NCBI GenBank assembly: GCA_035493895.1
Contig: DATJHM010000048.1
Location: 725-64,724, forward strand
Origin: Ktedonobacteraceae bacterium
GTDB lineage: Bacteria > Chloroflexota > Ktedonobacteria > Ktedonobacterales > Ktedonobacteraceae
DNA: 64,000 nucleotides
Direction of reading: 5' to 3'
Shown here: positions 1-64,000 of the stretch, one piece after another
Position numbering within the stretch: the stretch's first letter is position 1
Layout of the letters: each line of letters begins with the position of its first letter
The notes under the pieces: model-generated
What the model was told of the DNA's origin: nothing
The model's input: the letters and a program-made list of their open reading frames with translations, nothing else
Databases searched by the model: none
Program-made: the position numbers and the translations under genes

Positions 1-1
1 T

Positions 2-256
2 GGCGCTGGCGACAAAGAAGACGGTTCCGGACTTCCGGCGGGCGCGTTCCAATTGCGCAACGACGGCGGCGCGCCTCGCTTCGTTGGCGCAGCTCCGCCT
101 GTCGGCCATGGGAAACATCGCTACTTCGTCGTGGTGCACGCGGTCGATGTTGCGTCTCTCGGTATTGGCAAGGACGCCACACCCGCATTTCTCGGCTTCA
201 ATCTTTTCTTTCACACGCTCGGCCGGGCGACGATCGTTTCCTGGTATGAAAGGTAG
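2..256 (+). CDS. YbhB/YbcL (PEBP, Raf-kinase-inhibitor-like) family protein, C-terminal part; 5' end lies outside the window
   Basis: The frame is open from the window edge. The translation ...GAAPPVGHGKHRYFVVVHAVD... carries the conserved GxHRY core of bacterial PEBP proteins. A strong hairpin follows. Confidence 0.65.
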   Translation, partial: GAGDKEDGSGLPAGAFQLRNDGGAPRFVGAAPPVGHGKHRYFVVVHAVDVASLGIGKDATPAFLGFNLFFHTLGRATIVSWYER

Positions 257-281
257 TCTCTTCTCTCTCATCCTCACATGA

Positions 282-349
282 ACAGGGGCGGAACGGTGAT
301 GCTCAACATCTTGCACTTAGATGTTTGAGCATCACCGTTCCGCCCCTGT
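282..349. terminator. Bidirectional terminator candidate: roughly 30-bp near-perfect inverted repeat between convergent genes
   Basis: The arm ACAGGGGCGGAACGGTGATGCTCAACATCT (282-311) pairs with AGATGTTTGAGCATCACCGTTCCGCCCCTGT (319-349) with one bulge. It lies between the stop codons at 256 (+) and 365 (-). Confidence 0.6.
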
Positions 350-364
350 CGCAAACGCTCTCAA

Positions 365-1975
365 TTAAGAACAGCCAAGCTGCAATAATTGTTCACTGCA
401 ACAATACGTGGAGCTTGGTGCCGCAGGCGTTTGCGCGTTGACATAGTGGTGAGAAAAGATGTCTGCATACATCTTTGCAACCATCGGACCAACGTCGAGC
501 CCTCCATCGCCACCATTCTCTTTCATCGCTACGATGGTCAGATCCGGCAGCTGATTGGGATTGCTTATGGAGTAGGGGGCCTGCGTGATCATCCACGCAT
601 TGGCGGCGGGAGTTCCATTCGTGCTGACCTGACCGGTGCCGGTCTTGCCAATAATTCCCCACGGCGAGTTGTAGAGATCGGGCACAATCGAACCTGAACC
701 ACAGCGCGCTACCCCGTACATCGCCTGACGCACTTCCGTTGCCGTCTGCTGGCTCACAGGCGAGCTGAGCTCCTGAGGCGTGAAGGACTGAACAACGCTG
801 TTGCTTTTATCGGTGATTTTCGAGATCAGTGTTGGTCGCATCAGCCGTCCATTATCGGCGGCGACGTTATTAATCAGGGCCATCTGCAATGGGGTCACGT
901 TATCGTAGCCCTGACCGAAGGCATCCTCCGCCAGCGCATTGTCGGCCAGCGACTGATTATTTTTCAGCACGGTGCTGGTGGCAACAGGCAGATCAAAAGG
1001 AATTTTCTGGCTGAGATACAGACGTTTCGCGTAATTAAGCCAGGTCTGCTGCCCGATATTGACCCCGATCTGGCCATAAATCAGGTTGTCCGAGTGGGTA
1101 TAGCCATATTCGGTCGAAACCGGGAAATGGAATGTATAGCCTTGAATATTATTGCCAATAATTTGCTGACCATCAATGTAGAGGGGACCCATGGCATGCT
1201 GCTGGTCAAATCCCTGGTTCAGCGTCGTTTTGCCACTATTCAGGCCCGCCATCAACGTTACCGTTTTAAAGACTGATCCCGGGATAAAGAGCCCCTGGGT
1301 AGGACGTTCCAGGAGCGGCTGTTCTGTATCATTTGCCTCCTGATTGTAGTAGGCAAGATTATTGACGTTGAGCTGGTTCACAAGCGTATTGGGATTGAAC
1401 GTAGGACGGCTCACCATTGCCAGAATTGCCCCTGTCTGTGGGTCCATGACGATAACCGCCCCACGATCGCTTTGAAAGGTATTGTCATTATCGATCTTTA
1501 CGTAGGTATCGAAATCCTGGTTGACTATTTTCTGAATGCGCTCATCTATGGTCAGATAGAGCGAATCTCCTACTGGTGGCTGATGAAGCGTTTGATTCAC
1601 CAGGTTTTCCAGGCTGCTCGTTCCTACCTGCCCGGTGAGGTAGTTATTATACTGCTGTTCTATGCCTGTTGAACTATATTGGGTGCCAGCATAATACCCG
1701 ATGAGTCCGGCCAGGGATGGATCGGTATAGCGGCGAACATAGCCACATCCTGTCCCCGTATCTGTAGGGACCGATTCTGCCAGCAGCACGCCATTGCGGT
1801 CATAAATCTTCCCGCGCACAGGCACGTTAGCCGGAAGGCAAGAACGAAGATTGTGAATATTACTGGTCACCTGCTGTGCCACTACGACTTGCCAGTAGAC
1901 AAGACCTGCACTGGCGGCAATGAAGAAGGCAACAAATAATATGGCCAGTTTGCGTATATTTGAGGCAATATTCAT
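365..1975 (-). CDS. penicillin-binding protein 2 / FtsI-type peptidoglycan D,D-transpeptidase
   Basis: 536 aa with an N-terminal TM helix and the transpeptidase motifs SVFK (SxxK), SDN (SxN) and KTGTG (KTG). ATG start at 1975. Confidence 0.9.
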   Translation of the reverse strand: MNIASNIRKLAILFVAFFIAASAGLVYWQVVVAQQVTSNIHNLRSCLPANVPVRGKIYDRNGVLLAESVPTDTGTGCGYVRRYTDPSLAGLIGYYAGTQYSSTGIEQQYNNYLTGQVGTSSLENLVNQTLHQPPVGDSLYLTIDERIQKIVNQDFDTYVKIDNDNTFQSDRGAVIVMDPQTGAILAMVSRPTFNPNTLVNQLNVNNLAYYNQEANDTEQPLLERPTQGLFIPGSVFKTVTLMAGLNSGKTTLNQGFDQQHAMGPLYIDGQQIIGNNIQGYTFHFPVSTEYGYTHSDNLIYGQIGVNIGQQTWLNYAKRLYLSQKIPFDLPVATSTVLKNNQSLADNALAEDAFGQGYDNVTPLQMALINNVAADNGRLMRPTLISKITDKSNSVVQSFTPQELSSPVSQQTATEVRQAMYGVARCGSGSIVPDLYNSPWGIIGKTGTGQVSTNGTPAANAWMITQAPYSISNPNQLPDLTIVAMKENGGDGGLDVGPMVAKMYADIFSHHYVNAQTPAAPSSTYCCSEQLLQLGCS

Positions 1976-2249
1976 GTGACTGCTCGATTTCTATTGTCTG
2001 ATGCCAAGAAGAACCTGGAGAGATATTTGAGCTCCTTCTCAGTAGTGTGATCTTTTCTCTTGTAACTATACCATGTCTACTATTATTATTCCAATGGATG
2101 TGACTGGCATTGATCATATCAGGAAATACTACATATAATGTAAAATTATGCAATATTTTAAATATTTTACGCTTTTGGCTCTGGAGCCGCTCAAGCATAA
2201 GAAGCTTCGCCTTACGAATATTGTGCCTGAATTTGAGGCACAATGAGCA

Positions 2250-2300
2250 TTGACAACGAATCGTATCTCAACTATATTACGTGCATCGGATTTATCCGAT
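2250..2300 (+). promoter_or_regulatory. Cassette 1 promoter plus 5' leader hairpin
   Basis: TTGACA (2250-2255), a 17-nt spacer and TATATT (2273-2278). The hairpin ATCGGA-TTTA-TCCGAT (2285-2300) starts 7 nt after the -10. The same layout occurs in 5 copies. Confidence 0.7.
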
Positions 2301-2304
2301 CAGC

Positions 2305-2377
2305 TCAGGCGTAGCTCAGATGGTAGAGTGTCTGCCTGTCACGCAGAAAGTCGCAGGTTCGAATCCTGCCGCCCTGA
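2305..2377 (+). tRNA. tRNA-like module 1 of cassette 1 (Asp-type GUC anticodon arm, non-canonical acceptor)
   Basis: D arm TAGCTCAGATGGTAGAGT, anticodon arm TCTGC-CTGTCAC-GCAGA (identical to bacterial tRNA-Asp) and T arm GCAGG-TTCGAAT-CCTGC. The acceptor strands TCAGGCG / CGCCCTGA pair only with a bulged C, and the helix extends into leader and trailer. Confidence 0.55.
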
Positions 2378-2386
2378 ACTGTCGGT

Positions 2387-2460
2387 GGGGGCGTGGTGCA
2401 GCGTAAGCATTGTACCTCCAACTTGTACAGGACGCCGGGTTGAACTCCTGGCCGCCTCCA
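2387..2460 (+). ncRNA. tRNA-like module 2 of cassette 1 (Ala-type acceptor G3:U70/A73, 9-nt anticodon loop CTCCAACTT)
   Basis: Invariant GGGGGCGTGGTGCAGCG ... CGCCTCCA. T arm GCCGGG-TTGAACT-CCTGGC (6 bp) and anticodon arm TGTAC-CTCCAACTT-GTACA. Confidence 0.55.
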
Positions 2461-2525
2461 CATCCTGTCCTATCCCCTGGTCTGCGTTGAAGCGATTAGT
2501 ATCTGAGAGATAGATAGATATAAGT

Positions 2526-4487
2526 ATGCCCGATGAGATAGTATCACCGGCTCTTTTCACGGAAGCCGCCAACATGGATACGTTCCCGGCGCGGCTCACT
2601 GCTCTGGCGCGTTTTGCTGCCCTCCAACCCCTGATCGCGGCGAACCCGGCAACGCCGCCCACAACCTTAGAGCAGCTCAGTACGTCCACCGATCCTGGCA
2701 TACGGCGCGCAGTGGCTCAGAATCCCAATGCATCCGTACAGACGTTGTGCCGTCTGGCAGGCGAATTTCCCCAGGAATTTTTGCACAATCCCATTATTCC
2801 CCTCCTGAGCATGACCCGGCCTGCCTTTGTCAAAGATCTTCCTCTCCTTTCCTGGGCAAGCCTGCTCAGATTCGAAAATCTCTCTCGCTCGTGGCTGCAA
2901 CAAATCGTGACGGATAAGAGCTATGAGCGCAATCGGTCTCCTATCTTGCGGCTGGTGCAGTTGCATGTGACCCAGGCAGGCAAAAAGCCCGAAGCATGGC
3001 GATTTGAGGCGACGCACGCGTTGCGGGCATATCGACAAATAGGGAAGTTTCAGCAAACGGTGGGATATCAACCAAAAGCTACTCCCCTTGCTTCCATTCA
3101 TCAACAGGCTGAGATAGATATATTTCTCTTGTTGGCTCTGCTGTGCCCTCAATGTGCCCCGATGTTGAAAGAGCAATGGACCAATGTTGTACACACATCG
3201 CCTGATCGTATCGTGGGCGCGCTATCTTCGTCTCTGGCGATAAGCAGTAAAACGCTGTCTTTGCTCTCGTTTGAACGCAATGTGCCCGTACTCTGCCAGG
3301 TAGCTCGTCATCCGCGCACACCCGCGAATGTTCTGGTGCACCTCGCAGGTCGTCGTCTTTCATGGGAAGTGCGGTGCGCCGTCGCCAGCAATCCGCATAC
3401 TCCATTGGAGAATGTCTATCGGCTGCTGTCTGACAGCAAGCGTGTGGTGCGCCGGGCTGCTGTCTCGCATCCCGCTCTCACGCAACAGGACTACGAAATT
3501 CTTGCTCTCGATCAGGAGACCTCAGTACGTGCTGCTCTTGCCAGAGTGCCCCGGATCGGACTCGATTTGTTGAGCCAGCTGGCCCGTGACCCCGCGCCAG
3601 CCGTACGAGCCGCCGTTGCCCGCAATGTGAAAATCAACGTGGAGACTCTTACCACATTAGCACATGATCCCGAGCCAGTAGTGCGCGCTGCGGCCGCCGC
3701 CAACTCGCGTCTTCCGGGCGAGATACAGAGCATGCTGGCTACCGATCCTGAAGTTGCTGTGCGCGCCGGAGTGAGCGGGAATGCACGTTTACCTGAGTCG
3801 TGCTTTGCCGTGCTCGTGCAAGATCCCTCGCCGCTCGTGCGTAAACAGCTCGCCGCCAATTCGCGCCTGCCCGTCCAGCATCTCGAAACACTCTGGCGAA
3901 CGGGCAATGCGGAGGTCTGGCAGGGGGTCGCACGCCATCCTCAGACCGCTCCAGAACTGCTGACACAACTGGCGCAACAGGGCGATGCACGTGTGCGCGC
4001 AGCCGTTGCCGCTCACAGGCAGACGCCGCTCGAAGTGCTCTATGCCCTGGAGCAGGAAAATGTACGCGAGATCTGGCAGGGTCTGGCTATGAACCCGAAC
4101 GCGCCGCTTGACATCCTGGAACGTGCGCTTGCTACACCGTATACCGATCTCTGGTATCGCCTCTTCAACCATCCGACGATGCTGCGCAATCAGCGTCGTC
4201 CCTATCTCACGCTGCTCGCGAGCAAGCTCCAGCAACTTATGGTTGCAAACAGCTTTCCGAACTGGCTGCGAAAAGTCGTATTCCAATATTACACCTCATT
4301 TCCCGCAACCATCATGGAGCCGTTTGCTAGCTCTCCTCACTGGGAAGAGCGCTACCTTGCAGCTCGCCATCCGCAAATAGCAGAATCGCTCCTTGATACA
4401 CTTGCTCACGATGGCATCTGTTATGTCCAGGCCGGTGCACAGGACGCATTGCAACAGCGCAAACTCTCTCATAATCTGAAGCATTGA
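2526..4487 (+). CDS. leucine-rich-repeat-variant (LRV) / HEAT-like repeat protein
   Basis: 653 aa with many roughly 24-aa repeats of the form LAxDPxPxVRxAVAxNxxxP (for example LARDPAPAVRAAVARNV, LAHDPEPVVRAAAAANSRLP, LATDPEVAVRAGVSGNARLP). ATG at 2526. The TGA stop lies inside the next cassette's -35. Confidence 0.8.
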   Translation: MPDEIVSPALFTEAANMDTFPARLTALARFAALQPLIAANPATPPTTLEQLSTSTDPGIRRAVAQNPNASVQTLCRLAGEFPQEFLHNPIIPLLSMTRPAFVKDLPLLSWASLLRFENLSRSWLQQIVTDKSYERNRSPILRLVQLHVTQAGKKPEAWRFEATHALRAYRQIGKFQQTVGYQPKATPLASIHQQAEIDIFLLLALLCPQCAPMLKEQWTNVVHTSPDRIVGALSSSLAISSKTLSLLSFERNVPVLCQVARHPRTPANVLVHLAGRRLSWEVRCAVASNPHTPLENVYRLLSDSKRVVRRAAVSHPALTQQDYEILALDQETSVRAALARVPRIGLDLLSQLARDPAPAVRAAVARNVKINVETLTTLAHDPEPVVRAAAAANSRLPGEIQSMLATDPEVAVRAGVSGNARLPESCFAVLVQDPSPLVRKQLAANSRLPVQHLETLWRTGNAEVWQGVARHPQTAPELLTQLAQQGDARVRAAVAAHRQTPLEVLYALEQENVREIWQGLAMNPNAPLDILERALATPYTDLWYRLFNHPTMLRNQRRPYLTLLASKLQQLMVANSFPNWLRKVVFQYYTSFPATIMEPFASSPHWEERYLAARHPQIAESLLDTLAHDGICYVQAGAQDALQQRKLSHNLKH

Positions 4488-4534
4488 CAGCGAATGTGCT
4501 CTCGATTATAGTAATGCCATCGACTTTGTTCGAT
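4484..4534 (+). promoter_or_regulatory. Cassette 2 promoter plus 5' leader hairpin
   Basis: TTGACA (4484-4489, overlapping the stop codon at 4485-4487), a 17-nt spacer, TATAGT (4507-4512) and the hairpin ATCGA-CTTTGT-TCGAT (4519-4534). Confidence 0.65.
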
Positions 4535-4538
4535 CGGT

Positions 4539-4611
4539 GCGGGTGTAGCTCAGATGGTAGAGCATTGGTTGGCTAAACCGAAGATTGCAGGTTCGAGTCC
4601 TGCCCACTCTG
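4539..4611 (+). ncRNA. tRNA-like module 1 of cassette 2 (GCU in anticodon position, short variable loop, no U33)
   Basis: D arm TAGCTCAGATGGTAGAGC, anticodon arm TTGGT-TGGCTAA-ACCGA and T arm GCAGG-TTCGAGT-CCTGC. The acceptor region pairs only as a bulged extended helix (GGTGCGGGTG with CACTC-T-GCGC). Confidence 0.5.
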
Positions 4612-4620
4612 CGCTGTTGT

Positions 4621-4692
4621 GGGGGCGTGGTGCAGCGGCAGCATCGTGCACGCAAAGCACGGGAGGCCGGGTTCGATCCCCGGTCGCCTCCA
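4621..4692 (+). tRNA. tRNA-like module 2 of cassette 2 (Ala-type acceptor, GCA in anticodon position, 7-nt loop ACGCAAA)
   Basis: This is the only copy with a 5-bp anticodon stem (CGTGC/GCACG) and a 7-nt loop. Position 33 is C, not U. Acceptor GGGGGCG/CGCCTCC plus A73, and T arm GCCGGG-TTCGATC-CCCGGT. Confidence 0.55.
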
Positions 4693-4727
4693 CATTCTTC
4701 CTATTCTCCCCCTTTTTTTGCCCCGTT

Positions 4728-4757
4728 TTGGGATAGAGACGTTCGTTTTGGTATGAT
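4728..4757 (+). promoter_or_regulatory. Possible secondary promoter upstream of the kinase gene
   Basis: TTGGGA (4728-4733), an 18-nt spacer and TGG-TATGAT (extended -10, 4749-4757). Confidence 0.3.
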
Positions 4758-4933
4758 AGAGATGGGTCTCAGAGGGACTTTTTCGTCTCTCGCCCGTATA
4801 TCATAAAGATGACCTATCGTTGGCTCGATAGTGTGCACATTCAACCCCGCAACAATACGTATGCTCTTTCCGTTTGTTCGCTGTTGCTGAAAATGGAAAG
4901 AGGAATGGCAAAAAATCTCTGGAGAGGCTGCAT

Positions 4934-6952
4934 ATGGTTGATTACATAGGACGACAGCTTGGCAATTATCGCCTTACCCGTCTTTTAGGCAAAGGCAGTT
5001 TTGCGCAGGTCTATCTTGGGGAGCATATCTATCTTGGTACTCCGGCGGCGATGAAGGTGCTCAGCACGCAGATGGCGGACGATCTGGATGTGTTTCGCAC
5101 AGAAGCTCGTACTATCGCTCGTCTGATTCATCCCAATATTGTGCGCGTGCTGGAATTTGGCGTGGAAGGCACCATTCCGTTTCTGGTGCTGGACTATGCG
5201 CCCAATGGAACGCTTCGTCAGTACTACCCCAAAGGCGTGCCTCTCCCCTTGCCAACGGTGGTCTCCTATGTGAAACAGATCGCTGAGGCATTAGCGTATG
5301 CCCACGGTGAAAAGTTGATTCACCGGGATGTGAAGCCGGAAAATATCCTCCTGGGAAGAAATAACGAGTTGCTTCTGAGCGACTTTGGGATCGCTCTGAT
5401 GGCGCAGACGATGCACGATCAGAATATGCAGAATGTGGCGGGTACGCTGGCCTATATGGCCCCTGAACAAATCCAGGGCAATCCGCGTCAGGCCAGCGAT
5501 CAGTATTCATTGGGCATCATTGTCTATGAGTGGCTGACTGGCGAACGTCCCTTCAATGGCTCGTTCAACGAGATAATCTCGCAGCAGCTCTCTGTTCTCC
5601 CTCGTCCCTTGCGCGCAAAGGTTCCGACGATTGCCCCGGCCGTTGAACAGGTGGTGTTGATGGCCCTGGAGAAGAATCCTGATCGACGCTTTAACAACAT
5701 CCGCGCATTTGCCTTTGCCCTGGAGCTGGCGAGCCAGCTCAATGCGTCTGCCTCTGACGTCGCCGGTAAGCCTGCCGGAGTTGGCGAGATCTCCCCCTCC
5801 TTCAGCAAGCCCCAGGGCGATGAAAGAGCCGCGATTGCGCCGACGATTCTCCCATCTCCAGCGCCTGTATCGCCAGCAAACAATGCCGCGCCTCCGACGA
5901 TCCTTCCACCCCCTGAACTCCTATCGCCAGCGAAAAGTGAAGGCCCTGTTGTGCGCCCTGTCGCACCCCCGCCATCAGTACCCACGCCGCAAACAAAACC
6001 CGCGGGAACGCTCGTCTCCAGTTATCAGGGACATCCGAACGAAGTATGTTCTTTATCGTGGTTCTCCGGTGGCGTGCGCATTGTGTCGGTAAGCAATGAT
6101 AAAAGTGTGCATGTCTGGGATGCTATGACGGGCAAGCAGTTCCAGATCTACCAGGATATCGCTGATGCCGTGGGTGTCATCGCAGGCTCACCTGATGGCT
6201 CACGTATTGCCACTGCCGGATCTGATGCCCAGGTGCGGATCTGGGATTTTGCCACGAATCGTCTGGTAACCACATATCGTGGTCATGTCGGAAGCACCAT
6301 TAACGCAATCGCCTGGTCGCCAACGCAGCAGCAGCTCGCTTCCGCCGCTGCTGACGGCACCGTACACGTCTGGGATGCGACGACGGGGCAGACGCTCACC
6401 ATCTATCGTGGTCATACCGGCAGCGTCAATATGCTGGCGTGGTCGCCCGATGATCCTTCGTCGGCGCGTATCGTTTCCGGTGGCGACGATGCGTCAGTGC
6501 AGACCTGGAATGCCTCCACTGGCAGAAGTATTGCGCTCCACCGCAGCCAGGGGGCGAAGGTCATGAGTGTCGCATGGTCGCCGGAGGTATATCCCATGTC
6601 TCTCCAGACGAGCTACTCGGCAAGCATGCCCACGAAGGTTCCCAATAGTGCCCGGGTCGCGTGCGGGAGAGCAGACGGAACGGTACAGATGTGGGATACC
6701 ACCACAGATCGCGAAGTATTAAGCTACCGCTACAATGCCCCTCTCTCCGTCGTCGCATGGTCGCCGGATGGGAGGCGTTTCGCCTATGCCAGCGAAAACA
6801 AGACAGTAGAGGTGTGGGACACCATGACGAATCTCAAACTGGTAACCTTCTCCCATGCCGCTCCAACCCGCGTCATGGCCTGGTCCCCCGACGGAAAATA
6901 CATTGCCTCTGGCGGTGGCGATGCAACGATACAAGTCTGGGTTGCCCCATAA
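4934..6952 (+). CDS. Ser/Thr protein kinase with C-terminal WD40 beta-propeller
   Basis: Kinase motifs GKGSFAQV, HRDVKPENILL, DFGIA and APE. A Pro-rich linker is followed by at least 7 WD repeats (VHVWDA, VRIWDF, VQTWNA, VQMWDT, VEVWDT, IQVWV). The ATG at 4934 is preceded by GGAGAGG. The ORF track's TTG at 4874 is less likely. Confidence 0.9.
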   Translation: MVDYIGRQLGNYRLTRLLGKGSFAQVYLGEHIYLGTPAAMKVLSTQMADDLDVFRTEARTIARLIHPNIVRVLEFGVEGTIPFLVLDYAPNGTLRQYYPKGVPLPLPTVVSYVKQIAEALAYAHGEKLIHRDVKPENILLGRNNELLLSDFGIALMAQTMHDQNMQNVAGTLAYMAPEQIQGNPRQASDQYSLGIIVYEWLTGERPFNGSFNEIISQQLSVLPRPLRAKVPTIAPAVEQVVLMALEKNPDRRFNNIRAFAFALELASQLNASASDVAGKPAGVGEISPSFSKPQGDERAAIAPTILPSPAPVSPANNAAPPTILPPPELLSPAKSEGPVVRPVAPPPSVPTPQTKPAGTLVSSYQGHPNEVCSLSWFSGGVRIVSVSNDKSVHVWDAMTGKQFQIYQDIADAVGVIAGSPDGSRIATAGSDAQVRIWDFATNRLVTTYRGHVGSTINAIAWSPTQQQLASAAADGTVHVWDATTGQTLTIYRGHTGSVNMLAWSPDDPSSARIVSGGDDASVQTWNASTGRSIALHRSQGAKVMSVAWSPEVYPMSLQTSYSASMPTKVPNSARVACGRADGTVQMWDTTTDREVLSYRYNAPLSVVAWSPDGRRFAYASENKTVEVWDTMTNLKLVTFSHAAPTRVMAWSPDGKYIASGGGDATIQVWVAP

Positions 6953-6962
6953 GCGCTCATCA

Positions 6963-6996
6963 GTAGGGACGCCATGGAGGCACGGAATGGCGTCCG
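6963..6996. repeat. REP-like element, family a (GTAG head plus hairpin GGACGCCAT...ATGGCGTCC)
   Basis: The 36-mer CAGTAGGGACGCCATGGAGGCACGGAATGGCGTCCG is repeated identically at 27910-27945 and 28686-28721. This copy sits 10 nt after the kinase stop and may double as a terminator. Confidence 0.75.
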
Positions 6997-7079
6997 GGTA
7001 GCCAACGAATTCTCAGGCACCGAAGACGAGAGCAGCAACAAAAAACCAGCCGAATCGCAGCCCAGAAGCCCAATGAGCA

Positions 7080-7130
7080 TTGACAATAAATCTAAACTCA
7101 ACTATATTGCATACATCGGATTCGTTCGAT
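7080..7130 (+). promoter_or_regulatory. Cassette 3 promoter plus 5' leader hairpin
   Basis: TTGACA (7080-7085), a 17-nt spacer, TATATT (7103-7108) and the hairpin ATCGGA-TTCG-TTCGAT (7115-7130). Confidence 0.7.
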
Positions 7131-7134
7131 CGGC

Positions 7135-7208
7135 GCAGGTGTAGCGTAGTGGCCTAACGCAGCTGTATATCCCGCAGGAGATCTCAGGTTCGAATCCTGT
7201 CGCCTGTG
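7135..7208 (+). ncRNA. tRNA-like module 1 of cassette 3 (AUC in anticodon position)
   Basis: Acceptor GCAGGTG/CGCCTGT (two G-U pairs), extended to 11 bp with leader and trailer. D arm GCGT-AGTGGCCTA-ACGC, anticodon loop ATATCCC and T arm (T)CAGG-TTCGAAT-CCTG(T). Confidence 0.5.
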
Positions 7209-7217
7209 TCGCATAGT

Positions 7218-7291
7218 GGGGGCGTGGTGCAGCGTCAACACAGTACATCCAATTGGTACATGACGCCGGGTTCAACTCCCGGTCGCCTCCA
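7218..7291 (+). ncRNA. tRNA-like module 2 of cassette 3 (Ala-type acceptor, 9-nt loop ATCCAATTG)
   Basis: Invariant GGGGGCGTGGTGCAGCG ... CGCCTCCA. Anticodon stem GTAC/GTAC and T arm GCCGGG-TTCAACT-CCCGGT. Confidence 0.55.
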
Positions 7292-7344
7292 CAGTTCATC
7301 CATTGCAAAACTCTCCTCATCGCAGCCCAGAAGCACAACAAGCA

Positions 7345-7395
7345 TTGACAATAAATCTAAACTCAACTATATTGCATACATCGGATTCGTCCGAT
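7345..7395 (+). promoter_or_regulatory. Cassette 4 promoter plus 5' leader hairpin
   Basis: TTGACA (7345-7350), a 17-nt spacer, TATATT (7368-7373) and the hairpin ATCGGA-TTCG-TCCGAT (7380-7395). Confidence 0.7.
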
Positions 7396-7399
7396 CAGC

Positions 7400-7472
7400 A
7401 CAGGAGTAGCGTAGATGGTAGCGCGTCTGCTTTGCACGCAGAAGGTCGCAGGTTCGAGTCCTGTCTCTTCGT
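7400..7472 (+). tRNA. tRNA-like module 1 of cassette 4 (Ala-type UGC anticodon arm, non-canonical acceptor)
   Basis: The anticodon arm TCTGC-TTTGCAC-GCAGA is identical to bacterial tRNA-Ala(UGC). D arm GCGT-AGATGGTA-GCGC and T arm GCAGG-TTCGAGT-CCTGT. The acceptor ACAGGAG / CTCTT-C-GT pairs only with a bulged C and continues 4 more bp. Confidence 0.55.
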
Positions 7473-7481
7473 GCTGTCAGT

Positions 7482-7554
7482 GGGGGCGTGGTGCAGCGTG
7501 AGCATCGTGCAGCCAAAAGCACAGGACATCAGGTTCAACTCCTGGTCGCCTCCA
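7482..7554 (+). ncRNA. tRNA-like module 2 of cassette 4 (Ala-type acceptor, 8-nt loop AGCCAAAA)
   Basis: Invariant GGGGGCGTGGTGCAGCG ... CGCCTCCA. Anticodon stem GTGC/GCAC and T arm ATCAGG-TTCAACT-CCTGGT. Confidence 0.55.
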
Positions 7555-7607
7555 CACTTCATCCACCGCAAAACTCCCCTCGTGCCACCTCAGAAGCGCA
7601 ATGAGCA

Positions 7608-7658
7608 TTGACAACGCTTTTCCCCTCAACTATATTACATGCATCGACTTTGTTCGAT
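7608..7658 (+). promoter_or_regulatory. Cassette 5 promoter plus 5' leader hairpin
   Basis: TTGACA (7608-7613), a 17-nt spacer, TATATT (7631-7636) and the hairpin ATCGA-CTTTGT-TCGAT (7643-7658). Confidence 0.7.
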
Positions 7659-7662
7659 CGGC

Positions 7663-7736
7663 GTGGGAGTAGCTCGGGTGCTAGAGCGCCTCCTTGCCAA
7701 GGAGAGAGGTCGCAGGTTCGAGCCCTGCACACTCAA
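7663..7736 (+). tRNA. tRNA-like module 1 of cassette 5 (Gly-type GCC anticodon arm, degenerate acceptor)
   Basis: The anticodon loop TTGCCAA is identical to bacterial tRNA-Gly(GCC). D arm GCTC-GGGTGCTA-GAGC and T arm GCAGG-TTCGAGC-CCTGC. The 5' GTGGGAG pairs with the trailer only through an internal loop. Confidence 0.5.
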
Positions 7737-7745
7737 CGTCGTCGT

Positions 7746-7818
7746 GGGGGCGTGGTGCAGCGAAAGCATAGTACGCTCATTAGTACAGGACATCAGGTTC
7801 AACTCCTGGTCGCCTCCA
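7746..7818 (+). ncRNA. tRNA-like module 2 of cassette 5 (Ala-type acceptor, 8-nt loop GCTCATTA)
   Basis: Invariant GGGGGCGTGGTGCAGCG ... CGCCTCCA. Anticodon stem GTAC/GTAC and T arm ATCAGG-TTCAACT-CCTGGT. Confidence 0.55.
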
Positions 7819-7916
7819 CATTCACCCGAATATCTTATGGCCATTTATCCCCGCATTCTTGCCAGACCGATCTTGCAGAGATTTCAGCCAATAAAAAAAG
7901 AATTGAGTGGACTATC

Positions 7917-8951
7917 ATGACGCCAGAAGCTCTCTCAAGTTTTTTGCATAAGCTCGTCGAACATCGTCTGATGTTCAGTACTATGATCTGGGGCGCGCCG
8001 GGCATCGGCAAATCGAGCATTGTCGCGCAGACTGCGGCTGCCTACGAGATGGAGATGATCGATCTTCGCCTCTCACAACTGGCCCCGACGGATCTGCGCG
8101 GCTTGCCCGTGGCTGACAATGGTGTCTCGCGCTGGTATCCGCCCGAATTTTTGCCGCGTGAAGGCAAGGGCATTCTCTTTCTCGACGAATTGAATCTCGC
8201 TCCTCCCGCGATGCAGGGGATGGCGCAACAGTTGATTCTGGATCGCCGCGTCGGGAACTATACGGTTCCCCGGGATTGGTTTGTCTGGGCCGCAGGCAAT
8301 CGCAAAGAAGATCGTGCCGCCGTGTTCGACATGCCCGCGCCACTCGCCAACCGCTTCATCCATCTCACGGTCGAGGCGCACTTTGACAGCTTCAAATCCT
8401 ACGCCCTCGGACAGCACATTCACGAGCACATCCTGGCGTTTCTCTCTTTCCGTCCCGCATTGCTACATAAGCTCGATCCACAGCAGCCTGCCTGGCCTTC
8501 GCCTCGCTCGTGGATGATTGCCAATCGTCTATACAAAGTGGGCCTGGATATCTCGCATGTGGTCGGCCAGGGCGTTGCCGCAGAGTTTGCCGCTTTTCTC
8601 AAGCTCTATCAACAGTTGCCCAATGTCACTGAGATTTTGCAGGGAAACGGCGACAAGATTGGCTTCCCCGATGAGCCATCGCAGCGTTACGCCCTGACCG
8701 TTGCTCTGACTATGCGCGCCACTTCTCTGCAAGAAAGCTATCTGGCATTTCAATGGATGGCTGCGCATGCCGGACACGAATGGATACAGCTCTTTGCTAC
8801 CGATCTCTTCCGTCAGGCTCGCGCACGCAACGAACTGGGACGTCTGGCGACACTGGTGCAGCGCGATAAACGCTTACAGCAAATGTTCATTGAATACATG
8901 AAGTTGCTGGAGGAGCCCGACGCGTTGGAGGAAGCCGATGAGCAAGAATGA
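7917..8951 (+). CDS. MoxR-like AAA+ ATPase (AAA_5 type)
   Basis: Walker A GAPGIGKS, Walker B ILFLDELN, and AAGNRKEDRAAVFDMPAPLANRF. The likely start is the ATG at 7917 (MTPEALSS...). The ORF-track start at 7608 reads through cassette 5 and is rejected. Confidence 0.85.
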   Translation: MTPEALSSFLHKLVEHRLMFSTMIWGAPGIGKSSIVAQTAAAYEMEMIDLRLSQLAPTDLRGLPVADNGVSRWYPPEFLPREGKGILFLDELNLAPPAMQGMAQQLILDRRVGNYTVPRDWFVWAAGNRKEDRAAVFDMPAPLANRFIHLTVEAHFDSFKSYALGQHIHEHILAFLSFRPALLHKLDPQQPAWPSPRSWMIANRLYKVGLDISHVVGQGVAAEFAAFLKLYQQLPNVTEILQGNGDKIGFPDEPSQRYALTVALTMRATSLQESYLAFQWMAAHAGHEWIQLFATDLFRQARARNELGRLATLVQRDKRLQQMFIEYMKLLEEPDALEEADEQE

Positions 8952-10068
8952 TGCTTTTCAGCGCCAGATTTCCGCCGCGATCATTCAGTTGCGCCTGCAT
9001 TCGCCGTTCTTTGCAACGCTCGCGCTGTTCGCCAGGATTATTCCCACGCAAAACTATCCCACGGCGGCAACCGATGGACGCGATGTCTTTATCAATCCAG
9101 ATTTCTGGCGCGACCTGACGACCGCTGAGCGCCTGGGCTTGCTCGCTCACGAAGTACTGCACGCCGCGCTCCTCCACGTGCCGCGCCTGGGCCGACGCCA
9201 TCCCTTAACCTGGAATATTGCAGCCGATATTGTGGTCAATGGCATCATTCTTGCTCAGGATGGTTTTGCGCTGCCGAAGGGGCATCTGCGCTATGCGCAG
9301 CTTGAACAACTGAGTGTGGAGGAAATTTATCATCAGATCCAGGCAAATGCCGACGTACGCAAGCTTTTGCTTCCTCTGTTTGCCGATCTGCTGTTGCCCA
9401 CAGAAGGACTCTCTCCCGACCAGTATGCCGAACTTGAGCAGCACTGGAGGCAGGCCTTACGCCAGGCCGAAACGCTGGTCGAAGTGCTGGGACATGGCAC
9501 GCTGCCAGCAGGCTTGCGGCGCGAAATGACCCATCTCAGCCCCTCTCAACTGGATTGGCGAGCCTATCTCTGGCGCTTCCTGGTGCAAACTCCGACCGAT
9601 TTTGAGGGCTTCGATCGTCGCTTTGTGGGTCAGGGACTCTATCTGGACGCGCTCGCGGGGGAGAAACTGCGCGTCTTTGTGGCGGTCGATACCAGCGGCT
9701 CTATTGGCAGTAAAGAGATTGCGCAGTTTCTCGGCGAGGTGCAGGCCATCCTGGGTGCCTATCCACATCTGGAGGCCATCCTCTATTATGCAGATGCTGC
9801 CTGCTATGGTCCCTATGAGCTGACCCCTAACTCAGAGCTTCCCCCTCCGGTGGGTGGCGGCGGCACCGATTTTCGTCCGTTCTTTGCGGCCGTTGAGACG
9901 ACCCTCGATGCTTCGTCTCATGGCATCTGCATCTATCTGACCGATGGCTATGGTACCTTTCCCAGCGTACCACCCTCATTGCCCGTGCTCTGGGTCCTCT
10001 CTCCCGGCGGGATAAGCATCGAATATGTGCCATTTGGGGAAGCGGTACGCCTGATTCCCGACGTGTGA
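8938..10068 (+). CDS. vWA-like domain protein with N-terminal HExxH metallopeptidase-like domain (DUF2201-type partner of MoxR ATPases)
   Basis: HEVLH zinc-binding motif and a MIDAS-like VAVDTSGSI. The start overlaps the ATPase stop by 14 nt, which suggests an operon. Confidence 0.8.
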   Translation: MSKNDAFQRQISAAIIQLRLHSPFFATLALFARIIPTQNYPTAATDGRDVFINPDFWRDLTTAERLGLLAHEVLHAALLHVPRLGRRHPLTWNIAADIVVNGIILAQDGFALPKGHLRYAQLEQLSVEEIYHQIQANADVRKLLLPLFADLLLPTEGLSPDQYAELEQHWRQALRQAETLVEVLGHGTLPAGLRREMTHLSPSQLDWRAYLWRFLVQTPTDFEGFDRRFVGQGLYLDALAGEKLRVFVAVDTSGSIGSKEIAQFLGEVQAILGAYPHLEAILYYADAACYGPYELTPNSELPPPVGGGGTDFRPFFAAVETTLDASSHGICIYLTDGYGTFPSVPPSLPVLWVLSPGGISIEYVPFGEAVRLIPDV

Positions 10069-10101
10069 CCTGCGCGCCTCGCTTTCCCGATCTGTTTTGT
10101 A

Positions 10102-10431
10102 TTAGCGGTTCCGTTCGCTACGTACGAAGACTGTCGTCTCGATAGAGAGAAAGAGCACGAACAGAATCCCGATGACCAGCAGATTGATGAACGGATTGAG
10201 CAGGACAACCTGAGCGTATTCTGATCTGCCCATATAGAAGATACTACGGACCAGATCGACGGTGTAGCGCATCGGGACAAGCTTCGAGAGGATGTCCAGA
10301 TACCAGGGGAGATTGCGGACCGGCAGAAAGACGTCTGCCAGAAAGAATCGCGGGATGACAGTGAAGTACCCCACGGCTGAAGTTATCAAAATCCATCTAT
10401 TGAAAATCTTGATGTGCTCTTGCTCCTGCAA
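10102..10431 (-). pseudogene. ABC-2 type transporter permease, C-terminal fragment only
   Basis: The 109-aa ORF matches only the last TM segments of ABC-2 permeases (LPVRNLPWYLDILSKLVPMRYTVDLVRSIF). The upstream frame is broken by a stop, and the expected N-terminal part is occupied by repeat family X. Confidence 0.5.
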
Positions 10432-10576
10432 GTGTAGCCGGAGAAAGGATGAGAACCGGCATCATCCCCGCAGATGAGTTACCAGGAACCACATCGGATA
10501 GTAAAAAACGAAAAGATAGACAATGACGTTTGACTAAACAATCCAAATCCCTCTATGGATTGAAAGCATGTACGTC

Positions 10577-10969
10577 CACAAATTCATGCCGAAGAACCAA
10601 TTTCGCCCGAACCCTTCAGAAATTTCATTACCTGTCGAATATCTATAACAGAAGAGGAAAAATCCCTCCCACCCCGTTCTCACAACAACGATGTCGCCTG
10701 AAGAGAGACAGTGCAGCATCCAATAATGGGGGAAAGTGTAGGACTGGCGTAGGGGGCGTGTAGGCGTGAGATTCCCATCACATCGGCATTTGTGTAGGTT
10801 ATGTAGCTTTTTAGAAAAAAATCTCGTAGCGTAAAAAAATCTCGTAGCGCGTCACCAAAAGGATCCCAATTCCCTATCATCTCACCTCTCACCATCTCCT
10901 GTAGCTCTGGTGTCGAGGCGTGTAGGGTCAAGATCGCGATCACATCCACCCTGGTGTAGGATGTGTAGC
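10577..10969 (+). repeat. Repeat family X, copy A (roughly 400-bp non-coding element with multiple TGTAG motifs)
   Basis: Shares about 80-85% identity by eye with 28240-28542 (same orientation) and 53627-54067 (inverted). It contains a 17-nt tandem repeat, AAAAAAATCTCGTAGCG x2, at 10815-10849. Confidence 0.75.
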
Positions 10970-11052
10970 CCTGTAACAACTTGTCATAACGAATCCACCC
11001 ATTGGCCCGGAGAACCCATACCGGCATCGACACGCGTCGCGCCCCCGCAGAG

Positions 11053-11098
11053 GTAGGGATCGGGCTTTATGCCGATCCGCGAGCCCCCCGGCCATCGC
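11053..11098. repeat. REP-like element, family b (GTAGGGATCGGGCTTTATGCCGATCC) plus a CCCCCGGCCATC box
   Basis: A GTAG head is followed by an imperfect palindrome. The same architecture recurs at 16600-17120. Confidence 0.65.
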
Positions 11099-11205
11099 GC
11101 GCGACAAATCTGTTGAAAACGAAACAAAAATCTATATTTCACTATATTTTCTAAAACTAACTGCTAATACGTTTGATACAGAAATAGGTACATAGTATTA
11201 GTTTC

Positions 11206-11234
11206 TGTACAAAAATGAATAATATCCCTATAAT
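11206..11234 (+). promoter_or_regulatory. Possible promoter of the 1714-aa gene, inside an AT-rich leader
   Basis: TGTACA (11206-11211), a 17-nt spacer and TATAAT (11229-11234). GGAGG at 11271-11275 lies 9 nt before the ATG. Confidence 0.35.
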
Positions 11235-11284
11235 AAGTGGATATTGCCCCTGTCTATCAGTAACCCATCAGGAGGACGTCCTTT

Positions 11285-14200
11285 ATGTTATCGTGCTGGA
11301 ACTGCCACGCGGTATTACCAGAGGGAGCAAAATTTTGTGGACGCTGTGGAAATAAACAAGACACGGCAGCGTCTGTTCTACCATCTTCTCTTCTTACCGT
11401 TCCCCACTCTACTCAACTTGTAGCAACGGACCTTGTGCATCATGATCAACCTGTCGCAACGGACCTGCATCATGATCACTCTGCCGCTCCCACTTTTACC
11501 ATCTACTCGGCCGTTTTGCCGATCAAAACCTGGCTTGCAGAACATCGCGCGACCATTGCCGCAAAACTTTTGACGGTCCTTGTGTATGTCAATACCAGGC
11601 GCAATGAAAACAGAGAGCTTTTTGAAACCAATAGCGGAAGAGAAACTCCTCCGCTCGAAGATCGTTCCTGGGACAAAGTTGCCTTTATTGCCGGGCTGTA
11701 TGCTCGCTTTATGTGGCGCTATGAGTTGAACGCCGAACAGAAACGCAATCTCTGGGATGCCTTGTGCTGGTCCGTGCTCTATGAACGAGCTTTGCGCCCG
11801 AAGATGGCTGATGCCCGCTTTGCCGAACTGGTTGGCTTTTTTAATGGCTGCGCCGGGGATAGCGAATTCTTCGCCTATATGCTCCTGAGCATGCCGCTCT
11901 TACTTGAATATGTTGATACTTCCAATATCCACAAACTCCTGACCGCCAGTGAACGTCTGGGCAACTCATCGGATGTCGTGCATCTGCGCGCATTACTTCA
12001 CCAACGCCTCGTTATGCCTGCCGATGTGGATCTGGAGTCAACTCAATTGACGGTGCTGGCCGATCAGCCCGGCCCGAGACGTGAGTGGGCGCGTATCATT
12101 CTGGCTATTGAACATCTCTGGCAGTTTTTAGACAAAAAACGCGAGAGCAGTAATCAGCGCGCGCTGACCTTTGCCCGCGAAAATCCCATGGACTCGACCA
12201 CTCCTTCGCAACTGGCAACGCTGGGCGGGGTGATTTGTCGCAATGTCGTCTTTCGCTATGCTCACAATAGTACGTTACCTGGCAGCATGCTGACTGCTGA
12301 ACAATTGGCGGACGCCATCGCGCTGGCGGAATACTCGATACGCTATAGTTCAGGTGATTATATTGGTAAGGCCGAATATTATTATCTGCTCTTGAGCAGC
12401 TTACGCGATCTGCGGACACATGTACTCTCGGCCGATGTGCTCGTGAGCGCGCTGAAACGCCAGTTCGCACCCGAGGGATTGGCCCGAATATCGGAATTCT
12501 CCTGGTCCGATCTCCTCGGCATCGTGACGCGCTACCTGAGCGAGTGTCGTCTGGCGGAAACCATTGATGTGGTGGAGGTGGAGTCCTGGATACGCGCTCT
12601 GGCTGATCTTGCTCCTCAGTTTCAACTGGAGGCGCGCAAGGTGTTTGTGAGTGAGGTGCGCCAGCATGGCGTGCGCGACAGTATGGCTTTGCGTGCTTTG
12701 CAGGGCGAGTCATTGGAAATGGTCAGTGAAACACATGACAGGGGGCCACTGGCGTTTCTCGGACAGGAGCGCTACAAAGAGCTGCTGACCTGTATTCGTA
12801 CCTCTCGTCTGGATCGTCTGGGCGAAATTCTGCGTGAGGCGCGCCCGAAACTTTTCGCCGAACTGAGCCGTCTATTGACCGATCAGAAGTTTGCGGAGAT
12901 TCTCCCGCCCCGACGCTCATTGCGCATACGTGGTCGCAATGCCAATGCTCTCGATCGCTTTCAGGAGGCAAAAACGCTTATTCAGAGCGAGAATGTCGCC
13001 GAGCAACAGGAGGGACTTGCTCTCTTCGAGCGAGCTCAGGCTGATACTGCCCGCGAATATCAGCCCGTTGCACGCGAATGGCGTCTGTTCGCGATTGCCT
13101 GCGTCCGGGCGCGCTATCAGGCGGTCCCGCTGTGGGAAGAGGATCGCTGCAAGGGCGTTGCGTCCTGGGAGGAGATCTGGAATCTGGCCGTCTTCTATGT
13201 TCATGTTGGCAAGATCGATCAGGCGTTGGAATTGCTGGTGCCCGGCGTTGAGCGGCAGCGAGCCCCTTTCTCGCATCTGCGTTTTGCCCTCTATTGCAGC
13301 GTGCAGATTCTCGGACAGGGGTCACATTCGCAACACGAGAGCATCGAAGCCGCCGAAACGTTTCTTATGGAGCATCTGAAACAGTATCCCTTGCCGGAAT
13401 GCTATCTGGCATGGTCTTTATTGGTCAGTGAACGCGAGAGTGTTGATCGAGCGCAAAGTACAAACAATATGATGAAGCAACTGACGATCCTGACCAAATT
13501 TAACGAGTTGCTTGACCATCCCATCCTTATCCTGAAGCCAGAGGAGTCGGTCAGCGATTCTGCCCTGGAGACATTTGAAAAAGAACTCCGTCGCCTCGAT
13601 CTGGACGATGTCTGGCGTTTCTGGATTCACGACTATGCCCAACGCAACCGCTATAAATTCAGTGCCTGGCAGGCGCTGAGCGATGCGTACGAGCGCGCGG
13701 GCGAAAGTACCGGAGCTGAAAAGTCCCTGAAACATGTTGCAGATACGCAGCTTGATATGTATCTGAAGCAGCGCGAGAAAAGTAGTGCTGTTGTCTCTAA
13801 TCTGCTGCATCTGCGCAATCATCTATGTAAGTTGTTCGATTTTTATCAACGTCAGGGCCGTTTATTGGACGATGATGTCTTTGCCCGCTTTAAGCACTAT
13901 CGCACGACTGTCCCCGAACTATGGCATGAACGGGAGAGTGCGAATACGAAGTTGATCAAGCAGACACGTCCTCTGCTGGAGAAACTGGGGCGAACAGGCA
14001 GCACAAACGAGTCTTCTGCAACTCAAGCCCCACAGAAAGCCTGGTATGCGCTCGCTTCGGAGCTTACGACTGTCCAGGAAATCGCCACTCTGAAGAGCTT
14101 GCAGGCGCGCATACATACCCATGTCCATCTTCTGACGGATGCGCAAAAGCAGGGTCAGGACGATGTTGCGGGCGTCCTATCGCTGCTGGATGATCTCTGC

Positions 14201-16429
14201 TCACTCGAGGGTACCCGCTGGCGTCACGATGAGCTGTCGCGCGAGGTGGAGCGTTTGAATAGCGCCATCCAGGAGGTTGGTGCTCAAATAGAACAGGAAG
14301 CCGCTCTCAAGCCACTGAAAGCGTTGCTCGAAACATTTCGTCGCGTCTTCAAACGTTTTAGCGAAATGCAGCATCTGGCACCGGAGCTGGAGATCGAGCC
14401 AACTCCGCTTGGAGGTGGCCTGCCTGATGATATGCCCGAGACTGCGCTGGTGATCCGCATTCATAATCCCGGCCCTGGCAAAGTCAGCGATCTGCGCATC
14501 TCCTGTACTGAGAAGGGATTGACCGCCTCGCAGGGCGAAGTAACGCTGAACTGTCTGGAGCAGGGAGAGAATGCTGTCGTCGCTATCCCTGTGCTTGTGC
14601 AGGTGCCCGCAGAGGCAATCCAGCTCGATTTTCAGATTACGTTGACCTACCAATGGGGGATTATCAAGGATATGAGCTGTATCTGTCCGCTCAAGGTTCG
14701 GCTCTTCAATTTCCACGATTTCTTACGCCAGCATGATATTCACGATTATGAGCTGCCCAATCCGTACATTTTCAATCGTCCCATCGACTTTTCTGAGGAT
14801 GATCACCGTCTCTTCCAGGGACGTGAGAGCGAGCTTGCGCTGATCCGCACGATCTTTTTCAAGCGGCAGATGACCGGCGCTCCCCTCTATTTCCACGGGA
14901 TTCGCAGGGTGGGAAAGACGTCGCTACTCAATCGCATTGTGCTGGAATTGCGGAAAGAGGCGTTCTTTCCCTGCGTTGTCGATCTCAAAAGCGTGAAAGC
15001 CGCGCAGCACCCGTTAGAGGTCACGATCAACAGTTTTACACAGAGCATCCTGCGCGATGCGCAAAGTCAGGGCCTGGATGTAGAGGGTCTGGAGTCTGTG
15101 GGAGCGAGCCATCCAGATCCGCTTCTCGGCGTTGAGCGTTTCTTCGCGGCGCTGCGCGAACGGACCGGTCGACTCCAGCTTGTGCTGCTCCTGGACGAGT
15201 TCTATCTCCTCGTTGCCGAGCGCACGACGCCTTTGCTGGACCTGTTGCGCCATATTCATCAGAGTGGGATGATTCTCTTTATTATGTCCGGTTGGATGCG
15301 CCCGGAACCGCTACGCCGCGCCTGCCCGGAGACGCAACTCTTCCCGCTCACAGAAAGGCCGCTCGATTTTCTCTCAGTTCACGCTGTTCGTCAGGTACTG
15401 CTTGCGCCGGTTGCGGGCTATGGCATTGAAATTCCTGATCATACCGTGCAGCGTGTCTTCTGGCAGACTGCTGGCAATCCTTACCACGTTGCGCGCATGG
15501 CCTATGAAGGGGTGGATCGGCTCAATGCCCAGCATCGCACCGTGCTGGCTCCACAGGATATCGATGCGATCGCCGAGCGTCTGGCCAGCGAGCCCGCCAA
15601 CTTCACCTCATCGTTGTTCAGCCCCTTAATTCTCAGTCCGGAGGAACAGCGTGAGGCGATCCGCTTTGCCAGAGGTTTAAACGGGAAGCGTGACTATCTC
15701 GACTTTGCGGAAGCCTCGCGCACATTTGATCTGGACATTATTCGTGGGTTGGAAGAGAAATATATTCTTGAGTACCTGCGTGATGAGAAGGGAGAGCGTC
15801 TACGTGTGCGCAGCAAGATGCTGGCGACGTTCCTGGGGAGTCGTATGACCGAGCCCATCGTCCTGCCGCCGCCGCCATCCCATGAGAAACGCGTGGGATT
15901 ATTCGTCGATTACGAAAATCTCCGCCCCCTCATGCCCGCCAGCATGACGGCCAGGGAGGTCGGCGAGATGCTCGTCACCTATGCTGCTCGTTTTGGCGAA
16001 GTCGTCTGTTGTTGGGCCTGTGCTGATCCGCGCAACATTCGCGATCTCGCCAGCGTCAAACTCGAACTGGAGCAGGTCGGTTTCCAGCTTCAGACGCCGA
16101 GCGGTGAGCCTCAGACCGGGCAATCCAGCAAGAACCTGTCGGACTTCGTGCTCATCGAACGTATCATCGACGAAAGCACGCACACCGATCCCAGCATCTA
16201 TATCATCGTCAGTGGAGACAAAGATTACTACGAACGCATCAACACGCTTCTGAACGGAGGTTGTACCGTGCGTCTCTGCGCCTCCATCAGCGCTGGCAAT
16301 CTGGCCGAGAAGTATCATACCCTGGAGACAGAACGTCATCAGTATCAACTCGCCGAAGGCAAACCAGAGCGCGATTTCTTTATCGACGATCTGGATGCCG
16401 TCTTGAAACTCAAAGTGAACAACCCGTAG
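11285..16429 (+). CDS. 1714-aa multidomain protein: N-terminal zinc ribbon, long helical region, STAND/ORC-like P-loop ATPase, C-terminal NYN (LabA-like) ribonuclease domain
   Basis: CWNCHAVLPEGAKFCGRCG (zinc ribbon). FQGRESEL...YFHGIRRVGKTSLLNRI (Walker A, about 14896-14925) and LVLLLDEF (Walker B). The NYN motifs are VGLFVDYENL (about 15893) and IIVSGDKDYYERI (about 16204). Strong RBS and ATG start. Confidence 0.85.
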   Translation: MLSCWNCHAVLPEGAKFCGRCGNKQDTAASVLPSSLLTVPHSTQLVATDLVHHDQPVATDLHHDHSAAPTFTIYSAVLPIKTWLAEHRATIAAKLLTVLVYVNTRRNENRELFETNSGRETPPLEDRSWDKVAFIAGLYARFMWRYELNAEQKRNLWDALCWSVLYERALRPKMADARFAELVGFFNGCAGDSEFFAYMLLSMPLLLEYVDTSNIHKLLTASERLGNSSDVVHLRALLHQRLVMPADVDLESTQLTVLADQPGPRREWARIILAIEHLWQFLDKKRESSNQRALTFARENPMDSTTPSQLATLGGVICRNVVFRYAHNSTLPGSMLTAEQLADAIALAEYSIRYSSGDYIGKAEYYYLLLSSLRDLRTHVLSADVLVSALKRQFAPEGLARISEFSWSDLLGIVTRYLSECRLAETIDVVEVESWIRALADLAPQFQLEARKVFVSEVRQHGVRDSMALRALQGESLEMVSETHDRGPLAFLGQERYKELLTCIRTSRLDRLGEILREARPKLFAELSRLLTDQKFAEILPPRRSLRIRGRNANALDRFQEAKTLIQSENVAEQQEGLALFERAQADTAREYQPVAREWRLFAIACVRARYQAVPLWEEDRCKGVASWEEIWNLAVFYVHVGKIDQALELLVPGVERQRAPFSHLRFALYCSVQILGQGSHSQHESIEAAETFLMEHLKQYPLPECYLAWSLLVSERESVDRAQSTNNMMKQLTILTKFNELLDHPILILKPEESVSDSALETFEKELRRLDLDDVWRFWIHDYAQRNRYKFSAWQALSDAYERAGESTGAEKSLKHVADTQLDMYLKQREKSSAVVSNLLHLRNHLCKLFDFYQRQGRLLDDDVFARFKHYRTTVPELWHERESANTKLIKQTRPLLEKLGRTGSTNESSATQAPQKAWYALASELTTVQEIATLKSLQARIHTHVHLLTDAQKQGQDDVAGVLSLLDDLCSLEGTRWRHDELSREVERLNSAIQEVGAQIEQEAALKPLKALLETFRRVFKRFSEMQHLAPELEIEPTPLGGGLPDDMPETALVIRIHNPGPGKVSDLRISCTEKGLTASQGEVTLNCLEQGENAVVAIPVLVQVPAEAIQLDFQITLTYQWGIIKDMSCICPLKVRLFNFHDFLRQHDIHDYELPNPYIFNRPIDFSEDDHRLFQGRESELALIRTIFFKRQMTGAPLYFHGIRRVGKTSLLNRIVLELRKEAFFPCVVDLKSVKAAQHPLEVTINSFTQSILRDAQSQGLDVEGLESVGASHPDPLLGVERFFAALRERTGRLQLVLLLDEFYLLVAERTTPLLDLLRHIHQSGMILFIMSGWMRPEPLRRACPETQLFPLTERPLDFLSVHAVRQVLLAPVAGYGIEIPDHTVQRVFWQTAGNPYHVARMAYEGVDRLNAQHRTVLAPQDIDAIAERLASEPANFTSSLFSPLILSPEEQREAIRFARGLNGKRDYLDFAEASRTFDLDIIRGLEEKYILEYLRDEKGERLRVRSKMLATFLGSRMTEPIVLPPPPSHEKRVGLFVDYENLRPLMPASMTAREVGEMLVTYAARFGEVVCCWACADPRNIRDLASVKLELEQVGFQLQTPSGEPQTGQSSKNLSDFVLIERIIDESTHTDPSIYIIVSGDKDYYERINTLLNGGCTVRLCASISAGNLAEKYHTLETERHQYQLAEGKPERDFFIDDLDAVLKLKVNNP

Positions 16430-16500
16430 AGTCGCCGCTCGCCTGCCCTGTCACGGAAAGAAGGTGACGCTCCCATCATTTCTGACCACCATCGTGCCCA

Positions 16501-17165
16501 GTAGGGACGCCATGTCGAATGGCGTCCGCCCCCACCGGCCATCTCGCCCTTCTGCACACATCGGGATCGCGCTTCCTGCCTCTCCAATACGTATCAACCT
16601 GAGGGGCAAGATGGCCGGTGGGGGGGCGCGGACCGGCATAAAGCCCGGTCCCCTACCTCAGCCCTTCTTCGAGGAGTGGGAGCATCGGTGCCCCCTTGCC
16701 AAAGACGATACGACCCGCAAAACAGAACAGGTAGGGACCGGGCTTTATGCCGGTCCAATACGCATCAACCTAAGAATAGATGAGCCATTGGAGATGGCCG
16801 GTGGGGCACGCGGGCAGGAACAAACCCATTGTGGGCCCCGGCCACGACGTTGGTGACAGTAGAGGCACAGTTCCGCTGCGGCTCCACCGTGCCTCTACTG
16901 ATCCATTGACGAGGTGAGGGAGTGCCTGCGAACTCGCTCGATTTCCCTGGCTCCGCCGCAGGAACGCGCTAGGATCGGTGCCCTTCGCATCCAACCACGA
17001 GCGCGAAAAAGCTGGTCGCTCTCCCTTTGGCCCTCTCGCATACCTCATCCTTTCTTAGGTTGATGCGTATTGACCGGGCTTTATGCCGGTCCGCGGCCCC
17101 CACCGGCCATCTCCAATAACTCACCCTTTCTCTGGTTGATGCGTATTGGGCATAGACCCGCCGCG
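16501..17165. repeat. Mosaic of REP/BIME-like elements (families a, b, d plus GCCCCCACCGGCCATCTC boxes and CAATACGCATCAACC boxes) in both orientations
   Basis: Elements include GTAGGGACGCCATGTCGAATGGCGTCC (16501), GGACCGGCATAAAGCCCGGTCCCCTAC (about 16627), GTAGGGACCGGGCTTTATGCCGGTCC (about 16733), GTAGAGGCAC...GTGCCTCTAC (about 16861-16903), and the GGTTGATGCGTATTG / CAATACGCATCAACC boxes. Confidence 0.75.
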
Positions 17166-17230
17166 CTTCTACAAAATACTGCGCATGGTCATTTGCTGAC
17201 CTGCGTTGCGAACCCTACAACATAGCATAG

Positions 17231-17256
17231 AGGGTACCCATGCCACCGGGTACCTT
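17231..17256 (-). terminator. Hairpin just downstream of the permease stop
   Basis: AGGGTACC ... GGGTACCTT forms a stem of about 8 bp, 10 nt after the stop at 17266. Confidence 0.35.
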
Positions 17257-17265
17257 GCAAATCGT

Positions 17266-18690
17266 CTACCGCACCTCAACCTCACTTAACTCTGCCTTCG
17301 CCGTTACCGTTTTGTGTGCAAACACAAAACGCGCAAGCAGCCAGTACAGGACACCGCCGACAATGAAGCCGGTAAAAACGCTCATATCAGAGTTGTGAAA
17401 GAGCTTTGCGAGCGGCCCCACAATCAAAGTAGAGTTTAACCAGAGCGCAGAAGCAATCATACCCACAATCTGCGCAATGATCCCGGCTGGATTGATGCCG
17501 CCTTGATACCAGTAAGGGCCTCCCAAGCGCGCAAATAATCCTGGAACATCATAGATATTGTGGCGCATCCAGGCGTCCATCAGATAGATCGCACACCAGG
17601 GAGCCAGGAAAATAATGAGCAACGAAAGGAATTCGCCATACAGCGTATTAAAGCTCGAAGAGAAAATCGCAATCGCCGCCAGGACCGTACAAATCACCAT
17701 ATCGACAGTCGTGGCCTGCCAGCGTTTAAGTGGTAGCCCCAGCGCCTGCAAGGTCAAACCGGAAGAGTACAGATCAATGGCATTCACCGCCAGCATGTTC
17801 ACGCAGAGCAGCAGTAAATAGGGGACAAGAAACCAGCCAGCCAGCGCTGATGGTAGCCCGGAGATAGGATCAGAGGCCCCCGGCAGGCGTGTTGCAACGG
17901 CCGCTCCCAGGATTTCGAGCAGTACAGCAGGGATCATTCCTCCAAGAGAAGAAGCCCAGATGACTGGTCCGGAGCGCACCGTTTTCGGCAGATAGCGCGA
18001 GTAATCGCTGCCCGTATTCGCCCAGGAGATACCGCCTCCCGAGACCATCAGGGCAAATCCTACCGTCATCGCCGCAAAAGAACCGCTTTGTCCTCCCGAG
18101 AGCTGCACTTTGCCTGCAACCATCACGGCTACAATGATGAAGAACAGCAGGAAAATCCAGGCCAGCACCTTTTGAAATGCCATGATTGCCGCATGCCCTA
18201 CGGTCGGGAGATAGATCTGTACCGCCGCAACAACGAGGATCACCACAATCTTGAACCACGCTGCATCGCTAAACGTTATGCCAACCGCATGCGTCAGCGT
18301 GAGAATGGCAATCACGGCCAGCGCTAAACCAGAACCTTCAAAACCAATCAGTGTGCACCAGTTAAAAAAGGAGAGCAGGCGTCCACCATTAGGACCGAAT
18401 GAGGCGCGGTTAATGGCAAAGGTCGCAGTCCCCGTGCGTGGTCCCTGAATGCTGGTCAACCCCAGCAAAAAGAAAGCCAGGTTTCCTACAAGAATAACTC
18501 CCAGGCTCTGATAGAAAGATAATCCCAGGGAAATAAGCAACGCACCATTGATAATATAAAATACATTCGCATTGGTTCCTAGCCAGAGGAAAAAGAGGTC
18601 GCGTGGGCGTCCCCGCCGCTCATTTTCTGGTACGACTTCGATGCCGCGCTGTTCAATCGTACCGCTCTGCGCTTCTTGTTCTGTCGCCAT
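17266..18690 (-). CDS. purine-cytosine permease (NCS1 family transporter)
   Basis: 474 aa with about 12 TM helices. The N-terminus GIEVVPENERRGRPRDLFFLWLGTNANV is typical of CodB-like NCS1 permeases. Confidence 0.85.
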   Translation of the reverse strand: MATEQEAQSGTIEQRGIEVVPENERRGRPRDLFFLWLGTNANVFYIINGALLISLGLSFYQSLGVILVGNLAFFLLGLTSIQGPRTGTATFAINRASFGPNGGRLLSFFNWCTLIGFEGSGLALAVIAILTLTHAVGITFSDAAWFKIVVILVVAAVQIYLPTVGHAAIMAFQKVLAWIFLLFFIIVAVMVAGKVQLSGGQSGSFAAMTVGFALMVSGGGISWANTGSDYSRYLPKTVRSGPVIWASSLGGMIPAVLLEILGAAVATRLPGASDPISGLPSALAGWFLVPYLLLLCVNMLAVNAIDLYSSGLTLQALGLPLKRWQATTVDMVICTVLAAIAIFSSSFNTLYGEFLSLLIIFLAPWCAIYLMDAWMRHNIYDVPGLFARLGGPYWYQGGINPAGIIAQIVGMIASALWLNSTLIVGPLAKLFHNSDMSVFTGFIVGGVLYWLLARFVFAHKTVTAKAELSEVEVR

Positions 18691-19469
18691 TAGCTCTGTA
18701 ACTCCTGTAATTGTCGTAGTTCTTGTAAAACGGGGATGCGCTCCAGCATACCAGGCTCAAGGCGTTCCCAGACGACATGCCCCGGTTGATGTCCATATTC
18801 TGCGGGGACGGTAATCGTTTGTGTTGGGGTCACAATGAGATCAACGCGCGTATCGAACACGGAACCGGGCAGGGCGACTTCAACTACCTGCACATCATGT
18901 CCCGCGCAGACAACGGTCGGGTTCTCGGTCAGGCAGTGCGTCTCAGAAAACATGGCCCATTCCAGGTCGAAGTAGCCATGCCCTTTGCCAAAGCGGACAC
19001 CTGACGTGCTGATGGCCGATGCACCTGTTACCAGCAGATCGAACTTGCCAAGCGCCGCAACTTCTGCCAGTCCGAGGGGCAGCGCAAAACGATCCATGCC
19101 GTCCAATGTCGCCGCCCAACCATAATTTTGCGCTGGAATACGCGCCGGATCGATATAGAGAAACCCACGTGCGATGCCATATGTGGACATCACAAATCGC
19201 TTCCCATCCTCCATCGCTTTTCGGCGCAGCACTTCCAGATTGTTGTCCGGTGTGATAAACATCAATGTGCTATTCTGCCATGCGGGAAGTTCCTGAATAC
19301 GTCGTGCTCCATCCTCAGAACCTTCATAGTCAGTAATAAACTCTGCAAAGTTCCAATGAAAACGCGAATCCGGTCGCGCCACCTTGCGCAAGGCTTGCCA
19401 GACGTGCTCGCGTATCGCCTCCTTTGTGAGGAGATCCGCAGGATGCTGGGAGTTTCTGTCTGATGTCAT
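18690..19469 (-). CDS. 5-formyltetrahydrofolate cyclo-ligase family protein
   Basis: 259 aa. The GVRFGKGHGYFDLEW motif resembles the GxGGGYYD signature of the family. Its stop overlaps the permease start, which suggests an operon. Confidence 0.6.
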   Translation of the reverse strand: MTSDRNSQHPADLLTKEAIREHVWQALRKVARPDSRFHWNFAEFITDYEGSEDGARRIQELPAWQNSTLMFITPDNNLEVLRRKAMEDGKRFVMSTYGIARGFLYIDPARIPAQNYGWAATLDGMDRFALPLGLAEVAALGKFDLLVTGASAISTSGVRFGKGHGYFDLEWAMFSETHCLTENPTVVCAGHDVQVVEVALPGSVFDTRVDLIVTPTQTITVPAEYGHQPGHVVWERLEPGMLERIPVLQELRQLQELQS

Positions 19470-19858
19470 AGTTATTTTATGCTCCTTGATAGAGAGAAAA
19501 TAGAGGACAATTGCTCCTTCTTCAGCGTTTGTTTGTTCTTCATTTGAGCCGCCGAGATCAAAAATATCTCATGTGGGGATAGCCAAATGTTTCATCTTGC
19601 GTGGTGTACTTCAGCGGCGAAGGAGGTCGTCAGTGTGATAAGACAAGATGGTATCCTGATTTTACTCATTTGATCTTGTTGTAGAGTATAATCAATGTCT
19701 CTTTGTTCATTCTATGGATGATATGCCCAAAAAATAGGCACCGTAATTCAACAATTCACACAAACATGCCACACGACTCCTCAGCAGGAACTCATCCGCC
19801 GCTCAGACGTCTTCTTCTATGGGCTGATGCATATACCAGCCCAGGAAAGAAGAAAACG

Positions 19859-20296
19859 ATGAAAATACTACACTGGGGATGGATACTCTTGTTGGGATTC
19901 TTGCTTGTCGCATGTGGAAAAACGCCTCAGCAACCGACCGCACTGCATGTGTTGCGTCCTGCCAGTCAATTCCCCGTCTTTGGTCAACCGTTCCCTCGTC
20001 TGGAACGCACCACTCATGATACAACAACTATCCAACAACTGTATGCCGCTGCACAGGCCCTTCCGGTCGTCGATCTGGGAAAGGTCTACCATTGCCCTGC
20101 TGACTTTGGCGTGGTCTACCAGCTGGACTTTCAGGCTGGGAGCGACCTGCTCCAACACATGGATGTACAGGCCAGTGGCTGTCAGTGGGTCCATCTGAGC
20201 TCCACTGATGTTCGTCAGAGCAATGCTGCATTCAGCCGTCTCCTGGCAAGCACGATTGGTATCCCTTCGTTGCTGCCAGTAGTGAAGCATACCTGA
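19859..20296 (+). CDS. hypothetical lipoprotein
   Basis: MKILHWGWILLLGFLLVAC is a signal peptide with a lipobox (LVAC). An AGGAAAGAAG RBS lies upstream. The ORF-track start at 19703 is less likely. Confidence 0.6.
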   Translation: MKILHWGWILLLGFLLVACGKTPQQPTALHVLRPASQFPVFGQPFPRLERTTHDTTTIQQLYAAAQALPVVDLGKVYHCPADFGVVYQLDFQAGSDLLQHMDVQASGCQWVHLSSTDVRQSNAAFSRLLASTIGIPSLLPVVKHT

Positions 20297-20420
20297 TCAC
20301 AGGGAGGTGTTTTTTTGTCTCTATCCGGATCGTCCACGCTTTTCCCTGCACTGACAAAACCGTTTTCGCGATATGCAGGGAGAATATACCTGAAGCGCGT
20401 TCGCGTTTTGTGCTATTCAT

Positions 20421-20459
20421 GCCCATGGCTCTCACACATTGTGCATGAGAGCCATGGGC
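20421..20459 (-). terminator. Hairpin terminator downstream of the MscS gene
   Basis: GCCCATGGCTCTCA (20421-20434) pairs with TGAGAGCCATGGGC (20446-20459), a 14-bp perfect stem 15 nt after the stop. Confidence 0.6.
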
Positions 20460-20473
20460 GTGAATGAAGCAAA

Positions 20474-21502
20474 TTATCGATTGGGTGTAAGGTGTACGGT
20501 CTGCGTTGGATAGGCAAATTCGATGTTTTCCTCAGAGAAAGCAGTGATGAGCTGAAAATTAATGGCCTGTTGGATATCCATGTAGGTGTTATAGTTTCCC
20601 GATAGGACATAATATACAACTTCGAACAAATAGGCTGAGTTCCCAAATGAAAGCAGATGTGCGCGATCGAAGCGTGTATTTTCGGATGCGGTGATAATGT
20701 CCCGTACATGGTGCGGAATCTTTTCTAATTTCTCGAGTGGCGTTTCGTAGGCCACGTTAAAAGAAAATACGATGCGCCGCTCTTGCATCTTTTTAAAATT
20801 TTGAATGCGTGTAGAGGTCAGCTCACTATTGGGGATAACAAGCTCCTCGCCTTGCAAAGCGCGGATACGCGTGGTTTTGATCCCTACTTTTTCGACGATA
20901 CCCATCTGCGTACCGACGATAATAAAATCATCTTTGACAAAGGGCTTATCAAAGTAAATGGCGAAATAACTAAATAAATCGCCAAGAATGCTCTGCACGG
21001 CAAGAGCTACAGCGACACCGCCAATGCCAAATCCTGCAACCAGTGATGTCACATTGATTCCCAGGTTGGAAAGGATAAAAAGCAAGCCAAAGGCCCAGAG
21101 GCTCACTTTGACGATCAACTGGATCATGTCTCTGATGTGTGCGGCACTTGATCCATTTGCTGCCTTTACTCTTTGCGCCACGCTATAATCAAGGAAAATC
21201 AGCACGACGGTCACTAATTGATAGACCACGCTGATAATGAAGATCGCATCGATGATCTTGCGAATGGTCGCATGGAGAACGAGAAATTGTATCGCAATAT
21301 AGAATGCAATAACAATATAGACAGGGAGCTTTATCGATACAAACATCGAGACGATAACGTCATCAATGGTGTTTTTTGTATGTTCTGTCAGGGATTTGAG
21401 CCTGTTGAGGATAATATACTTGAAAACAAGGGAGAGACTGAGCGCTATGAGAAAGGCCACCAGCGCATACAAACAGTTGGAAAGGGTATTTCCCAGGACC
21501 AT
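20474..21502 (-). CDS. mechanosensitive ion channel (MscS family)
   Basis: 342 aa with N-terminal TM helices and the beta-domain motif IIVGTQMGIVEKVGIKTTRIRALQGEELVIPNSEL. Confidence 0.85.
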   Translation of the reverse strand: MVLGNTLSNCLYALVAFLIALSLSLVFKYIILNRLKSLTEHTKNTIDDVIVSMFVSIKLPVYIVIAFYIAIQFLVLHATIRKIIDAIFIISVVYQLVTVVLIFLDYSVAQRVKAANGSSAAHIRDMIQLIVKVSLWAFGLLFILSNLGINVTSLVAGFGIGGVAVALAVQSILGDLFSYFAIYFDKPFVKDDFIIVGTQMGIVEKVGIKTTRIRALQGEELVIPNSELTSTRIQNFKKMQERRIVFSFNVAYETPLEKLEKIPHHVRDIITASENTRFDRAHLLSFGNSAYLFEVVYYVLSGNYNTYMDIQQAINFQLITAFSEENIEFAYPTQTVHLTPNR

Positions 21503-21734
21503 AAAGATAAAGAATCCTTTCTAAAGACCTGCTTCGAGAGGAGAAAGACAGATAGTGAATCAAAACAGCGCCCTGGACAGACAAATAGGACCCGATGGTG
21601 TCTTGGCCCCAGGTAACGCATGTTCTGATTGTATAGTATGCCAAAAAGTCGTAGGAAAGGGAAGGAAGAAGCCCAGAAGTCCAGGACTGATAAGGTTTTA
21701 GTGACGATCAGCTTGCATCATCTGAGGTCCAGAC

Positions 21735-22847
21735 TCAATCCGGGATATGAGAGAGTGCCAGCAGTGTTTCCATATAGCGGGAAAAGGCCGCATAGGGACC
21801 GACAAAGGGAATTTCCTGTTGCAGGGTATGTAGTTGCTCAGGCGTGAAGCCTCGTGCGTGCAGATTGTGCAACCAGACCTGCGCTTTTTTGATACGAGCG
21901 AGATCATTTGCTGAAAGCGGTTGATCCGGTAGACCTCGCCCGTAGTTGTAGCGACGCACAAGATCTGGATCGAGAAGATAGGAGCGTAGCAATGGCAGAA
22001 GGATGAGTTGTAGCGCTTCCCCACTGACGCGAGGCTGGAGAAAAGCGCTCATATCCTGCGCATCAGGTAGCGTTGCCGTACTCATCGTGTGCAGCAGGCG
22101 GTTACGAGCTTCCAGTGCCGTACGCACAGGATGGAGCAGGTGCCCCTGCGCATCCAGCCGTATCTCGTCAAGTGCGCCAATCAGCGTTGCACCGTAGCCC
22201 AGGCGACCCACCCAGCCCGTGAGCGAAAGCTCTTGCGTTGCGTTCGCCTGCTGAAGCCAGGATTGTCCCAGCGTACGATCAATGGGCCAGCGCAGCCAGA
22301 TGCGGGGAGGCGTGACTTGCGGATCGAGAAAGAGTAGCTCGTGCGTGGTCTGCAAGATCGCTTCGAGAAATGCCTCCTGCTTCTCACGGCGATTAGTCCC
22401 GATAATCCAGATATCCAGAATCCCAGCCTGACGATAGGCGTTGTGGCGCTTGCGCCATTCCTCGATATCCAGTGGAGCGCATTGAAATTCAAGCGCCCAG
22501 CAGCGATCATCGCTCTGGCGCACGAAAATATCGGCGATGCGGTTCGGTTCTGGCAATCGTTCCTCAAGCGAGATCGTCGCCCTGGGAAATTGGGTATGGA
22601 GCCAGTGGGCCAGTACCGACTTCCCGCGCATATGGCGCAGCGATTCGCTCTCTGTGCTCCATGCGCATTCGCCTTTTTGATGGGCAAAATGCAATTGCGT
22701 ACGCTTCTCGGGTCCCCCACGGAGATGTACCACCCCTCGACAGTTGGGACAATACAACGTATGCGCGCGGGACCACTGCTGCAATTGCGTCAGTTGTGTC
22801 TCTTCGGCAACGATCGGACTGGCATCAGGACCATAGGCAACGAGCAT
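21735..22847 (-). CDS. competence protein CoiA-like family protein (putative nuclease)
   Basis: The N-terminal CPNCRGVVHLRGG...HFAHQKGEC zinc-finger-like segment is followed by DIFV...ALEFQC, resembling the CoiA family layout. Confidence 0.55.
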   Translation of the reverse strand: MLVAYGPDASPIVAEETQLTQLQQWSRAHTLYCPNCRGVVHLRGGPEKRTQLHFAHQKGECAWSTESESLRHMRGKSVLAHWLHTQFPRATISLEERLPEPNRIADIFVRQSDDRCWALEFQCAPLDIEEWRKRHNAYRQAGILDIWIIGTNRREKQEAFLEAILQTTHELLFLDPQVTPPRIWLRWPIDRTLGQSWLQQANATQELSLTGWVGRLGYGATLIGALDEIRLDAQGHLLHPVRTALEARNRLLHTMSTATLPDAQDMSAFLQPRVSGEALQLILLPLLRSYLLDPDLVRRYNYGRGLPDQPLSANDLARIKKAQVWLHNLHARGFTPEQLHTLQQEIPFVGPYAAFSRYMETLLALSHIPD

Positions 22848-23174
22848 AACGCATTCTCAAGTTCTTGAATAGAGTTGTATACTGACAAACATCAACACAA
22901 TCTCTTGATCTGGTACCAGGATATAAAAAAACTATACCATAGAAGCACTTTCTTACCAGTGCGTTGCGACAGGCCTTTATTCCATGTTATTCTGGTGCAT
23001 CTACTTCTCTCCTGTCCTGCGTACGAAAAATTGTCATCATGATCATTGTAGTAGGAATAATAGAAAGAGCCCATGATCTGGGCTTTCCGTCACATTGTTG
23101 TGTGTGTCTATGGCTCTTGTGCGTAATGCGTGATGGAGGTAGAGGTATAAACGTGGATATAAGTAGATCAGAGA

Positions 23175-23651
23175 ATGCTAGGAAGGCGCGATATGACTGA
23201 TGTTGTGAGTTCGTCGGGAAATACACGTTTGTTTCGTGTTGGCGTATACGCAGTGATTTTTGCTGGCACGAAGGTGCTGCTGGCGTTGCGCCGGGATATT
23301 GCGTGGTGGAATCTTCCTGGTGGCGGTATGGAGCCAGGAGAGACGGTGGAGGAAGCCATGCGTCGTGAGGTGAGAGAGGAGACGGGTCTGGAGGTTGAGG
23401 TCGAGAGTCTGGTTGGTGTCTACTCCAAACCACAGAAGCAGGAGGTCGTGTTGACCTTTCGTTGCCGCATCGTGGGCGGACACTTGCAAGAGACGGATGA
23501 GTCGCGAGAATGTCGCTTCTTTCTCCCAGGAGAGATGCCAATGAATACGCTTCCCAAGCATCGGCAGCGCGTCGAAGATGCATTGCAAAACCGACCTGAA
23601 GCGATCATCCGGACACAGAGTAGCACTTCGCAGGAAGATCAGCTGTTGTAG
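23175..23651 (+). CDS. NUDIX hydrolase
   Basis: Nudix box GGGMEPGETVEEAMRREVREETGL. An alternative start is at 23193. Confidence 0.85.
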   Translation: MLGRRDMTDVVSSSGNTRLFRVGVYAVIFAGTKVLLALRRDIAWWNLPGGGMEPGETVEEAMRREVREETGLEVEVESLVGVYSKPQKQEVVLTFRCRIVGGHLQETDESRECRFFLPGEMPMNTLPKHRQRVEDALQNRPEAIIRTQSSTSQEDQLL

Positions 23652-23726
23652 CGATTTTGTCCGGCATGATATTATGTTGATCAAAATCGCTTTAGACTAC
23701 AAAACTACAAGGAAAAGATCTGCCAT

Positions 23727-24830
23727 ATGCAAGACATTCGTCTCAATCGTTGGGCTCATACCCTTGTGCACTATTGTCTCTCGCTACGTGCGGGCGAAAC
23801 CGTTGCGATCTATGCCACTCCCACGGCCTCTCCCCTCGTCGAGGCAGTTTACCGCGAAGTATTGCGCGTGGGAGCTTATCCGGTCCCGGTGATTGCGCTG
23901 GAGGGTCTGGAGGAGATTCTTCTGCGCGAGGGTAACGATGACCAGCTCTCGCACATCTCGCCCGTGCAGGAATTGCTGGCCGAACGCGCCGATGCTCGCC
24001 TCTCGATTCACTCTCAGAATAGCCCCCACGCACTGAGCAACATCGATCCTGCTCGCGCTGCCAGACGCCATCGCGCCTCCCGCAGCCTTGCCGGTACCTC
24101 ACAACGCCGCGAACAGGCGGGCGCGTTCCGCTGGTGTCTGACACTCTACCCCACCAATGGCTATGCTCAGGATGCCAATATGTCGTTAAGCGAGTTCGAA
24201 GAGTTCGTCTTTGACGTTTGCTTTCTGAATGATCCAGATCCTATCGCGCGCTGGCAAGAGCTTTCTCAGCAGCAGCAGCGCCTCGTCGACTGGCTGGTGG
24301 GGCGCAAGCAGGTGCATATCGTCGGCCCGGGCACCGATCTCACGCTCTCTATTGCTGATCGGCGCTTTATTAATAGCGATGGCAAACGCAATTTCCCCAG
24401 CGGCGAGTTCTTTACGGGACCCGTTGAGAACAGCGCCAATGGCGTGGTCCAGTTTGCGATTCCCGCTGCCTACAATGGTCATGCCGTTGAGGGCGTGCGT
24501 CTCGTCTTCCAGGAAGGCAAAGTGGTGGAAGCCAGTGCAAGCCAGGGTCAGGACTTCTTGCAGCAAATGTTAGAGCTCGATGAGGGTGCGCGCTATCTGG
24601 GCGAGTTTGCCTTCGGCAACAATGTCCGCGTCACCCATGCCTCGAAAAACATTCTGTTCGACGAGAAAATGGGTGGCACTATCCATATGGCGCTTGGGAA
24701 CGGCTATCCCGAAACCGGCAGTCTCAACCATTCCGTACTGCACTGGGATATGATCTGCGATCTACGTAGTCAGGGCGAAGTCTGGATCGATGGCATTCTT
24801 TTCCTCAAAGATGGGAAATTTGTCGTTTAA
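23727..24830 (+). CDS. aminopeptidase, M29 (AmpS/PepS) family
   Basis: 367 aa. The N-terminus RLNRWAHTLVHYCLSLRAGETVAIYATPTASPLVEAVYREVLRVGAYP is typical of thermophilic M29 aminopeptidases. Confidence 0.75.
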   Translation: MQDIRLNRWAHTLVHYCLSLRAGETVAIYATPTASPLVEAVYREVLRVGAYPVPVIALEGLEEILLREGNDDQLSHISPVQELLAERADARLSIHSQNSPHALSNIDPARAARRHRASRSLAGTSQRREQAGAFRWCLTLYPTNGYAQDANMSLSEFEEFVFDVCFLNDPDPIARWQELSQQQQRLVDWLVGRKQVHIVGPGTDLTLSIADRRFINSDGKRNFPSGEFFTGPVENSANGVVQFAIPAAYNGHAVEGVRLVFQEGKVVEASASQGQDFLQQMLELDEGARYLGEFAFGNNVRVTHASKNILFDEKMGGTIHMALGNGYPETGSLNHSVLHWDMICDLRSQGEVWIDGILFLKDGKFVV

Positions 24831-24842
24831 ATAGATAGTATT

Positions 24843-24883
24843 TTTTGCAGGGGATACAATACTATCAGTATCCCCTTGCAAAA
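24843..24883 (+). terminator. Rho-independent terminator candidate after the aminopeptidase gene
   Basis: TTTTGCAGGGGATAC ... GTATCCCCTTGCAAAA forms an inverted repeat with flanking T/A runs. Confidence 0.6.
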
Positions 24884-24906
24884 CAGGAATGAGGAGGAGA
24901 GCGGAT

Positions 24907-25701
24907 ATGGATCTCGGTCTGAAAGGCAAAGTTGCGCTTGTGCTTGCCGCGAGTAAGGGATTGGGACGCGCCAGTGCGCAGACGCTTGCGTCTGAGGGTG
25001 CATCTGTCGTGATTGGCTCGCGTGATAAAGACGCGCTGGCGCAGGCAGCACAGGATATTGAGCATGCGAGTGGGAGCAAAGTTCTGCCCATTCCTGTGGA
25101 TGTGACGAAGCCAGAGGAACTGGAGGCGTTTGTTGCGGCCGCGCACCGCGCGTTTGGCCGCATCGATATCCTGGTGAACAATGCCGGTGGTCCTCCCGTC
25201 GGAACATTTGACTCTTTTAACGATGCTCAATGGCAGGCCGCATTCGAACTGACTCTCCTCAGTGTCATACGCCTGACGCGCCTTGTGCTTCCGTCTATGC
25301 GTACAACTGGCAGCGGACGTATTATCAATATCGTCAGCACATCTGTGAAGCAGCCGATTGATAATTTGTTGCTCTCGAATGCGATCCGGCCTGCTGTGAT
25401 CGGGCTGGCAAAGTCGCTCTCGAACGAACTTGCTCCCGATAATATCACCGTGAACAATGTTTGCCCTGGTCGCATCCTCACGGATCGTTTGCTGGCAGGA
25501 CATCACATGCAGGGACAATTGGCGAAGGGCGTCAGCCCGCAAGTGGTGCTCGACGCGATTGCGCAGGATATCCCTCTCAAGCGTCTGGGCAAGCCCGAAG
25601 AGTTAGCCTCTCTGGTCGCATTTCTGGCCTCGGAGCAGGCGGCGTATATTACAGGCACGACGACGCAGGTTGATGGAGGGCTCGTACGGTCACTGTTCTG
25701 A
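24907..25701 (+). CDS. SDR family oxidoreductase (FabG-like)
   Basis: LKGKVALVLAASKGLGRASA (TGxxxGxG-like), NNAG, and a YxxxK region. The ATG at 24907 lies 7 nt after GAGGAGGAG. Confidence 0.85.
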   Translation: MDLGLKGKVALVLAASKGLGRASAQTLASEGASVVIGSRDKDALAQAAQDIEHASGSKVLPIPVDVTKPEELEAFVAAAHRAFGRIDILVNNAGGPPVGTFDSFNDAQWQAAFELTLLSVIRLTRLVLPSMRTTGSGRIINIVSTSVKQPIDNLLLSNAIRPAVIGLAKSLSNELAPDNITVNNVCPGRILTDRLLAGHHMQGQLAKGVSPQVVLDAIAQDIPLKRLGKPEELASLVAFLASEQAAYITGTTTQVDGGLVRSLF

Positions 25702-25944
25702 TTGTTTCCGTTTATTCACTATACTTGACATATTTGAATATATGTTCTATATTACTCTATAGTTCGAAAAAAATCACACACTACTATCGTGCGGCGTATG
25801 TTTGCTTTCTGCTCTCCAACACGTGAGCGCGATAGTATCCGGTCGTGCCTGTTTTACCAGGATGTTTCTGTCTTTTCAATGCTTGCATGATACAATGGGC
25901 TACTTCGCGATATGGCACTATGCCAGAAAGCAGGGTTGTGATTT

Positions 25945-26265
25945 ATGTCTGATGATATGTATACTCCGTGGGGAATAGTGCGGGTAAAACAGCAGCTTGC
26001 GGAGGATGTGTTTCTGGTGCAAACGCCCGACGAGCAACATGGTGGTATTCTGATCTCTACCACCAGAGCCGAAGAGATCCTCAGTGATAAAGCGCGTACG
26101 ATCGGCCAGATCTGGCAGGAATTTCTGGCATTTGAGCAGGAATCGGCGATGATGGTGGTGTTCTATGAACATCCCGAACTCTATCCATGGGTTGAGGAGG
26201 ATTTGACGGCGCGTTTTGCGGAGGAGAGTGTGCGCGAGGGCTATCCTGGCTACTTTATCGCGTGA
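25945..26265 (+). CDS. hypothetical protein (106 aa)
   Basis: Clean ORF with acidic composition. It overlaps the 3' end of the convergent nuclease gene by 11 nt. I recognised no family. Confidence 0.45.
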   Translation: MSDDMYTPWGIVRVKQQLAEDVFLVQTPDEQHGGILISTTRAEEILSDKARTIGQIWQEFLAFEQESAMMVVFYEHPELYPWVEEDLTARFAEESVREGYPGYFIA

Positions 26266-27592
26266 TCTGTTTCCACCTGATAGTTTCTTTGAAGCGATCG
26301 AAGGCCGTTTTCGCCAGGAGATAACATTCCTGTCCGGTAATTGGCATCGATCCCACCTGTACCTGAATGGCATGTGCTGGCAGCTCTGTCAGCTGTGCGC
26401 GCCTACATTCATGCTCAGGCGATTGCCATGCGTAGCCACTTTTCATTGCCCAGTTGAGATAAAAAATGCACTCAATCAGGGCCATAAGGGCTTCCCGGTA
26501 ATCGCTGGGTTCTAACTGGTACTGGCAACCATCGTTTAAGTTGTAGAGAATCAGCTCCACAGGCTGACATAGGGACATTGGAATTTCTTGAAGTAAGCCG
26601 CGCGCCTCTTTGTACTGCGCGTTTTTGTTCCAGCGCGTCTGAAATGCGAGCCAGTAGGTCATGAGCTGCATTGCATGCGCGTGGGTAGGTTGTATGACTT
26701 CATTCGTCTCCTCCTCTTCCTCCGTGAGTTCCGCGAAGAGACCCGGGAGACTGGTCGCCGCTTTCTTTTTCCCACCCAGACCTTTTTTAAATTCGATAAT
26801 CGCCGGTATACCCTGCTGCTTGCGGGGGTCCTGTCCCTGTTCATGGCGCAGACGAATCTGGTCAAACTCTCCGATCAGGCAGACATAACCACCTCTATCT
26901 GGATGCTCTGCAAACGTGTTTTTTGTCGAGATCAGCTTGCATTGGAAGCGCTCCGAAGCGGTAAAAACGGTCGTATTGGTTTTTGCCAGCTCCTGCTGAT
27001 AACGGAGGATTGGCGCGCTTATGGTCGTCGCGAGCGTCCTTTTATCGTAGCTCAGCTCATTGAAAAATATCGCCAGATTCATCTTTCCGGCCTGCTGCAA
27101 TGCCTGAAGAAGATCCTGCTGGATAAATCGTGCAAGTGCATCAGTATTATCGAGTAGACGTATACGTAGATCTTGTGCAAGCGGACCTTTCTCGTCGTGC
27201 AGCACGTTCACGATGGTATGGAGAAGGGTGCCTACCATTCGTGGATCCGGGCACCCTTTGCCAAAAAGCGTTGTCTGTCGCGCTTGCATCATTTGTGTGG
27301 GCTCTTTTGTGCGCTTCTTTCGCTTTTGCACCAGCATACACCATGGGCATTCCAGGTAAGAAGCGAGCGAGGAATAGCTGACGGGACTGAGCACAAAAGG
27401 GTTGCGCACACGCTGAATTTTGAAGAGATTGTCGTAATTGAAGCTGACGGAGAGGGGAAGAGGCTGAGATGCCGCCTGAGCAGCAGTCAAAATGTGTGGA
27501 GTACCGATTAGCTTGCCTCTTTTCTCATTTTTGGCTGTCCTTGCATAGTGAGATCTTACAAAGCAAAACTCCGACTTCAGCCTATATTTCAA
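26255..27592 (-). CDS. PD-(D/E)XK nuclease superfamily protein (RecB/Cas4-like fold), start uncertain
   Basis: VSYSSLASYLECPWCM matches the N-terminal motif of PDDEXK_1 proteins. IGEFDQIRL...AIIEFKKG gives the D...ExK catalytic signature. The ORF-track start is a TTG. Confidence 0.6.
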   Translation of the reverse strand: MKYRLKSEFCFVRSHYARTAKNEKRGKLIGTPHILTAAQAASQPLPLSVSFNYDNLFKIQRVRNPFVLSPVSYSSLASYLECPWCMLVQKRKKRTKEPTQMMQARQTTLFGKGCPDPRMVGTLLHTIVNVLHDEKGPLAQDLRIRLLDNTDALARFIQQDLLQALQQAGKMNLAIFFNELSYDKRTLATTISAPILRYQQELAKTNTTVFTASERFQCKLISTKNTFAEHPDRGGYVCLIGEFDQIRLRHEQGQDPRKQQGIPAIIEFKKGLGGKKKAATSLPGLFAELTEEEEETNEVIQPTHAHAMQLMTYWLAFQTRWNKNAQYKEARGLLQEIPMSLCQPVELILYNLNDGCQYQLEPSDYREALMALIECIFYLNWAMKSGYAWQSPEHECRRAQLTELPAHAIQVQVGSMPITGQECYLLAKTAFDRFKETIRWKQITR

Positions 27593-27869
27593 CTATAACA
27601 TAGAAATGCATACTATGTCAAGTTATATCTTTTATGATTATGATGCTGTTGCAAAATTGCTGTTTATGTAGGTCGCGAAATGAATAAGTGGCACGAATCT
27701 ACATGAAACTCTCTGAAAATTATATCATTTATAGATGGGCTGTATGCGTAGCGGCGGGGTTGATCTCCAATGTCACGTAGATAACGTCTGTACCCGGTCA
27801 AACGTCATCGCCCCCGTTCGAACCGCTCCCCAGGCTCGCCCGGAACGCGTAGTACTCAGACAAATCTCA

Positions 27870-28225
27870 TTGCACCCGTTTGGGCAACCCTCGAAAAGGC
27901 TCCCCAGGCCAGTAGGGACGCCATGGAGGCACGGAATGGCGTCCGGGAACTCGCGCGATCCCGTTCGCTCCGCAGACGTGGCGTTGCACCCTTCCACCAT
28001 TTTGCGTGCCACAGAAAACGTGTGCCATAACGTTTGACGGCGTCCCACTGGTCTGCCAGGCGTCATGGTGTCTTTTCTCCCGCCAGGGACATGCGCTCGA
28101 GAAGCTCGTAGAAGGGCGAGATGGTCGGTGGGGGCGGACGCCATTCGCCATGGTGCCCCTACTGAGAAAAGATGCCACGACGGAAATGATGGGAGATTCT
28201 CTTTCTCTCCGTGACAGTGCGGCTT
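27870..28225. repeat. Composite repeat Y, copy 1 (REP family a head, then GAACTCGCG...GCTCCGCAGACG body, GGCGAGATGGNCGGTGGGGGCGGA box, second REP)
   Basis: About 88% identical by eye to 28648-28995. It contains REPs at 27912-27945 and 28136-28162. Confidence 0.75.
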
Positions 28226-28239
28226 GTCTCATAAACTCC

Positions 28240-28542
28240 AACACATTCATGCCCCAAAAAAAGAATCTCGCAGAGACTCTTCAGAAATCTCACCATACGC
28301 CGAATATACCTATTAGGAGGGGCAAACACTCCCTACCGCCCGGCACTCACACCCACGATGTCGCCTGAAAGAGGGACAGTGCAACATCGGCATGGGGACA
28401 CGTGCAGTGCTAATATAGGGGAGCGTGCCAGGAGAAGATCTCGCTGCAATCGGCATCAGTGTAGGTGATGTAGGATGTGTAGCATTTTAGGAAAAAGCGT
28501 GGTAGCGCATCAGTGTAGGTGATGTAGGATGTGTAGCATTTT
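28240..28542 (+). repeat. Repeat family X, copy C (partial), with a perfect 35-nt direct repeat
   Basis: Homologous to 10577-10969. CATCAGTGTAGGTGATGTAGGATGTGTAGCATTTT occurs twice, at 28454-28488 and 28508-28542. Confidence 0.7.
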
Positions 28543-28647
28543 GGAGATTCCTGTATGGATTTTGTGACATCGCTGCTTGTCTGCGACCGGGCCGATTCCA
28601 ACAAATTCACGTAGAGAAGGCGAATCTCCGATCAATTTCGTCGCATC

Positions 28648-28995
28648 CGGTCAAACGTTGCACCCGTTGGCACCGCTCCCCAGGCCAGTAGGGACGCCAT
28701 GGAGGCACGGAATGGCGTCCGCGAACTCGCGTGATCCCGTTGGCTCCGCAGACGTGGCGTTGCGCCCTTTCCACGGTTTCGTGTGCCACCGAAAATGTGT
28801 GCCATGACCTTTGACGGCGTCCCACTGGTCTCTCAAGCGTCATGGTGTCTTTTCTCCCACCAGGAACATGCGCTCGAGAAGCTTCTAGAAAGGCGAGATG
28901 GCCGGTGGGGGCGGACTGAGAAAAGATGTAACGAAGGTGGTCAGAGCACGACGGAAATGATGGGAGATTCCCCTTCTTTCCGTAACATTGCCCCA
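28648..28995. repeat. Composite repeat Y, copy 2 (lacks the second REP hairpin)
   Basis: The body matches 27870-28225, with a REP at 28688-28721. At 28916/28917 the 23-nt REP present in copy 1 (28140-28162) is precisely absent. Confidence 0.75.
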
Positions 28996-29066
28996 ATGCT
29001 ACGAATGGTGCGCGTAGGACGGATGGTCTCCGCCCTACGCTAAATGTCCATTCAGAGATGAATGTT

Positions 29067-30602
29067 CTACGGCAGGGAGTTAAGGTGCGGCTTGACCGTA
29101 TTGGCATAGTTGTAGCCGTTGGAGGCGTCCCAGTTGATGGCCCAGGTCATCGCTCCACGAAGGCCAGGGTACGTGGTCGATGGCTTAAATGAGCCACAAT
29201 TGGTGCCCAGCTCCAGACAATCAAGCGCGGCATTGACCACCGATGGCGCGATATAGCCACCGCCAGCAGCCGTCGTTGCCGGGGTCCCGATGCCAACCTG
29301 GTCCGGACGCAGTCCACCTTGCAACTGAATACATGCCAGAGCGGTCAGGAAATTCTCGGTGCCCGACGCGTAGACGTTGCCATCGCAGCCAAGCATCGTG
29401 CCTGAGTTATAGTACTGCATATTGACGATCGTGAGGATGTTCTTGATGTTCAACGCGAGCTGGAAGTAGGAGCCTGACGTCGATTGCATATCGATGGTCT
29501 GCGGGGCCAGCGTAATGATCAGGCTGGAACCGGCCTTTGCGGACAATTGCTGCAATGCGCTTGCCATATAGGTCGCGTTGACGCCATTCTCAAGATCGAT
29601 ATCGACGCCATCGAATTTGTAGGTCGTCATCAGCGAATACACGCTATTGGCGAAGTTGGCGGCGCTGGTCGAGTCGGCGACACTGATCGTCCCATTTTGA
29701 CCGCCAACCGAGATGATCACTTTCTTGCCCTGTGCATGCAGCGTGGCGATATCGCTGGTGAACTGAGCATCGCTATAGCCACCGAGTGCCGACGAGAGTG
29801 CCGGGTCGACGCTGAATGTGACTCCACCGGGTTTGGTTGGATCGGCGTTAGCGAAAGCGACGGCGATGAGATCGTAATTAGCGTTGACCGCGCTCAGACG
29901 CAAGGCCGTTGCGCCGTTCGTGAAATCTTGCCAGTAACCGGTCAGCACATGTTTGGGCAGGCTTCCACCGCAGTTCGTGCATGGCGTAGGCGTAGCTGTA
30001 GGGATTGTTGTGGGCGTTGGTGTGGGGGGCGTGGTAGTAGGCGTGGTGGTTGGCCTCGGTGTGGGTGTATTCGTTGGCACAGGCGTCGGGGTACTGGTGC
30101 CTCCCGGGCCGGTGAGTGCTACATCGTCGACGAGGACGCTGGCCTGCGCATACCAGCCATGGACATAAATAGTAACGCTGCTGGTTGAGGCCGTCGTTGT
30201 GAACGTATACGAGAGTGCGGTATAGCTGCTGCTGTTGGTCCAGGTGTTACTGTAGTTATTGACGCCGAGATAGGCATAGGGACCACTCACGTAGGCGCTC
30301 AAGGTATAGGCGGTGTTGGGCTGGACGCTGATGGTCTGGGCACACTGTCCAGTCGTGGCACTGGTCGGGTTCATTTGTAGCGCGTAAGATCCGCTGTGGA
30401 CCGGGCTGCCGACGGTCGTGTCGCCGGAATCGCAGGTCCAGCCGCTCAACGTCCCGGTCTCGAACCCTGGATTGGTGGCCAGGTTGTTGGAAGCGGCAAA
30501 CGCGGGAGATACCGAATTGAAGAACAGGATGGCACCAATGCTCCCAATGAGCAGCATGCCAGTAACGGAGATGAGCATGAGATGACGATAGGAACGCTGC
30601 AT
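29067..30602 (-). CDS. secreted GH18 chitinase with N-terminal carbohydrate-binding module and Pro/Thr linker
   Basis: Signal/TM segment, a CBM-like NLATNPGFETGTLSGW, a linker TPTPVPTNTPTPRPTTTPTTTPPTPTPT, and the GH18 catalytic motif FDGVDIDLE (DxxDxDxE). Confidence 0.9.
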   Translation of the reverse strand: MQRSYRHLMLISVTGMLLIGSIGAILFFNSVSPAFAASNNLATNPGFETGTLSGWTCDSGDTTVGSPVHSGSYALQMNPTSATTGQCAQTISVQPNTAYTLSAYVSGPYAYLGVNNYSNTWTNSSSYTALSYTFTTTASTSSVTIYVHGWYAQASVLVDDVALTGPGGTSTPTPVPTNTPTPRPTTTPTTTPPTPTPTTIPTATPTPCTNCGGSLPKHVLTGYWQDFTNGATALRLSAVNANYDLIAVAFANADPTKPGGVTFSVDPALSSALGGYSDAQFTSDIATLHAQGKKVIISVGGQNGTISVADSTSAANFANSVYSLMTTYKFDGVDIDLENGVNATYMASALQQLSAKAGSSLIITLAPQTIDMQSTSGSYFQLALNIKNILTIVNMQYYNSGTMLGCDGNVYASGTENFLTALACIQLQGGLRPDQVGIGTPATTAAGGGYIAPSVVNAALDCLELGTNCGSFKPSTTYPGLRGAMTWAINWDASNGYNYANTVKPHLNSLP

Positions 30603-30998
30603 GTTTAGCTCTCCTTGCGATCATGCGCATAGTCCTCATCCAATAGGGATGAGCTGATCCATATCAATTGCTAATGCCATACGCGATAGGGATAGGAGGG
30701 GTGCATAAAAAATAGGCTTTCAGGGGTAATAGCCGATAACGTCGACCGGTATGGCACCAGGCTCTACAAGCAAGAATAGTAGGTTATGGTTATATTGTCA
30801 AGTTATCTATACCAGTTGGGCTAGAGATTTTCGAGTGTTGAAATGCTTCTCAACAAAGAGAGATCCATACAATCTCCGTTAATGGCTTGTTAAGCCTGAG
30901 ATATACGCTTGTCAGGCTTGACGAAAGGATTCTCACGTGCATACTCTGAAAGAAAGTGCAGAAATGCAGAGTGATGTTAGCTCTGGAAAGGCGGGTCT

Positions 30999-32117
30999 AT
31001 GAGCACGAATCGTGCCACGGAGGTCATTATCATTGGGGGAGGAGTGATCGGCTCTTCTATTGCCTATTATTTGCGCAAGCGTGGTGCGGAGGTTGCGGTT
31101 GTCGAGAAAGGCGTTGTTGCGGCTGAAGCATCCAGTGCCGCAGCGGGTCTGATAGCGCCACTGGATGGGCTCTTCGAATCGGAGGCATTTGCGCGTCTGG
31201 TGCTGGAGAGCTGGTTTTCATTTCCCGATCTTATTGCAACGCTCGAAGAGATGACCGGCGTAGGGGTAGAATTCTATCACCCGGGCTCTATTCGTATCGC
31301 ACGGAAAAGTGAGCACGAACAGGTACAGACGTACATGAAGACCTGGAAGCAGCATAACTTGCCAGCGACGTGGCTCACGGGAGATGAGGCGCGAGCACAG
31401 GAACCGTTGCTCTATGCTGGAGCTGAAGCAGCCATTTTTGGACCTCAGGAGGCGAGTCTCAAGCCTGAACTGCTGACCAGAGCCTATGCTGAAGCTGCAC
31501 GCAAACTGGGGGTGCATTTCTACGAACATACCGAGGTCACGGGTATTGTGCGTAGCGCTTCTCGCGTTACTGGCGTAAAAACGGCCTCTGGCGAAACGAT
31601 TACCGGTAGTCATCTGGTGATCGCTACGGGAGCATGGGCGGCGCATTGTGGGGAGTGGTTGGATGTGCCTTTGCCCGTGAGCCCTTTGCGTGGTCAGATC
31701 CTCGCGCTCAAGCAGCCTGAAGTACCATTGCAACGTATCATCTTTGCCAACGGTATCTACCTCGTGCCGAAGCTCGATAATACCATCTACGTCGGTGCAT
31801 CACTTGAGCATGCCGGTTTCGATAAAGCGATCACCGCTGGGCGTATCGCTGAACTGCTGACCAGCGCCATTGCGGTCGTACCCTCGCTTGAGGATGCCCC
31901 CATTGCGCGCATCTGGGCTGGCCTACGCCCCTGGTCGTCGGATGGCAAGCCCATCATGGGGAAAGCGCCCAACTGGGAGAATGTCACAGTGGCGACCGGT
32001 CATGGTGCGATGGGCATTAGCTTGAGTCCGGTGACGGGTCAGGCGATGGCCGAGCTCATCACCACGGGACAGACGCCAGAAATCCTGCGTCCCTTTGGTG
32101 TCGAGCGGTTTATGTAA
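30999..32117 (+). CDS. FAD-dependent oxidoreductase, glycine oxidase (ThiO)-like
   Basis: VIIIGGGVIGSSIAYYLRKRG dinucleotide-binding motif, DAO-family length (372 aa), and a C-terminal HGAMGISLSP. Confidence 0.75.
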   Translation: MSTNRATEVIIIGGGVIGSSIAYYLRKRGAEVAVVEKGVVAAEASSAAAGLIAPLDGLFESEAFARLVLESWFSFPDLIATLEEMTGVGVEFYHPGSIRIARKSEHEQVQTYMKTWKQHNLPATWLTGDEARAQEPLLYAGAEAAIFGPQEASLKPELLTRAYAEAARKLGVHFYEHTEVTGIVRSASRVTGVKTASGETITGSHLVIATGAWAAHCGEWLDVPLPVSPLRGQILALKQPEVPLQRIIFANGIYLVPKLDNTIYVGASLEHAGFDKAITAGRIAELLTSAIAVVPSLEDAPIARIWAGLRPWSSDGKPIMGKAPNWENVTVATGHGAMGISLSPVTGQAMAELITTGQTPEILRPFGVERFM

Positions 32118-32119
32118 AT

Positions 32120-32157
32120 AAACTGGCAGGGGAAATTGCTTGTTTCCCTGCCAGTTT
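32120..32157 (+). terminator. Rho-independent terminator candidate
   Basis: AAACTGGCAGGGGAAA ... TTTCCCTGCCAGTTT lies immediately after the stop at 32117. Confidence 0.65.
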
Positions 32158-32471
32158 CGATGTTGCCGATTGCCAATCTGATAGATCGGGTAGTGGATAT
32201 GCTATGGAAAAACAAAGCGCAGGAGGAATAATCCAGCAAGAACATTTTGCTGATGGTGAGCGCAGACGTCATTACCTATCTCATCTGACAGCGATGAAAC
32301 TCGATGCGGCAACGTTCTGGGGAAACGTCTTGTGGGGGAGAGATGATCGTATTGTCGTTCCTCTTGTACGTCGCCACATCACCATGTTTTGATGATGTGG
32401 CGACGTTTGCCCTGTTACAACAGGAGCGTCCTTCTCTCAAACATATACGTCTTCTTATTCATGGAAAAACG

Positions 32472-33071
32472 CTAAGCTCGTGGACCCGTGGGCAGCAGGA
32501 AGGGTGCCTTCACCGTCGTGAGCAGACCGGCCAGGGCCGTGTACCAGGCAGCAAGGGCCGTCAGAATACCAAGCCAGCCACCAATCATCGTTAATGCGGC
32601 GCTACCTGCAAGCGCGCCAATCGCAAGGGCCAGGAACGTAAGAAAAAGAAGACCAAAGACAGTCATAAGAGCGAGGTTACTGCGCAGCGTGCCTATGAAC
32701 ATGAGCCCGGTAAAGATGGCCCAACCAAGTAAAAAGAAACCGAAGGCCGTGTCATTGGGAATCAATTTGAACCAGAGTGCGGCACCCGTGGCGAGCCAGA
32801 ATGCACCGTAAGAGCTAAATGCGGTCCCACCAAACGTATTGCCAACGCGGAATTCCCACATGCCAGCCAGTAATTGTGCGAGCCCTCCATAAAAGATGGC
32901 CAGACTAATCACAACGGTGGCACCAACAAACCAGCCTGCATTTGCCGCACTGAGGACGAACGTTGTCAGGGCAAATGCGGAGAGACCAAGTGGAGCGGGA
33001 TTGGTCGTTGCGACGACCGCTGTTCCTGTGCTTTCAGCATTGTAAGCAGCTTGAGCCATGACGTATCTCAC
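32472..33071 (-). CDS. satP: acetate/succinate uptake channel, GPR1/FUN34/YaaH (SatP) family
   Basis: NPAPLGL signature and six TM helices in 199 aa. An alternative start is at 33059. Confidence 0.8.
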
Positions 33072-33557
33072 CTTTCACAAAAAGCAATGTGCCTACATTT
33101 CCGTATTTCATTGAATATGCTCAATTTGTGCATCGACAGACCCGATTGTCTGCCTCAAATGGAAACTTGCTAACATTGACTCGAGAGATTAAAAAGGCTC
33201 ACAAGAGGACGTAGGGTTTGAAGAGAAGTCGAAAAGTACTTTTCGGTGGTAACTCCTTTCTGGCCGATAACGACAGGTATCGTACTATACATAGTATATA
33301 TTTAATCAGGCAATATTGCTAGAGAGGACGTGTATTTGCTGGATTTATCTTCGCCTTAGGCCGCATCTTTAATGCTGATGCAGAGGACATTTGAGGATTT
33401 TTTTGTTTCCCTTTTACTGTAGAGGTAAATAAGTACAATCTGGTGAGATTTAGCGGTCTTCAGTTGTCTCGTTTTACCCATTTTTATGCAACCTTCCTGA
33501 CTTCTACGGTGTCATAGCTACTAGACAATGCGTTAGGATAGGAGCACTGATGAGTCT

Positions 33558-34142
33558 ATGAGCCAACAAGAGGATCATCTTACGGCCCTTTTAATAAAAG
33601 ATGTAGATAGCTATTTCAAGCAGTTCGTCGAGACCTATCAACACCAGTTGTATCGCTTGATGTATCGCCAGGTCGGTAGCATGCAGGATACAGAAGACAT
33701 TCTTCAGGAAACCTTTGTGCGCGCCTATTATGCGTTACGTGACTATGCTGCTCAGGGCGTTTCTCTCCAATATATTCGTCCCTGGCTGTATAAGATCGCC
33801 TTCAATGTCTACTATAACAGGTTACGGGCTACAAGGCCCCTGGTACTTCCTCTGGATATGCTGGAAGAAGGGATGTTATTTGAACTGGAGTATCCAGGTC
33901 CCGGTCCAGAAGAGTTAGTAGATCGGCAGGAGAGCCTGCGCGAGGTGTCGGAGGCTATCGCTTCGCTGCCTGAGCACTATCGTGTTGTGCTGGGTCTCTA
34001 TTATGTCGAACAACTCAGCTATCAGGAAGTTGCGGACCTGCTTCACCAGCCTCTGGGTACGATCAAGTCGAAGATTCACCGTGGACTGAATCTGGTACGT
34101 GCCGTGCTCAACAATGTTCGTAGAGAGGAGAGAGCACAATGA
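33558..34142 (+). CDS. ECF-type sigma-70 family RNA polymerase sigma factor
   Basis: Region 2 (DTEDILQETFVRAYY) and region 4 (LSYQEVADLLHQPLGTIKSKIHRG). Confidence 0.9.
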   Translation: MSQQEDHLTALLIKDVDSYFKQFVETYQHQLYRLMYRQVGSMQDTEDILQETFVRAYYALRDYAAQGVSLQYIRPWLYKIAFNVYYNRLRATRPLVLPLDMLEEGMLFELEYPGPGPEELVDRQESLREVSEAIASLPEHYRVVLGLYYVEQLSYQEVADLLHQPLGTIKSKIHRGLNLVRAVLNNVRREERAQ

Positions 34143-36349
34143 ACGAGAATGAAAACCATCACTTTCATATGCAAGATGAGCAGGCACCTTCCTCGCTTAT
34201 GCCTGCGTTACTTGCTCGCCTGGGACTGGATGGTTCTGAGCAAGTGCCTGAGCCCTCTTTGGCGGCGTTGAAGATAGCTCTGAGCAGTCCCGAATGGACG
34301 GTGCGCATCGATGCAGTACAGAAGCTGGAGCATGTAAGAGACGAGGAGTCGTTTCAACTGCTTCTCGCGGCCTTGCACGACGAAGACGATTCAGTACGCG
34401 CCTGTGCGATCCGTGTGCTGGGGAGGCGCAGCGATTCAGCGAAGCACGTCGCGCTTGAGCAACTGGAAACGGCTCTGCATGATAGCGCGTGGCATGTGCG
34501 TGAAACAGCCGTTTATGCGCTGGCCGTCCTGGGCGATCAGACCTCGCTTCTGGCATTGAGAGAGGCCCTGCACGATTCCGATGATGCCGTGCGCCAGGCA
34601 GCACAAATTGCTATCCAGCGCCTTCAACACGAGGCGGACAAGCGCGAGTCAAGCAAGGAACAGCCTGTCCTGGAGCAGGCCCTCCCCTTATCCCCATCAT
34701 TTATTGGAGTGTGCTCTCAGCAGATGCGCCGCTTCGTATTGCGCCTGCAATCGCACGCATCCACCGATACAGAAGAGGGTCTGGATATGCTCGAAGAAAC
34801 ACAAGAGGTGGAGACTGAATATCCGCCTGTGGCGAGCGAAAGAACATTCGGGACAAAGCGTCCCACTCCGCCGCGACAGGTCCGGCCACAGCGTCGCCTG
34901 ATGCGCGTGCTGGAACAGGGGATGGCCGCTGTACTCATCCTGGCCCTCCTTGTTGGATGGTTCGCGCTCAGTCGCTGGTCTCATACCTCCAGCGGATCAC
35001 CATCTGACGCAGATACATCCTCGCCTGGTAAGCCTGTTGCGACAGTCCAGAGCAACTTTTATGGGTTATCCGGCTGGTCGCCCGATGGACATACGTTCAT
35101 CTATCAGCATGTGAACACGCAGAAGCACACGTTGGAAGTGGTTATGCTGGATGCAGCCACCGGGCGCTCTACTTTCTATCCTGTGCTGGATGCCTCCTGG
35201 ACACCAGATGACTACTTGATGGTTCTGGGGGGGCGCTATTTGCTGGCCTTACGCCCTCATGGGGCGAATCAGGCAACAATGGTAATCTGGGATATTATCG
35301 GGCATCGCGCTATCACGACGCAAATTGTTTCTGCCCGGCTTGCAGGAAATGGTCAGGTTGTATCGCCCCAGATTATGCCCTCGGATAATGGGCAGAAGTT
35401 TGCCGCGTATTTCCCTGATGGAACAGTGGCAATCTGGGATCTTGCCAGCGGCCAGAAACTGGTCACCTGTGAAGGGAACGTTCCGTTGCGTTATCAAGGT
35501 CCTGTGTATATCAGGTGGTATAATCACGATCAGGACTTGCTCTTGAACTCTATTGATGGAAGCCAGATTGTGGCGTGGAACGCGACTACAGGGGCTCGTT
35601 TATTCAATTTGCACGAGAACGACGCCCCTGAAACGCGCCACACTTTTCCTCAAGTTTCGCCGAATAGCAAATATCTGTTATTAACCACAGGCCATCCGCT
35701 AACAGATCCTAAAATGCCACACGCTTCATCATATTATATTTCCGACACCGTAGAAATTCTGGATGCTTCTTCTGGTCAGGTGATACATCGCTATCCTCTC
35801 AGTGCGTCATCAGAAGAATTTGTCTGGTTACCCGATAGTCAACGTTTGCTTGTGACAACTGTCCATACCAGTAGCTCCGACACTCCATCTTCTTTAACCC
35901 ACGCGACGGAGCAGGTAAGTATCTGGAATATCTTCACCAATCAGATAACACCTCTTACTTCTGCTTCTTATGATGGGGTGGACTGGCACACAGCAGATGG
36001 TCGGTATATGATCCTGGGTAGCCGCGATGGCCGCTCGCTGAAAATCTGGCAAACGAGCAATAGTCGTCTGATTGCCACGATTGAGACACCCGGAACACCT
36101 GCCAGAACAGATGCGTTTTTTTCCCTGGGCAATCAGTACCTGGTCATAGGGCAGAGGGAGAACTTTTCTATCTGGAGTATAGCCAGCGGAAAGTTACTCT
36201 ACACATATCACGGTCCTACACCTTTTTCTCTTTATGGACAGAGTGGAAGCTTAGTGACATGGTCACCCAATGAGAAGTATCTCTCCATGATCGCAGGAAG
36301 CGAGCCTTCGATCGGTTCGGGAAGCCTTGCTATCTGGCGTATACCTTGA
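34139..36349 (+). CDS. membrane protein with cytoplasmic HEAT repeats, one TM helix and extracytoplasmic beta-propeller-like domain (anti-sigma-like partner)
   Basis: ATGA start/stop overlap with the sigma gene. HEAT repeats (EWTVRIDAVQKL, DDSVRACAIRVLG, AWHVRETAVYALA, DDAVRQAAQIAI), a TM helix MAAVLILALLVGWFAL, and repeated WD-like blades (VAIWDL, VAWNAT, VSIWNI, LKIWQT, FSIWSI, LAIWRI). Confidence 0.8.
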   Translation: MNENENHHFHMQDEQAPSSLMPALLARLGLDGSEQVPEPSLAALKIALSSPEWTVRIDAVQKLEHVRDEESFQLLLAALHDEDDSVRACAIRVLGRRSDSAKHVALEQLETALHDSAWHVRETAVYALAVLGDQTSLLALREALHDSDDAVRQAAQIAIQRLQHEADKRESSKEQPVLEQALPLSPSFIGVCSQQMRRFVLRLQSHASTDTEEGLDMLEETQEVETEYPPVASERTFGTKRPTPPRQVRPQRRLMRVLEQGMAAVLILALLVGWFALSRWSHTSSGSPSDADTSSPGKPVATVQSNFYGLSGWSPDGHTFIYQHVNTQKHTLEVVMLDAATGRSTFYPVLDASWTPDDYLMVLGGRYLLALRPHGANQATMVIWDIIGHRAITTQIVSARLAGNGQVVSPQIMPSDNGQKFAAYFPDGTVAIWDLASGQKLVTCEGNVPLRYQGPVYIRWYNHDQDLLLNSIDGSQIVAWNATTGARLFNLHENDAPETRHTFPQVSPNSKYLLLTTGHPLTDPKMPHASSYYISDTVEILDASSGQVIHRYPLSASSEEFVWLPDSQRLLVTTVHTSSSDTPSSLTHATEQVSIWNIFTNQITPLTSASYDGVDWHTADGRYMILGSRDGRSLKIWQTSNSRLIATIETPGTPARTDAFFSLGNQYLVIGQRENFSIWSIASGKLLYTYHGPTPFSLYGQSGSLVTWSPNEKYLSMIAGSEPSIGSGSLAIWRIP

Positions 36350-36361
36350 GCCTGGCCTTTG

Positions 36362-36396
36362 TGCCCGTGTGGACGAATATATCATCCACACGGGCA
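36362..36396. terminator. Hairpin between convergent genes
   Basis: TGCCCGTGTGGA ... TCCACACGGGCA forms a 12-bp perfect stem. Confidence 0.55.
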
Positions 36397-36442
36397 AATA
36401 GCGACTATTCAGAACACAACGAGTTCTGAATAGTCGCTATTT
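36397..36442. terminator. Second hairpin between convergent genes
   Basis: AAATAGCGACTATTCAGAAC ... GTTCTGAATAGTCGCTATTT forms a 20-bp perfect stem that overlaps the DinB stop codon. Confidence 0.55.
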
Positions 36443-37006
36443 GCGAGCTTCTCGCGCCTGACGCATGATCTCGCGCAACTGCCCCACGTGGTCTGTATCG
36501 TGGGCGAGACCCAGGATGAAGCGACCAACGGCATTGAGTGCGCCTACTTGAGGAAATGGGATGTAGGCGACATCCAGATGGGGCTCATCGGGCCACGCGT
36601 CCAGCATCGCTTTGCGCATACGCCGACTCTCCTCGAGGCGCTGACGTACCTGGGCGATGGTCGTGACGCTTTGCCATGGTGTCTCGTAGCGTGAGCGGCC
36701 CTCAACCTCCAGACCACGTGCCAGGACCAGCGCTAATGCCGCCGACTCCTCAGATGAGGCCGTGGCGTGGACGATCACGTGGCCCAGCGTCCAGGCCAGA
36801 TTGTCTTCCTCAGGAATGCCAAAGGGATCTTTCGCATTGGGGTCCTGCGGCACAAAGGCCACGTCCTGGTCGACGGCATCCTCGACGATGGTCTTCATGG
36901 TGTCAATCATCTCATCCGTTAAGGCGTAGAGATCGGCTTTTGTCAGGCTTTCCGCAAGACCTGCGAAAGACAGGGACCCATTTCTGACTGGTGTGAAATC
37001 AAGCAT
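36437..37006 (-). CDS. DinB family (YfiT-like) metal-dependent protein
   Basis: 189 aa with His-triad spacing ([12 protein letters not shown] ... [11 protein letters not shown]) typical of the DinB superfamily. Confidence 0.75.
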
Positions 37007-37192
37007 TGCAATTCTCCAGTAAAATAATGGTTTGTGATTGGTAAAAATAGGACTATGTTAAAAGGTGAACAACTTTCCTTTTCTGAAAACATTGTACTTG
37101 ATTGGCCTATTCCAGCATTTCAGTCTGATCCTCATCTCGCATGGGCATTGCTAGATAGTGGCAGAGAGCGTCTTCTTCGTGATAGGGTAGAG

Positions 37193-37885
37193 ATGGGGAG
37201 ACTGTCCCACGAAAAAAATTGCGAGATGAAGAAAATCGGCGTGAAGAAATCTATAAATATGAGGCGTATCCTCAGCAATCTGTTTATAGCCGCGCTCATC
37301 GCCAGCCCATTTTTGTATATCGGTTCCGTCTACCCTGCTACCAGACATACTGCTCTCTTCACGATTTTGCTGGGGTATCTCTCGCTCATCCTTGTGTTTG
37401 TTAGCTTGCTCATCGGGCCGCTCAACCTCCTGCGCTCCAGACGTAACCCGGTGAATATTTTCCTGCGGCGCGATATTGGCATCTGGTCCGCCGTAACTGG
37501 TTGCTATCATGTCGCCCTGGCCGTTGAGACACGTTCTGGTAGCCAGATCCTCCGCTTTTTCCTCAGAGAAGGAAGTATCGTGCCGCTGTTCACACTCTAT
37601 GGTTTGAGCAACGATACTGGCCTGTTTGCGACAATTCTGCTTGTGTTGTTGCTGCTGCTCTCGAATACGTTGTCGCTGCGTCTCCTCAAGGGAAAGCGCT
37701 GGAAGCAAATTCAGCGCCTGAGCTATCTGCTGACGCTGCTGGCGCTGGCGCATACCTTTGGCTATCAATATATAGATGGGCAGAATGCGCTCTTTTTCGT
37801 GGCAGTGATTAGCATGATCGTGCTCGTTCTTATCGGTCAGGGGATAGGGATTGCGCTCGTTCGCGCTCGTCAGAAGCGGGGGTAG
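37193..37885 (+). CDS. ferric-reductase-like transmembrane protein (MsrQ/YedZ-like), start uncertain
   Basis: Six predicted TM helices with conserved His residues (CYHVALAV, LALAHTFGY). Possible starts are at 37193, 37226 and 37259. Confidence 0.5.
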   Translation: MGRLSHEKNCEMKKIGVKKSINMRRILSNLFIAALIASPFLYIGSVYPATRHTALFTILLGYLSLILVFVSLLIGPLNLLRSRRNPVNIFLRRDIGIWSAVTGCYHVALAVETRSGSQILRFFLREGSIVPLFTLYGLSNDTGLFATILLVLLLLLSNTLSLRLLKGKRWKQIQRLSYLLTLLALAHTFGYQYIDGQNALFFVAVISMIVLVLIGQGIGIALVRARQKRG

Positions 37886-37975
37886 GCGTAGAAAAGTGGT
37901 GGGGAGGGGGCAGGGCTCATCCATAATGGTTTCATCCCTGCCCACAATGGCTTATCAGCTCCTGCTTTGTGGAAG

Positions 37976-39037
37976 CTACTTCTTTTGCTGCTGTTCAGCT
38001 AACTCTTTGACGCGTTGCACATGGTTTTTGTGGCAGATCACCGTCGTTCCCGCCATTTCGACCACGATCACATCTTCCAGGCCAATCGTAAAGACCTGGC
38101 GCTCGGTCGTATTGTAGACGACGATATTCTGGCAGCCGAGACTTTGATGGCTTCCGATCGCACGTACGCCCAGCTCATCTGCGGGGAAGAGCGCGCCATA
38201 TTGATCCCAGTTGCCAACATCGTTCCAGCCGAGTTGTGCCGGGATCACGACGAGATTATGCGTCTTTTCGAGGATACCATAATCGATAGAGATGGATTGT
38301 ATCGTCGGCCAGAGCTCTTCGAGCACGCTTGTCTCCGCGGTCGTGCCCTGCGCATCCACAATCGCACTGATCGTTTTTGCCACGGCGGGGAGATGTTCGC
38401 GAAATTCAGCGAGAATGCTCTGCACCTTCCAGATAAAAATACCGGCATTCCAGACATAATGCCCATCCTGTAGATAGCTCTGAGCCGTAGCCAGGTTCGG
38501 CTTCTCTACAAAACGTTCTGCGTTATGGGCGTTGTGCTCAAATCCCTCGCTGACTTTATCGGCATAGCGGATATAGCCGTAACCAGTTTCAGGGGAAGTG
38601 GGAGTAATGCCGATGGTCACAAGATGGCCCTGTTCCGCGAGATCATATGCCAGATGGAGCGTCTGTCTGAGCGCGTCGACATCGAGGATCACCGCGTCGG
38701 CGCTAAAAATAGCCATGACAGCCTCCGGGTCCTGCCGTGCAATGGTCTCGGCGGCCCAGGCAATGGCGGGAGCAGAGTTACGTCCCATTGGTTCTTTCAA
38801 AATATGCGTGGAGGCAATGGATGGGAGATGTTCTTGTACCAGCCCCGCCATTGAACGACCGGTAACGACCCATGATTGTGCCGCAGACGTAAGTGGTGCC
38901 ACGCGGTTCAGCGTCTCTTGAATCATACTATTTCCGCTGGGAAGGGGCAGAAATTGTTTGGGAAAGCTAGGAGTACTGAGCGGCCATAATCTTGTACCAC
39001 TGCCACCTGCCAGGATCACAGCATTAAAATGTTTCAA
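37976..39037 (-). CDS. mannose-1-phosphate guanylyltransferase
   Basis: The AVILAGGSGTRLWPLS...FPKQFLPL signature. The likely start is the TTG at 39037, 7 nt after AAGGAG. The ORF track extends to 39070. Confidence 0.85.
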   Translation of the reverse strand: MKHFNAVILAGGSGTRLWPLSTPSFPKQFLPLPSGNSMIQETLNRVAPLTSAAQSWVVTGRSMAGLVQEHLPSIASTHILKEPMGRNSAPAIAWAAETIARQDPEAVMAIFSADAVILDVDALRQTLHLAYDLAEQGHLVTIGITPTSPETGYGYIRYADKVSEGFEHNAHNAERFVEKPNLATAQSYLQDGHYVWNAGIFIWKVQSILAEFREHLPAVAKTISAIVDAQGTTAETSVLEELWPTIQSISIDYGILEKTHNLVVIPAQLGWNDVGNWDQYGALFPADELGVRAIGSHQSLGCQNIVVYNTTERQVFTIGLEDVIVVEMAGTTVICHKNHVQRVKELAEQQQKK

Positions 39038-39305
39038 AATAGAACTCCTTAAATGGCAAACGTGTTGCAAGTGCGATTGTGCTCGTTAAAATTCCAGTTG
39101 GTCGCTTACAACCATCGTCCTGTTCTAAAGGCATTGTATAGAGGTTTTTTAATGGTGTCAATGAAACTGTACTATTATTTTAGAGAAGAAAATAGGACGA
39201 AAACAAGAGGCGTGCTACCGTTACTCTGTTCGGGCTAACGAGCACAAGTGCGGTAATGCACGCATTCTCTTTTCTCTATATGACAAAACCATGTCCAGGC
39301 CAGGG

Positions 39306-40178
39306 TTAAGCGGCTGTTGTGTCCTTGTTGAGATCTGCTGGTAACTGTGCGCGTCGTGCCATCTGTTCCGGTGAAACGCGATAGACCTCTTTCACCAGAC
39401 CCACATGCTCGAGCGTCCAGATAATATAGCCCGAAAGATCAAATTGCCACCAGCGGAGACCATGAAAGGCTGAGCGGGGGAACGCGTGGTGGTTGTTGTG
39501 CCAGCCCTCGCCCATGGCAAGTAGTCCCACAAGCCATTCGTTGCGGCTCGCATCGTTGGTCTCAAACTCGCGTTTGCCAAATGAGTGGCAGATCGAATTG
39601 ACGCTCCAGGTAATGTGATGAGCCAGGAAAATGCGCACCAGTCCGCCCCACAAGAGTCCACTCCAGCCACCAATCGCAAATGGTATCAGCAGTGAGAGCA
39701 CGACCCAGAGGAGAAATGTGCGGCTGACAAACATGACCTGCTGATCTTTGAGTAGATGGCGGCAATAGATCTCAGGTGCGGCCTGCCGATCTTTGAAAAG
39801 CCAGCCGACATGCGCGTGGAAAAAGCCTTCCATCGGGCTATGAGGATCGCCCTCTTTATCGGAATGGGCATGGTGTTTCACATGTGTGGCTGTCCACTCA
39901 ATCGCTGCGCCTTCCAGAGCCATTGAGCCGAGCACGAGGAAAATGAACTTGATGACCGGGTGGGGATTGAAGCTGCGGTGGGTTAACATCCGGTGATAGC
40001 CAATGGTAATGCCGAGCGCGGTACATATATACAGGCTGATCAATAGCGCAATATCTGTCTCATTCACTGCACGCATCCAGAGCATGCGTATCGCAAAAAC
40101 TGTCGCAACAAGGGGACCTATCACAACTACCAGAAGAATGGCCTTATACAGGGTTTTCGAATTCAATCTAACCTCCAA
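39306..40178 (-). CDS. acyl-CoA (delta-9-type) fatty acid desaturase
   Basis: Three His boxes (HRMLTH, HVKHHAHSD, HNNHHAF) and four TM helices. Confidence 0.9.
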   Translation of the reverse strand: MEVRLNSKTLYKAILLVVVIGPLVATVFAIRMLWMRAVNETDIALLISLYICTALGITIGYHRMLTHRSFNPHPVIKFIFLVLGSMALEGAAIEWTATHVKHHAHSDKEGDPHSPMEGFFHAHVGWLFKDRQAAPEIYCRHLLKDQQVMFVSRTFLLWVVLSLLIPFAIGGWSGLLWGGLVRIFLAHHITWSVNSICHSFGKREFETNDASRNEWLVGLLAMGEGWHNNHHAFPRSAFHGLRWWQFDLSGYIIWTLEHVGLVKEVYRVSPEQMARRAQLPADLNKDTTAA

Positions 40179-40527
40179 AGCTGATGTCCTGCTTTTGTAT
40201 GAGGATCATCGCATAAACCACTTTTTATTGCGTGGTAATTAGTAAGAGTGAAGTTTCCTCTTTTTTGTTTCATGAGTTTTGAAAGTCCTGATAGCTCTTC
40301 ACCTTCTCAAGAATTTTCTTGGTTGATAGTTCAGCACATGATTCGCCACGGCAATCATGTGCTCAGGGGACAATTGCGCCGCATGTATAATAAATATATA
40401 TGCTGGCCAGGGGCATATTTTGTTCACCCTCTGCTCCTGGCCATACCGTTGCAAGGACCGATCACTACCGTCTACCTGCCAATCGTCAGCCAAAAATCGC
40501 TCAAAACAGTTCTAGAAAAGGATCTCC

Positions 40528-42498
40528 GTGGAGAATTTTGATCAGCAGCAATGGAAACAACCATCGTTCTATGATACCGGGACCTCTTTAAGTTATAGAC
40601 AAAGCAGCGAATATGCGTATCTCGAGCCAACACTGCCCATTCAACGTCCGCTCAGCCTGCAAGAGCAACGGCTCCGCCAGTTGCGCGAGGGTCGCGAGCA
40701 ACGCCAGCGACGAACAGTCCCGCTCAAGAGGAGCGGCGAGCTCTCCTGCGGTCTGGTGGAACTCTCCCAGCAAGGGCCACCACGGCGGATCAGTATTGGC
40801 AAAGCGGCCTTGCTCATCTCGGCCTCACTGACCGCCAGCCGTTTTCTGGGATTGCTGCAAAAAGCCCTGTTTACCGCGGTCTTTCGTCCCTCAGCTGTAA
40901 CCGATGCCTTTAATCAGGCCAGCCTTGTGCCGGACCTGATTTTTAATATCGTCGCCGGGGGCGCGCTCATGTCGGCGTTTATCCCTGTGTTTAATGCCTA
41001 TATGCTCGAGCAAAAAGAGTCGCAGGAGGGCTGGCATGTGGCGAATGCAGCTCTGAGTCTGGTGATGAGTGGCATGGTGCTACTGGCGGGCATAGCAATG
41101 ATCTTCGCCCCGCAGATCGTATGGCCGTATAATTATAATGTTTCTCCGCAACAGCTCACTTTTATCGCAACGCTCACCCGGATTATGCTCTTACAGTCGG
41201 TGATCATGGGGAGCGGCGTGATCGTGACCAGTGTGCTCAATGCGCGTCAGCATTTCTTTTTGCCCGCGCTTGGTACCTTGCTCTATCCCGTAGGCGCGAT
41301 TATCGGCCTCTTCCCGGGATTAGTCCTGGTTCTTTTACATCACCCGAATGATGTGCTTGCCGTCTATTGTGCAACCGCAGGGGTCGTGTTAGGGGCGCTC
41401 TTCATGGTTGGCGTGCAGGTGCCGGGTTTAGTGCGTGTGGGCATGGACTTTCGTTTTACGCTCGATTGGCGTCATCCCGGTATTCGTCAGATGGTACGTC
41501 AGATGCTGCCCCGCCTTGCCAACACACTGATGCTCAATTTTTCTACTGCTATCGATCGTATTCTTCTCTCGTTTCTCGTCATTGCCGTGGGATCGGCAGG
41601 TTTCACCACCGTCTATATGCTGGCTTTTGCGGTCGTCTCCATCCCGCTCAGCCTCGTCATGGCATTGGGAACGGCGACCTTTCCTACGATGTCCGAGTAT
41701 GCCGTCACCGGGCAGATGGAGCGCTTTGTCGCGATCGTGCTGGAGGCGTTGCGCAGCATTCTTTTTGTCTCTATTCCCTGTGCAGTCGGGCTATTGATCC
41801 TCAATCTGTCTATCGTGCAGATCATGTTTGAGCACGGTTCTTTCACACTTTTGTATGCAGAATTGACTGCCGTGCCCTTGCTTGGTTTTGCACTTGGCCT
41901 GCCCGGGAACGCCGCCATAGAAATTCTCACACGTGCTTTTTACGCGCTACGCAATAGTAAAACGCCGGTTCTGATCAGCATCTGGCAATTTTTGCTCAAA
42001 ATCGTGCTGAGCCTGTTATTGCTCGACCCGATTGTCTGGTGTGCGGAGCATGGTCTGGGGAACTGGGCATCAGGCGTTCTGACGCGACCGTTGCAGGTCG
42101 GAGCCTGGGGGATGGCCGCACTCTCACTGGCGACCTCTATTGCGGTGCTGGCAGAGGCGGGAATTTTGCTCTGGCTGTTGCATCAGCAGCTTGGAGGGTT
42201 GCATTTGCGTGCGCTGGCGCTCTTTGTGGTGCGTGTGGGCATCGCGACGCTGGCCCTGGCTCTGGCGCTCCTGCTTTCACGCTGGCTGCTCGATATGCTG
42301 TTCGTGACGGCCTCTACGAATGCAGAGCAATCGCTTGGAGTATCTGGCATCGTTTTGGTGTTGCTCAAACTGGTCCTCTCAGTCTGTATCGGAGGATTCG
42401 TGTATGTACGTGCCGCACGTTTTTTGCATATTCTGAATGCAGAGCAGCTCGGACCTGTGAACAGATTGCTCGTGAGGCTGCATTTATCCCGGGTGTAG
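40528..42498 (+). CDS. murJ: lipid II flippase MurJ paralog 1 with Gln/Arg-rich N-terminal extension
   Basis: SRFLGLLQKALFTAVFRPSAVTDAFNQASLVPDLIFNIVAGGALMSAFIPVF is the MurJ N-terminal signature. About 14 TM helices. GTG start at 40528. Confidence 0.85.
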   Translation: MENFDQQQWKQPSFYDTGTSLSYRQSSEYAYLEPTLPIQRPLSLQEQRLRQLREGREQRQRRTVPLKRSGELSCGLVELSQQGPPRRISIGKAALLISASLTASRFLGLLQKALFTAVFRPSAVTDAFNQASLVPDLIFNIVAGGALMSAFIPVFNAYMLEQKESQEGWHVANAALSLVMSGMVLLAGIAMIFAPQIVWPYNYNVSPQQLTFIATLTRIMLLQSVIMGSGVIVTSVLNARQHFFLPALGTLLYPVGAIIGLFPGLVLVLLHHPNDVLAVYCATAGVVLGALFMVGVQVPGLVRVGMDFRFTLDWRHPGIRQMVRQMLPRLANTLMLNFSTAIDRILLSFLVIAVGSAGFTTVYMLAFAVVSIPLSLVMALGTATFPTMSEYAVTGQMERFVAIVLEALRSILFVSIPCAVGLLILNLSIVQIMFEHGSFTLLYAELTAVPLLGFALGLPGNAAIEILTRAFYALRNSKTPVLISIWQFLLKIVLSLLLLDPIVWCAEHGLGNWASGVLTRPLQVGAWGMAALSLATSIAVLAEAGILLWLLHQQLGGLHLRALALFVVRVGIATLALALALLLSRWLLDMLFVTASTNAEQSLGVSGIVLVLLKLVLSVCIGGFVYVRAARFLHILNAEQLGPVNRLLVRLHLSRV

Positions 42499-42512
42499 AG
42501 GCGATGATGGCC

Positions 42513-42574
42513 GTAGGGATGGGGCTTGTCTCCATCCGTTGCTCGCCGCGGATGGAGACAAGCCCCATCCCTAC
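42513..42574. repeat. REP-like palindrome, family e (GTAGGGATGGGGCTTGTCTCCATCCG ... CGGATGGAGACAAGCCCCATCCCTAC)
   Basis: A perfect 26-nt inverted repeat pair with GTAG/CTAC ends. It lies between the two murJ paralogs and probably also acts as a terminator. Confidence 0.75.
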
Positions 42575-42706
42575 TAGTCAGGAAAAGGAGAGTGTGGTAT
42601 GCTTGACGAGCGGTGCGGATAATGCACCCGGTACGTCAGAAATTTGAAATGTAATGTTTTACTACAATTTTTAATGTTTTAGAGCACTATTGTGGAAAAC
42701 GAAGGA

Positions 42707-45076
42707 ATGCAATCTCCTCAGTCGGAGCAGGGGCCGGATAAACAGTCGGAATATGGCTGGCAGTATGAGCAGAATGACGGTGGTGAGATCTCGCAACCTG
42801 TTTCTCCGTCATCTTCGGGCCCCTTACATGCACTATCATCACTGCCACCGGCTCAAACACAACTATCAGCAGATAACGATTCCAATTCTCTCGATCCTGC
42901 CAGTTCCCAGATTCAGCAGGGACGGCAGCTACCATTACCTGCCAGCTACCAGGAACCTCTCTATGATATGGGCACCTCTCTGGGATACGGGCAGGGAATG
43001 GAGTATCAATACTTCGATGCACCGCAGCCTACCCAACCTATGGCACAATTACGCCAGGAAAGGTTACAGCACGTGCGCGAGGAGCGGATGCGCCGCCAGC
43101 AACGGCGTATCAAATCAGATATTACAACGCTGATTTCAGGGAAAAAGAAGGCTGAACCGCCTTTGAACGACGACACACTCTCTGCATCCGTTCCTGTACC
43201 GCCAGCCATCAGGCAATCCACGCTCCCCCCGGAAATCCATGTGGGAACAGGTGGGGCAGAGGCAGTTGTGCAACTATCACCATCTTCTGTTCCAGAGCCT
43301 CAGCAGGCAAATGGACACGCACGAGGATATGCGCGGGAACATCTTCAACCTGCTGGTCAATCTGTACAGGATACAGGGATGATCCAGAAGGTGCGTGTTG
43401 GCAAAGCCGCGGTTATTCTGACCAGTGCGTTTGTTGCCAGTCGTATGCTGGGGCTGGTGCGTACGTCGATGTTTGCCTTTGTGTTCGGTACCAGTATGAC
43501 CTCGGATGCCTATTTACAGGCATTTTTGATTCCCGACCTGATTTTCAATATCGTGGCAGGAGGGGCACTGGCCTCGGCCTTCATTCCGGTCTTTACGCGC
43601 ACAATGGTGGCGGAAAAAGATGAGAAGACGGCATGGCATATCGCGAGTTCTGCGCTGAATATGGCCCTGGTGATTATGGTGGCGCTTGCGCTGATCGCGA
43701 TCGTGTTTGCGCCCTGGCTAGTCCCTCTCTATAATCCTGGCATTCACGACCCTGCTGAACTGGCCCTGATTGCGTCCTTAACGCGCATCATGCTCTTACA
43801 GGCGGTCGCGCTGGGTGTGGGTGTGATTATCAATGCCGTCCTCAACGCACGTCAGGACTTTCTGCTTCCGGCCATTGGCACCGTGATGTATAATGTGGGC
43901 CTGATCGTAGGATTATTGCCAGGCATTTACTTTGCCTTTCGCAGCCAACGGAATGATACGATTGCAGTATATGCTGCTACCTGGGGCGTGGTGATCGGGG
44001 CCCTGTTGCAAGTTGGCGTGCAGATTCCGGGCCTGTTCAAAGTAGGGATGCGCTATACGCCTTCCTTTGATTGGCGTCATCCAGGTGTGATTCAGATTGG
44101 CCGACAGATGGTCCCACGTATTATCAATGCGGCGATGCTCTATCTGTCGACGTTTGTTGATCGTGGCCTGATTCAGCTCATGGTTGGCGTAATAATCATC
44201 AAAGATACTGATGGTTTGATTACGCAATACTATCAGTCGATGCAGTTGATGCTCTTGCCCCTGGGCATTTTCGGGATGGCAGTTTCGACGGCGGCCTTTC
44301 CGACCCTCGCAGAAAATGTCGCCAGGGGGCGTATGGACCGCGTGCGTAGTTCTATTCTGGAGACGGTGCGCAGTATTCTGTTTATGTCCATTCCATCGGC
44401 TATCGGCCTGATTGTGCTGGGTTTCCCGATCATTCAGGTTTTGCTCCAGCATGGTCGTTATAGTTTGAGTATGGCGCAATCGACGGCGGTCCCTCTGGCA
44501 TTCTTTGCGCTGGGTCTGCCCGCGCTGGCAGCTGTAGAGATTTTGACGCGCTCATTCTATGCGATGCGTGACAGCGTGACGCCGGTTATTGTCAGCGTCG
44601 CGCAGTTCGTCTTCAAAATTGTGCTGAGCCTGTTATTGATTCATGTTGCCATCTGGGGCGCTCCGTGGGGCATGGGGGCACTGGCCTTTTCGACTTCATT
44701 AGCGGGTACGTTGGAGGCAATGGTCCTGTTTTATCTCTTGCATCAGCGTATTGGTGAACTTCAGGTCAGGGTCGTGGTGGCATTCATCAGTCGAGTCGTG
44801 GTGGCGGCATTGGCCATGGGCTTTGCGCTGCTGATTACGCGGTACGTCCTCGATTTTATCCTGGGCCTGCTGGCGAATGTCTCGTTCCTGAGTGTCCTGG
44901 ATACCACGCTCACCCCGACGTTAAAGATCGGTGGAACCTTCGTGGCGCTCGCGAAGCTGTTGCTTGAGCTCTTTGTAGGTGTGTTCGTGTATATCCGTGG
45001 GGTTCGTATGCTGGGTATTGAGGAATTGGGGCCGATCAAGCGCGTGCTGGATCGCCTGAAATTATCCTGGATCTAG
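42707..45076 (+). CDS. murJ: lipid II flippase MurJ paralog 2 with long Gln/Pro-rich N-terminal extension
   Basis: SRMLGLVRTSMFAFVFGTSMTSDAYLQAFLIPDLIFNIVAGGALASAFIPVF. The ATG at 42707 follows GAAGGA. The ORF-track GTG at 42692 is also possible. Confidence 0.85.
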   Translation: MQSPQSEQGPDKQSEYGWQYEQNDGGEISQPVSPSSSGPLHALSSLPPAQTQLSADNDSNSLDPASSQIQQGRQLPLPASYQEPLYDMGTSLGYGQGMEYQYFDAPQPTQPMAQLRQERLQHVREERMRRQQRRIKSDITTLISGKKKAEPPLNDDTLSASVPVPPAIRQSTLPPEIHVGTGGAEAVVQLSPSSVPEPQQANGHARGYAREHLQPAGQSVQDTGMIQKVRVGKAAVILTSAFVASRMLGLVRTSMFAFVFGTSMTSDAYLQAFLIPDLIFNIVAGGALASAFIPVFTRTMVAEKDEKTAWHIASSALNMALVIMVALALIAIVFAPWLVPLYNPGIHDPAELALIASLTRIMLLQAVALGVGVIINAVLNARQDFLLPAIGTVMYNVGLIVGLLPGIYFAFRSQRNDTIAVYAATWGVVIGALLQVGVQIPGLFKVGMRYTPSFDWRHPGVIQIGRQMVPRIINAAMLYLSTFVDRGLIQLMVGVIIIKDTDGLITQYYQSMQLMLLPLGIFGMAVSTAAFPTLAENVARGRMDRVRSSILETVRSILFMSIPSAIGLIVLGFPIIQVLLQHGRYSLSMAQSTAVPLAFFALGLPALAAVEILTRSFYAMRDSVTPVIVSVAQFVFKIVLSLLLIHVAIWGAPWGMGALAFSTSLAGTLEAMVLFYLLHQRIGELQVRVVVAFISRVVVAALAMGFALLITRYVLDFILGLLANVSFLSVLDTTLTPTLKIGGTFVALAKLLLELFVGVFVYIRGVRMLGIEELGPIKRVLDRLKLSWI

Positions 45077-45097
45077 CAATAGATAGGTGCTTTTTGT

Positions 45098-46144
45098 ATG
45101 AAACAGCTTCGTCTCTCTATTATTGGATTTGGTGTGGTGGGTCAGGGGCTGGCCGAATTGCTGGTGACCAAACAGGCGTTGTTGCGTGAGCATTACGGAT
45201 GTGATGTCCGGTTAGTGAGTGTGGCAAGTGGGCGTCAGGGATTTATCTATCGCGAAGAAGGCCTGGATATTCCTTTCTTGCTGCAGCAGGCGGCGAAAGG
45301 TCAGCCGTTTACGCAGCACCCCGGGGTCAAACATTGGGTCACGGCTCTGGAGGGATTGCGTGCGACTGGTGGTGATGTGCTGGCTGAGGCAACCGGCACG
45401 AATCTGCGCGATGGGGAGCCGGGGATCAGCCACATTCACGCCGCTTTAACGCAGGGCATGCATGTGATCACGGCGAATAAGGGACCGATCGCATTGGCCG
45501 CCAACGATCTGCTGGCATTAGCGCACAAACACAACGTGCAATTGCGTATGGAAGCAACGGTCATGGCGGGCACGCCTGTTCTGAGCACGATTCGCGAAGG
45601 TATGGCGGGTGCGAAGGTGCGTGCAGTGCGTGGCATTTTGAATGGCACGACAAATTATATTCTTACTGCCATGGCGAAAGGGCGCAAATATGCGGACGTG
45701 CTCGCCGAAGCGCAGGCTCAGGGCTACGCGGAGGCCGATCCCACGGCCGATGTGGAGGGATACGATGTCGTCGCCAAGACGCTGATCCTTTCGGCCGTCG
45801 TATTTGGTCATACCCTGGAGCCGAGTCAGGTCAATCGTCAGGGCATCACGGGGGTGAAGATCGAGCACATCCTCAAAGCGCAGGAGGAGGGCAAGTGCAT
45901 CAAACTGGTTGCCACGCTGCATGCCGCCTCAGATCTGAGCGCTGTGCCTATAGAGGCCCGCGTGGAGCCTCTTGCACTGCCTTTGAGTGATCCTCTGGCA
46001 AGAGTGGATGGCGTTATGAATGCGATTACGTTCCAGACGGATACGCTTTCGGAGGTAACCATTATCGGTCCAGGTGCCGGACGCTTGCAGACCGGCCAGG
46101 GGTTGCTTGCAGACCTTATTGCCGTTGCGCAACACCACTCGTAA
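45098..46144 (+). CDS. hom: homoserine dehydrogenase
   Basis: IIGFGVVGQG NAD-binding motif, ITANKGPIA, EATVMAGTPV, GILNGTTNYILT and GYAEADPTADVEGYDV. Confidence 0.9.
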   Translation: MKQLRLSIIGFGVVGQGLAELLVTKQALLREHYGCDVRLVSVASGRQGFIYREEGLDIPFLLQQAAKGQPFTQHPGVKHWVTALEGLRATGGDVLAEATGTNLRDGEPGISHIHAALTQGMHVITANKGPIALAANDLLALAHKHNVQLRMEATVMAGTPVLSTIREGMAGAKVRAVRGILNGTTNYILTAMAKGRKYADVLAEAQAQGYAEADPTADVEGYDVVAKTLILSAVVFGHTLEPSQVNRQGITGVKIEHILKAQEEGKCIKLVATLHAASDLSAVPIEARVEPLALPLSDPLARVDGVMNAITFQTDTLSEVTIIGPGAGRLQTGQGLLADLIAVAQHHS

Positions 46145-46155
46145 TCCTGCAATTA

Positions 46156-46189
46156 AAACAGGCCCGTGCTTTTCAGCGCGGGCCTGTTT
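46156..46189 (+). terminator. Rho-independent terminator after hom
   Basis: AAACAGGCCCGTGC-TTTTCA-GCGCGGGCCTGTTT. Confidence 0.7.
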
Positions 46190-46203
46190 GTCGTCCGCGG
46201 ACC

Positions 46204-46417
46204 CAGTAGTGGCACGGTGCAGTGCAACGGAACTGTGCCTGCGAACTCGTGCGATTCCTCAGGCTCCGCAGGCGGTCTCGCGCACCTGCGTTCTCATGTT
46301 ACGAGCTCGGAACGAGGGCATTCCTCTTTTTTGCTTGTTCCATCCCGACCTCCGGAGCCAGCGAAATCGTGCGAGTTCGCAGGCACAGTTCCGTTGCACT
46401 GCACCGTGCCACTACTG
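46204..46417. mobile_element. MITE-like 214-bp element with 53-bp terminal inverted repeats (REP family d heads, GTAGTGGCACGGTG...)
   Basis: The left arm (46204-46256) and right arm (46365-46417) are reverse complements at 51 of 53 positions. There is no ORF. A related partial arm lies at 46435-46468 and another at 54108-54145. Confidence 0.6.
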
Positions 46418-46464
46418 AGCTCACTTGGGAGAGAGAGTTCGCAGGCACAGTTCACCGTGCCACT

Positions 46465-46526
46465 ACTGGGTTCAAAGTGCCACTTAGGCGCGGCTACTGG
46501 ATTCAAAGTGCCACTTAGGCGCGGCT
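46465..46526 (+). repeat. Tandem 31-nt direct repeat x2
   Basis: ACTGG(G/A)TTCAAAGTGCCACTTAGGCGCGGCT occurs twice, head to tail. Confidence 0.8.
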
Positions 46527-46666
46527 TGTCTGCGTCAGGGGGCGAAAAGTAATGCTCTACAACTTTTGGCGGCAGCATACGTAACAAGTAGTGGCAATAA
46601 CAATTGAGGCAGAAAAAACAATCACGTATAGGGCACTTAACTTTCTATAAATCAGGAGGAAACGTT

Positions 46667-46906
46667 ATGTTTAGTCTCAATCCCCTGGTGATACTCTTAC
46701 GCCTATTTCCTATCGGCATTCAAGGCGTAATGGCGCTGGTAACTATCTTCTGGATCTGGGTATTGGTTGATTGTTTGACCAAGGAGCCTTCCGAGGGCAA
46801 TGACAAAGTTGCCTGGACACTCTTTATTCTGGGAGTGCCGCTGATCGGAGCGCTGATCTACTACTTTGTGAGGCGCCCGGAGCGCATCAAAACGGCTGGA
46901 CATTAG
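46667..46906 (+). CDS. PLD-nuclease N-terminal (PLDc_N) domain small membrane protein
   Basis: 79 aa with two TM helices. WIWVLVDCL...KVAWTLFILGVPLIGALIYYFV is typical of PLDc_N. The ATG follows AGGAGGA. Confidence 0.7.
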   Translation: MFSLNPLVILLRLFPIGIQGVMALVTIFWIWVLVDCLTKEPSEGNDKVAWTLFILGVPLIGALIYYFVRRPERIKTAGH

Positions 46907-47045
46907 TTCGGGGTAGGGGCGAGGGAAATGTTCAGATTGCACGCTGCATGAGAGGACATTTCCCTCTTTGATCTGTATTTTTCAATTTATCAATACAACG
47001 GACTGAAGCACATTCTCTTCTTCTGTTCTCCTTTTTTCTCCACCC

Positions 47046-48419
47046 TCAATGGCGCTCTTTAAAGACATAGAGCTGATTCATGCCGGGCACTTCAAACCTC
47101 AGGCGTACTTTGCCTACAAAGATGATATCGCCGTGCTGGAGAATCTCCGCTTTGAGAGGAAGCAGGGGGAGTTCTCCCAGTCTCGTTTTATTGCGACTTT
47201 TGAGATCTTCAATATAAAAAAAAGTCTTCTCAAAACGAATGCGGGCATGTTGACGTGAGATAGTCATTTTGGGATCGAGCTCGGTTAGATCGATATCGGG
47301 ACTGAGATTGCGTTTCGGATCGATGCGACCAAGAATGCAGACCGGTTTTGTCATTGGGAACCGTTGCAGCACTGCCCCATCTTTTTCGAAACAGAGATAG
47401 GCATAGACTTCCGATTGCGTGGACGGGTCAATGCCACTGTTGTCGACAATGCCTCCTGCGCCATTCGTGGGTACTGCCGGGTGCGTGTCGTCAATGCTCA
47501 CCTCAGGAATTTCTGCGGTCAGACCAGGTTGACGAGAATCGATTTTTTGTTGCCTGGAAGGACGAAGCGAAGCCTGTAGCTGTTCGAGCGCCTCCAGCAA
47601 TTGGGTCGCGCTGGTATAGCGCTGCTGTGGATCTTTCTGCAAGGCACGTTCAATAACATCCTGAAAGCTGGCCGGAGTTTCGTGGTTATACTGGCTCATG
47701 CGTGGAACCGGCTCGCTACTTTGCATAATGCCGGTCGCAGCAGGATTCAGGCCGACGAAGGGTGGTCGGCCGGTCACCAGCTCAAAAAAAAGGAGTCCGA
47801 GCTGATAGGTATCGCTCCAGGGACCACTCTCCTCGTGATTAATATACTCTGGTGGGGCGTAGCGAGGATCGAGATAGCTGATATCGTTGCTATGCTGGCT
47901 ATAGGTGTACCCCAGTCGTATGAGAATCGTGCGCAGGCCAATATCGTCTACCTGCGCACGATCAACCGTGCCCGGCGTATCGACTGTAAGCAAATGCGGA
48001 CGAAGATCTAACGCGTGGATCTGCTTTTCATGGAGCGATTGCACGCCTCTCGCCAGTTGCCGGACGAGCTCGAGAGAACGCTGAAGATCGATATTGTCGG
48101 TATCCAGCACGTAGCGCAAGGTGACGCCGCGTGGAGGGTCGGTCGCGATATACGCTCGTGTCCCATCGATGCCAAAATCGTGAACCTGGAGAACGTGAGA
48201 CGAATGCAGCCCTTGTCGTTGCGTGAGCGGTTGCAAGAGTTGTTGTACAAAAGGAATTTGTACAGATGTGGGTAGTCCAATCACGTAGAGACCGACGACA
48301 TCATTGGTATAGCGATGATAGGCGGTGCAGGCGGTGAGGATAGTGCTGGAACTCATCACCTGACCGATGCGATAGATGTTGCCAACAAGACGAGGATCGT
48401 TTTGTGCCATACTCCCCAC
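47046..48419 (-). CDS. FHA-domain protein with degenerate N-terminal Ser/Thr kinase-like domain (probable pseudokinase)
   Basis: C-terminal FHA domain (ILGRIDP...ISRQHARIRFEKTFFYIEDLKSRNKTRLG...GDIIFVG). The kinase-like core retains HALDLRPHLL, VDDIGL and APPEY, but lacks a Gly-rich loop and the VAIK lysine. Confidence 0.75.
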   Translation of the reverse strand: MGSMAQNDPRLVGNIYRIGQVMSSSTILTACTAYHRYTNDVVGLYVIGLPTSVQIPFVQQLLQPLTQRQGLHSSHVLQVHDFGIDGTRAYIATDPPRGVTLRYVLDTDNIDLQRSLELVRQLARGVQSLHEKQIHALDLRPHLLTVDTPGTVDRAQVDDIGLRTILIRLGYTYSQHSNDISYLDPRYAPPEYINHEESGPWSDTYQLGLLFFELVTGRPPFVGLNPAATGIMQSSEPVPRMSQYNHETPASFQDVIERALQKDPQQRYTSATQLLEALEQLQASLRPSRQQKIDSRQPGLTAEIPEVSIDDTHPAVPTNGAGGIVDNSGIDPSTQSEVYAYLCFEKDGAVLQRFPMTKPVCILGRIDPKRNLSPDIDLTELDPKMTISRQHARIRFEKTFFYIEDLKSRNKTRLGELPLLPLKAEILQHGDIIFVGKVRLRFEVPGMNQLYVFKERH

Positions 48420-48534
48420 CTTTTTAACTTTCCAGACACAATACGCATTTTATCATAGATGAATATTTAGCTACTATAAAGGAGTTGTGCAGGCGAGTCA
48501 ACGGCCTGAAGAATATATTGGTCATAGACCTCTC

Positions 48535-48633
48535 GTAGAGGCAGGGTGTATCTCCGCCCGGGCGGCAATCATCCAGGTTCGTCCCGCAAGGTGATTTTCG
48601 GCCATCATTGGCGGAGATACACCCCGCCTCTAC
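48535..48633. repeat. REP doublet, family c (GTAGAGGCAGGGTGTATCTCCGCC ... GGCGGAGATACACCCCGCCTCTAC)
   Basis: Inverted pair with GTAG/CTAC termini around a spacer of about 50 nt, located just downstream of the xdhC stop. Confidence 0.75.
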
Positions 48634-48659
48634 GGGAGAATGGATGAACAGCCAATATC

Positions 48660-49403
48660 CTATTTCCCGTGCTGCGTTGCGACAATCTCGGCCATAATCG
48701 CGAGCGCAATCTCCTCGGGCGAAGTTGCGCCAATATTGAGGCCAATGGGACCATGAATGCGTTGGAGCTGTTCAGGGGTGACTCCGTCGCGCAGCAGGCG
48801 CTCGGCTCGCTCTTCACTCGTTTTGCGGCTACCGATCGCGCCGATATAGCCGACTCGTCGTGTGAGAATCACTTTGAGCGTGGGTTCATCAAATTTGGGA
48901 TCATGCGTCAGCACCGCAATTGCCGTTGCCGGATTGAGATCGCGTTTTGCAAGCACTTCATCGGGCCATGCAACGATAATCTCATCGGCATGCGGAAAGC
49001 GCTCGCGGGTCGCAAACGCTGAGCGCGCATCGACAATGGTGACATGATATTTCAACGTTTTCGCAAAAGTCGTCAGGGGAATAGCGATATGACCGGCCCC
49101 GACAATAATCAGCGAAGGAGGAGGGGGGAATCCTTCGATAAACACAGAAAAAGTTTGCGGATCGCTGTTCGGCTCCTCAACGGTGTAGGTGCGTGTTTCG
49201 GCTTTGCCCGTCCAGATCGCCTGCTCGGCATCGGCGCGAACCAGCGTATCAAGCGCGGTCAGACCGAGAGAGCCCTGCGTGGTATTGTTCGACAACACCA
49301 GAAGTTTTGCCCCTACATGTTGTGCGCCCTGTACAACCGTCGCCAGAGCGCTTCCTTGCTCATGCTCCAGACGATCGCGCAATGTTGTATAGAGTGTGCT
49401 CAT
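48660..49403 (-). CDS. XdhC/CoxI family molybdoenzyme maturation protein (Rossmann-like domain)
   Basis: The LIIVGAGHIAIPL motif, and IGSRKT...GPIGLNIGATSPEEIALAIMAEI typical of the XdhC C-terminus. Confidence 0.8.
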   Translation of the reverse strand: MSTLYTTLRDRLEHEQGSALATVVQGAQHVGAKLLVLSNNTTQGSLGLTALDTLVRADAEQAIWTGKAETRTYTVEEPNSDPQTFSVFIEGFPPPPSLIIVGAGHIAIPLTTFAKTLKYHVTIVDARSAFATRERFPHADEIIVAWPDEVLAKRDLNPATAIAVLTHDPKFDEPTLKVILTRRVGYIGAIGSRKTSEERAERLLRDGVTPEQLQRIHGPIGLNIGATSPEEIALAIMAEIVATQHGK

Positions 49404-49433
49404 GATGAAAACCCCTCTCTTCTCCTGCTCGCT

Positions 49434-49751
49434 TTACCAATCCAGCCGCTCGACGAAGACCCGGATCGTGCCGCCACAGGCCAGCCCGATTTGTTCGATA
49501 TTTTGTTCTTCGGTAATGCCAAATTCGAGCATCTGCGGCTGACCATTTTTCAGCACCTGCATCGCCGTTTCGATGACCGCTGGTTCGACGCAACCACCGC
49601 TCACCGAACCGGCGATCTCGCCCTTTTCGCTGACGGCCAGCTTTGCGCCGGGACGACGTGGGGCAGAGCCTGCCATACTGATCACCGTGGCGAGCGCAAC
49701 CCGCTCGCCACGGGAGCGCCAGGTCTCGATATCCGTTATAACGTCACGCAT
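49434..49751 (-). CDS. XdhC/CoxI N-terminal domain protein (stand-alone)
   Basis: ALATVISMAGSAPRRPGAKLAVSEKGEIAGSVSGGCVE matches the XdhC_CoxI N-domain signature. Confidence 0.75.
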   Translation of the reverse strand: MRDVITDIETWRSRGERVALATVISMAGSAPRRPGAKLAVSEKGEIAGSVSGGCVEPAVIETAMQVLKNGQPQMLEFGITEEQNIEQIGLACGGTIRVFVERLDW

Positions 49752-49766
49752 CGTTCAAATCCTCCT

Positions 49767-49843
49767 GTAGAGGCGGGGTTTATCTTCGCCTGAGACTCCG
49801 CCTGAGACCGTTCCCCCCCGGCGGAGATAAACCCCGCCTCTAC
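49767..49843. repeat. REP doublet, family c (GTAGAGGCGGGGTTTATCTTCGCC ... GGCGGAGATAAACCCCGCCTCTAC)
   Basis: Inverted pair with GTAG/CTAC termini, between the xdhC N-domain gene and the coxE-like gene. Confidence 0.75.
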
Positions 49844-49857
49844 AAGGGAACAGGTTG

Positions 49858-51210
49858 TTAATACGTTTTTCGTTTCGTCCAGGCCTCAACGGCTTTGCGA
49901 CGAGCGGCTGGATTGCGTTCGGGTCGACTGTCATCAATGGAGGAAAGCAGATTGCCCAGTGTGATCAGACTGTCCAGATTGTGCGAGGGCAGAAAATTAT
50001 CAATAAAAGGTAATGCTGTTTTCATGCCAATAGTTAATGGACGATAGTCGGGCGAGCCGAGCAGTGGATTGAGCCAGATCAGGCGATGGCTGCTATGCTG
50101 CAACCGGTCCATCTCGGCGCTCAGCACATCGGCATCGCCGCGATCCCAGCCGTCACTGATCAGCAGCACCACCGCGCCCCGTCCAAGCACGCGGCGCGAC
50201 CATTTATTATTGAAGTAGTGCAGAGCATCGCCGATACGCGTGCCACCGGACCAGTCCTGCACCGATTTCGAGACATCGCGAACCGCATCATCGACATCGC
50301 GCTTTTTCAGTTGACGTGTGATGCGCGTCAGGCGCGTCCCGAAGACGAATGTCTCCACGTTCAGCAAGCCATTCGAAATGGTATGCACAAAATGGAGCAG
50401 GAGCCGGGAATAGAGGCTCATCGAGCCGCTGATATCGCAAATGATGACGAGTGGGCGTGGCTTATAGCGTGTTTTGCGCCAGCTCAATTCGATAAATTCG
50501 GCACCGTATTTCAGATTGCGTCGTATGATGCGGCGCATATCGGGATACGAGCCGTTGCGGGCGGGCGATTTGCGCCGTGTCGGGCGCATGCCGAGATTCC
50601 AGTGCATCTCCGCCATGAGCCTTTTGGCTTCCTGCACCTCATCCCAGGTGAAATTCTCGAAATCTTTCTTACGCAGTTGTTCGATGGCGGTAAAGGCCGT
50701 TCCCTGAGCGTCGCCATCGTCTTCGTTCGCCTTGTCATCGCGTTTCCCCTTGCGCATGAGACGATCTGTATGATGCATCTCGAGGCGAGGATCACGGCGG
50801 GACTCGTTCGAATTCATGTGCTCGGCCAGCCGCTTCCGCTCAGAAGGAGGGAGGCGTATCTGTCGTTCATCGCGGCGAGCCGGACCTGATTTGCCCTTTG
50901 TATCCTTGCCCTGGCGATCGCGCAGATACCAGTAATAGAGATACAACTGATCAAAGAGCGCTTCCTGCTCATGGCGTGTCAGCAGACTGCACTTGAGCGC
51001 ATTGTAGAAGTCCTCTTTATTCTTCGGATCGATATAGCGCAGCGTCTCCGTGAGGTCCAGCATCTGGCGTGGTCCCACGTGAACGCCAGCCTCCCAGAGA
51101 ATATGCCCAAATTCGGTTAAGCGATACAGCAGGCGTTCGCCACGTTCAATATCGATAGGGCGCATCTCAAGAGGGCCGTCGCTATTCTGTTGTGGTGAGG
51201 GCATCGTCAT
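49858..51210 (-). CDS. vWA domain protein, CoxE-like
   Basis: The N-terminus LTEFGHILWEAGVHVGPRQMLDL is CoxE-like. The MIDAS motif is VIICDISGSMS. Confidence 0.8.
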   Translation of the reverse strand: MTMPSPQQNSDGPLEMRPIDIERGERLLYRLTEFGHILWEAGVHVGPRQMLDLTETLRYIDPKNKEDFYNALKCSLLTRHEQEALFDQLYLYYWYLRDRQGKDTKGKSGPARRDERQIRLPPSERKRLAEHMNSNESRRDPRLEMHHTDRLMRKGKRDDKANEDDGDAQGTAFTAIEQLRKKDFENFTWDEVQEAKRLMAEMHWNLGMRPTRRKSPARNGSYPDMRRIIRRNLKYGAEFIELSWRKTRYKPRPLVIICDISGSMSLYSRLLLHFVHTISNGLLNVETFVFGTRLTRITRQLKKRDVDDAVRDVSKSVQDWSGGTRIGDALHYFNNKWSRRVLGRGAVVLLISDGWDRGDADVLSAEMDRLQHSSHRLIWLNPLLGSPDYRPLTIGMKTALPFIDNFLPSHNLDSLITLGNLLSSIDDSRPERNPAARRKAVEAWTKRKTY

Positions 51211-51216
51211 ACGCGT

Positions 51217-52113
51217 TTACGCTCCCCGAGCTTTTTGCAGCATCTTGTTAAAATCGTTGCCACCGGCCTTCAGCACATCATCCTGATATTTGAGCAGAGC
51301 GCCCAGGGTATCGCGCACCGGACCCTCTACCAGTTCGGTTTGACTGAGTGCCAGCAGCGAGCCAATCCAGTCCAACGTTTCGGCAACGCCCGGGGCCTTA
51401 TAGAGATCGAGCGTACGCAGTTCACGCACAAACGTACAGACCTGCCTGGCTAGCTGCTGCGGGGCCTCAGGCATGCGTGCCACCACAATCGAATATTCTT
51501 TTTCAATCGTGGGATAATCGATCCAATAATAGAGGCAGCGGCGGCGCAGGGCATCGTGAATCTCGCGAGTGCGATTAGACGTAATAATGACAAAGGGAGG
51601 CTCTTTAGCTTGGATCGTGCCCAGTTCAGGAATAGTAATCTGGAAATCGGAAAGTAATTCCAGCAGATACGCTTCAAACTCTTCATCGCTGCGATCAAGT
51701 TCATCGATAAGCAGGACCGGCGCACTGGGGTTGGCGGGATCGATTGCTTGTAGCAGTGGGCGTTGCATCAGGAACTCGGGTCCGAAGATCTCTTTGAGCT
51801 CCTCCTGGCCGCCTGCTTTGCTGGCCTCGGCCAGACGAATATGCAGCATCTGTCGTGTATAGTTCCACTCGTAGACGGCAGTGCTGATATCAATGCCTTC
51901 GTAGCATTGCAGGCGAATCAACTTCGTATTGAGCAGAGTGGCCAGAACTTTTGCAATCTCTGTTTTTCCCACTCCTGGTTCGCCCTCAAGGAGAAGGGGT
52001 TTGCGTCGTTTGAGAGCCAGGAATACCGCTGTTGCCAGGCTGCGGTCGGCAATATAGTCATGTGCGAACATTGCACGTTGTACATCTTCAATTGTATTAA
52101 GTTCCTGATCCAA
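51217..52113 (-). CDS. MoxR family AAA+ ATPase, CoxD-like
   Basis: Walker A LLEGEPGVGKT, Walker B VLLIDELDR, 298 aa. Confidence 0.85.
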   Translation of the reverse strand: MDQELNTIEDVQRAMFAHDYIADRSLATAVFLALKRRKPLLLEGEPGVGKTEIAKVLATLLNTKLIRLQCYEGIDISTAVYEWNYTRQMLHIRLAEASKAGGQEELKEIFGPEFLMQRPLLQAIDPANPSAPVLLIDELDRSDEEFEAYLLELLSDFQITIPELGTIQAKEPPFVIITSNRTREIHDALRRRCLYYWIDYPTIEKEYSIVVARMPEAPQQLARQVCTFVRELRTLDLYKAPGVAETLDWIGSLLALSQTELVEGPVRDTLGALLKYQDDVLKAGGNDFNKMLQKARGA

Positions 52114-52317
52114 CGGTAGCCTCCCCAGATGAAACTAATGCCTCAGGCATAGAACGATTGTGTGTTTCTCCTATTTTAAGCTATACAGAAGGGTGATAGC
52201 AAGGTAGCATTGGCGTGCGGCGCGATTTTGCAAGAGATCGATTGTCGTAAGGTCCTGGAAGCGAGGTTCCCTGGTTGAACTTCTTTTTCTCTTGCTCTAT
52301 GATATAAAGAAGATTAG

Positions 52318-53427
52318 ATGGGAGATATAGACGCACGTATGCCAGAACAGAATATTTCGCATGAACCGGGGCAGGAGGATGGCCTGCTCGATCTCAATGA
52401 AATTATGCATCGTTTCGGGATAGACACCTGGGAGAACCTTGGTCCCGATGAAGATGCGCCGGGTCCGAATCTAAGCGTACTGGTGGAGATTGAGGGGCGG
52501 CGCTATGTGCTGCGTGAGCGTCCTGAGGGGATGTTGGAAGAGAATCTCGCGCATCGTTATGATTTTCAGCACTATCTTCAGCAGGCGGGCATTCCTTTGC
52601 CTGCGTTCCATTTGACCCCACAGGGCGAAGCGGCCGTGGCCCTGGGCGAAGACTATTTTGAACTGCAACAATGGAGTGGGGGAGAACGCTTTAGCTCGTC
52701 TGGTCCGCGCAGTCTGGATTGGGTTGAGCATGCCGGTACCATGTTGGGACGCATTCATGTTGCATCGCAGGCATATACCGGCCATATGCATCGCTGGCCC
52801 TCAGAGGTGCATATCGGCGGGATGGTACAGAGCTGGCTTGGTTTAGCGCGTGCCAGGGCCGATGAGATTCAACCGCAGGCCGTTTCTGTCGCGCTCAACG
52901 ATTGGGTCGAGCAATGGGAGGCGGTGCTGCCCGCAGCGATGATGTCGATCGGCTCCAATCGCAATCTGCCGGAGTTTCATATTCATGGCGATTATTATCC
53001 GTTGAATCTCCGCTTCAATGCTTTTGGTGTGACGGCAGTGCTCGGTCTGGAGGCTTCTCATTGGGAGAAGCGCATTTTCGAGGTGGCATACGCCCTCTTT
53101 TCCTTTGGCGCGCTCTCCTGGCAGCCCGATGAGGCATTGACGCATCCCCTCACCAAACGTGGTTTTGAGCCGGAACGTGCTCAGCGCTTTTTGCAGGCCT
53201 ATGGGGAACTCTGTCCACCGTCTCCCGGAGAGGCCGCACTCCTGACCGATGCCTTGCTGCTCATGGCTCCCATCGCCACGATCAACGGCCCCCTGGAAGA
53301 TCTCTTTTATCAGCAGGGTCTCCCTCCCGAAACGCTGATCGATGATGTGATGGAGCGTCTCCATTGGGCAGCCTCGCTTCCCGCATGGTTGCAACGTACA
53401 CGCCGCGCCCTCACGGACATGTGGTGA
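52318..53427 (+). CDS. phosphotransferase enzyme family (APH/CotS-like kinase)
   Basis: YVLRERPEG..., a Brenner-like HIHGDYYPLNLRF (HGDxxxxN), 369 aa. Confidence 0.7.
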   Translation: MGDIDARMPEQNISHEPGQEDGLLDLNEIMHRFGIDTWENLGPDEDAPGPNLSVLVEIEGRRYVLRERPEGMLEENLAHRYDFQHYLQQAGIPLPAFHLTPQGEAAVALGEDYFELQQWSGGERFSSSGPRSLDWVEHAGTMLGRIHVASQAYTGHMHRWPSEVHIGGMVQSWLGLARARADEIQPQAVSVALNDWVEQWEAVLPAAMMSIGSNRNLPEFHIHGDYYPLNLRFNAFGVTAVLGLEASHWEKRIFEVAYALFSFGALSWQPDEALTHPLTKRGFEPERAQRFLQAYGELCPPSPGEAALLTDALLLMAPIATINGPLEDLFYQQGLPPETLIDDVMERLHWAASLPAWLQRTRRALTDMW

Positions 53428-53626
53428 TGATGCACGTAGTTGCCAGATGAACACGTAACCCATAAGTACATACAAGCAACAAACGAAGCAAAGCCCATGC
53501 TGCAAACATTCCTTTACAGGGGAGAGGCATACAGCACCGCCTACCTGTCATGTTGCTTCGATGTGATTCGAGGTTCGTACATGTTTCCCAGACGAATTGG
53601 GGATGCATGATAAAAATTGTAAAAGT

Positions 53627-54067
53627 GCTACACATCCTACACAAAGGTGGATGTGATCGGGATCTTATCCCTACACGCTCCTACACCAGAGCTACATGAG
53701 AGGGTGAGAGGTGAGATGATAGGGAACAGGGATCTTTTTGGTGACGCGCGACAAGATTTTTTTACGAAAATGCTACATATCCTACAGAAATGCCGATGTG
53801 ATGGGAATCTCGCTCCTACACTCCTCCCTACACTAGCTACACATTCCCCATATTGATGCGACACTGACCCATTAGCAGGTGACATCGTTACCATGAGAGC
53901 TAAGAGGGAGGTATTATTGCCTCTTCTGTTATAGATATTCGGCAGGTCGTGAGATTTCTGAAGAGTTGATGCGAAATCTGGCAGCGGCAAGCGAACGCAG
54001 GGCGTGCCAGCGTGGCAAGAAAACGTGTAACTCCGGGTGCGCCGCGTCTTTCTGATGGCATGAAGTG
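53627..54067 (-). repeat. Repeat family X, copy B (inverted relative to copies A and C)
   Basis: The reverse complement aligns with 10577-10969, including the GATGTGATGGGAATCTC, CGAATATCTATAACAGAAGAGG and TTCATGCC blocks. Confidence 0.75.
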
Positions 54068-54107
54068 AGCAACCAGTCCTCCAAGGGGCGAGAGGGGCAG
54101 AGTGGGT

Positions 54108-54145
54108 CGCAGGCACAGTTCCGTTCCACGTCACCGTGCCACTAC
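54108..54145. repeat. REP family d partial arm (CGCAGGCACAGTTCCGTT...CACCGTGCCACTAC)
   Basis: Matches the right arm of the MITE-like element at 46365-46417. Confidence 0.6.
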
Positions 54146-54236
54146 CGGGTTTATCTGTGCGTAAAGGAGAACCTATCTTTGGGGAAGAGTGGTGAGGAAG
54201 TGTTCGTGTGGGCGGCTGTTGGGCTAGCTCTTCCGA

Positions 54237-55865
54237 TCATCCCAGATGGCCCTGAGTAAGCAGGAAAACTCCCAGTATGATCAGCAAGAGGAGGATAGCA
54301 ATCAATAGAATGATGGTGCGGGGACCGATAGCCAGGAATGAACGGTTGGTAGACTGCCCCTGATTTTGTGTAGGGGCAGGCGAATTCTGCCTGTTAGTGC
54401 CTGAATTTGATGGTGTTTGCAGGGATGGTGGAGCCTGAGTGGCCGTAGAGCCATGCCCCGCAGGTCTCGTGCTCGTCTGTTGTGCTTGATAGTGCGCAGG
54501 CGATCCGGCATTGCCTCTCTGGGCATTGCTTTTCTGTGCATGGTTGGCAATCTGCTGTGCCATCACCTGCGGATTGACGATCATCGTCTGGTCTCCCATG
54601 TCAGCTTGAGAGCCGGTAGAGCCAGTGGAAGGGCCAGTCTGCGGCGAATTCGTTTGCGGGAAAAGCGAGCTGCCACAACGTGGGCAGTAGGTTGCCTGCG
54701 GGCTCACTGGCGTGTTACAGCGTGGGCACTGGGTCGTAGAAGGCGCGGTCGGACGCTGGGCCTTATTATCCAGGGAACCCTGTGTGTTTGCTTGCTCTTT
54801 GGCAGCTTGCAGAGCCTCGTAGAGCATTGGCAGATCTGGCTGTGTGCTGTGCGGATCAACATCGCGTGCCGCCCCGGATGGTTGTTGCGGTGCTGGGAAC
54901 GCATTGATCACCTTCTTCAGATCCTGAGACAAATCAGCCACAGACTGATAGCGATCTTTGGATTGCATGGCCATCGCCCGCTGAATGATGCGGTTCAATT
55001 GCTTGAGCAGATCTGGTGGCATTGCGCCTAACTGTGCAATATGGCGTGAATGGCGTGGTGCAGTCCTGGCGGGCCGATTGGAGCCCACGCGGAATTGACG
55101 CCCTCCAACGTCAGGTTTTTCCTCGGGAGGATTATTTGCCAGAAGCTCCTGTAGTGTTGGCAGGTCAGGTTTTTTATTCTGGATGGCTTGATTGCGTGTT
55201 GAGACACTGGGAGGCTCGTGGGTTGTGAGCGCAAAATAGAGGGTGCCTCCTAATGCATAGACATCGGAGCGGGTATCGGTGCCGCTGCCGCCCGGGTATT
55301 GTTCCTGGGGGGCATAGCCGGGGGTGCCCTGGTGGCGAATGAAAAAGAGCGTGCGAGCGCCATCAGCGGCGGCTTTCGCATTGCCCAGATCCACCAGGAT
55401 CGCGGTTCCACTCGAAGTGATGCGGATATTGTCGGGTTTAATGTCGCGGTGTATGACGGGCGGATACTGATTGTGCAGGAACGTGACAGCTTCACAAATA
55501 GAGATGAGCCATTGTAGAATGCGCTCGATAGGAACGACTTCATTGCGTTGCCGGGTCATGCGAATAAGATCGGTCAGATCGTTCCCTTCAATATAGTTCA
55601 GAACGACATAATAACGGCCGCGTTCCATGAATGCATCCTGGAATGCGGGAAGGCTTGGATGATGAAGCTGGCTCAGGACAGTGGCCTCATGCTTTAACTG
55701 TTCTTGCCCGCTGGCTCCTGTCACAAGATATTCTTTGACAGCACATTGCTGGCTGCTCGTGAGGTTAGATGCCAGATAGACATGTCCAAAACCTCCACTA
55801 CCCAGTACCCGCTCGATCCGGTAGTGTCCGTAGAGTATTGTGCCCGGTGGAACCGTTTCTATCAT
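54237..55865 (-). CDS. Ser/Thr protein kinase with zinc-ribbon, low-complexity region and C-terminal TM anchor
   Basis: GSGGFGHVYLA, HRDIKPDNIRI, DLGNA and APQE. The zinc ribbon is CPRCNTPVSPQATYCPRCG, and the C-terminal helix is TIILLIAILLLLIILGVFLL. The ATG at 55865 follows GGGAGG. The ORF track extends to 55913. Confidence 0.85.
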   Translation of the reverse strand: MIETVPPGTILYGHYRIERVLGSGGFGHVYLASNLTSSQQCAVKEYLVTGASGQEQLKHEATVLSQLHHPSLPAFQDAFMERGRYYVVLNYIEGNDLTDLIRMTRQRNEVVPIERILQWLISICEAVTFLHNQYPPVIHRDIKPDNIRITSSGTAILVDLGNAKAAADGARTLFFIRHQGTPGYAPQEQYPGGSGTDTRSDVYALGGTLYFALTTHEPPSVSTRNQAIQNKKPDLPTLQELLANNPPEEKPDVGGRQFRVGSNRPARTAPRHSRHIAQLGAMPPDLLKQLNRIIQRAMAMQSKDRYQSVADLSQDLKKVINAFPAPQQPSGAARDVDPHSTQPDLPMLYEALQAAKEQANTQGSLDNKAQRPTAPSTTQCPRCNTPVSPQATYCPRCGSSLFPQTNSPQTGPSTGSTGSQADMGDQTMIVNPQVMAQQIANHAQKSNAQRGNAGSPAHYQAQQTSTRPAGHGSTATQAPPSLQTPSNSGTNRQNSPAPTQNQGQSTNRSFLAIGPRTIILLIAILLLLIILGVFLLTQGHLG

Positions 55866-56190
55866 AAGACCTCCCTGGAGACCCATAGACTTTCTCGCTA
55901 TGGGGGGAAACAAAGAGGCCAGCTGGCACTCTCTGTTTGATCTTTCCCCTTACGGGGGAGCATTTTTGTGACGGGGAAGGCTCTAACCCCTTCATCTCAC
56001 TCAGCCCGCTTGCTGTATAGGGCTCTCAAGCGCATAGCGAGGCCAAAATGATAGCTTGCTCGGCATTCCGCGTTGCTTTGCAAGCCTGTAATCGCATTAT
56101 ACACTAGTTCAAAGAACATGTACATGTGACAAGCCAGATGTAGGATGTTTTTCCGCAGAGGATTGAAGCGATTTCTCCGACAAATACTTT

Positions 56191-56718
56191 TTAATCCTCC
56201 ACCTGCGGAATACGCTGTAATGGCTGTTTCGATGGAAGAAGACGGGCCTGTGAAAGAAAAGCCAGGTCATTCTGTTTGTAGACTCGTAGATACGTCAGCG
56301 TCTCAGCTTTCTGCACTCCAGAGACTTTATAGAGTTTTTGCGTCAGAAACTGTAAAAAATGATCGCTATCCTGGCATACCACTTCAGCCAGGGCATCAAA
56401 ACGGCCACTACAGAGTATTAAATAGATCACTTCCTCAAATTGTGCTATCTCTGCCATCGCAGCCAGGAGGTGTTCGCCCGCAATATGAATGCCGAGCATG
56501 CTGGCATGACTGAATCCCATTTTCATAGGATTGGTGACGGCTACGATCTGCATTACCTGTGTATTGATGAGATGGGCTACTCGTTGTCTCACACTGGCCT
56601 CTGAGATGCCAAGATCGGCAGCGATCTTGGTAAATGGACGACGCCCATCTAAACGGAGTGCTTCGATAATCCGTTGATCGATTTCATCTGTTACATTTTT
56701 ACTGCTATTTTGATCCAT
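56191..56718 (-). CDS. Lrp/AsnC family transcriptional regulator
   Basis: The HTH region DEIDQRIIEALRLDGRRPFTKIAADLGISEASVRQRV and a RAM-like C-terminal domain. The start at 56718 or 56733 is more likely than 56826. Confidence 0.8.
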   Translation of the reverse strand: MDQNSSKNVTDEIDQRIIEALRLDGRRPFTKIAADLGISEASVRQRVAHLINTQVMQIVAVTNPMKMGFSHASMLGIHIAGEHLLAAMAEIAQFEEVIYLILCSGRFDALAEVVCQDSDHFLQFLTQKLYKVSGVQKAETLTYLRVYKQNDLAFLSQARLLPSKQPLQRIPQVED

Positions 56719-56851
56719 AGGTACACGTATCATATCATGCCTGCCTTGAGGGTGCAATCCTTTGCCGTTTTGCTGTAATCTTGCTCTGATTCTCCTGTTT
56801 ATGCTTACATATAGAACGGAGGACATGTGTCTTTTACGAGGAAGAGAAAGG

Positions 56852-58000
56852 ATGCCCGATCAAATGCCCCCACGCACAGGCTTTGTTTTTGATGAGCGGT
56901 TCCTCAATCATGATACCGGGGTGAAAGCTTCGGTGCAGATGCGAGGTCGTACCTTTGAGGTCTCGCCGGTTGCTCATTATTCGTCGCTCTATATCACAAA
57001 ACGGATCAAAGAATTCTTTGATGGTTCTGGCTTAACGGCACACATGTTTCCTATCCCGGCACGTGCGGCAAGCGAAGATGAGCTCGCCATGTTTCACACG
57101 CGCGAGTATATTGCTGGTATCCGTGCGTACGCCGCGGGTGGCCCTGCCTCTGGACCCTGGGGAGAGACCGATGAGGATACTGTGGTCAGTCCTGGCACTT
57201 TTGAGGCGGCTCTGTATGCTGCTGGTGGTGCCCTGAACGCGGTCGATGCAGTAGTGGAGGGCAGGGTACACAATGCCTATGCCTTGCTTCGTCCTCCCTG
57301 TCATCATGCGACGCGCAATCAGGGGCTGGGCTTCTGCATTTTTAACAACACCGTGCTCGCAGTTCTCCATGCTCGGCACAAATACGGTCTGGAACGGGTA
57401 ATGATCGTCGATTGGGATGTGCATCATGGCAACGGGACGCAGGATGCTTTCTATGAAGATGGCAATGTGTTATTTGTCTCGCTGCATCAGGAAAACTGGT
57501 ATCCGAAGCTGAGCGGCGAACTGGATCAGGTAGGGAGCGGCTCCGGGGCTGGTACGACAGTGAATATTCCCCTTCCTCCCGGCACTGGTGATAGAGGGTA
57601 TCGAGCTGCCTTTGAGCAGATTGTATTGCCGGTGGGCCAGCAATTTCGTCCGCAACTGCTGATTATCACGGCTGGTCAGGATGCGAGCTGGCAGGACCCG
57701 ATTGCGCAGATGATGCTCACGATGGATGGTTATCGTGATCTCTCGCAGATGCTTGTCGATTTTGCCGATCAGGTCTGTGATGGCCGTCTGGTGATGCTTC
57801 AGGCTGGCGGTTATAGTGCCATGTATGTCCCCTATTGTACACTCGCGGCGGTAGAGCCTCTGGTAGGCGTGGATCTGGGTCTGATTGATCCAGATGTGGA
57901 TACTGCAGAGGTTGAGCGGTGCAAGACGGTATTTTCGCAGGATACGCAGCAGGCGCTACTGGCTGCGCAAGCATGGCATCAGCGTTGGTGGAATATTTAG
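56852..58000 (+). CDS. histone deacetylase family protein (acetylpolyamine/acetoin-utilisation-type deacetylase)
   Basis: RPPCHHA, GFCIFNN and DWDVHHGNGTQ motifs. The ATG at 56852 follows GAAGAGAAAGG. Confidence 0.85.
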   Translation: MPDQMPPRTGFVFDERFLNHDTGVKASVQMRGRTFEVSPVAHYSSLYITKRIKEFFDGSGLTAHMFPIPARAASEDELAMFHTREYIAGIRAYAAGGPASGPWGETDEDTVVSPGTFEAALYAAGGALNAVDAVVEGRVHNAYALLRPPCHHATRNQGLGFCIFNNTVLAVLHARHKYGLERVMIVDWDVHHGNGTQDAFYEDGNVLFVSLHQENWYPKLSGELDQVGSGSGAGTTVNIPLPPGTGDRGYRAAFEQIVLPVGQQFRPQLLIITAGQDASWQDPIAQMMLTMDGYRDLSQMLVDFADQVCDGRLVMLQAGGYSAMYVPYCTLAAVEPLVGVDLGLIDPDVDTAEVERCKTVFSQDTQQALLAAQAWHQRWWNI

Positions 58001-58016
58001 CTGCGCCTCTACATGT

Positions 58017-58910
58017 CTATGTCAGATATTCCTGATAGAGAAAGTCTTTGAACGCCTGCGCCGCTGGTGAGAGGGTGTGTCTGTGCCGAATGATGAGCTG
58101 GAAAACACGCTGTAAGGAGAAGTTTGTGACAGCAACCGCTGCGAGACGTTTCTCGGCTATTGCACGCTCAACGGTCAGTGGCGAGAGAAACGCGATGCCG
58201 AGTCCGGCCTCAACAGCCCGCGCCACGCCCTCGCCGCTTGGTAGCTCGAGTACGACATGGGGAATGATACCTGCGGCGGCAAGCGCCTGTTCTACGAGCA
58301 GGCGGGTTCCTGAGCCCGGTTCGCGCCACACCATGGGTTCGCCAATCAACTCCTGTTGCGTAATCGATTCTTGCTGCGCAAAGGCATGTTGTGGGGAGAC
58401 TACGAGGATGAGATGGTCATGCTGATAGGGGATATGCTCCAGTTGCTCATCCTGACTTGAGCCTTCTATGAGTCCCAGATTGAGCGCGCCAGTATGCACA
58501 TGATGAGCGATAGTGCTGGTATTGGCAACCTCTACATGGAGATGAACGCCTGCATGCTTCTGCGTAAAGCGAGCGAGGAGAGAGGGAAGGGCGTACGTTC
58601 CGATCGTCAATGTTGCGCCAAGCCGTAATTCCCCGGCGCGCGCCTCGGCAAATTCGGTCATATCATGCTCCAATGCCGCGACACTGGTCAGGAGATCACC
58701 AGCACGCGCCGCAAGAAAACGGCCCGCTTCGGTCAACTCCGGCTGATGACCAACGACCTCGACGAGCTGTAATTTGAAATGTCGCTCCAGGGCTCGTATC
58801 TGCTGAGTGACGGCTGGCTGTGTCAGGAAACGTTCTTCGGCAACCCGTGTAAAATTGCCCAGCGCGGCCAATCGCATGAACGTTTCCAGCTGGACCAGGG
58901 TCAGACTCAT
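58017..58910 (-). CDS. LysR family transcriptional regulator
   Basis: The N-terminal HTH LVQLETFMRLAALGNFTRVAEERFLTQPAVTQQIRALE, 297 aa. Confidence 0.9.
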   Translation of the reverse strand: MSLTLVQLETFMRLAALGNFTRVAEERFLTQPAVTQQIRALERHFKLQLVEVVGHQPELTEAGRFLAARAGDLLTSVAALEHDMTEFAEARAGELRLGATLTIGTYALPSLLARFTQKHAGVHLHVEVANTSTIAHHVHTGALNLGLIEGSSQDEQLEHIPYQHDHLILVVSPQHAFAQQESITQQELIGEPMVWREPGSGTRLLVEQALAAAGIIPHVVLELPSGEGVARAVEAGLGIAFLSPLTVERAIAEKRLAAVAVTNFSLQRVFQLIIRHRHTLSPAAQAFKDFLYQEYLT

Positions 58911-59013
58911 AGATCACTCCTCTCTATCCAAAGAAAAAATTTGGATAATACTTACAAAATCTACCTGGACTTATCATACCATATACGATACAGTTACTAC
59001 TATAAATTGGGAT

Positions 59014-59193
59014 ATGAACCTGCTGGAAGAGGAGATGATACGTCCGGACCCGTTAGCGCCTGGTCTCGACGGCACCGCTGATGGTGTATTAATGGATGGC
59101 GAAGGGCGTCCCGTACCGCATCTCTGGACGCTCGGTCCTCTGCTGAAGGGACGCCTCTGGGAAATAATTGCCGTGCCAGATATTCGTGGGTAG
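59014..59193 (+). pseudogene. C-terminal remnant of a FAD/NAD(P)-binding oxidoreductase gene
   Basis: Only about 59 codons remain. The ending ...HLWTLGPLLKGRLWEIIAVPDIRG is typical of the C-terminus of FAD-dependent pyridine-nucleotide oxidoreductase-like proteins. No upstream domain is present. Confidence 0.35.
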
Positions 59194-59392
59194 GCTGAGA
59201 AAGTTGCGTTGAGTGTGCTACGCGTGAACGAAAGAGAGTTCGCATGATGCGCTTTCATTTTATATATGAATGCAGCAGCGTTGAAACGAACTGTTTCTCT
59301 GCTGCTGCCTGGCCAATGGACAGAAAATGCCTGGTCATCCAGAGCCCTTCAGTCGACCTCCCTGCTTCTTCAATCTGTATTCTTCTCATTTT

Positions 59393-60130
59393 CTACGCGA
59401 AAAAACCGGACTCCGTGATAATCTCCTGAGATGGGAGGAAGGTGGCTTCGACGACGGATTTGCCTGTGCGTTGGAGATAGTGCTGGACAACACGATAACC
59501 GATGGCGTATCCGGCAAAATCAGGAATGCCAGCTTTGGGCTGCCCCCAGGATGTGGCAATGGTATCGCCGAAGATATAGCCGCGCACCGCATTGAAGCCG
59601 CGCACCTCAAGCGCACCGCTAATGACGCGCCGGGCTGTGGCCAGTTCCTCCTCGTTGAAATCAGTGACAAAGTAGCCGACCAGTTCCTCTCCAAAGAGCT
59701 CAGCTGCGAATGCTTCAGCCAACCCTTCGGCGATGATATAATCGGCAACGGTGACCTGCATGGGCAGGAAGGGCACGATCTTGAAACGGACGTTGTGGTT
59801 GAGCTCATGAACCGATGCTGGCCCGACGCGGGGCAGCGTATAGTCGTTGGTGAGGCTGAGCGAGACCATGAGATAGCCTGGGAGGCCACCAAATCCCGCA
59901 TAGCCTCGACCGGGAAGATTGCTATTGTGCCTGGTGAGGACCACCGCACAGTTGATGGTATCCAATCCAATGCGGGGGGCTACGGAGGCGAATGCAGCCA
60001 CACCCCGTTCAAGTGCAACTGCGAACCTCTGCCAGGCCCCATCATCGGTCAGTCGCCTGACCATGTCCTCAATGAGGGGACGCTGCTCGCCGTCGAAATT
60101 GATCGTGTCCCACTTCTGTGGAATCACCAA
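59393..60130 (-). CDS. DUF2268-type predicted Zn-dependent protease, start uncertain
   Basis: HELNH (HExxH) motif followed by ADYIIAEGLAEAFA. The longest ORF (to 60277) would overlap the divergent DUF4157 gene start, so an internal TTG/GTG near 60130/60127 or the ATG at 60064 is more plausible. Confidence 0.55.
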   Translation of the reverse strand: MVIPQKWDTINFDGEQRPLIEDMVRRLTDDGAWQRFAVALERGVAAFASVAPRIGLDTINCAVVLTRHNSNLPGRGYAGFGGLPGYLMVSLSLTNDYTLPRVGPASVHELNHNVRFKIVPFLPMQVTVADYIIAEGLAEAFAAELFGEELVGYFVTDFNEEELATARRVISGALEVRGFNAVRGYIFGDTIATSWGQPKAGIPDFAGYAIGYRVVQHYLQRTGKSVVEATFLPSQEIITESGFFA

Positions 60131-60269
60131 ACTTGGAAGAGGATGGACCAAAAAGGGAAGAAGGCAGCGGTTTCTGTATACATTGTTATGGTATGATATG
60201 TGCTGGAGGAAATATAAAAAAGATCCTCTCTGGCCTTCTTTACGATGGAGAAACGGCAAGGAGCATATC

Positions 60270-62195
60270 ATGAACACGTTTGCCCATCTTCACAAGAGGA
60301 GAGCGTTGTCCTCCTCATCTTCGTTTACCCACAAGTCGCCACCACAACACTCACTCACCACCTCGCTAAACCAGCGGAGTGCTGGATCTACGACTGCGTT
60401 ATCGGCCTCTGCTGATTCAGGAAATGCTCCTGTTGCATTTGATCTTAGCCGTCTGCCTCTTTTTGCACAGCGTGAGACCAATCCTGCGAACGCTGACGTG
60501 GACCTCCCTCGACAGAATGAGGCGGGCGCAGAGACCCCACTCGCACAGCGCATCCGTGCAGCTATTGCTACAGGTGGTCATCCCCTGGAAGGTCGTGTAC
60601 AACGTCGGTTGGAGCAGGGATTGGGCGCGAATCTCTCGGCGGTGCGTGTGCATAGCGATGTCAATGCGAGCACACTGGCGCGATCGGTGAATGCACTGGC
60701 CTTTACCACGGGTCGTGATATTTTCTTCCGGTCGGGCATGTATCATCCTGACACGCGACGGGGGATGTCCTTGCTCGCTCACGAGGCCACCCACACCTTA
60801 CAGCAAGCGGCGGGTCCTGTTTCCGGCACGCCAGGGGCAGGTGGTATCAACATCAGCCAGCCAGGTGATCGTTTCGAGCGGGCCGCATCTTCGGCTGCCA
60901 GACAGATTGCCGCCGGGCAGGTAGCGCCTATGCGAGCTGCATCTGTGTCGCGTTCGGCTACTGGTGGGGTTCCCCTGACCATTCAACGCGCCGTCGGGTT
61001 CGAGGTCGAACTCAATGTACCGATCAGCCTCTATAATCCAGGGATGAACGATAATCTTGCCGCGAATGTACGTCCCCAGAATGATGATTGGGCCAATGCG
61101 CGTGTTCCTGTACCATACAAGCAAGTTGCCTATTCGCTGAAGCGCAATAAAGAAGAGCCATCGACCATTTATACAGATGCGCATCTCGCAGTTGTGCCGG
61201 ATATCGGCAACGATTTCGTCTCCAAACAACGCATGGAAATAGTTACAACCCCCATCGATACCACCAATGCCATGAATATTACGGCGGAAATAGCGACGTT
61301 GCAGGCAGAAATGCAGACATTCTACAACCATATTCAGCCTAACAATCCTGACACTGCTCGCTTTTTGCTGCCGAACGGGGCTGGCTCTGAACAACGTGCA
61401 ATGGTCGGCATTCCCACGAGCGCCGATCCTATGGGCGTGTTCCTCCCGGCGAGCCGGGCTAAAGTCAGTTTTGCTGGCATTTTACAGGCGACGGCAGGGG
61501 TCTACACACATAAGCTTGTGAACCTGCATACCGCGGTGGCAGAGGGAAATAGTGGAGCGAATCCGGCGTACTATGCCGCGCTCCAATCCCCAAAAAATAG
61601 AAATCAAACCATTGCTACGAATGCGAAAATGATTGCTAATACCGTTTACACGGACACGAATGCAGGCACTCTGCGGAAATTCAATGCTGAGAATGCGCAG
61701 GCTGCTGAAGCCTTGATGGGGTTTCTCACACTGGTTGCAGCATACCTGCTGGGTGGGGAAGCAAGCAGGGTGGAGAGCAGCAATCCGAAAAATATCACCG
61801 GACTGTTCTCGCGTAGCGCATTTAGCCGCATACGAACGGATGGATTATCAACAAAGGGTGAGCGATGGGTCTATGGGAATGCGACATTGCTCACCAAGAA
61901 TTTTGCCACTGCGACAAAGAGAAAGCTTGATGAACCTCTCTACAACGATCCTGGCCTGGAGAATAACACCACGACCGTAAAGGCGTTCCTGCTCAGCGCC
62001 TTCACAGATACACACGGTCGCGACCCCTTTACCGAGAATGAGAGCAAAAATCTGCTCGGCCCGGAGAATCTTGGCGGACCAAAGCCGGGAGCCGTCCTCG
62101 AATTTCGTCAGATTAGCGGCGCGGGGGGCAATCCAGCAGCCTGGGCCACGAAGATGGAAGAGGTCGCTCAGGACATTCGACAGCTCAATGTTTAA
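60270..62195 (+). CDS. DUF4157 (zincin-like, eCIS/polymorphic-toxin-associated) domain protein with large uncharacterised C-terminal region
   Basis: PLEGRVQRRLEQGLGANLSAVRVHSDVNASTLARSVNALAFTTGRDIFFRSGMYHPDTRRGMSLLAHEATHTLQQ matches the DUF4157 signature. The ATG at 60270 lies 6 nt after AAGGAG. The ORF-track start at 59919 is rejected. Confidence 0.8.
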   Translation: MNTFAHLHKRRALSSSSSFTHKSPPQHSLTTSLNQRSAGSTTALSASADSGNAPVAFDLSRLPLFAQRETNPANADVDLPRQNEAGAETPLAQRIRAAIATGGHPLEGRVQRRLEQGLGANLSAVRVHSDVNASTLARSVNALAFTTGRDIFFRSGMYHPDTRRGMSLLAHEATHTLQQAAGPVSGTPGAGGINISQPGDRFERAASSAARQIAAGQVAPMRAASVSRSATGGVPLTIQRAVGFEVELNVPISLYNPGMNDNLAANVRPQNDDWANARVPVPYKQVAYSLKRNKEEPSTIYTDAHLAVVPDIGNDFVSKQRMEIVTTPIDTTNAMNITAEIATLQAEMQTFYNHIQPNNPDTARFLLPNGAGSEQRAMVGIPTSADPMGVFLPASRAKVSFAGILQATAGVYTHKLVNLHTAVAEGNSGANPAYYAALQSPKNRNQTIATNAKMIANTVYTDTNAGTLRKFNAENAQAAEALMGFLTLVAAYLLGGEASRVESSNPKNITGLFSRSAFSRIRTDGLSTKGERWVYGNATLLTKNFATATKRKLDEPLYNDPGLENNTTTVKAFLLSAFTDTHGRDPFTENESKNLLGPENLGGPKPGAVLEFRQISGAGGNPAAWATKMEEVAQDIRQLNV

Positions 62196-62304
62196 AGGCG
62201 TGCCCACTCTATCCAGGAGAGAGCGTAATCACACAGATTCGCTCTTTTCTCTTCCACGCCACTTGTATACAGGGCCACCAAACAGGCGGCTAAACAACAA
62301 TTTT

Positions 62305-62355
62305 GTGCTTCACGGTATGGGGACTACTACATCCATTCCCCATACCGTGAAGCAC
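62305..62355. terminator. 19-bp perfect hairpin between convergent genes
   Basis: GTGCTTCACGGTATGGGGA (62305-62323) pairs with TCCCCATACCGTGAAGCAC (62337-62355). Confidence 0.6.
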
Positions 62356-62430
62356 CTATAAGACACATCATTCAAACGGGATCTCTGCCCCCACACAACA
62401 GGCATTCACCTTCTCGAAGAAACAGGACAG

Positions 62431-62456
62431 GTAGGGGCAGGGCTTCATGCCTGCCC
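62431..62456. repeat. REP-like element, family f (GTAGGGGCAGGGCTTCATGCCTGCCC)
   Basis: A GTAG head plus the imperfect palindrome GGGCAGGGC / GCCTGCCC. Confidence 0.6.
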
Positions 62457-62500
62457 GGTGAGGGCGACGATTCCGTTCGAAAAAACGTTTCGTCAAGCGT

Positions 62501-63334
62501 TCAGGCGTACTCCCAATCCATCTTCTTCAGCAGACTCTGCAATGCTTGCGAGGCACTCTGGAACAGATTCGGACCGCTGAAGCCCTGGAACTGACCCGCA
62601 GCTTTCAGATGCGGCTCCAGCGCCAGGAAGCCATCATAGCCATCCTTACGTAATCGTTCCAGCAGTTCGGGCCAGTGCCCTTCCCCTTCACCAGCGGGAA
62701 CCAGCGTGCCATCTGCGCGCACATCCTTGACGTGCACATAATCCAACCAGGGCAGGGTCGCCTCGTACGCATCGGGATAGGGTACCTGCTCGCATTGGAG
62801 ATAGTTTGCTGGATCAAGCACGGAGCGGAGAGCGGGACTCTGAATCGCCTGGAAGATATCGACGTTGCGTGCAATCGTATCGCCGTAAATATCTTTCTCG
62901 TTTTCATGCACCAGCGTCACTCCGGCAGCCTGCGCACGTTCTGTCAGCACACCGAGGCGGCGTAGCACCTCTTCGCGATAGCTTGCCGGGTCAGCATCTG
63001 GCTGGCTGGCGGGTGCATAGAAGGAGAACATGCGAATATAGGCAGTGTTCAGACGTTGGGCGACCGTCAACGCACGCTCAAATTGTTTCAGATGTTCCTC
63101 GAAAGCGAAATCGACCGGCACTTTTCCGATGGGCGAGGCAATGGCCGCAACGCCAATCCCATTTGCTTTCAGCGTTTGCCCGACCTCCGCAACCTGTTCG
63201 TCGCTGAGCGAGAGCACATTGATGCCCCACACGCCGCGTAGCTCAATAAAGTGAATATGTTCGCGTTTGAGCACCTCGATCTGCTCATTCAGATCTGGCG
63301 ATATTTCGTCTGCAAAAGCAGAGAGACGAATCAT
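62501..63334 (-). CDS. sugar phosphate isomerase/epimerase (xylose-isomerase-like TIM barrel)
   Basis: 277 aa. FIELRGVWG..., LVHENEKDIYGD and HVKD motifs typical of the AP_endonuc_2 / TIM-barrel family. Confidence 0.8.
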   Translation of the reverse strand: MIRLSAFADEISPDLNEQIEVLKREHIHFIELRGVWGINVLSLSDEQVAEVGQTLKANGIGVAAIASPIGKVPVDFAFEEHLKQFERALTVAQRLNTAYIRMFSFYAPASQPDADPASYREEVLRRLGVLTERAQAAGVTLVHENEKDIYGDTIARNVDIFQAIQSPALRSVLDPANYLQCEQVPYPDAYEATLPWLDYVHVKDVRADGTLVPAGEGEGHWPELLERLRKDGYDGFLALEPHLKAAGQFQGFSGPNLFQSASQALQSLLKKMDWEYA

Positions 63335-64000
63335 GAGAGTACGATCTCCTTCCCTGTTCTAGCGGCTTCGTAGACGCCGAGAATAATCTCAACCGGATGG
63401 CGTCCCGCCTGTGCATCCACCAGCGGTGTGCCATCTTCACGGATCGCCTGGATCATATTGGTGATCTGCTGGGCATGGGTATTGGCCTGCAAAGCGGCGG
63501 GGTCTTTAGCTGTCGTGCTATCAGTGCTTGCACCACTTCCCTTCTTGGCCCCGCCGTAAGGACCAAGCTCCTCCTGATCATCGCGTGCCAGATGCAAATA
63601 GCCAAGACGGTCATTCTCGATAATGGCAGAGCCCTTGTCGCCGAAGATCTCGATACGCGTGACTGCTCCTGGATAGCCACCTGTTGTGGCTGAAATGGTT
63701 CCGAGCGCGCCATTGGCAAAGCGCAGAACGGCCACGGCCACGTCCTCGGTCTCCATCTGGTGTACCAGCGTATCGGTATAGGCCCGGATGCTTTTTACGG
63801 GTCCCATTAGCCACTGAAGTACATCAATCGAGTGGATCGATTGGTTCATCAGGATACCGCCGCCGTCCAGTTCCCACGTTCCGCGCCATGCGCCGCTATC
63901 GTAGTATTTCTGCGAGCGCCACCATGGAATAGCCGCATTTCCCAGTACCAGACGACCAAATGCTCCCTCTTGCACCAGCTTATGGACCTGGACTGCGGCA
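63331..64000 (-). CDS. Gfo/Idh/MocA family oxidoreductase, C-terminal part; 5' end lies beyond the window
   Basis: GAFGRLVLGNA...WRGTWELDGGGILMNQSIHSIDVLQWLMGPV is the C-terminal dimerisation domain. The frame stays open to the window edge, and the stop overlaps the next gene's start. Confidence 0.8.
   Translation of the reverse strand, partial: AAVQVHKLVQEGAFGRLVLGNAAIPWWRSQKYYDSGAWRGTWELDGGGILMNQSIHSIDVLQWLMGPVKSIRAYTDTLVHQMETEDVAVAVLRFANGALGTISATTGGYPGAVTRIEIFGDKGSAIIENDRLGYLHLARDDQEELGPYGGAKKGSGASTDSTTAKDPAALQANTHAQQITNMIQAIREDGTPLVDAQAGRHPVEIILGVYEAARTGKEIVLS

What the first reader, a model, noticed from the sequence alone, without database searches (positions are those of the whole stretch)
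4470..4700. The cassette -35 element overlaps the stop codon of the upstream LRV gene, so cassettes punctuate a co-oriented gene string
The TGA stop of the LRV/HEAT gene (4485-4487) lies inside the TTGACA of cassette 2 (4484-4489). Cassette 1 ends only 66 nt before that gene's ATG. I found no terminator hairpin between 2460 and 2526, or between 4487 and the cassette.

The five cassettes therefore sit like punctuation marks in front of three consecutive + strand transcription units: 2526-4487, 4934-6952 and 7917-10068. This tight packing argues that cassettes and protein genes are one functional neighbourhood rather than a chance juxtaposition.
Basis: partly seen in the sequence, partly recalled or inferred. 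Interest (0 to 1): 0.65.

Follow-up and report, generated by a model that had tools for sequence, protein, structure and literature searches.

The report
Dual tRNA-like RNA genes flanking an operon
Five promoter-bearing genes for a two-headed tRNA-like RNA sit in front of a helical-repeat / ATPase / peptidase operon, an arrangement kept in every Ktedonobacteria relative examined and echoed in filamentous cyanobacteria, which points to an undescribed RNA-protein system.

Summary
The TGA stop of the LRV gene (4485-4487) lies inside the TTGACA of cassette 2 (4484-4489). There are five ~212-nt cassettes, all on the + strand.

Each cassette has four parts:
- a near-consensus sigma-70 promoter;
- a 5' hairpin;
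- tRNA-like unit 1, with a long closing stem and a canonical anticodon loop whose triplet differs between copies;
- tRNA-like unit 2, with a 9-bp acceptor stem, an almost invariant G3.U70, no GG in the D loop, and an anticodon arm that varies or is missing.

Covariation supports these helices.

In 16 further Ktedonobacteria loci, found either through the RNA or through the proteins, cassettes lie 54-113 nt upstream of, and co-oriented with, orthologues of LRV and/or MoxR-DUF2201. No cassette turned up in any other context. The stop-in-promoter overlap recurs in five more loci: TGA in the -35 in four, TAG in the -10 in one.

The kinase-WD40 gene is not part of the conserved set. Other species carry TIR, HNH or transporter genes there, or nothing.

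A zinc-ribbon SDR gene sits just upstream of the cassettes in most relatives. Its cyanobacterial orthologues are also followed by tandem dual tRNA-like units, in one case next to MoxR-DUF2201.

Best reading: these are dedicated genes for a non-coding RNA whose promoters also drive the operon. I found no description in Rfam or in the papers searched. The function is not established.

The parts
2250..2461 (+). Cassette 1. -35 TTGACA 2250-2255; -10 TATATT 2273-2278; leader hairpin 2285-2300; tRNA-like unit 1 about 2301-2381 (anticodon GTC); unit 2 2385-2461.
2526..4487 (+). LRV/HEAT-type alpha-solenoid protein, 653 aa. It starts 64 nt after cassette 1. Its TGA stop lies in the -35 of cassette 2.
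4484..4693 (+). Cassette 2. -35 4484-4489 (contains the LRV stop 4485-4487); -10 TATAGT 4507-4512; leader hairpin 4519-4534; unit 1 about 4535-4616 (anticodon GCT); unit 2 4619-4693 (7-nt loop, GCA).
4934..6952 (+). Ser/Thr kinase-WD40 protein. It lies inside the cassette string but is not conserved at this position in relatives, so I treat it as variable cargo.
7080..7292 (+). Cassette 3. Unit 1 7134-7210 (anticodon ATC); unit 2 7216-7292.
7345..7555 (+). Cassette 4. Unit 1 7400-7472 (anticodon TGC); unit 2 7480-7555. Promoter plus leader is 96% identical to cassette 3, while unit 1 is only 72% identical.
7608..7819 (+). Cassette 5. Unit 1 7664-7737 (anticodon GCC); unit 2 7744-7819. It ends 97 nt before the MoxR ATG.
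7917..8951 (+). MoxR-type AAA+ ATPase (AAA_5), 74-87% identical to orthologues in the related loci.
8938..10068 (+). DUF2201 protein: N-terminal HExxH metallopeptidase plus C-terminal VWA-like domain. Its start overlaps the end of MoxR.

Best explanation
Each cassette is a self-contained gene for a non-coding RNA of about 175 nt. The RNA has a 5' hairpin and two tRNA-shaped domains. A near-consensus sigma-70 promoter transcribes it.

The RNA belongs to a conserved gene set: (Zn-ribbon SDR) - cassette array - LRV solenoid - (cassette) - MoxR ATPase - VWA/metallopeptidase. I infer that it acts with those proteins as a ligand, scaffold or substrate, in the manner of a tRNA-mimic RNP.

The cassettes are always co-oriented with the next ORF and 54-113 nt upstream of it. 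No terminator lies between them in the window. A cassette is present in nearly every case where MoxR is separated from LRV. The same promoters therefore most likely also drive the protein genes by read-through, with tRNA-processing nucleases (RNase P/Z type) cutting the RNA from the mRNA.

What is shown: the conserved structured RNA, the conserved promoter and the conserved neighbourhood. What is inferred: read-through, processing and a physical or functional RNA-protein partnership.
For: Structure.
- Unit 2 (41 distinct copies): 93% of cells are paired, against 36-52% when the partner is slid. 14 pairs change on both sides. The two pairs that extend the acceptor stem covary. Position 3:70 is G.U in 38 copies and A-U in 3, never G-C. 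The sixth T-stem pair covaries.
- Unit 1: compensatory changes in the D, anticodon and T stems and in a 5-bp outer extension stem.
- The minimum-free-energy fold of cassette 2 gives hairpin + cloverleaf + cloverleaf.

Promoter. All 40 cassettes carry TTGACn-17/18-TAnnnT, although the spacer sequence varies freely.

Neighbourhood.
- The RNA-first genome scan gave 5 Ktedonobacteria loci, all beside LRV-MoxR-DUF2201.
- The RNA-first metagenome scan gave 10 true cassette loci, none in another context.
- Protein-first look-ups gave 7 loci, all with cassettes.
- The covariance model over 263 kb gives strong hits only at these places.

Selection on the RNA.
- Orthologous cassettes keep the same anticodon while the stem covaries (L019 against L050).
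- Paralogues in one locus differ most in unit 1, which is 51-81% identical, against 73-97% for unit 2.

Other phylum. Orthologous SDR genes (46% identity) in Tolypothrix, Microcoleus and Oscillatoria are followed by 1-3 tandem dual tRNA-like units. In Tolypothrix they share a cluster with MoxR-DUF2201.

LRV protein. It models as a long HEAT-like scaffold solenoid (pLDDT 92.7).
Against: - There are no transcript data. Promoter activity, read-through, processing sites and RNA abundance are all untested.
- Nothing shows that any of the proteins binds RNA. LRV gives only generic solenoid matches (PP2A-A, importins; TM 0.2-0.3).
- MoxR-VWA pairs are otherwise known as protein-remodelling chaperones.
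- The SDR is absent from the 64-kb window.
- A more distant LRV-MoxR-DUF2201 locus (L053) has no detectable tRNA-like gene, and neither does the Sorangium SDR locus (L054).
- In several species a T-run follows unit 2, which might terminate transcription there.
- I could not scan whole genomes with the degenerate model. Cassettes elsewhere in a genome are excluded only at the level of the exact 19-mer and of the contigs I recovered.
Confidence: 0.55

Rival explanations
1. The cassettes act only in cis. Each is a portable expression module: a strong promoter plus a tRNA-shaped 5' element. RNase P/Z cleave that element to give the downstream mRNA a defined, stable 5' end, as in tRNA-mRNA co-transcripts such as E. 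coli thrU-tufB or mitochondrial tRNA punctuation. The excised RNA has no role of its own.
For: - Strict co-orientation, and a distance of 54-113 nt to the next start codon.
- A cassette is present in nearly every case where MoxR is separated from LRV by cargo, and absent where the LRV stop overlaps the MoxR start.
- No terminators in the window.
- The promoter hexamers are conserved.
Against: - A processing signal would not need two different tRNA-like domains, a covarying leader hairpin, extension stems that would hinder RNase P, a conserved G3.U70, or anticodons kept between orthologues.
- Arrays of 4-5 cassettes in tandem before a single gene are excessive for a promoter.
- In cyanobacteria the dual units lie at the 3' end of the SDR operon, before a terminator and not in front of genes.
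Confidence: 0.2
2. The units are working, aminoacylated tRNAs of unusual shape. They would be extra isoacceptors used in translation or recoding, or donors for a tRNA-dependent reaction carried out by the neighbouring enzymes. For example, unit 2 could be charged with alanine through G3.U70, or the SDR could act on an aminoacyl ester.
For: - Unit 1 keeps U8, A14, G18G19, the T loop GTTCGA, a 7-nt anticodon loop with U33 and a purine at 37, and scores 33-59 bits against Rfam tRNA.
- Anticodons are conserved between orthologues.
- In the window, unit 2 has G1-C72, G2-C71, G3.U70, G4-C69 and A at the discriminator position. From my own knowledge, this is the AlaRS identity set shared by tRNA-Ala and tmRNA.
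- The Tolypothrix and Microcoleus unit A is followed by an encoded ACCA.
Against: - The closing stems are 9-12 bp and covary beyond position 1:72, so the mature ends would have to be cut out of a helix.
- Unit 1 acceptor stems carry bulges or mismatches.
- Anticodons ATC and ACC are, to my knowledge, not used by bacterial tRNAs. The unit with anticodon GCT (serine) lacks the long variable arm.
- Unit 2 has 7-9-nt loops or no anticodon arm at all, a 6-bp T stem, and no GG in the D loop.
- In some copies unit 1 has lost its D arm.
Confidence: 0.15
3. The cassettes are decaying tRNA pseudogenes, or a tRNA-derived repeat or mobile element that happens to have accumulated at this locus.
For: - The first 19 nt of unit 2, counted from its two stem-extension bases (17 nt of the canonical 5' end), are identical to the upstream context and start of genuine Chloroflexia tRNA-Asp genes. 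The L023 copy still has the Asp loop CCTGTCAAGG, so the units probably derive from tRNA genes.
- Copy number varies from 1 to 6 per locus.
Against: - Compensatory changes in all helices, invariant promoter hexamers, and conservation across loci whose LRV is only 31-37% identical.
- The cassettes are found only at this locus and always on one strand.
- The viral-contig scan found no cassette copies.
- I saw no terminal repeats or target duplications, but I did not search for them systematically.
Confidence: 0.03

Closest known systems
Bacterial Y RNA (YrlA) with Rsr/Ro60
   Same: A tRNA-mimicking non-coding RNA is encoded beside its protein partners. Ro60 combines a HEAT-repeat ring with a VWA/MIDAS domain. 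Here a HEAT-like solenoid (LRV) and a VWA protein are encoded beside the RNA. The long closing stems with a bulge recall the Ro-binding stem.
   Different: - No TROVE/Ro60 gene is present.
- The Rfam YrlA model gives only 17.4 bits against a 69-bit threshold.
- YrlA has one permuted tRNA-like module, whereas this RNA has two complete cloverleaves in tandem.
- Y RNAs show no arrays and no variable anticodons.
tRNA-mRNA co-transcripts and tRNA punctuation (E. coli thrU-tyrU-glyT-thrT-tufB; mitochondrial transcripts)
   Same: tRNA-shaped elements sit directly upstream of, and co-oriented with, protein genes, with no terminator between them. Processing nucleases would separate the RNA from the mRNA.
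   Different: Those elements are ordinary decoding tRNAs. Here the units are non-canonical, each pair has its own promoter, and the association is with one specific operon across a whole class.
MoxR AAA+ / VWA chaperone pairs, including the phage pair with a metallopeptidase-VWA fusion (PMC7824862)
   Same: The ATPase (AAA_5) and the DUF2201 metallopeptidase-VWA protein form such a pair, with overlapping genes. Homologues at 31-35% identity occur in cyanophage S-TIM5, Thermus phage phiFa and Bacillus phage G.
   Different: No RNA partner has been described for these pairs. The cyanophage S-TIM5 locus has no tRNA annotated beside the pair.
Irregular polycistronic tRNAs and allo-tRNAs (Mukai et al., PMC5389517)
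   Same: These are non-canonical cloverleaves with longer acceptor stems, found as polycistrons in soil bacteria.
   Different: allo-tRNAs keep a 12-bp acceptor + T branch (8/4 or 9/3). Unit 2 here is 9/6. The gene context is different (toxin-antitoxin genes there), and those were found in other phyla.
tmRNA tRNA-like domain
   Same: Unit 2 has an acceptor stem with G3.U70, a T arm, a reduced D loop, and a dispensable anticodon arm.
   Different: There is no mRNA-like reading frame and there are no pseudoknots. ARAGORN calls no tmRNA.

Membership tests
Canonical bacterial tRNA gene | 7-bp acceptor stem ending at an unpaired discriminator base, together with a 5-bp T stem (12-bp branch) | tested here: not met
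   Unit 2 has a 9-bp acceptor stem whose two extra pairs covary, and a 6-bp T stem. Unit 1 has an 11-12-bp closing stem with a bulge, and its outer 5 bp covary.
Canonical bacterial tRNA gene | Conserved core nucleotides (U8, A14, G18G19, T loop TTCRA) and a 7-nt anticodon loop with U33 | tested here: inconclusive
   Unit 1 meets this in most copies (Rfam tRNA 33-59 bits), but some copies lack the D arm. Unit 2 does not meet it: the D loop is AGCGNNA without GG, and the anticodon loop is 7-9 nt or the arm is absent.
Canonical bacterial tRNA gene | Identity elements that agree with the anticodon | tested here: not met
   The GCT (Ser) unit has no long variable arm. The TGC (Ala) unit 1 has A3-U70. 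The anticodons ATC and ACC occur. The identity rules are from my own knowledge.
YrlA / Y RNA | Match to Rfam RF02553 at its gathering score | tested here: not met
   17.4 bits against 69, E = 0.38, and the match spans the junction of the two units.
YrlA / Y RNA | An adjacent rsr (Ro60/TROVE) gene | tested here: not met
   Pfam scans of all neighbouring ORFs find no TROVE domain.
tmRNA | A tRNA-like domain together with a tag reading frame | tested here: not met
   ARAGORN reports no tmRNA, and Rfam reports only tRNA.
allo-tRNA (8/4 or 9/3) | A 12-bp acceptor + T branch with a shortened T stem | tested here: not met
   Unit 2 has 9 + 6 = 15 bp.
tRNA-derived mobile repeat (SINE/MITE-like) | Dispersed copies in unrelated contexts and on both strands | tested here: not met
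   All copies are on the operon strand and at one locus. Whole genomes were searched only with an exact 19-mer.
MoxR AAA+ / VWA pair | An AAA_5/AAA_3-type ATPase gene adjacent to, or overlapping, a VWA-domain gene | tested here: met
   AAA_5 in 7917-8951 and DUF2201 VWA in 8938-10068, with the genes overlapping. The pair is conserved in all loci.
Known anti-phage defence systems (PADLOC) | A profile match for LRV, MoxR or DUF2201 | tested here: not met
   These three have no PADLOC hit. Only the kinase matches generic kinase models.

The most novel reading that the evidence does not exclude
The dual tRNA-like RNA is the RNA subunit or substrate of a previously unrecognised RNP system of large-genome filamentous bacteria (Ktedonobacteria and filamentous cyanobacteria). 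The system is built from a Zn-ribbon SDR, a repeat-protein scaffold (LRV or pentapeptide repeat) and a MoxR-VWA/metallopeptidase machine. Unit 1 displays a chosen anticodon and unit 2 supplies a constant Ala-type acceptor handle. Possible roles are a bait or cofactor in RNA or translation surveillance or in conflict, or a carrier in a tRNA-dependent reaction.
Probability: 0.3. Interest if true: 0.85.

Novelty: new variant of a known kind. Interest (0 to 1): 0.72.

Why it matters
MoxR-VWA pairs are very common, and most have unknown clients. tRNA mimics that work with dedicated proteins are rare, and the known ones (Y RNA-Ro60, tmRNA-SmpB) have been informative.

This locus links the two. It is a structured RNA with two tRNA-shaped heads, present in arrays. 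Each copy displays a different anticodon that is nevertheless kept between orthologues. The RNA is tied to a solenoid protein, a MoxR ATPase, a VWA-peptidase and an SDR, in two bacterial phyla.

The locus also offers a testable bacterial case of tRNA-style punctuation of an operon. Cultured hosts such as Ktedonobacter racemifer, Dictyobacter and Nostocales strains make experiments feasible.

Tried and rejected
- Rfam at gathering score gives only tRNA hits. At relaxed E-value the only other lead was YrlA at 17 bits, which I rejected.
- PADLOC and NCBIfam give nothing specific for LRV, MoxR or DUF2201.
- PDB sequence searches give only Midasin AAA (E = 8e-5) and the 1LRV repeat. The SDR matches only generic SDRs.
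- The LRV fold search gives generic HEAT solenoids and no RNA-binding relative.
- A viral-contig scan for unit 2 returned two ordinary phage tRNAs.
- Phage MoxR-DUF2201 homologues exist, but the cyanophage S-TIM5 locus has no adjacent tRNA.
- 16 of the 26 metagenome pattern hits were ordinary tRNAs (mostly tRNA-His-like) and were discarded.
- The 11 non-Ktedonobacteria hits to the exact 19-mer were discarded as chance matches inside unrelated sequence. The two Chloroflexia hits are genuine tRNA-Asp genes.
- Seven full-text literature searches on Ktedonobacteria, tRNA-like RNAs, MoxR/vWA, DUF2201, pentapeptide repeats and SDR found no description of this RNA.
- I considered that the kinase-WD40 gene belongs to the system. 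I rejected this because the position is occupied by unrelated genes or by nothing in relatives.
- The L037 LRV frame appears to run through a cassette. I set it aside as a possible assembly error or chance open frame.
Full report
**1. Observation**

The LRV ORF runs from 2526 to 4487 and ends in TGA at 4485-4487. The hexamer TTGACA lies at 4484-4489, followed 17 nt later by TATAGT.

The window holds five cassettes, all on the + strand: 2250-2461, 4484-4693, 7080-7292, 7345-7555 and 7608-7819.
- The promoter-plus-flank pattern occurs 5 times, against 0.00 in shuffles.
- The unit-2 17-mer occurs 5 times, against 0.21 in shuffles.
- The five cassette promoters are the five best sigma-70 matches in 2000-10400 (11 of 12).
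- No terminator-like site lies between cassette 1 and the LRV start, or between the LRV stop and cassette 2.
- A weak hairpin plus T-run (4764-4790) and a 9-of-12 promoter-like site (4728-4757) lie between cassette 2 and the kinase gene.

Pfam confirms the four proteins: an LRV/HEAT repeat protein, a Ser/Thr kinase-WD40, an AAA_5 MoxR-type ATPase, and a DUF2201_N metallopeptidase + DUF2201 VWA protein.

**2. Anatomy of a cassette**

From the -35 to the end of unit 2, a cassette is 193-226 nt in all 40 copies collected. It contains, in order:
- TTGACn, a 17/18-nt spacer and TAnnnT (mostly TATAGT or TATATT). The spacer sequence is free to vary.
- A 5-6-bp hairpin that starts a few nucleotides after the likely transcription start.
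- Unit 1, a cloverleaf that ARAGORN and Rfam call tRNA (33-59 bits). It always begins 53-60 nt after the start of the -35, apart from one copy at 42 nt (L036).
- A spacer of a few nucleotides (up to about 8).
- Unit 2, starting GTGGGGGCGTGGTGCAGCG and ending CGCCTCCAC.

**3. Structural support**

For unit 2 I aligned 41 distinct copies and counted a structure I specified by hand.
- 93.4% of cells are paired, against 36-52% when the 3' partners are slid.
- 14 of 24 pairs show changes on both sides.
- No shuffle reached the observed covariation score.
- The acceptor stem is 9 bp, and the two pairs beyond the canonical 7 covary (GC/AU/GU/CG/UA and UA/CG/AU).
- Position 3:70 is G.U in 38 copies and A-U in 3, never G-C.
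- The T stem has a sixth, covarying pair.
- The D loop is AGCGNNA, without the GG dinucleotide.
- The anticodon arm has 7-9-nt loops and covarying stems. It is missing altogether in L012, L017, L021 and L028.

For unit 1, RNAalifold on 30 whole cassettes predicts D, anticodon and T stems with many compensatory changes. It also predicts an outer 5-bp stem that lengthens the acceptor helix, and all five of those pairs show compensatory changes.

The leader hairpin changes in a paired way between species: ATCGGA/TCCGAT, AGCAG/CTGCT, GCCGGA/TCTGGC, ACCAG/CTGGT. I read this directly from the alignments.

The minimum-free-energy fold of the cassette 2 RNA reproduces hairpin + cloverleaf with an 11-bp bulged closing stem + cloverleaf with a 9-bp closing stem.

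**4. Anticodons**

Unit 1 keeps a canonical 7-nt loop (Y-U-NNN-R-N), but the triplet differs between copies.
- In the window the triplets are GTC, GCT, ATC, TGC and GCC.
- Elsewhere they include CAT, GCA, GGC, CGC, GCG, ACC, TCC, CTC and CCA.
- The four orthologous cassette pairs of L019 and L050 (85-88% identical) keep the same anticodon. In one pair the anticodon stem has compensatory changes around an unchanged CGC.
- Within a locus, unit 1 is the most divergent segment (51-81% identical), against 73-97% for unit 2.
- Cassettes 3 and 4 of the window share a 96% identical promoter and leader, but their unit 1 is only 72% identical.

The anticodon arm therefore looks specified for each cassette, not drifting.

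**5. Comparative genomics within Ktedonobacteria**

RNA-first searches:
- An exact 19-mer scan of 185,579 species genomes gave 18 loci. Five are Ktedonobacteria cassettes: Dictyobacter aurantiacus, Ktedonospora formicarum and three MAGs. Two are genuine Chloroflexia tRNA-Asp genes that share the 19-mer. The remaining 11 are chance matches.
- All five cassette loci lie beside orthologues of LRV, MoxR and DUF2201.
- A degenerate unit-2 pattern over metagenome contigs gave 10 true cassette loci and 16 ordinary tRNAs, mostly tRNA-His-like. Every true locus with enough flank carries LRV, MoxR or DUF2201.

Protein-first searches:
- LRV orthologues at 31-61% identity and DUF2201 orthologues, including Ktedonobacter racemifer and strain brp13, always form LRV-MoxR-DUF2201.
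- Every such locus with DNA available has at least one cassette 64-100 nt upstream of LRV.

A covariance model of unit 2 run over 263 kb of collected sequence gives strong hits only at these cassettes. In the 64-kb window it hits only the five known sites.

Arrays reach 4-5 tandem copies in L010 and L012. No cassette was found in viral contigs.

**6. The stop-codon overlap**
- TGA inside the -35, at offset -1 exactly as in the window, recurs in L001, L019, L046 and L050.
- In L010 the LRV stop is the TAG of the -10 TATAGT.
- Where no cassette separates the genes (L012, L017, L021), the LRV stop overlaps the MoxR start as ATGA. In L023 and L051 the two genes are 3-10 nt apart.

LRV, MoxR and DUF2201 are therefore one tightly packed operon. 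The cassette promoter carries a stop in at least two frames (TGA in the -35, TAG in the -10), so an LRV frame that runs into a cassette is likely to end inside the promoter. The last ~7 LRV residues are not conserved, which fits this. The overlap is real and conserved, but it is explained by packing. It need not be a regulatory device.

**7. Variable cargo**

Between LRV and MoxR, species differ:
- the window has the kinase-WD40 gene and extra cassettes;
- L019 and L050 have a double-TIR_2 protein on the opposite strand (L050 also EamA and DUF3052);
- L006 has an RRXRR-HNH endonuclease;
- others have nothing.

In almost every locus where cargo or a gap separates the two genes, a cassette sits 54-113 nt upstream of MoxR. 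The exceptions are L006, where the HNH gene lies between the cassette and MoxR, and L024, which has a 177-nt gap without a cassette.

**8. Beyond the class**

A Zn-ribbon SDR (adh_short split by an insert, with an N-terminal DUF6602 region in Ktedonobacteria) lies directly upstream of the cassette array in L006, L012/L034, L019, L020, L024, L036/L046 and L051. It is not in the window.

Its orthologue in the cyanobacterium Tolypothrix sp. FACHB-123 is 46% identical. There the order is MoxR - DUF2201 - pentapeptide-repeat protein - SDR - two tandem dual tRNA-like units (10927-11249), followed by a hairpin with a T-run that I read as an intrinsic terminator.

Microcoleus and Oscillatoria have pentapeptide-repeat protein - SDR - one or three dual units. 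In Oscillatoria the first unit starts 5 nt after the SDR stop codon. MoxR is not nearby in either.

In these cyanobacterial RNAs, unit A has a constant acceptor stem and a hypervariable anticodon arm, and unit B is constant. This is the same design logic, although sequence homology to the Ktedonobacteria units is not evident.

A Sorangium SDR orthologue and a distant LRV-MoxR-DUF2201 locus preceded by HSP90 (L053) have no detectable tRNA-like gene.

**9. The proteins**
- LRV models with high confidence (pLDDT 92.7, pTM 0.85) as a long alpha-solenoid. Its only structural relatives are generic HEAT/ARM scaffolds such as the PP2A A subunit and importins.
- MoxR and the metallopeptidase-VWA protein form a pair of the kind predicted in jumbo phages to be a chaperone-cochaperone pair (PMC7824862). 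Phage homologues are 31-35% identical.
- None of the three matches a PADLOC defence model.

**10. Interpretation**

Shown: a conserved, structured, promoter-bearing RNA gene family that is tied to one operon.

Inferred:
- (a) The cassette promoters also transcribe LRV and MoxR-DUF2201, with tRNA-processing nucleases separating the products.
- (b) The RNA works with the encoded proteins.

The purely cis "expression module" reading explains position and orientation. It does not explain two distinct domains, extension stems, G3.U70, orthologue-conserved anticodons, arrays, or the 3'-terminal position in cyanobacteria.

The "real tRNA" reading fits the canonical core of unit 1 and the Ala-type acceptor of unit 2. 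It conflicts with the covarying extra-long stems, the bulges, the anticodons ATC and ACC, the missing Ser variable arm, and the loss of whole arms.

The pseudogene or mobile-repeat reading is contradicted by the covariation and by the exclusive location.

**11. Comparison with known systems and novelty**

The closest analogues are Y RNA/YrlA with Ro60, tRNA-mRNA co-transcripts, the tmRNA tRNA-like domain, and irregular polycistronic tRNAs (PMC5389517). Defining features of each were tested and not met.

Seven full-text searches found no description of this RNA or of its link to these genes. I rate it a new variant of a known kind: a tRNA-mimic RNA dedicated to a protein operon.

**12. Limits**
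- There are no expression data.
- The degenerate model was not run over whole genomes.
- The cyanobacterial link rests on three loci.
- The function of every protein partner is unknown.

Noticed in passing
window 282-349: A perfect 25-bp inverted repeat (ACAGGGGCGGAACGGTGATGCTCAA / TTGAGCATCACCGTTCCGCCCCTGT) with an 18-nt loop, just beyond the 3' end of the penicillin-binding-protein gene on the minus strand (365-1975).
   Followed up: no
window 10755-10969 and 10815-10849: A 53-nt direct repeat rich in GTGTAGG (2 copies, 74% identical, 162 nt apart) and an exact tandem pair of AAAAAAATCTCGTAGCG. Both lie upstream of a 1714-aa ORF (11285-16429) with a zinc ribbon, an ATPase region and a C-terminal NYN nuclease domain.
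   Followed up: no
L052 10927-11249; L055 9411-9557; L056 9086-9590: Filamentous cyanobacteria (Tolypothrix, Microcoleus, Oscillatoria) carry 1-3 tandem dual tRNA-like units directly downstream of a pentapeptide-repeat protein gene and a Zn-ribbon SDR gene. Unit A has a non-canonical T loop (TTTGATT or TTTGAGT) and a variable anticodon arm. Unit B is constant.
   Followed up: partly
L019 8413-9387; L050 6899-7873; L006 1731-3104: The slot between LRV and MoxR, flanked by cassettes, holds different genes in different species. These include a double-TIR_2 protein and an RRXRR-HNH endonuclease, as if it were an insertion hot spot.
   Followed up: partly
unit 2 acceptor stems, e.g. window 2387-2393/2453-2459; L012 1304-1375; L021 5609-5679: The 3' strand of the unit-2 acceptor stem reads C(A/G)CCUCC, and in some copies GAUCACCUCC, which is the anti-Shine-Dalgarno sequence of 16S rRNA (from my own knowledge). 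The 5' strand is Shine-Dalgarno-like (GGAGGUG in L010 and L023). This may be a coincidence of a G-rich acceptor stem.
   Followed up: no
L008 and L009 (Chloroflexia MAGs): Genuine tRNA-Asp genes match unit 2 over its first 19 nt: GT just upstream of the gene plus the first 17 nt of the tRNA. The L023 copy of unit 2 still has the Asp anticodon loop CCTGTCAAGG. This suggests unit 2 descends from a tRNA-Asp gene.
   Followed up: partly
L053 1983-8125: In an unidentified organism a more distant LRV (26% identity) - MoxR - DUF2201 operon is preceded by an HSP90 (HtpG-like) gene whose stop abuts the LRV start. No tRNA-like gene was detected there.
   Followed up: no
L037 200-680: The LRV reading frame appears to continue through the first downstream cassette to a TAG in the -10 of the second cassette. 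This may be an assembly error or a chance open frame.
   Followed up: no

Follow-up and report, generated by a model that had tools for sequence, protein, structure and literature searches.

Among the closest described relatives of the locus analysed here is a phage-encoded pair of a MoxR AAA+ ATPase and a metallopeptidase-VWA protein, which was proposed to act as chaperone and co-chaperone with peptidolytic processing (Iyer et al. 2021, Viruses 13:63, PMC7824862). Another point of reference is provided by the MoxR-VWA ternary conflict systems, i.e. those with VMAP, iSTAND, beta-propeller, FtsH and TERNS3 (Kaur et al. 2020 eLife, PMC7159879; PMC8195603). Our locus lies in a 64,000-nt stretch of Ktedonobacteraceae DNA (hereafter the window) and contains the same two families as the phage pair (PHROG 1297/1314), in the same order and with the same tight coupling. 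However, in phages and on plasmids the pair is accompanied neither by an LRV gene nor by tRNA-like cassettes like those found here, whereas the cellular trio of LRV, ATPase and VWA genes has a dedicated solenoid partner.

The initial annotation listed four co-oriented ORFs, and all four are found where it placed them on the + strand, with the starts of the ATPase (ATG 7917) and of the kinase (ATG 4934) revised. The LRV/HEAT-type solenoid gene (2526..4487, 653 aa) has syntenic homologues with 29-63% identity and Pfam matches to LRV (5.8e-36) and LRV_2 (3.9e-19); the AF2 model of the protein is an all-alpha solenoid (pLDDT 91), with PP2A-A and importins among its Foldseek matches. A match of this protein to bpX5 of the MoxR-VWA ternary systems was weak, occurred in one out of 23 family members and was rejected as spurious. 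The MoxR-like (AAA_5) ATPase gene (7917..8951, 344 aa) is recognised by Pfam, by intact Walker A (GAPGIGKSS) and Walker B (ILFLDELN) motifs and by a full-length match to PHROG 1297 (1.8e-81); its nearest solved structure by sequence is a midasin AAA domain. A longer ORF of 447 aa (7608-8951) is an artefact that reads through cassette 5, as all homologues align from ATG 7917. The zincin-VWA gene (DUF2201_N + DUF2201, 8938..10068, 376 aa) shares 14 nt with the ATPase gene and its product matches PHROG 1314 over the full length (2.4e-63). The N-terminal zincin-like domain is a predicted metallopeptidase: in its zinc motif HEVLHAALLH (HExxHxxxxH) the residues H71, H75 and H80 are invariant in 28 homologues and E72 is unchanged in their consensus. 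The C-terminal half has a VWA fold by Foldseek, with the MIDAS domains of MDN1 and Rea1 among the structural matches, and its MIDAS motif is DTSGS (251-255). In the alignments, the Walker A/B motifs, HExxH with the third histidine, and MIDAS are invariant or shared by 90% or more of the sequences. The domain assignments proposed earlier for these three proteins are thus borne out by Pfam, the structural model, the motifs and the homologue alignment.

The initial annotation also put the four genes forward as one candidate module, and here synteny separates the trio from the fourth gene: LRV, ATPase and VWA are syntenic in several phyla and the kinase-WD40 gene is not, so the proposal stands for the former and falls for the latter. 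The trio was found in Ktedonobacteria, other Chloroflexota, many cyanobacteria, Deinococcus, Hymenobacter, Verrucomicrobia and others. LRV (53 loci), ATPase (64 loci) and VWA (47 loci) are the only gene families conserved over 80 loci from at least eight lineages, the neighbours being mostly housekeeping genes unrelated to each other. The LRV gene is co-oriented and at most 3.5 kb upstream in 43 out of 63 loci, and the VWA gene at most 2 kb downstream in 47 out of 63; outside Ktedonobacteria about one quarter of the loci have no LRV gene nearby, and the Chamaesiphon loci have a different gene where DUF2201 would be. The ATPase/VWA pair also occurs without LRV, in approximately 800 phage records (in cyanophage S-TIM5 it adjoins Hsp20, and the ATPase is 47.6% identical) and on plasmids, e.g. 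among toxin-antitoxin genes on Synechocystis pSYSA. Synteny and gene overlap bear out the claimed tight coupling of the ATPase to the HExxH-VWA protein, and the solenoid is their conserved third component across several phyla. The ATPase is 52-90% identical to its relatives across several phyla (73-90% within the class, 52-67% between phyla) and within the class the VWA protein is 54-83% and the LRV protein 29-63% identical. The LRV protein evolves fastest, and in several cyanobacteria its paralogues form stacks of two to three. Fast divergence together with stacked paralogues is what one would expect if LRV were a variable specificity subunit.

The Ser/Thr kinase-WD40 gene (4934..6952, within the ORF 4874-6952) most likely starts at ATG 4934 and then encodes 672 aa. 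The proposed fusion of a kinase and a WD40 propeller is confirmed by the Pfam matches (Pkinase, 8.5e-48; WD40, 9.3e-47, 6 scored repeats), and the HRD, DFG and APE motifs are all present. One signalling module made of all four genes would agree with their common orientation and with the position of each after a cassette in the window, and in some other loci WD40 or kinase genes do occur no more than 8 kb from the trio. We nevertheless find such a module barely credible, as synteny largely refutes it: a kinase-WD40 gene between LRV and ATPase was found at no other trio locus compared. The homologues nearest to it (70% identity) are flanked by a Yip1 gene and a hydrolase gene, in unrelated neighbourhoods without cassettes, and the homologue in D. 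kobayashii is 2.26 Mb away from the trio. In addition, the gene starts 240 nt past cassette 2, with a separate candidate promoter at 4728-4757, and these genomes abound in such kinases (5112 matches at E<=1e-60). In other genomes the gap between LRV and ATPase is usually empty; otherwise it holds a TIR gene (locus L122), a transposon-type IscB-like gene or a secreted lipase-lectin gene. Judged by its sequence context, the kinase-WD40 gene came into the cassette-flanked gap as a passenger and is not a functional member of the trio, even though it might be co-expressed with the trio in this genome. What is new at this locus is the punctuation by cassettes and the variable slot.

The tRNA-like cassettes that were reported ahead of the units are indeed present, all on the + strand: cassette 1 (2250..2462) precedes the LRV gene, cassette 2 (4484..4694) the kinase gene, and cassettes 3, 4 and 5 (7080-7293, 7345-7556 and 7608-7820) stand in direct tandem before the ATPase gene. 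Both ARAGORN and Rfam recognise tRNA-like elements within them. Cassette 1 consists of a promoter (TTGACA-N17-TATATT), a leader hairpin and tRNA-like modules 1 (2305-2377) and 2 (2385-2462), in this order, and ends 64 nt upstream of the LRV start codon; cassette 5 ends 97 nt before that of the ATPase. The five cassette promoters rank highest among the sigma-70 matches of the region (11 out of 12 positions each), and the -35 hexamer of cassette 2 includes the LRV stop codon (TGA, 4485-4487), an arrangement also seen at loci L039 and L122. No further copy was found elsewhere in the 8.05-Mb assembly. In Ktedonobacteria the cassettes are tied to the module: they are present at 14 out of 16 informative loci, which were all located by way of the ATPase only. 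At 20 out of 22 informative loci they have the same orientation as the LRV or ATPase gene and stop 26-117 nt short of its start, and none follows the VWA gene in the loci examined.

We consider it probable that the locus encodes a three-component, ATP-driven module for protein remodelling and processing, with the cassettes as promoters and leaders and the kinase as a passenger. The MoxR-like AAA+ ring would be translationally coupled to a VWA/MIDAS co-factor with a built-in zinc peptidase, and the LRV/HEAT solenoid would be an adaptor or client that confers specificity. By analogy with MoxR-VWA pairs and midasin, the MIDAS site might grip an acidic motif, borne either by the solenoid itself or by a protein held by it, the ATPase might pull on the gripped protein and the zincin domain might cut it. 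In Ktedonobacteria, each of the two transcription units, LRV and ATPase-VWA, would be driven by one to four cassettes derived from tRNA units, each with a near-consensus promoter; most likely they are strong promoters with 5' leaders that tRNA-processing enzymes would cleave off.

Several features of the cassettes allow other readings. Rfam tRNA scores reach 58.7 bits, ARAGORN assigns anticodons, and true tRNA genes of the class often show the layout of promoter-like sequence, leader hairpin and tRNA as well, so that the trio might by chance have come to lie inside a cluster of ordinary tRNA genes. This is very improbable, however, as the true genes have canonical acceptors and an encoded CCA, whereas the acceptor helix of module 1 is bulged and extended, the anticodon arms of module 2 are irregular and CCA is encoded in neither; several copies score only 31-42 bits, some anticodons are odd (ATC; one undetermined), and the cassette, unique to this locus in the genome, tracks the trio across genera. 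To judge from their layout, the cassettes rather resemble degenerated tRNA transcription units. On the other hand, up to four copies occur per unit, each with a different anticodon arm, and the G3:U70 wobble is kept in 45 out of 56 module-2 copies, whereas there is covariation at pairs 5:68 and 6:67. These features count against a plain leader and look like selection on the RNAs themselves, beyond the needs of such a leader. The RNAs might accordingly be working partners or substrates, the solenoid binding alanine-identity tRNA mimics, in the way that Y RNA/YrlA is bound by Ro60 or tRNA by exportins, and the ATPase/VWA pair loading, remodelling or releasing them. About 22 out of 26 module-2-type matches in 169 genomes of the class are at trio loci, the modules lack CCA, and the cassettes remain at locus L121, which has lost LRV, and at L030, which has lost the ATPase/VWA pair, all of which would suit such a role. 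We still find it rather improbable: none of 63 loci of other lineages has cassettes (Rfam finds none in eight of them), so the trio works without these RNAs in most hosts, which speaks against an obligatory RNA partner. Moreover, the fold search with the LRV model brings up generic HEAT scaffolds and, among the top 50, no Ro60/TROVE structure, Pfam gives no TROVE match, and a few cassettes adjoin unrelated genes (LacI regulators; also downstream of pth).

An anti-phage or conflict system of the ternary MoxR-VWA type is unlikely too, although it shares more with the trio than the gene order, in which a 5' third component is followed by MoxR and VWA. In such a system LRV would be the sensor, the peptidase the effector, and the slot would collect defence cargo, for instance the kinase-WD40 or TIR gene. 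Enrichment in filamentous or multicellular bacteria and a fast-evolving third component are common to both, and the patchy spread, the ATPase divergence between phyla, the LRV paralogues, the TIR gene of L122, the phage-borne pairs and the pSYSA context would all fit. A STAND-NYN gene is found next door to the trio in the window and would fit as well. But PADLOC flags no defence system at the locus, giving generic kinase matches only and none for the LRV, ATPase or VWA proteins; the latter two are unusually conserved for arms-race proteins, the neighbours are mostly the housekeeping genes mentioned above, and the slot also takes up the lipase-lectin and IscB-like genes. The third component is a solenoid and none of the defining ones (VMAP, iSTAND, bpX, TERNS3), the enzymatic domain is N-terminal to VWA with no C-terminal effector fused to it, whereas ternary systems have variable C-terminal effectors, and the ATPase clade is a different one (AAA_5/midasin-like).

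The favoured remodelling module can further be compared with better-known machines. In NorQ/NorD, CbbQ/CbbO, CoxD/CoxE, RavA/ViaA and midasin (Rea1/MDN1), as proposed here for the trio, an AAA+ ring and a MIDAS-bearing VWA domain act on a third protein. The sequence similarity to them is at the superfamily level only; the trio differs from the classical pairs in that no gene for a metalloenzyme client is linked to it and its VWA protein has a zincin peptidase. Ro60/Rsr with Y RNA/YrlA also combines a HEAT-type solenoid and VWA/MIDAS with non-coding RNAs that have a tRNA mimic and an extended acceptor-like helix, but neither Pfam nor the fold search detects TROVE in the trio, solenoid and VWA are on separate proteins, Rfam finds no YrlA, and the RNAs are confined to one bacterial class. 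Bacterial tRNA-mRNA co-transcripts are exemplified by the thrU-tyrU-glyT-thrT-tufB operon of E. coli. The cassettes resemble these in that their tRNA structures precede a protein gene, would belong to its transcription unit and would be excised by RNase P and 3' processing enzymes; they differ in that the tRNA parts are degenerate, each has its own promoter, copies are in tandem and a single gene module is served.

The four co-oriented genes described in the initial annotation are present in the window, by both ORF position and Pfam match, and three of them form the unit considered here (the trio): an LRV/HEAT solenoid gene, a MoxR-like ATPase gene and a zincin-VWA gene, all on the + strand. 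The LRV gene (2526-4487) encodes a protein of 653 aa (Pfam LRV, 5.8e-36) that AF2 folds into an all-alpha solenoid (mean pLDDT 91), and its structural neighbours in Foldseek are generic HEAT/ARM scaffolds (PP2A-A, importins; TM-scores 0.25-0.29). Its XPC-binding and DUF2336 matches are repeat-driven. A bpX5 match (1.4e-3, below the cut-off) is read as spurious because it occurs in only 1 of the 23 family members, and a link to the beta-propeller ternary systems by way of bpX5 was dropped for this reason. The ATPase had been listed as a 447-aa ORF, which is over-extended through the last of five tRNA-like cassettes described below; all homologues align from the ATG at 7917, and the start set by this alignment gives 344 aa. 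The protein has Walker A (GAPGIGKSS) and Walker B (ILFLDELN) motifs, scores 27.3 bits against Pfam AAA_5 (cut-off 22 bits) with AAA_3 under its own cut-off, and matches PHROG 1297 over the full length (1.8e-81, residues 2-316 on profile positions 10-338 of 356), its nearest solved relative by sequence being the AAA domain of midasin. The first 14 nt of the zincin-VWA gene (8938-10068) lie within the ATPase gene, and its product matches DUF2201_N (1.4e-31), DUF2201 (7.4e-15) and PHROG 1314 (2.4e-63). Its N-terminal HExxH domain (HEVLHAALLH) is followed by a VWA fold in the C-terminal half, with the MIDAS motif DTSGS and matches that include the MIDAS domains of MDN1 and Rea1; H71, H75, H80, D251, T252, S253 and S255 are invariant in 28 sequences. 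The ATPase and VWA genes are members of the phage-type MoxR/zincin-VWA family. NCBIfam gave no informative match for the trio and PADLOC-DB 2.0 has no family for any of its proteins; in the proposed check with defence tools, PADLOC reports no system and the kinase gives only generic kinase-domain matches (PD-T4-6, mad6).

The conservation of the trio was seen in two independent searches. When one cassette was compared to 169 genomes of the class, homologues of LRV, ATPase and VWA were found beside the matches to its second tRNA-like module in 11 stretches from 10 genomes, and no kinase-WD40 homologue was found there; one genome of the same genus (G094) had no cassette match. The second search, with the ATPase protein as sole query, gave 80 loci with ATPases 52-86% identical to the window copy. 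These come from Ktedonobacteria (Dictyobacter, Ktedonobacter racemifer, Ktedonospora, Ktedonosporobacter, strain brp13), other Chloroflexota (Anaerolineales, Chloroflexales) and many cyanobacteria, and further from Verrucomicrobia, Hymenobacter, Deinococcus, one actinomycete, one member of the Polyangiaceae and gammaproteobacteria. Clustering of all ORFs showed only three families shared among the 80 loci, ATPase (64), LRV (53) and DUF2201 VWA (47), and no other partner; pentapeptide, WD40, cobalamin (CbiG/methylase), GGDEF and ParA-like genes are lineage-local neighbours. A co-oriented LRV-family gene lies within 3.5 kb upstream of the ATPase in 43 of the 63 loci with enough flank, and a VWA gene within 2 kb downstream in 47 of these 63. 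The loci that lack this pattern are mainly from Chamaesiphon, where a different protein of 420-500 aa follows the ATPase. The proposed synteny thus holds for LRV, ATPase and VWA, which are kept together in several lineages, but not for the kinase-WD40 gene. Compared with the window copies, ATPases of the class are 73-90% identical, VWA proteins 54-83% and LRV proteins 29-63%. LRV paralogues are stacked two or three upstream in several cyanobacteria, and the family has an N-terminal stretch (approximately residues 36-133) with the acidic motif EFPxEFLxNPxxPLLxLExPxF as well as a C-terminal motif, both present even in the short Chamaesiphon versions. We regard it as near-certain that this is a conserved three-gene unit with intact catalytic motifs, a tightly coupled ATPase-VWA pair and a variable LRV partner.

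A few individual loci deserve mention. In some Oscillatoriales a CbiG/precorrin-methylase gene lies near the trio (L065:10309-12228, L067:11090-13009, also L055 and L056), which is probably local synteny only. A fusion protein of DUF6602, Zn-ribbon and split SDR, about 600 aa long, is encoded immediately before the cassettes and in the same orientation at 10 or more trio loci of Ktedonobacteria (among them L021:7215-9104 of genome G108, L026:5650-7500, L027:7685-9472, L024:12171-14522, L122:1885-3720 and L127:1704-3512), and the window's own genome has an unlinked copy, 72% identical, on another contig (G000:C70:6443-8248). The metagenome contig L121 (JGI; 1341-2533), a close relative with ATPase and VWA 90% and 83% identical, no longer has an LRV gene; fragments of the DUF6602-SDR gene remain, and two cassettes stand directly before the ATPase gene. 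At another locus (L030, G071:C150) an SDR gene, two LRV paralogues and cassettes are present and an 897-aa MalT-like STAND/LuxR regulator replaces the ATPase/VWA pair. Ktedonobacteria bacterium brp13 (G105; AP024096.1, a record of 8.88 Mb) has two complete cassette-LRV-ATPase-VWA modules in its first 36 kb (L022:3133-5010, L022/L023), one of them adjoined by a gene for a ResT/TelK-type telomere resolvase (2.4e-31), an arrangement that may point to a hairpin-ended linear replicon or to a linear prophage.

The gap between LRV and ATPase is a variable slot. The kinase-WD40 fusion that fills it in the window is as annotated, with six scored WD40 repeats for the seven-bladed propeller described; the kinase core is intact (HRD, DFG and APE motifs), and the likely start, ATG 4934, lies 240 nt after the second cassette and is preceded by a separate promoter-like site at 4728-4757. 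Directly after the stop codon of the gene stands a strong 9-bp hairpin (GGACGCCAT...ATGGCGTCC, 6967-6997) without a T-run. No other locus compared has this gene between LRV and ATPase, and LRV is followed directly by the ATPase in one of the nearest relatives of the window (VWA 82% identical) and in L127 and L129. The closest kinase homologues (70% identity), on two independent metagenome contigs, are located between Yip1 and hydrolase genes, and the homologue of D. kobayashii is 2.26 Mb from the trio of the same genome; no cassettes were found at any of these sites. Elsewhere the slot holds a GDSL lipase with a ricin lectin (G108, L040), an IscB-like RRXRR-HNH gene between cassette and ATPase gene in Ktedonospora formicarum (L045; RRXRR 2.1e-67, L024:7732-9105), which looks like a mobile element exploiting the slot, or, on the JGI metagenome contig L122, a TIR_2-domain gene (7626-8600) on the strand opposite to the trio with a cassette on each side. 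Together with the window kinase it follows that the slot is filled in 4 of about 19 loci, with a different gene each time; cassettes stand on both sides of the insert in the window, in G108 and in L122. Judged from these sequence contexts, the kinase-WD40 gene is a passenger in the slot, outside the module.

The cassettes, each made of a TTGACA-N17-TATA(T/G)T promoter, a leader hairpin and two tRNA-like modules, are located at 2250-2462, 4484-4694, 7080-7293, 7345-7556 and 7608-7820 (cassettes 1 to 5, all on the + strand). Averaged over alignment columns, the copies are 75% identical. No other site in the region fits sigma-70 as well as their five promoters, and no further copy was found in the 8.05-Mb assembly. 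In front of cassettes 3 and 4, some 25 nt ahead of the -35 hexamer are repeated. A search combining ARAGORN with a module 2 HMM detected cassettes at 14 of the 16 informative Ktedonobacterial loci found via the ATPase and on both contigs found via the VWA protein, and at none of 63 loci from other lineages, eight of which were also empty in an Rfam search. The geometry is equally near-certain: one to four cassettes, LRV, zero to three cassettes, ATPase and then VWA, always co-oriented with the genes and separated by 26-117 nt from the start of LRV or ATPase, with no cassette after the VWA gene at any Ktedonobacterial locus compared. The LRV stop codon lies inside the -35 hexamer of the next cassette in three genomes. 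Stray copies away from the trio occur in L029:10587-10737 (G150) and L034:3853-3924 (G149), one directly downstream of the peptidyl-tRNA hydrolase gene (pth) and one upstream of two LacI-family regulators.

The tRNA-like modules score 31-59 bits against the Rfam tRNA family. The acceptor of module 1 is bulged and extended, the anticodon arms of module 2 are irregular, and neither module encodes CCA. The 56 module 2 copies compared show covariation at acceptor pairs 5:68 and 6:67; 45 of them have G3:U70 and 32 have A at position 73. Whole-leader MFE folding was uninformative (z-scores of -1.7 and +0.4). The true tRNA genes of the class often have promoter-like sequence and a leader hairpin as well, but keep canonical stems and mostly an encoded CCA, and a CCACCA end is found in most true tRNA-Ala genes examined (L010, L011, L012, L019, L020). 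From this comparison we read the cassettes, on the basis of sequence, as degenerate and multiplied tRNA transcription units that now would serve as promoters and leaders of the module.

The MoxR-like ATPase/zincin-VWA pair is widespread and occurs in hundreds of phages, on plasmids and in many bacterial phyla. About 800 phage records have an ATPase homologue; in cyanophage S-TIM5 (ATPase 47.6% identical) the pair sits after Hsp20 and its VWA gene is wrongly annotated as an HNH endonuclease. The jumbo-phage pair has been described as chaperone and co-chaperone with peptidolytic processing (Iyer et al. 2021, PMC7824862). Among plasmids, pSYSA of Synechocystis PCC 6803 carries the pair without an LRV gene (NC_005230.1, 26352-28630, 59.6% identity), surrounded by toxin-antitoxin genes (DUF433/PIN, HepT, DUF1778/GNAT) and a DUF262 gene, with the CyRepA1 replication gene nearby. 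That cellular copies of the pair have a dedicated, fast-evolving solenoid points to the seat of specificity, and cultured, tractable carriers exist in Dictyobacter and Ktedonobacter racemifer, and in Synechocystis for the pair alone.

On balance we favour a composite model, which we hold with some reserve to be probable, of a remodelling or processing trio in which the solenoid gives specificity and the cassettes act as strong promoters and leaders. Its biochemical parts are speculative and argue from analogy to midasin and to the MoxR-VWA pairs: an acidic motif, carried by the solenoid or by its cargo, would be bound at the MIDAS site, force would come from the AAA+ ring and cleavage from the zincin domain, and the solenoid would determine specificity. 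The cassettes may provide strong tRNA-type transcription, their leaders perhaps being removed through tRNA-processing enzymes. The four-gene signalling module originally envisaged would agree with the co-orientation in the window, yet we consider it highly improbable, as the position of the kinase is unique to the window and its relatives lie in other contexts without cassettes. That the cassettes are ordinary tRNA genes is very unlikely too; they match the tRNA family but have neither a regular 7-bp acceptor nor a regular anticodon arm nor an encoded CCA.

It is doubtful, but worth stating, that the tRNA mimics are themselves partners of the machine. On this reading, which we rate as improbable, the Ktedonobacterial trio would be an RNP system in which LRV, AAA+ ATPase and zincin-VWA bind the tRNA mimics, remodel them or cleave them off partners, and it would correspond in bacteria to Ro60/Y-RNA or exportin/tRNA complexes, with a midasin-like motor. 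This reading cites module 2, which retains the alanine-type G3:U70 acceptor and has diversified anticodon arms, and it may take in the lineage-specific DUF6602-Zn-ribbon-SDR gene, located ahead of the cassettes, as one more component; the sole PDB similarity of that protein's N-terminal domain is a very weak one to the NucC endonuclease (E 0.05), and a nucleotidyltransferase function is a guess from a motif. Should the cassette RNAs do more than a leader does, the RNA-protein system would be of a new kind; should they be leaders only, as in the composite model, they still offer a clear bacterial case of tRNA-style mRNA punctuation.

It is useful to compare the trio to known systems. Kinship of the solenoid with Ro60/TROVE is unsupported: there is no TROVE match by Pfam in 23 LRV family members and no Ro60 structure in the top 50 Foldseek matches. 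As for an adjacent Y RNA/YrlA, tRNA-like RNAs lie beside the trio genes, and Rfam gives the tRNA family only and no YrlA at the gathering threshold. The MoxR-VWA ternary systems (Kaur et al. 2020) resemble the trio in gene order (third component, MoxR, VWA) and phyletic bias. However, their third component is VMAP, iSTAND, a bpX beta-propeller, FtsH or TERNS3 as opposed to an LRV/HEAT solenoid, and they carry variable effectors C-terminal to the VWA, which in the trio is itself C-terminal, the sole extra domain being the constant N-terminal zincin. With a different third component and no C-terminal effectors, the trio lacks their defining features, and a conflict system of this type, even though compatible with the composite model, is rather unlikely. 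We found no functional study of DUF2201/COG3864 or of the pSYSA MoxR pair, and no paper on the LRV partner or the tRNA-like cassettes. New in comparison are two features, the cassette punctuation, which is specific to Ktedonobacteria, and the variable slot flanked by cassettes: multiplied, degenerate, promoter-bearing tRNA units head every transcription unit of the machine and bracket its insertion slot.

Follow-up and report, generated by a model that had tools for sequence, protein, structure and literature searches.

The window, as we call the whole 64,000-nt stretch of Ktedonobacteraceae DNA that was analysed, was found to carry five copies of a tRNA-like cassette within a cluster of genes for an LRV-repeat protein, a MoxR ATPase and a zincin-vWA protein (the triad). 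Cassette 1 (2250..2461, + strand), in which module A is of the 'Asp-GUC' type and module B has a 9-nt loop, lies 66 nt upstream of a gene on the same strand (2526..4487) for an LRV/HEAT-like alpha-solenoid protein of 653 aa and pI 9.5, assigned from Pfam (LRV, LRV_2), homologues and an AlphaFold model. Cassette 2 (4484..4693, +), with the module A loop UGGCUAA and the module B loop ACGCAAA ('Cys-GCA'), lies upstream of a Ser/Thr kinase-WD40 gene (4874-6952). Cassettes 3, 4 and 5 follow as three direct repeats (7080-7819) with a period of 263-265 nt, directly 5' of the MoxR ATPase/vWA operon. The first gene of this operon (7917..8951, +) encodes a MoxR-type AAA+ ATPase of 344 aa with the Walker A motif GAPGIGKS (Pfam AAA_5, translation and orthologous N-termini), and its end is overlapped by the start of the second (8938..10068, +), which encodes a fusion of a zincin-like metallopeptidase (HEVLH) to a vWA domain (MIDAS DTSGS; Pfam DUF2201_N and DUF2201, translation).

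That cassettes 3, 4 and 5 stand in tandem at 263-265 nt had been claimed in an earlier, sequence-only reading, with which both Tandem Repeats Finder on the window (7054-7824, period 264, 2.9 copies, 78% matches, score 812) and the positions of the -35 hexamers (7080, 7345 and 7608, with spacings of 265 and 263 nt) agreed. Each cassette had also been credited with a full promoter, and all three were found to have TTGACA-17-TATATT, an 11/12 match to the sigma-70 consensus; promoters of the same type occur at 2250 and 4484, in cassettes 1 and 2. Between 1800 and 11500 there were 15 promoter-like sites, compared with 6.8 +/- 2.8 in shuffles. The 17-mer GGGGGCGTGGTGCAGCG was present in five exact copies in the window (0.21 expected with 3 mismatches allowed), and the five cassettes, when aligned, had a mean column identity of 77%. 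The linkers 3' of cassettes 3 and 4, previously described as conserved, were 71% identical to each other, with just 26-31% identity between them and the tail after cassette 5, and the identity of cassettes 3 and 4 to one another is a mosaic.

The order of elements in each unit is sigma-70 promoter, P1 hairpin, module A closed by the helix P2, a linker of 2-5 nt and module B. In cassette 3 (+ strand, as are all features of the array) the promoter (7080..7108) is followed, 7 nt past the -10 box, by the 5'-terminal hairpin P1 (ATCGGA-TTCG-TTCGAT, 7115..7130), for which sequence, MFE fold and covariation (alignment A3, helix 1) provide the basis. Module A, a tRNA-like cloverleaf (7131..7211) with the anticodon-like loop AUAUCCC (ARAGORN 7134-7210; Rfam tRNA 41.6 bits), is closed by an 11-bp P2, CGGCGCAGGTG / CGCCTGTGTCG, a helix that covaries at 9 of its 11 pairs. 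Module B (7216..7292), with a 9-bp closing helix containing G3.U70, a D loop without GG, a 9-nt anticodon-like loop and a 6-bp T stem, scored 89.7 bits on the covariance model R1. The promoter of cassette 4 (7345..7373) is 100% identical to that of cassette 3 and precedes a P1 hairpin (ATCGGA-TTCG-TCCGAT, 7380..7395), a module A (7396..7476) with the loop UUUGCAC ('Ala-UGC'; ARAGORN 7400-7472; Rfam tRNA 53.4 bits) and one bulged C in its 11-bp P2, and a module B (7480..7555) with the 8-nt loop AGCCAAAA, which scored 93.8 bits on R1 and 27.3 bits, below threshold, on the Rfam tRNA model. Similarly, cassette 5 consists of a promoter (7608..7636), a P1 hairpin (ATCGA-CTTTGT-TCGAT, 7643..7658; sequence and covariation), a module A (7659..7741) with the loop UUGCCAA ('Gly-GCC'; ARAGORN 7664-7737; Rfam 33.2 bits), whose closing helix is made of 7 bp, a bulged A and then 5 bp, and a module B (7744..7819) with the 8-nt loop GCUCAUUA (Rfam tRNA 30.9 bits; R1 93.8 bits).

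The last module is separated from the MoxR start by a spacer or leader (7820..7916, +) in which neither a promoter nor a terminator was predicted, and of which the A/G-rich ribosome-binding region is the sole part conserved between loci. No terminator-like site was predicted on the + strand over 4780-8148, a span that includes the stretch from 7819 to the ATG at 7917, where the earlier reading had seen none either, and no further promoter-like site was predicted between the cassettes and the downstream genes of the window. The 447-aa ORF (7608-8951) that reads through cassette 5 was rightly taken to be an artefact: the TTG taken as its start belongs to the -35 hexamer (TTGACA) in the promoter of cassette 5, and MoxR orthologues begin at the ATG equivalent to 7917 (MTPEAL...).

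Approximately 33 cassettes were recovered in 13 loci, from Ktedonobacteraceae, Dictyobacter, Ktedonospora, strain brp13 and soil metagenomes. In all of these (13/13 loci) the cassettes sit within the LRV-repeat / MoxR / zincin-vWA cluster on the strand of the genes, the same-strand order of cassette then gene being kept, and the distance from the end of module B to the next start codon (LRV or MoxR gene) was 56-114 nt in the 14 cases measured. There are one to four cassettes per site, with four in tandem in locus L123 and two plus two in L125, and a close relative (L140, LRV protein 90% identical) has two where the window has cassette 2 alone. A metagenome scan that was blind to context placed 6/6 true matches inside a triad locus, and among the matches listed in an equally context-blind genome scan with the 17-mer both true cassette loci (L008 and L062) were triad loci, most of the other matches listed being chance matches in GC-rich genomes. 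Of the LRV-homologue loci with at least 31% identity for which DNA was retrieved, 5/5 carry cassettes, and R1 found 51 modules, all in triad loci except for the ordinary tRNA-Asp genes of L069. No further copies were found elsewhere in the 64-kb window or in ~200 kb of related loci. Beside the same protein triad in the distant lineages L137, L138 (Calothrix) and L139 no tRNA-like elements were found, which means that such an RNA is not a universal requirement of the proteins. A viral origin was rejected when an IMG/VR pattern scan gave ordinary phage tRNAs alone, as was a phage or plasmid origin, for which blastn matches were generic, at tRNA level, and covered ~30% of a cassette. Searches of Rfam at E <= 1 gave only tRNA and weak tRNA-Sec matches, with no T-box, Y RNA, tmRNA or riboswitch; the family is absent from Rfam, and no description of it was found in the literature on Ktedonobacter, MoxR-vWA, anti-phage tRNA-like RNAs or DUF2201. 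Judged by this distribution, the predicted RNA family is specific to this lineage and syntenic with the Ktedonobacterial LRV-solenoid / MoxR ATPase / zincin-vWA cluster, of which it forms part. The array at 7080-7819 is not special to the leader of the MoxR operon: the family extends through the locus, with five copies in the window, and the array is one case of it.

The promoter (TTGACA-17-TATAGT/TATATT) keeps a constant spacing to the RNA in nearly all cassettes across the loci, with P1 beginning 6-7 nt past the -10 box, so P1 should be the very 5' end of the transcript. It is directly abutted by P2, an 11-bp leader-trailer helix that closes the complete cloverleaf of module A. In alignment A3, which covers this front half in 18 sequences, 91% of cells pair, and compensatory changes were present in 24/31 pairs, values that 0/500 shuffles reached; RNAalifold agreed with the structure. 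The outer leader-trailer pairs also covary (25:106, for example, is AU 7 / GC 7 / GU 4), extending module A by 4 bp past 1:72 (columns 24-27 with 104-107), whereas the two ordinary tRNA-Asp genes in L069 have no such consistent extension. In energy, single-sequence folds beat those of shuffles by only a modest margin (z = -1.2 and -2.1). On the Rfam tRNA model (RF00005, threshold 29) module A reaches 33.2-58.7 bits, and ARAGORN also calls it as tRNA; it has GG in the D loop, a T loop of UUCGAAU type and an anticodon loop of the form Y32-U33-NNN-R37 in 13/18 copies. Its helix is bulged at positions that differ between copies, there is no consistent discriminator, and the anticodon at orthologous positions differs between genera. 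Both loops of the orthologous cassette are kept in L140, and the loops therefore vary between paralogues and genera and are not hypervariable over short time scales. Complementarity by eye between the two anticodon-like loops of a cassette, or between the loops and the downstream ribosome-binding region, amounted to at most 3-4 nt, and both pairings were rejected.

Module B is a second tRNA-like domain, with a 9-bp closing helix, a reduced D loop without G18G19, a 6-bp T stem, an acceptor/T branch of 13 bp, the T loop UUCAACU and a canonical T arm. In a MAFFT alignment of 21 sequences (A2) 98.6% of cells pair and 10/23 pairs show compensatory changes, again values reached by 0/500 shuffles, and RNAalifold gave the identical structure; with 34 model-aligned copies 98.4% of cells pair. 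In these 34 copies pair -1:73 is UA 28 / CG 4 / UG 1 and pair -2:74 is GC 25 / AU 4 / CG 1 / UA 1 / GU 1. Pair 3:70 is G.U in 32/34, A-U in 2/34 and G-C in 0/34, with neighbouring pairs covarying freely, and position 73 is A in 28/34, both being features of the sequence alone. G3:U70 together with A73 forms the alanine identity set for AlaRS; more speculatively, alanyl-tRNA synthetase may recognise module B and might even charge it. CCA is not encoded at its end (which reads ...CCUCC-A-CA). Its anticodon-like loop is mostly of 6-9 nt, the whole anticodon arm is missing in L062, L123 and L128, and its scores on the Rfam tRNA model are borderline (27.3-30.9 bits and lower, against a threshold of 29). 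The ordinary Chloroflexia tRNA-Asp pair in L069 scores 40-45 bits on R1 and shares the 5' 17-mer, which hints that module B descends from tRNA-Asp.

Every helix of the predicted RNA is backed by covariation, and in neither module is there the 7-bp acceptor, free of selected pairing past 1:72, of a canonical tRNA. Taking the modules for ordinary tRNAs would be wrong, and on this point the sequence-only reading needs amending: covarying leader-trailer helices close their acceptor ends, and a hairpin at the predicted 5' end is conserved, so that one composite RNA is favoured over excised tRNAs. The anatomy that the sequence-only reading described has stood, and its suggestion that structured RNAs feed into the operon leader fits the comparative data on strand, spacing and the lack of an intervening promoter- or terminator-like site.

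We consider there to be about an even chance that two roles are combined, with each repeat an autonomous gene whose product would be a structured non-coding RNA about 185-190 nt long, and with these double tRNA-like genes also supplying the promoter and 5' leader of the operon, RNA and mRNA being co-transcribed and then processed apart. In the window the cassettes lie on the strand of the ORF with neither a terminator nor a separate promoter before it, as in a tRNA-mRNA operon. From the lack of terminator-like and other promoter-like sites and from the 56-114-nt spacer, we infer that transcription of the LRV and MoxR-vWA mRNAs would start from the cassette promoters too, as a primary transcript of the form (hairpin-A-B)n-mRNA. 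The tRNA-end machinery (RNase Z/P-type, or RNase E) would cleave this at module B or past it to yield a stable double tRNA-like RNA and the mRNA, while three tandem promoters would place the RNA in excess over protein. T-rich runs directly past module B (CCAUUUUUCUU in L062, CCACUUUUUU in L130 and CCAUCUUUUG in L126 and L127) could terminate part of the transcripts. Co-transcription, RNA ends and processing are all read here from the DNA. A role in trans with the encoded proteins is possible; more speculatively, the released RNA may work with the co-expressed proteins as a scaffold, inhibitor or sensor.

A purely cis-acting role, with the cassettes as a lineage-specific promoter and structured 5' leader whose released RNA would be functionless by itself, seems unlikely to us. 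Such leaders might let in RNase P/Z at sites that would define the 5' ends and stability of the mRNA, or might sense tRNA-processing or charging capacity, and this would account for cassettes before every transcription unit of the cluster, even of non-homologous genes (LRV, MoxR, kinase-WD40), for the short and fixed distance to the start codon and for triads elsewhere that function without the RNA. However, a leader needs neither a promoter for each tandem copy nor a conserved 5'-terminal hairpin, the spacer adjoining the start codon is unconserved, and G3.U70 and the tertiary-contact nucleotides are kept far beyond the needs of a cleavage signal. Arrays of up to four full units are also unexpected of a leader, as is one cassette in L127 (11944-12104), which is followed by a convergent TIR gene and from which we conclude that a cassette can stand where it has no gene downstream to transcribe, and that the cassettes are not merely leaders.

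With the confident AlphaFold model of the LRV protein (pLDDT 93.8), Foldseek gave PP2A-A-like solenoid matches and otherwise only generic HEAT/ARM solenoids (PP2A A subunit, karyopherins) at a TM of ~0.25, a result that lends no support to a specific RNA-binding relative. A PDB sequence search found Midasin as the sole match for MoxR and 1LRV for LRV, a Pfam match to bpX5 was weak (E = 0.0014, below cutoff), and no PADLOC or NCBIfam matches were found for the LRV, MoxR and vWA proteins. Conflict-type neighbours are TIR genes inside the cluster (L127 and the P0003 contig) and, in the window, the kinase-WD40 and a STAND-NYN protein. Only tentatively, and as something we hold to be unlikely, the RNA might be a subunit of a so far unrecognised ribonucleoprotein system, for conflict or chaperone functions, in filamentous Ktedonobacteria. 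The basic LRV solenoid would bind the double tRNA mimic, one domain of which would carry the alanine identity pair, and the MoxR / zincin-vWA pair would handle the RNA; this could sense attacks on the tRNA pool or divert them as a decoy, or be an antitoxin-like brake, with a logic like that of Ro60-Y RNA or of type III toxin-antitoxin systems, and tandem arrays with swapped anticodon-like arms would offer dosage and diversity.

We think it rather less probable that the cassettes form a type III toxin-antitoxin or Y RNA-like array proper, in which the RNA would hold the zincin-vWA / MoxR / LRV machine inactive or guide it, its loss or cleavage in infection would free the activity, and the genes would be reached by attenuated read-through. 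Tandem structured RNA repeats of variable copy number right upstream of the genes, strong promoters that would give RNA in excess, T-rich tracts past module B in several loci, the enrichment of conflict-type genes nearby, a basic LRV protein and the precedent of Ro60/Rsr with YrlA (a tRNA-like RNA with a HEAT-ring/vWA protein) are all consistent with this. Against it, no toxin was found and PADLOC gave no match for LRV, MoxR or vWA, the triad occurs without the RNA in other phyla, Rfam shows tRNA matches alone and no ToxI or Y RNA similarity, and the solenoid fold is generic.

Genuine tRNA genes, whether extra isoacceptors or alanine-charged missense or frameshift suppressors comparable to allo-tRNAs, would need RNase P/Z to cut them out and a CCA end to be added before they could be aminoacylated and serve the ribosome or a tRNA-dependent transferase. 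The Rfam scores of module A, its canonical D and T loops and its mostly regular anticodon loops would suit this, as would G3.U70 and a frequent A73 in module B, and soil bacteria do have irregular tRNA polycistrons and G3:U70 tRNAs with odd anticodons (PMC5389517). We nonetheless regard it as decidedly improbable, given the covarying leader-trailer pairs that close the acceptor ends (4 extra bp in A, 2 in B), the shifting bulges and inconsistent discriminator of module A, the 6-9-nt or absent anticodon arms, 13-bp acceptor/T branch and missing G18G19 of module B, anticodons that change between genera at orthologous positions, and a conserved 5' hairpin in every unit that would be superfluous for a tRNA gene. 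That the cassettes are decaying tRNA pseudogenes or a functionless, selfish tRNA-derived repeat (SINE-/MITE-like) is scarcely credible: tandem duplication, copy numbers that differ between close relatives and the mosaic identity of cassettes 3 and 4 would fit, but all helices are kept by compensatory changes across genera, nearly all copies have a near-consensus promoter, the cassettes of 13 loci keep strictly to one strand and position relative to the same genes, and no copies were found elsewhere in the 64-kb window or the ~200 kb of related loci.

To our knowledge, few tRNA-shaped RNAs are known outside translation, and with every one of them a distinct mechanism has come to light. These cases are Y RNA/YrlA, the tRNA-like domain of tmRNA, viral tRNA-like structures and mascRNA. 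The predicted family described here, with ~33 copies and covariation in every helix, is new and well supported, and its architecture is unusual, two closed cloverleaves and a 5' hairpin in self-promoted units being strictly linked to the MoxR/zincin-vWA/solenoid triad. If RNA and proteins cooperate, a MoxR-vWA system would for the first time be reported to have an RNA component, and tRNA mimicry would gain a further example, from a likely conflict system in multicellular bacteria; if the cassettes are leaders only, stacked promoters feeding tRNA-like processing signals would still be an unusual operon design. Annotation pipelines will mislead at these loci, by calling the first modules as tRNA genes and ORFs through the cassettes. 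As two carriers, Dictyobacter aurantiacus S27 and Ktedonospora formicarum SOSP1-1, are in culture, the question is directly testable.

Among known systems, the thrU-tyrU-glyT-thrT-tufB operon of E. coli is a tRNA-mRNA co-transcription unit, and it shares with the cassettes tRNA-shaped RNAs right upstream of a same-strand protein operon with no terminator between, and nucleases of tRNA ends that would, as predicted here, part the RNAs from the mRNA. The cassettes differ in having a promoter and 5' hairpin per unit, in modules that are non-canonical (closed acceptor ends, bulged helices, odd loops) and in being tied to one gene cluster and not to the translation apparatus. Module B shares with the tRNA-like domain of tmRNA G3.U70 with A73, a reduced D loop without GG, a canonical T arm and a dispensable anticodon arm (deleted in L062, L123 and L128). 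Unlike tmRNA, the cassettes have no mRNA-like domain or tag ORF, and the 5' acceptor strand of module B is internal to the transcript, with its end paired at -1:73 and -2:74; neither ARAGORN (window and related loci) nor Rfam found a tmRNA. ToxI repeats are 36 nt long and have one common promoter; a terminator follows the repeats, and the toxin RNase cleaves them. ToxI/ToxN and the cassettes are alike in their tandem direct RNA repeats right upstream of protein genes in a defence-type setting, whereas the units here are 264 nt long and tRNA-like, with a promoter each and no predicted terminator, and the genes downstream encode a MoxR ATPase and a zincin-vWA protein with no RNase toxin evident, which sets them apart from that class.

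YrlA, a bacterial Y RNA, works with Rsr/Ro60 (a TROVE HEAT-ring with a vWA domain) and is encoded in the operon rsr-yrlBA-rtcBA. A non-coding RNA with a tRNA-like domain, in an operon encoding an alpha-solenoid and a vWA domain, is common to both systems, and a ROT/TROVE protein has a tRNA-like partner (PMC7824862). The cassettes, however, have no Rfam match to YrlA or Y RNA, and no TROVE domain was found by Pfam in the neighbouring proteins; there are two complete helix-closed cloverleaves here, where YrlA has a Ro-binding stem replacing the anticodon arm, and a zincin peptidase is fused to the vWA domain, whose partner is MoxR. Soil Acidobacteria have allo-tRNAs and irregular tRNA polycistrons (tRNA0/1/2) near toxin-antitoxin loci (Mukai et al. 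2017, PMC5389517), some with G3:U70 and unrelated anticodons and some inactive in translation, for which a regulatory non-coding role has been suggested (PMC5389517). Those, like the cassettes, are non-canonical tRNA-like genes of soil bacteria, in tandem and at conflict-type loci. In allo-tRNAs the acceptor/T branch is 8/4 or 9/3, 12 bp in which the acceptor stem is longer and the T stem shorter, and the variable arm is long (PMC5389517). This distinguishes them from the cassettes, with helices of 7(+2)/6 in module B and 7(+4)/5 in module A and a variable region of 5 nt; a promoter and hairpin per unit, another phylum and the association with MoxR/vWA/LRV further separate the cassettes from the irregular tRNAs. 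The proteins may also be compared with the MoxR-vWA ternary conflict systems, which consist of a MoxR AAA+ ATPase, a vWA protein and a third conserved component (Kaur et al. 2020, PMC7159879) of the VMAP, iSTAND, FtsH or beta-propeller type; no RNA component is described in that paper, where tRNA appears in the reference list alone. In subsystem 4 of that scheme the vWA protein differs from ours, which has an N-terminal zincin domain and no beta-propeller. MoxR and vWA are present in the Ktedonobacterial cluster, where the conserved third gene is that of the LRV solenoid, so that it may or may not belong to this class.

The tandem array upstream of the MoxR gene was detected by Tandem Repeats Finder as a 264-nt unit in 2.9 copies at 7054-7824 (78% matches, score 812), and with a TTGACA-17-TATATT promoter at 7080, 7345 and 7608 this confirmed the sequence-only reading of three tandem cassettes, each with its own promoter. 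In a consensus scan these promoters matched 11 of 12 consensus positions, and the same signal was also found at 2250 and 4484, the window holding five cassettes in total (mean column identity of their alignment 77%). The five cassette promoters were the top-ranking promoter-like sites within 1800-11500, where 15 such sites were observed compared to 6.8 ± 2.8 in shuffles, and the invariant 17-mer GGGGGCGTGGTGCAGCG was present in 5 exact copies in the window, against an expectation of 0.21 even if 3 mismatches are permitted. No terminator-like site was predicted on the + strand at 4780-8148, in agreement with the earlier view that none lies between the last module and the MoxR ATG at 7917, and the linkers thought to be conserved were found to be so, with the tails 3' of cassettes 3 and 4 being 71% identical. 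The 447-aa ORF at 7608-8951 was rightly suspected of being an artefact, as its TTG start is the -35 hexamer of cassette 5 and MoxR orthologues in other loci start (MTPEAL or MTPDAL) at the ATG equivalent to 7917. Cassettes 3 and 4 (7060-7590) displayed mosaic identity, at 100% for the promoter, 96% for the 5' hairpin P1, 84% for the upstream region, 80% for module B and 69% for module A, with module A of cassette 4 being nearer to that of cassette 1 (78%) than to that of cassette 3; this pattern suggests gene conversion of promoters or module shuffling between cassettes. Short tandem repeats at 46463-46526 (31 nt x 2.1, 96%) and 10815-10849 (18 nt x 1.9, 100%) are unrelated to the cassettes.

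The order of parts within the cassettes was read from sequence and folds. Hairpin P1 begins 6-7 nt past the -10 box in every window cassette, which should place it at the extreme 5' end of the transcript. Directly abutting it, helix P2 (approximately 11 bp, comprising the 'acceptor' strands and four leader-trailer pairs) closes a complete cloverleaf, module A, which is joined by a 2-5 nt linker to a second cloverleaf, module B, with a 9-bp closing helix formed by the 7-bp acceptor plus pairs -1:73 and -2:74. Module B has the D loop AGCGUNA, lacking a GG dinucleotide, a 6-bp T stem and, in the window, an anticodon-like loop of 7-9 nt.

A genome scan with the 17-mer gave mostly noise, with true cassettes, among the matches listed, in Dictyobacter aurantiacus and Ktedonospora formicarum; six loci were recovered from metagenomes with a stricter pattern, and more came from contigs of LRV-protein homologues, including Ktedonobacteria bacterium brp13. 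Among these homologues, a protein of a Ktedonobacteraceae MAG matched the LRV-repeat protein beside cassette 1 at 100% identity, which identifies the window's source. By nhmmer and a covariance model built from module B, approximately 33 cassettes were found in 13 distinct loci, and no further cassettes were found in the rest of the 64-kb window or in the flanks of the 13 loci.

The window's gene cluster encodes an LRV/HEAT-like solenoid (2526-4487), a Ser/Thr kinase-WD40 protein (4874-6952), a MoxR-type AAA+ ATPase (7917-8951) and a zincin-vWA fusion (8938-10068) whose HExxH zincin domain is intact and whose vWA domain carries a DxSxS MIDAS motif; the LRV, MoxR and zincin-vWA triad is present at every cassette-bearing locus. 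The cassettes are always on the same strand as the genes and immediately precede LRV, MoxR or both, with 56-114 nt from the end of the second module to the start codon in 14 measured cases (this spacer being conserved only at the ribosome-binding region) and a near-consensus promoter at the same distance in nearly all cassettes whose upstream DNA is present. Copy number is fluid: the window has one, one and three cassettes per site, locus L125 has two and two, locus L123 has four in tandem ahead of its LRV-MoxR-vWA operon, and L140, whose LRV protein shares 90% identity with that of the window, carries two cassettes at a site that holds a single one in the window. In three distant triads (L137, L138 of Calothrix and L139; LRV identity 25-28%), neither ARAGORN nor Rfam nor the covariance model detected a tRNA-like element, so that the cassettes represent a lineage-specific addition to a wider protein module.

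Several loci differ in their surroundings. In K. formicarum (L062, minus strand, ~3330-3500) a long imperfect inverted repeat of MITE-like appearance (ccatgccttcaggcctgtttcttacccacatc ... gatgtgggtaaaagacaggcctgaaggcagggg) lies between cassette and MoxR gene, the spacer there being stretched to roughly 800 nt. The brp13 triad (L130) is found close to the end of the 8.9-Mb record AP024096.1, at 18-40 kb from its start. Around it are transposases, two ResT/TelK-type telomere resolvase genes and a reverse transcriptase, which hints at a linear replicon with hairpin telomeres. In Calothrix sp. NIES-4071, the triad without tRNA-like RNA is followed by four more LRV-repeat paralogues, with an SRP RNA and a LigT-type 2',5' RNA ligase gene nearby. 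A protein of ~580-630 aa with an SDR (adh_short) domain is encoded directly upstream of the first cassette in L125 (1910-3724), L127 (6672-8507), L130 (7827-9707) and L132 (7938-9677), with a weak DUF6602 match in L127 and L132; the L125 ORF, and possibly one in L062 (6170-7954), were placed by similar size. It is a possible fourth component of the system, and is absent from the position upstream of the first cassette in the window.

Conflict-type genes were also observed. The L127 cluster includes a TIR-domain gene (12413-13387, minus strand) that separates LRV from MoxR; the corresponding place in the window is taken by the kinase-WD40 gene, which matches the PADLOC PD-T4-6 and mad6 kinase models (E about 1e-67, possibly generic kinase similarity); another TIR-domain gene lies ~4.5 kb downstream of the triad on the P0003 contig. 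In the window, 1.2 kb downstream of the MoxR-vWA operon, 11285-16429 (+) encodes a protein of 1714 aa. A zinc ribbon is located at its N-terminus and a NYN ribonuclease domain (1536-1667) at its C-terminus, with a STAND/AAA_22-type ATPase region at ~1177-1335. The protein, whose NYN domain is of a nuclease type that also includes protein-only RNase P, looks like a conflict-system protein; it had no PADLOC or NCBIfam match and was not found beside the triad in other loci.

As no terminator-like or alternative promoter-like site lies between them in the window, and the geometry is fixed across loci, we infer that LRV and MoxR-vWA are transcribed from the cassette promoters as well. Cleavage by tRNA-end nucleases, at module B or beyond it, would then separate a stable, ~190-nt double tRNA-like RNA from the mRNA, and three stacked promoters would yield an excess of the RNA. 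This co-transcription model is plausible and the likeliest working; it corresponds to the first of the two alternatives suggested earlier, tRNA-mRNA co-transcription with processing, except that the product would be a composite tRNA mimic and not tRNAs. Evidence against the cassettes being purely leaders comes from the separate promoter of each copy in the tandem, from the conservation of the 5' hairpin and from one L127 cassette that faces the convergent TIR gene. Beyond co-transcription, the RNA might also act in trans as a scaffold, brake or sensor together with the proteins encoded alongside it, an attractive idea given the basic LRV protein (pI 9.5), the nearby conflict-type genes (TIR, kinase-WD40, STAND-NYN) and the analogy with Ro60-YrlA. 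The confident predicted LRV model matches generic solenoids only. T-rich tracts directly after module B in several loci, and the existence of the proteins elsewhere without the RNA, make both read-through and the trans role less certain.

Selection on structure was evident in both halves of the RNA. In the MAFFT alignment of module B (n=21), 98.6% of cells pair and 10/23 pairs show compensatory changes, with no shuffle matching the observed pairing, slid controls falling to 35-52% and RNAalifold alone giving the identical structure. Across 34 copies fitted to the covariance model (MAFFT-based counts agree), pair -1:73 was UA 28, CG 4 and UG 1, pair -2:74 was GC 25, AU 4, CG 1, UA 1 and GU 1, and the sixth T-stem pair was AU 18, GC 11 and GU 5. 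For the front half (n=18 sequences), 91% of cells pair and 24/31 pairs show compensatory changes, among them pairs of P1 and the outer leader-trailer part of P2 (25:106, for instance, is AU 7, GC 7 and GU 4), and RNAalifold recovered P1, the outer P2 pairs and all three arms. Pair 3:70 of module B was G.U in 32 of the 34 copies, A-U in 2 and G-C in none. G3.U70 with A73 is the alanine identity set, and its near-invariance suggests that AlaRS, or another reader of G3.U70, may recognise module B; charging would require a free CCA end.

The first modules of the five cassettes are called tRNA by ARAGORN and Rfam (33-59 bits; anticodons GUC, GCU, 'AUC', UGC and GCC) and the second modules score 27-31 bits, at or under the tRNA threshold; ordinary tRNA genes were rejected on the selected pairs beyond 1:72, the P2 bulges at varying places and the conserved 5' hairpin stacked on P2. 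The complete loss of the anticodon arm in some module B copies (L062, L123, L128), and module A being a paralogue of module B in more distant loci (L123, L128, L131, L132), also point away from tRNA genes. Two ordinary Chloroflexia tRNA-Asp(GUC) genes in L069 (1165-1369, minus strand) lack a consistent extension beyond 1:72; they have the same first 17-18 nt as module B, on whose model they reach 40-45 bits. Module B may have descended from tRNA-Asp; its G.U pair would then have moved from 4:69 to 3:70, and A would have replaced G as the discriminator. We show that the cassettes belong to the triad cluster and are genes, under selection, for structured RNAs, each driven by a strong promoter.

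Rfam 15 holds no family for the cassette RNAs, and our literature search found no description of them. Among the closest concepts are tRNA-mRNA operons such as tufB. Compared with tRNA, the cassettes lack a free acceptor end; compared with the tRNA-like domain of tmRNA, a tag ORF; compared with YrlA/Y RNA and Ro60, a TROVE partner or Y RNA match; and compared with type III toxin-antitoxin RNA arrays, a toxin RNase. Soil Acidobacteria have irregular tRNA polycistrons and G3:U70 allo-tRNAs (PMC5389517), whose 8/4 or 9/3 branch the cassettes do not have. On the protein side, the MoxR-vWA survey of Kaur et al. (PMC7159879) mentions no RNA component, and the MoxR and zincin-vWA pair of jumbo phages has been described as a chaperone couple (PMC7824862). 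The cassettes thus miss defining features of each family compared; they are a real, well-supported feature and a new tRNA-derived RNA family of unusual architecture, whose association with the MoxR/vWA/LRV cluster is strict and previously unreported.
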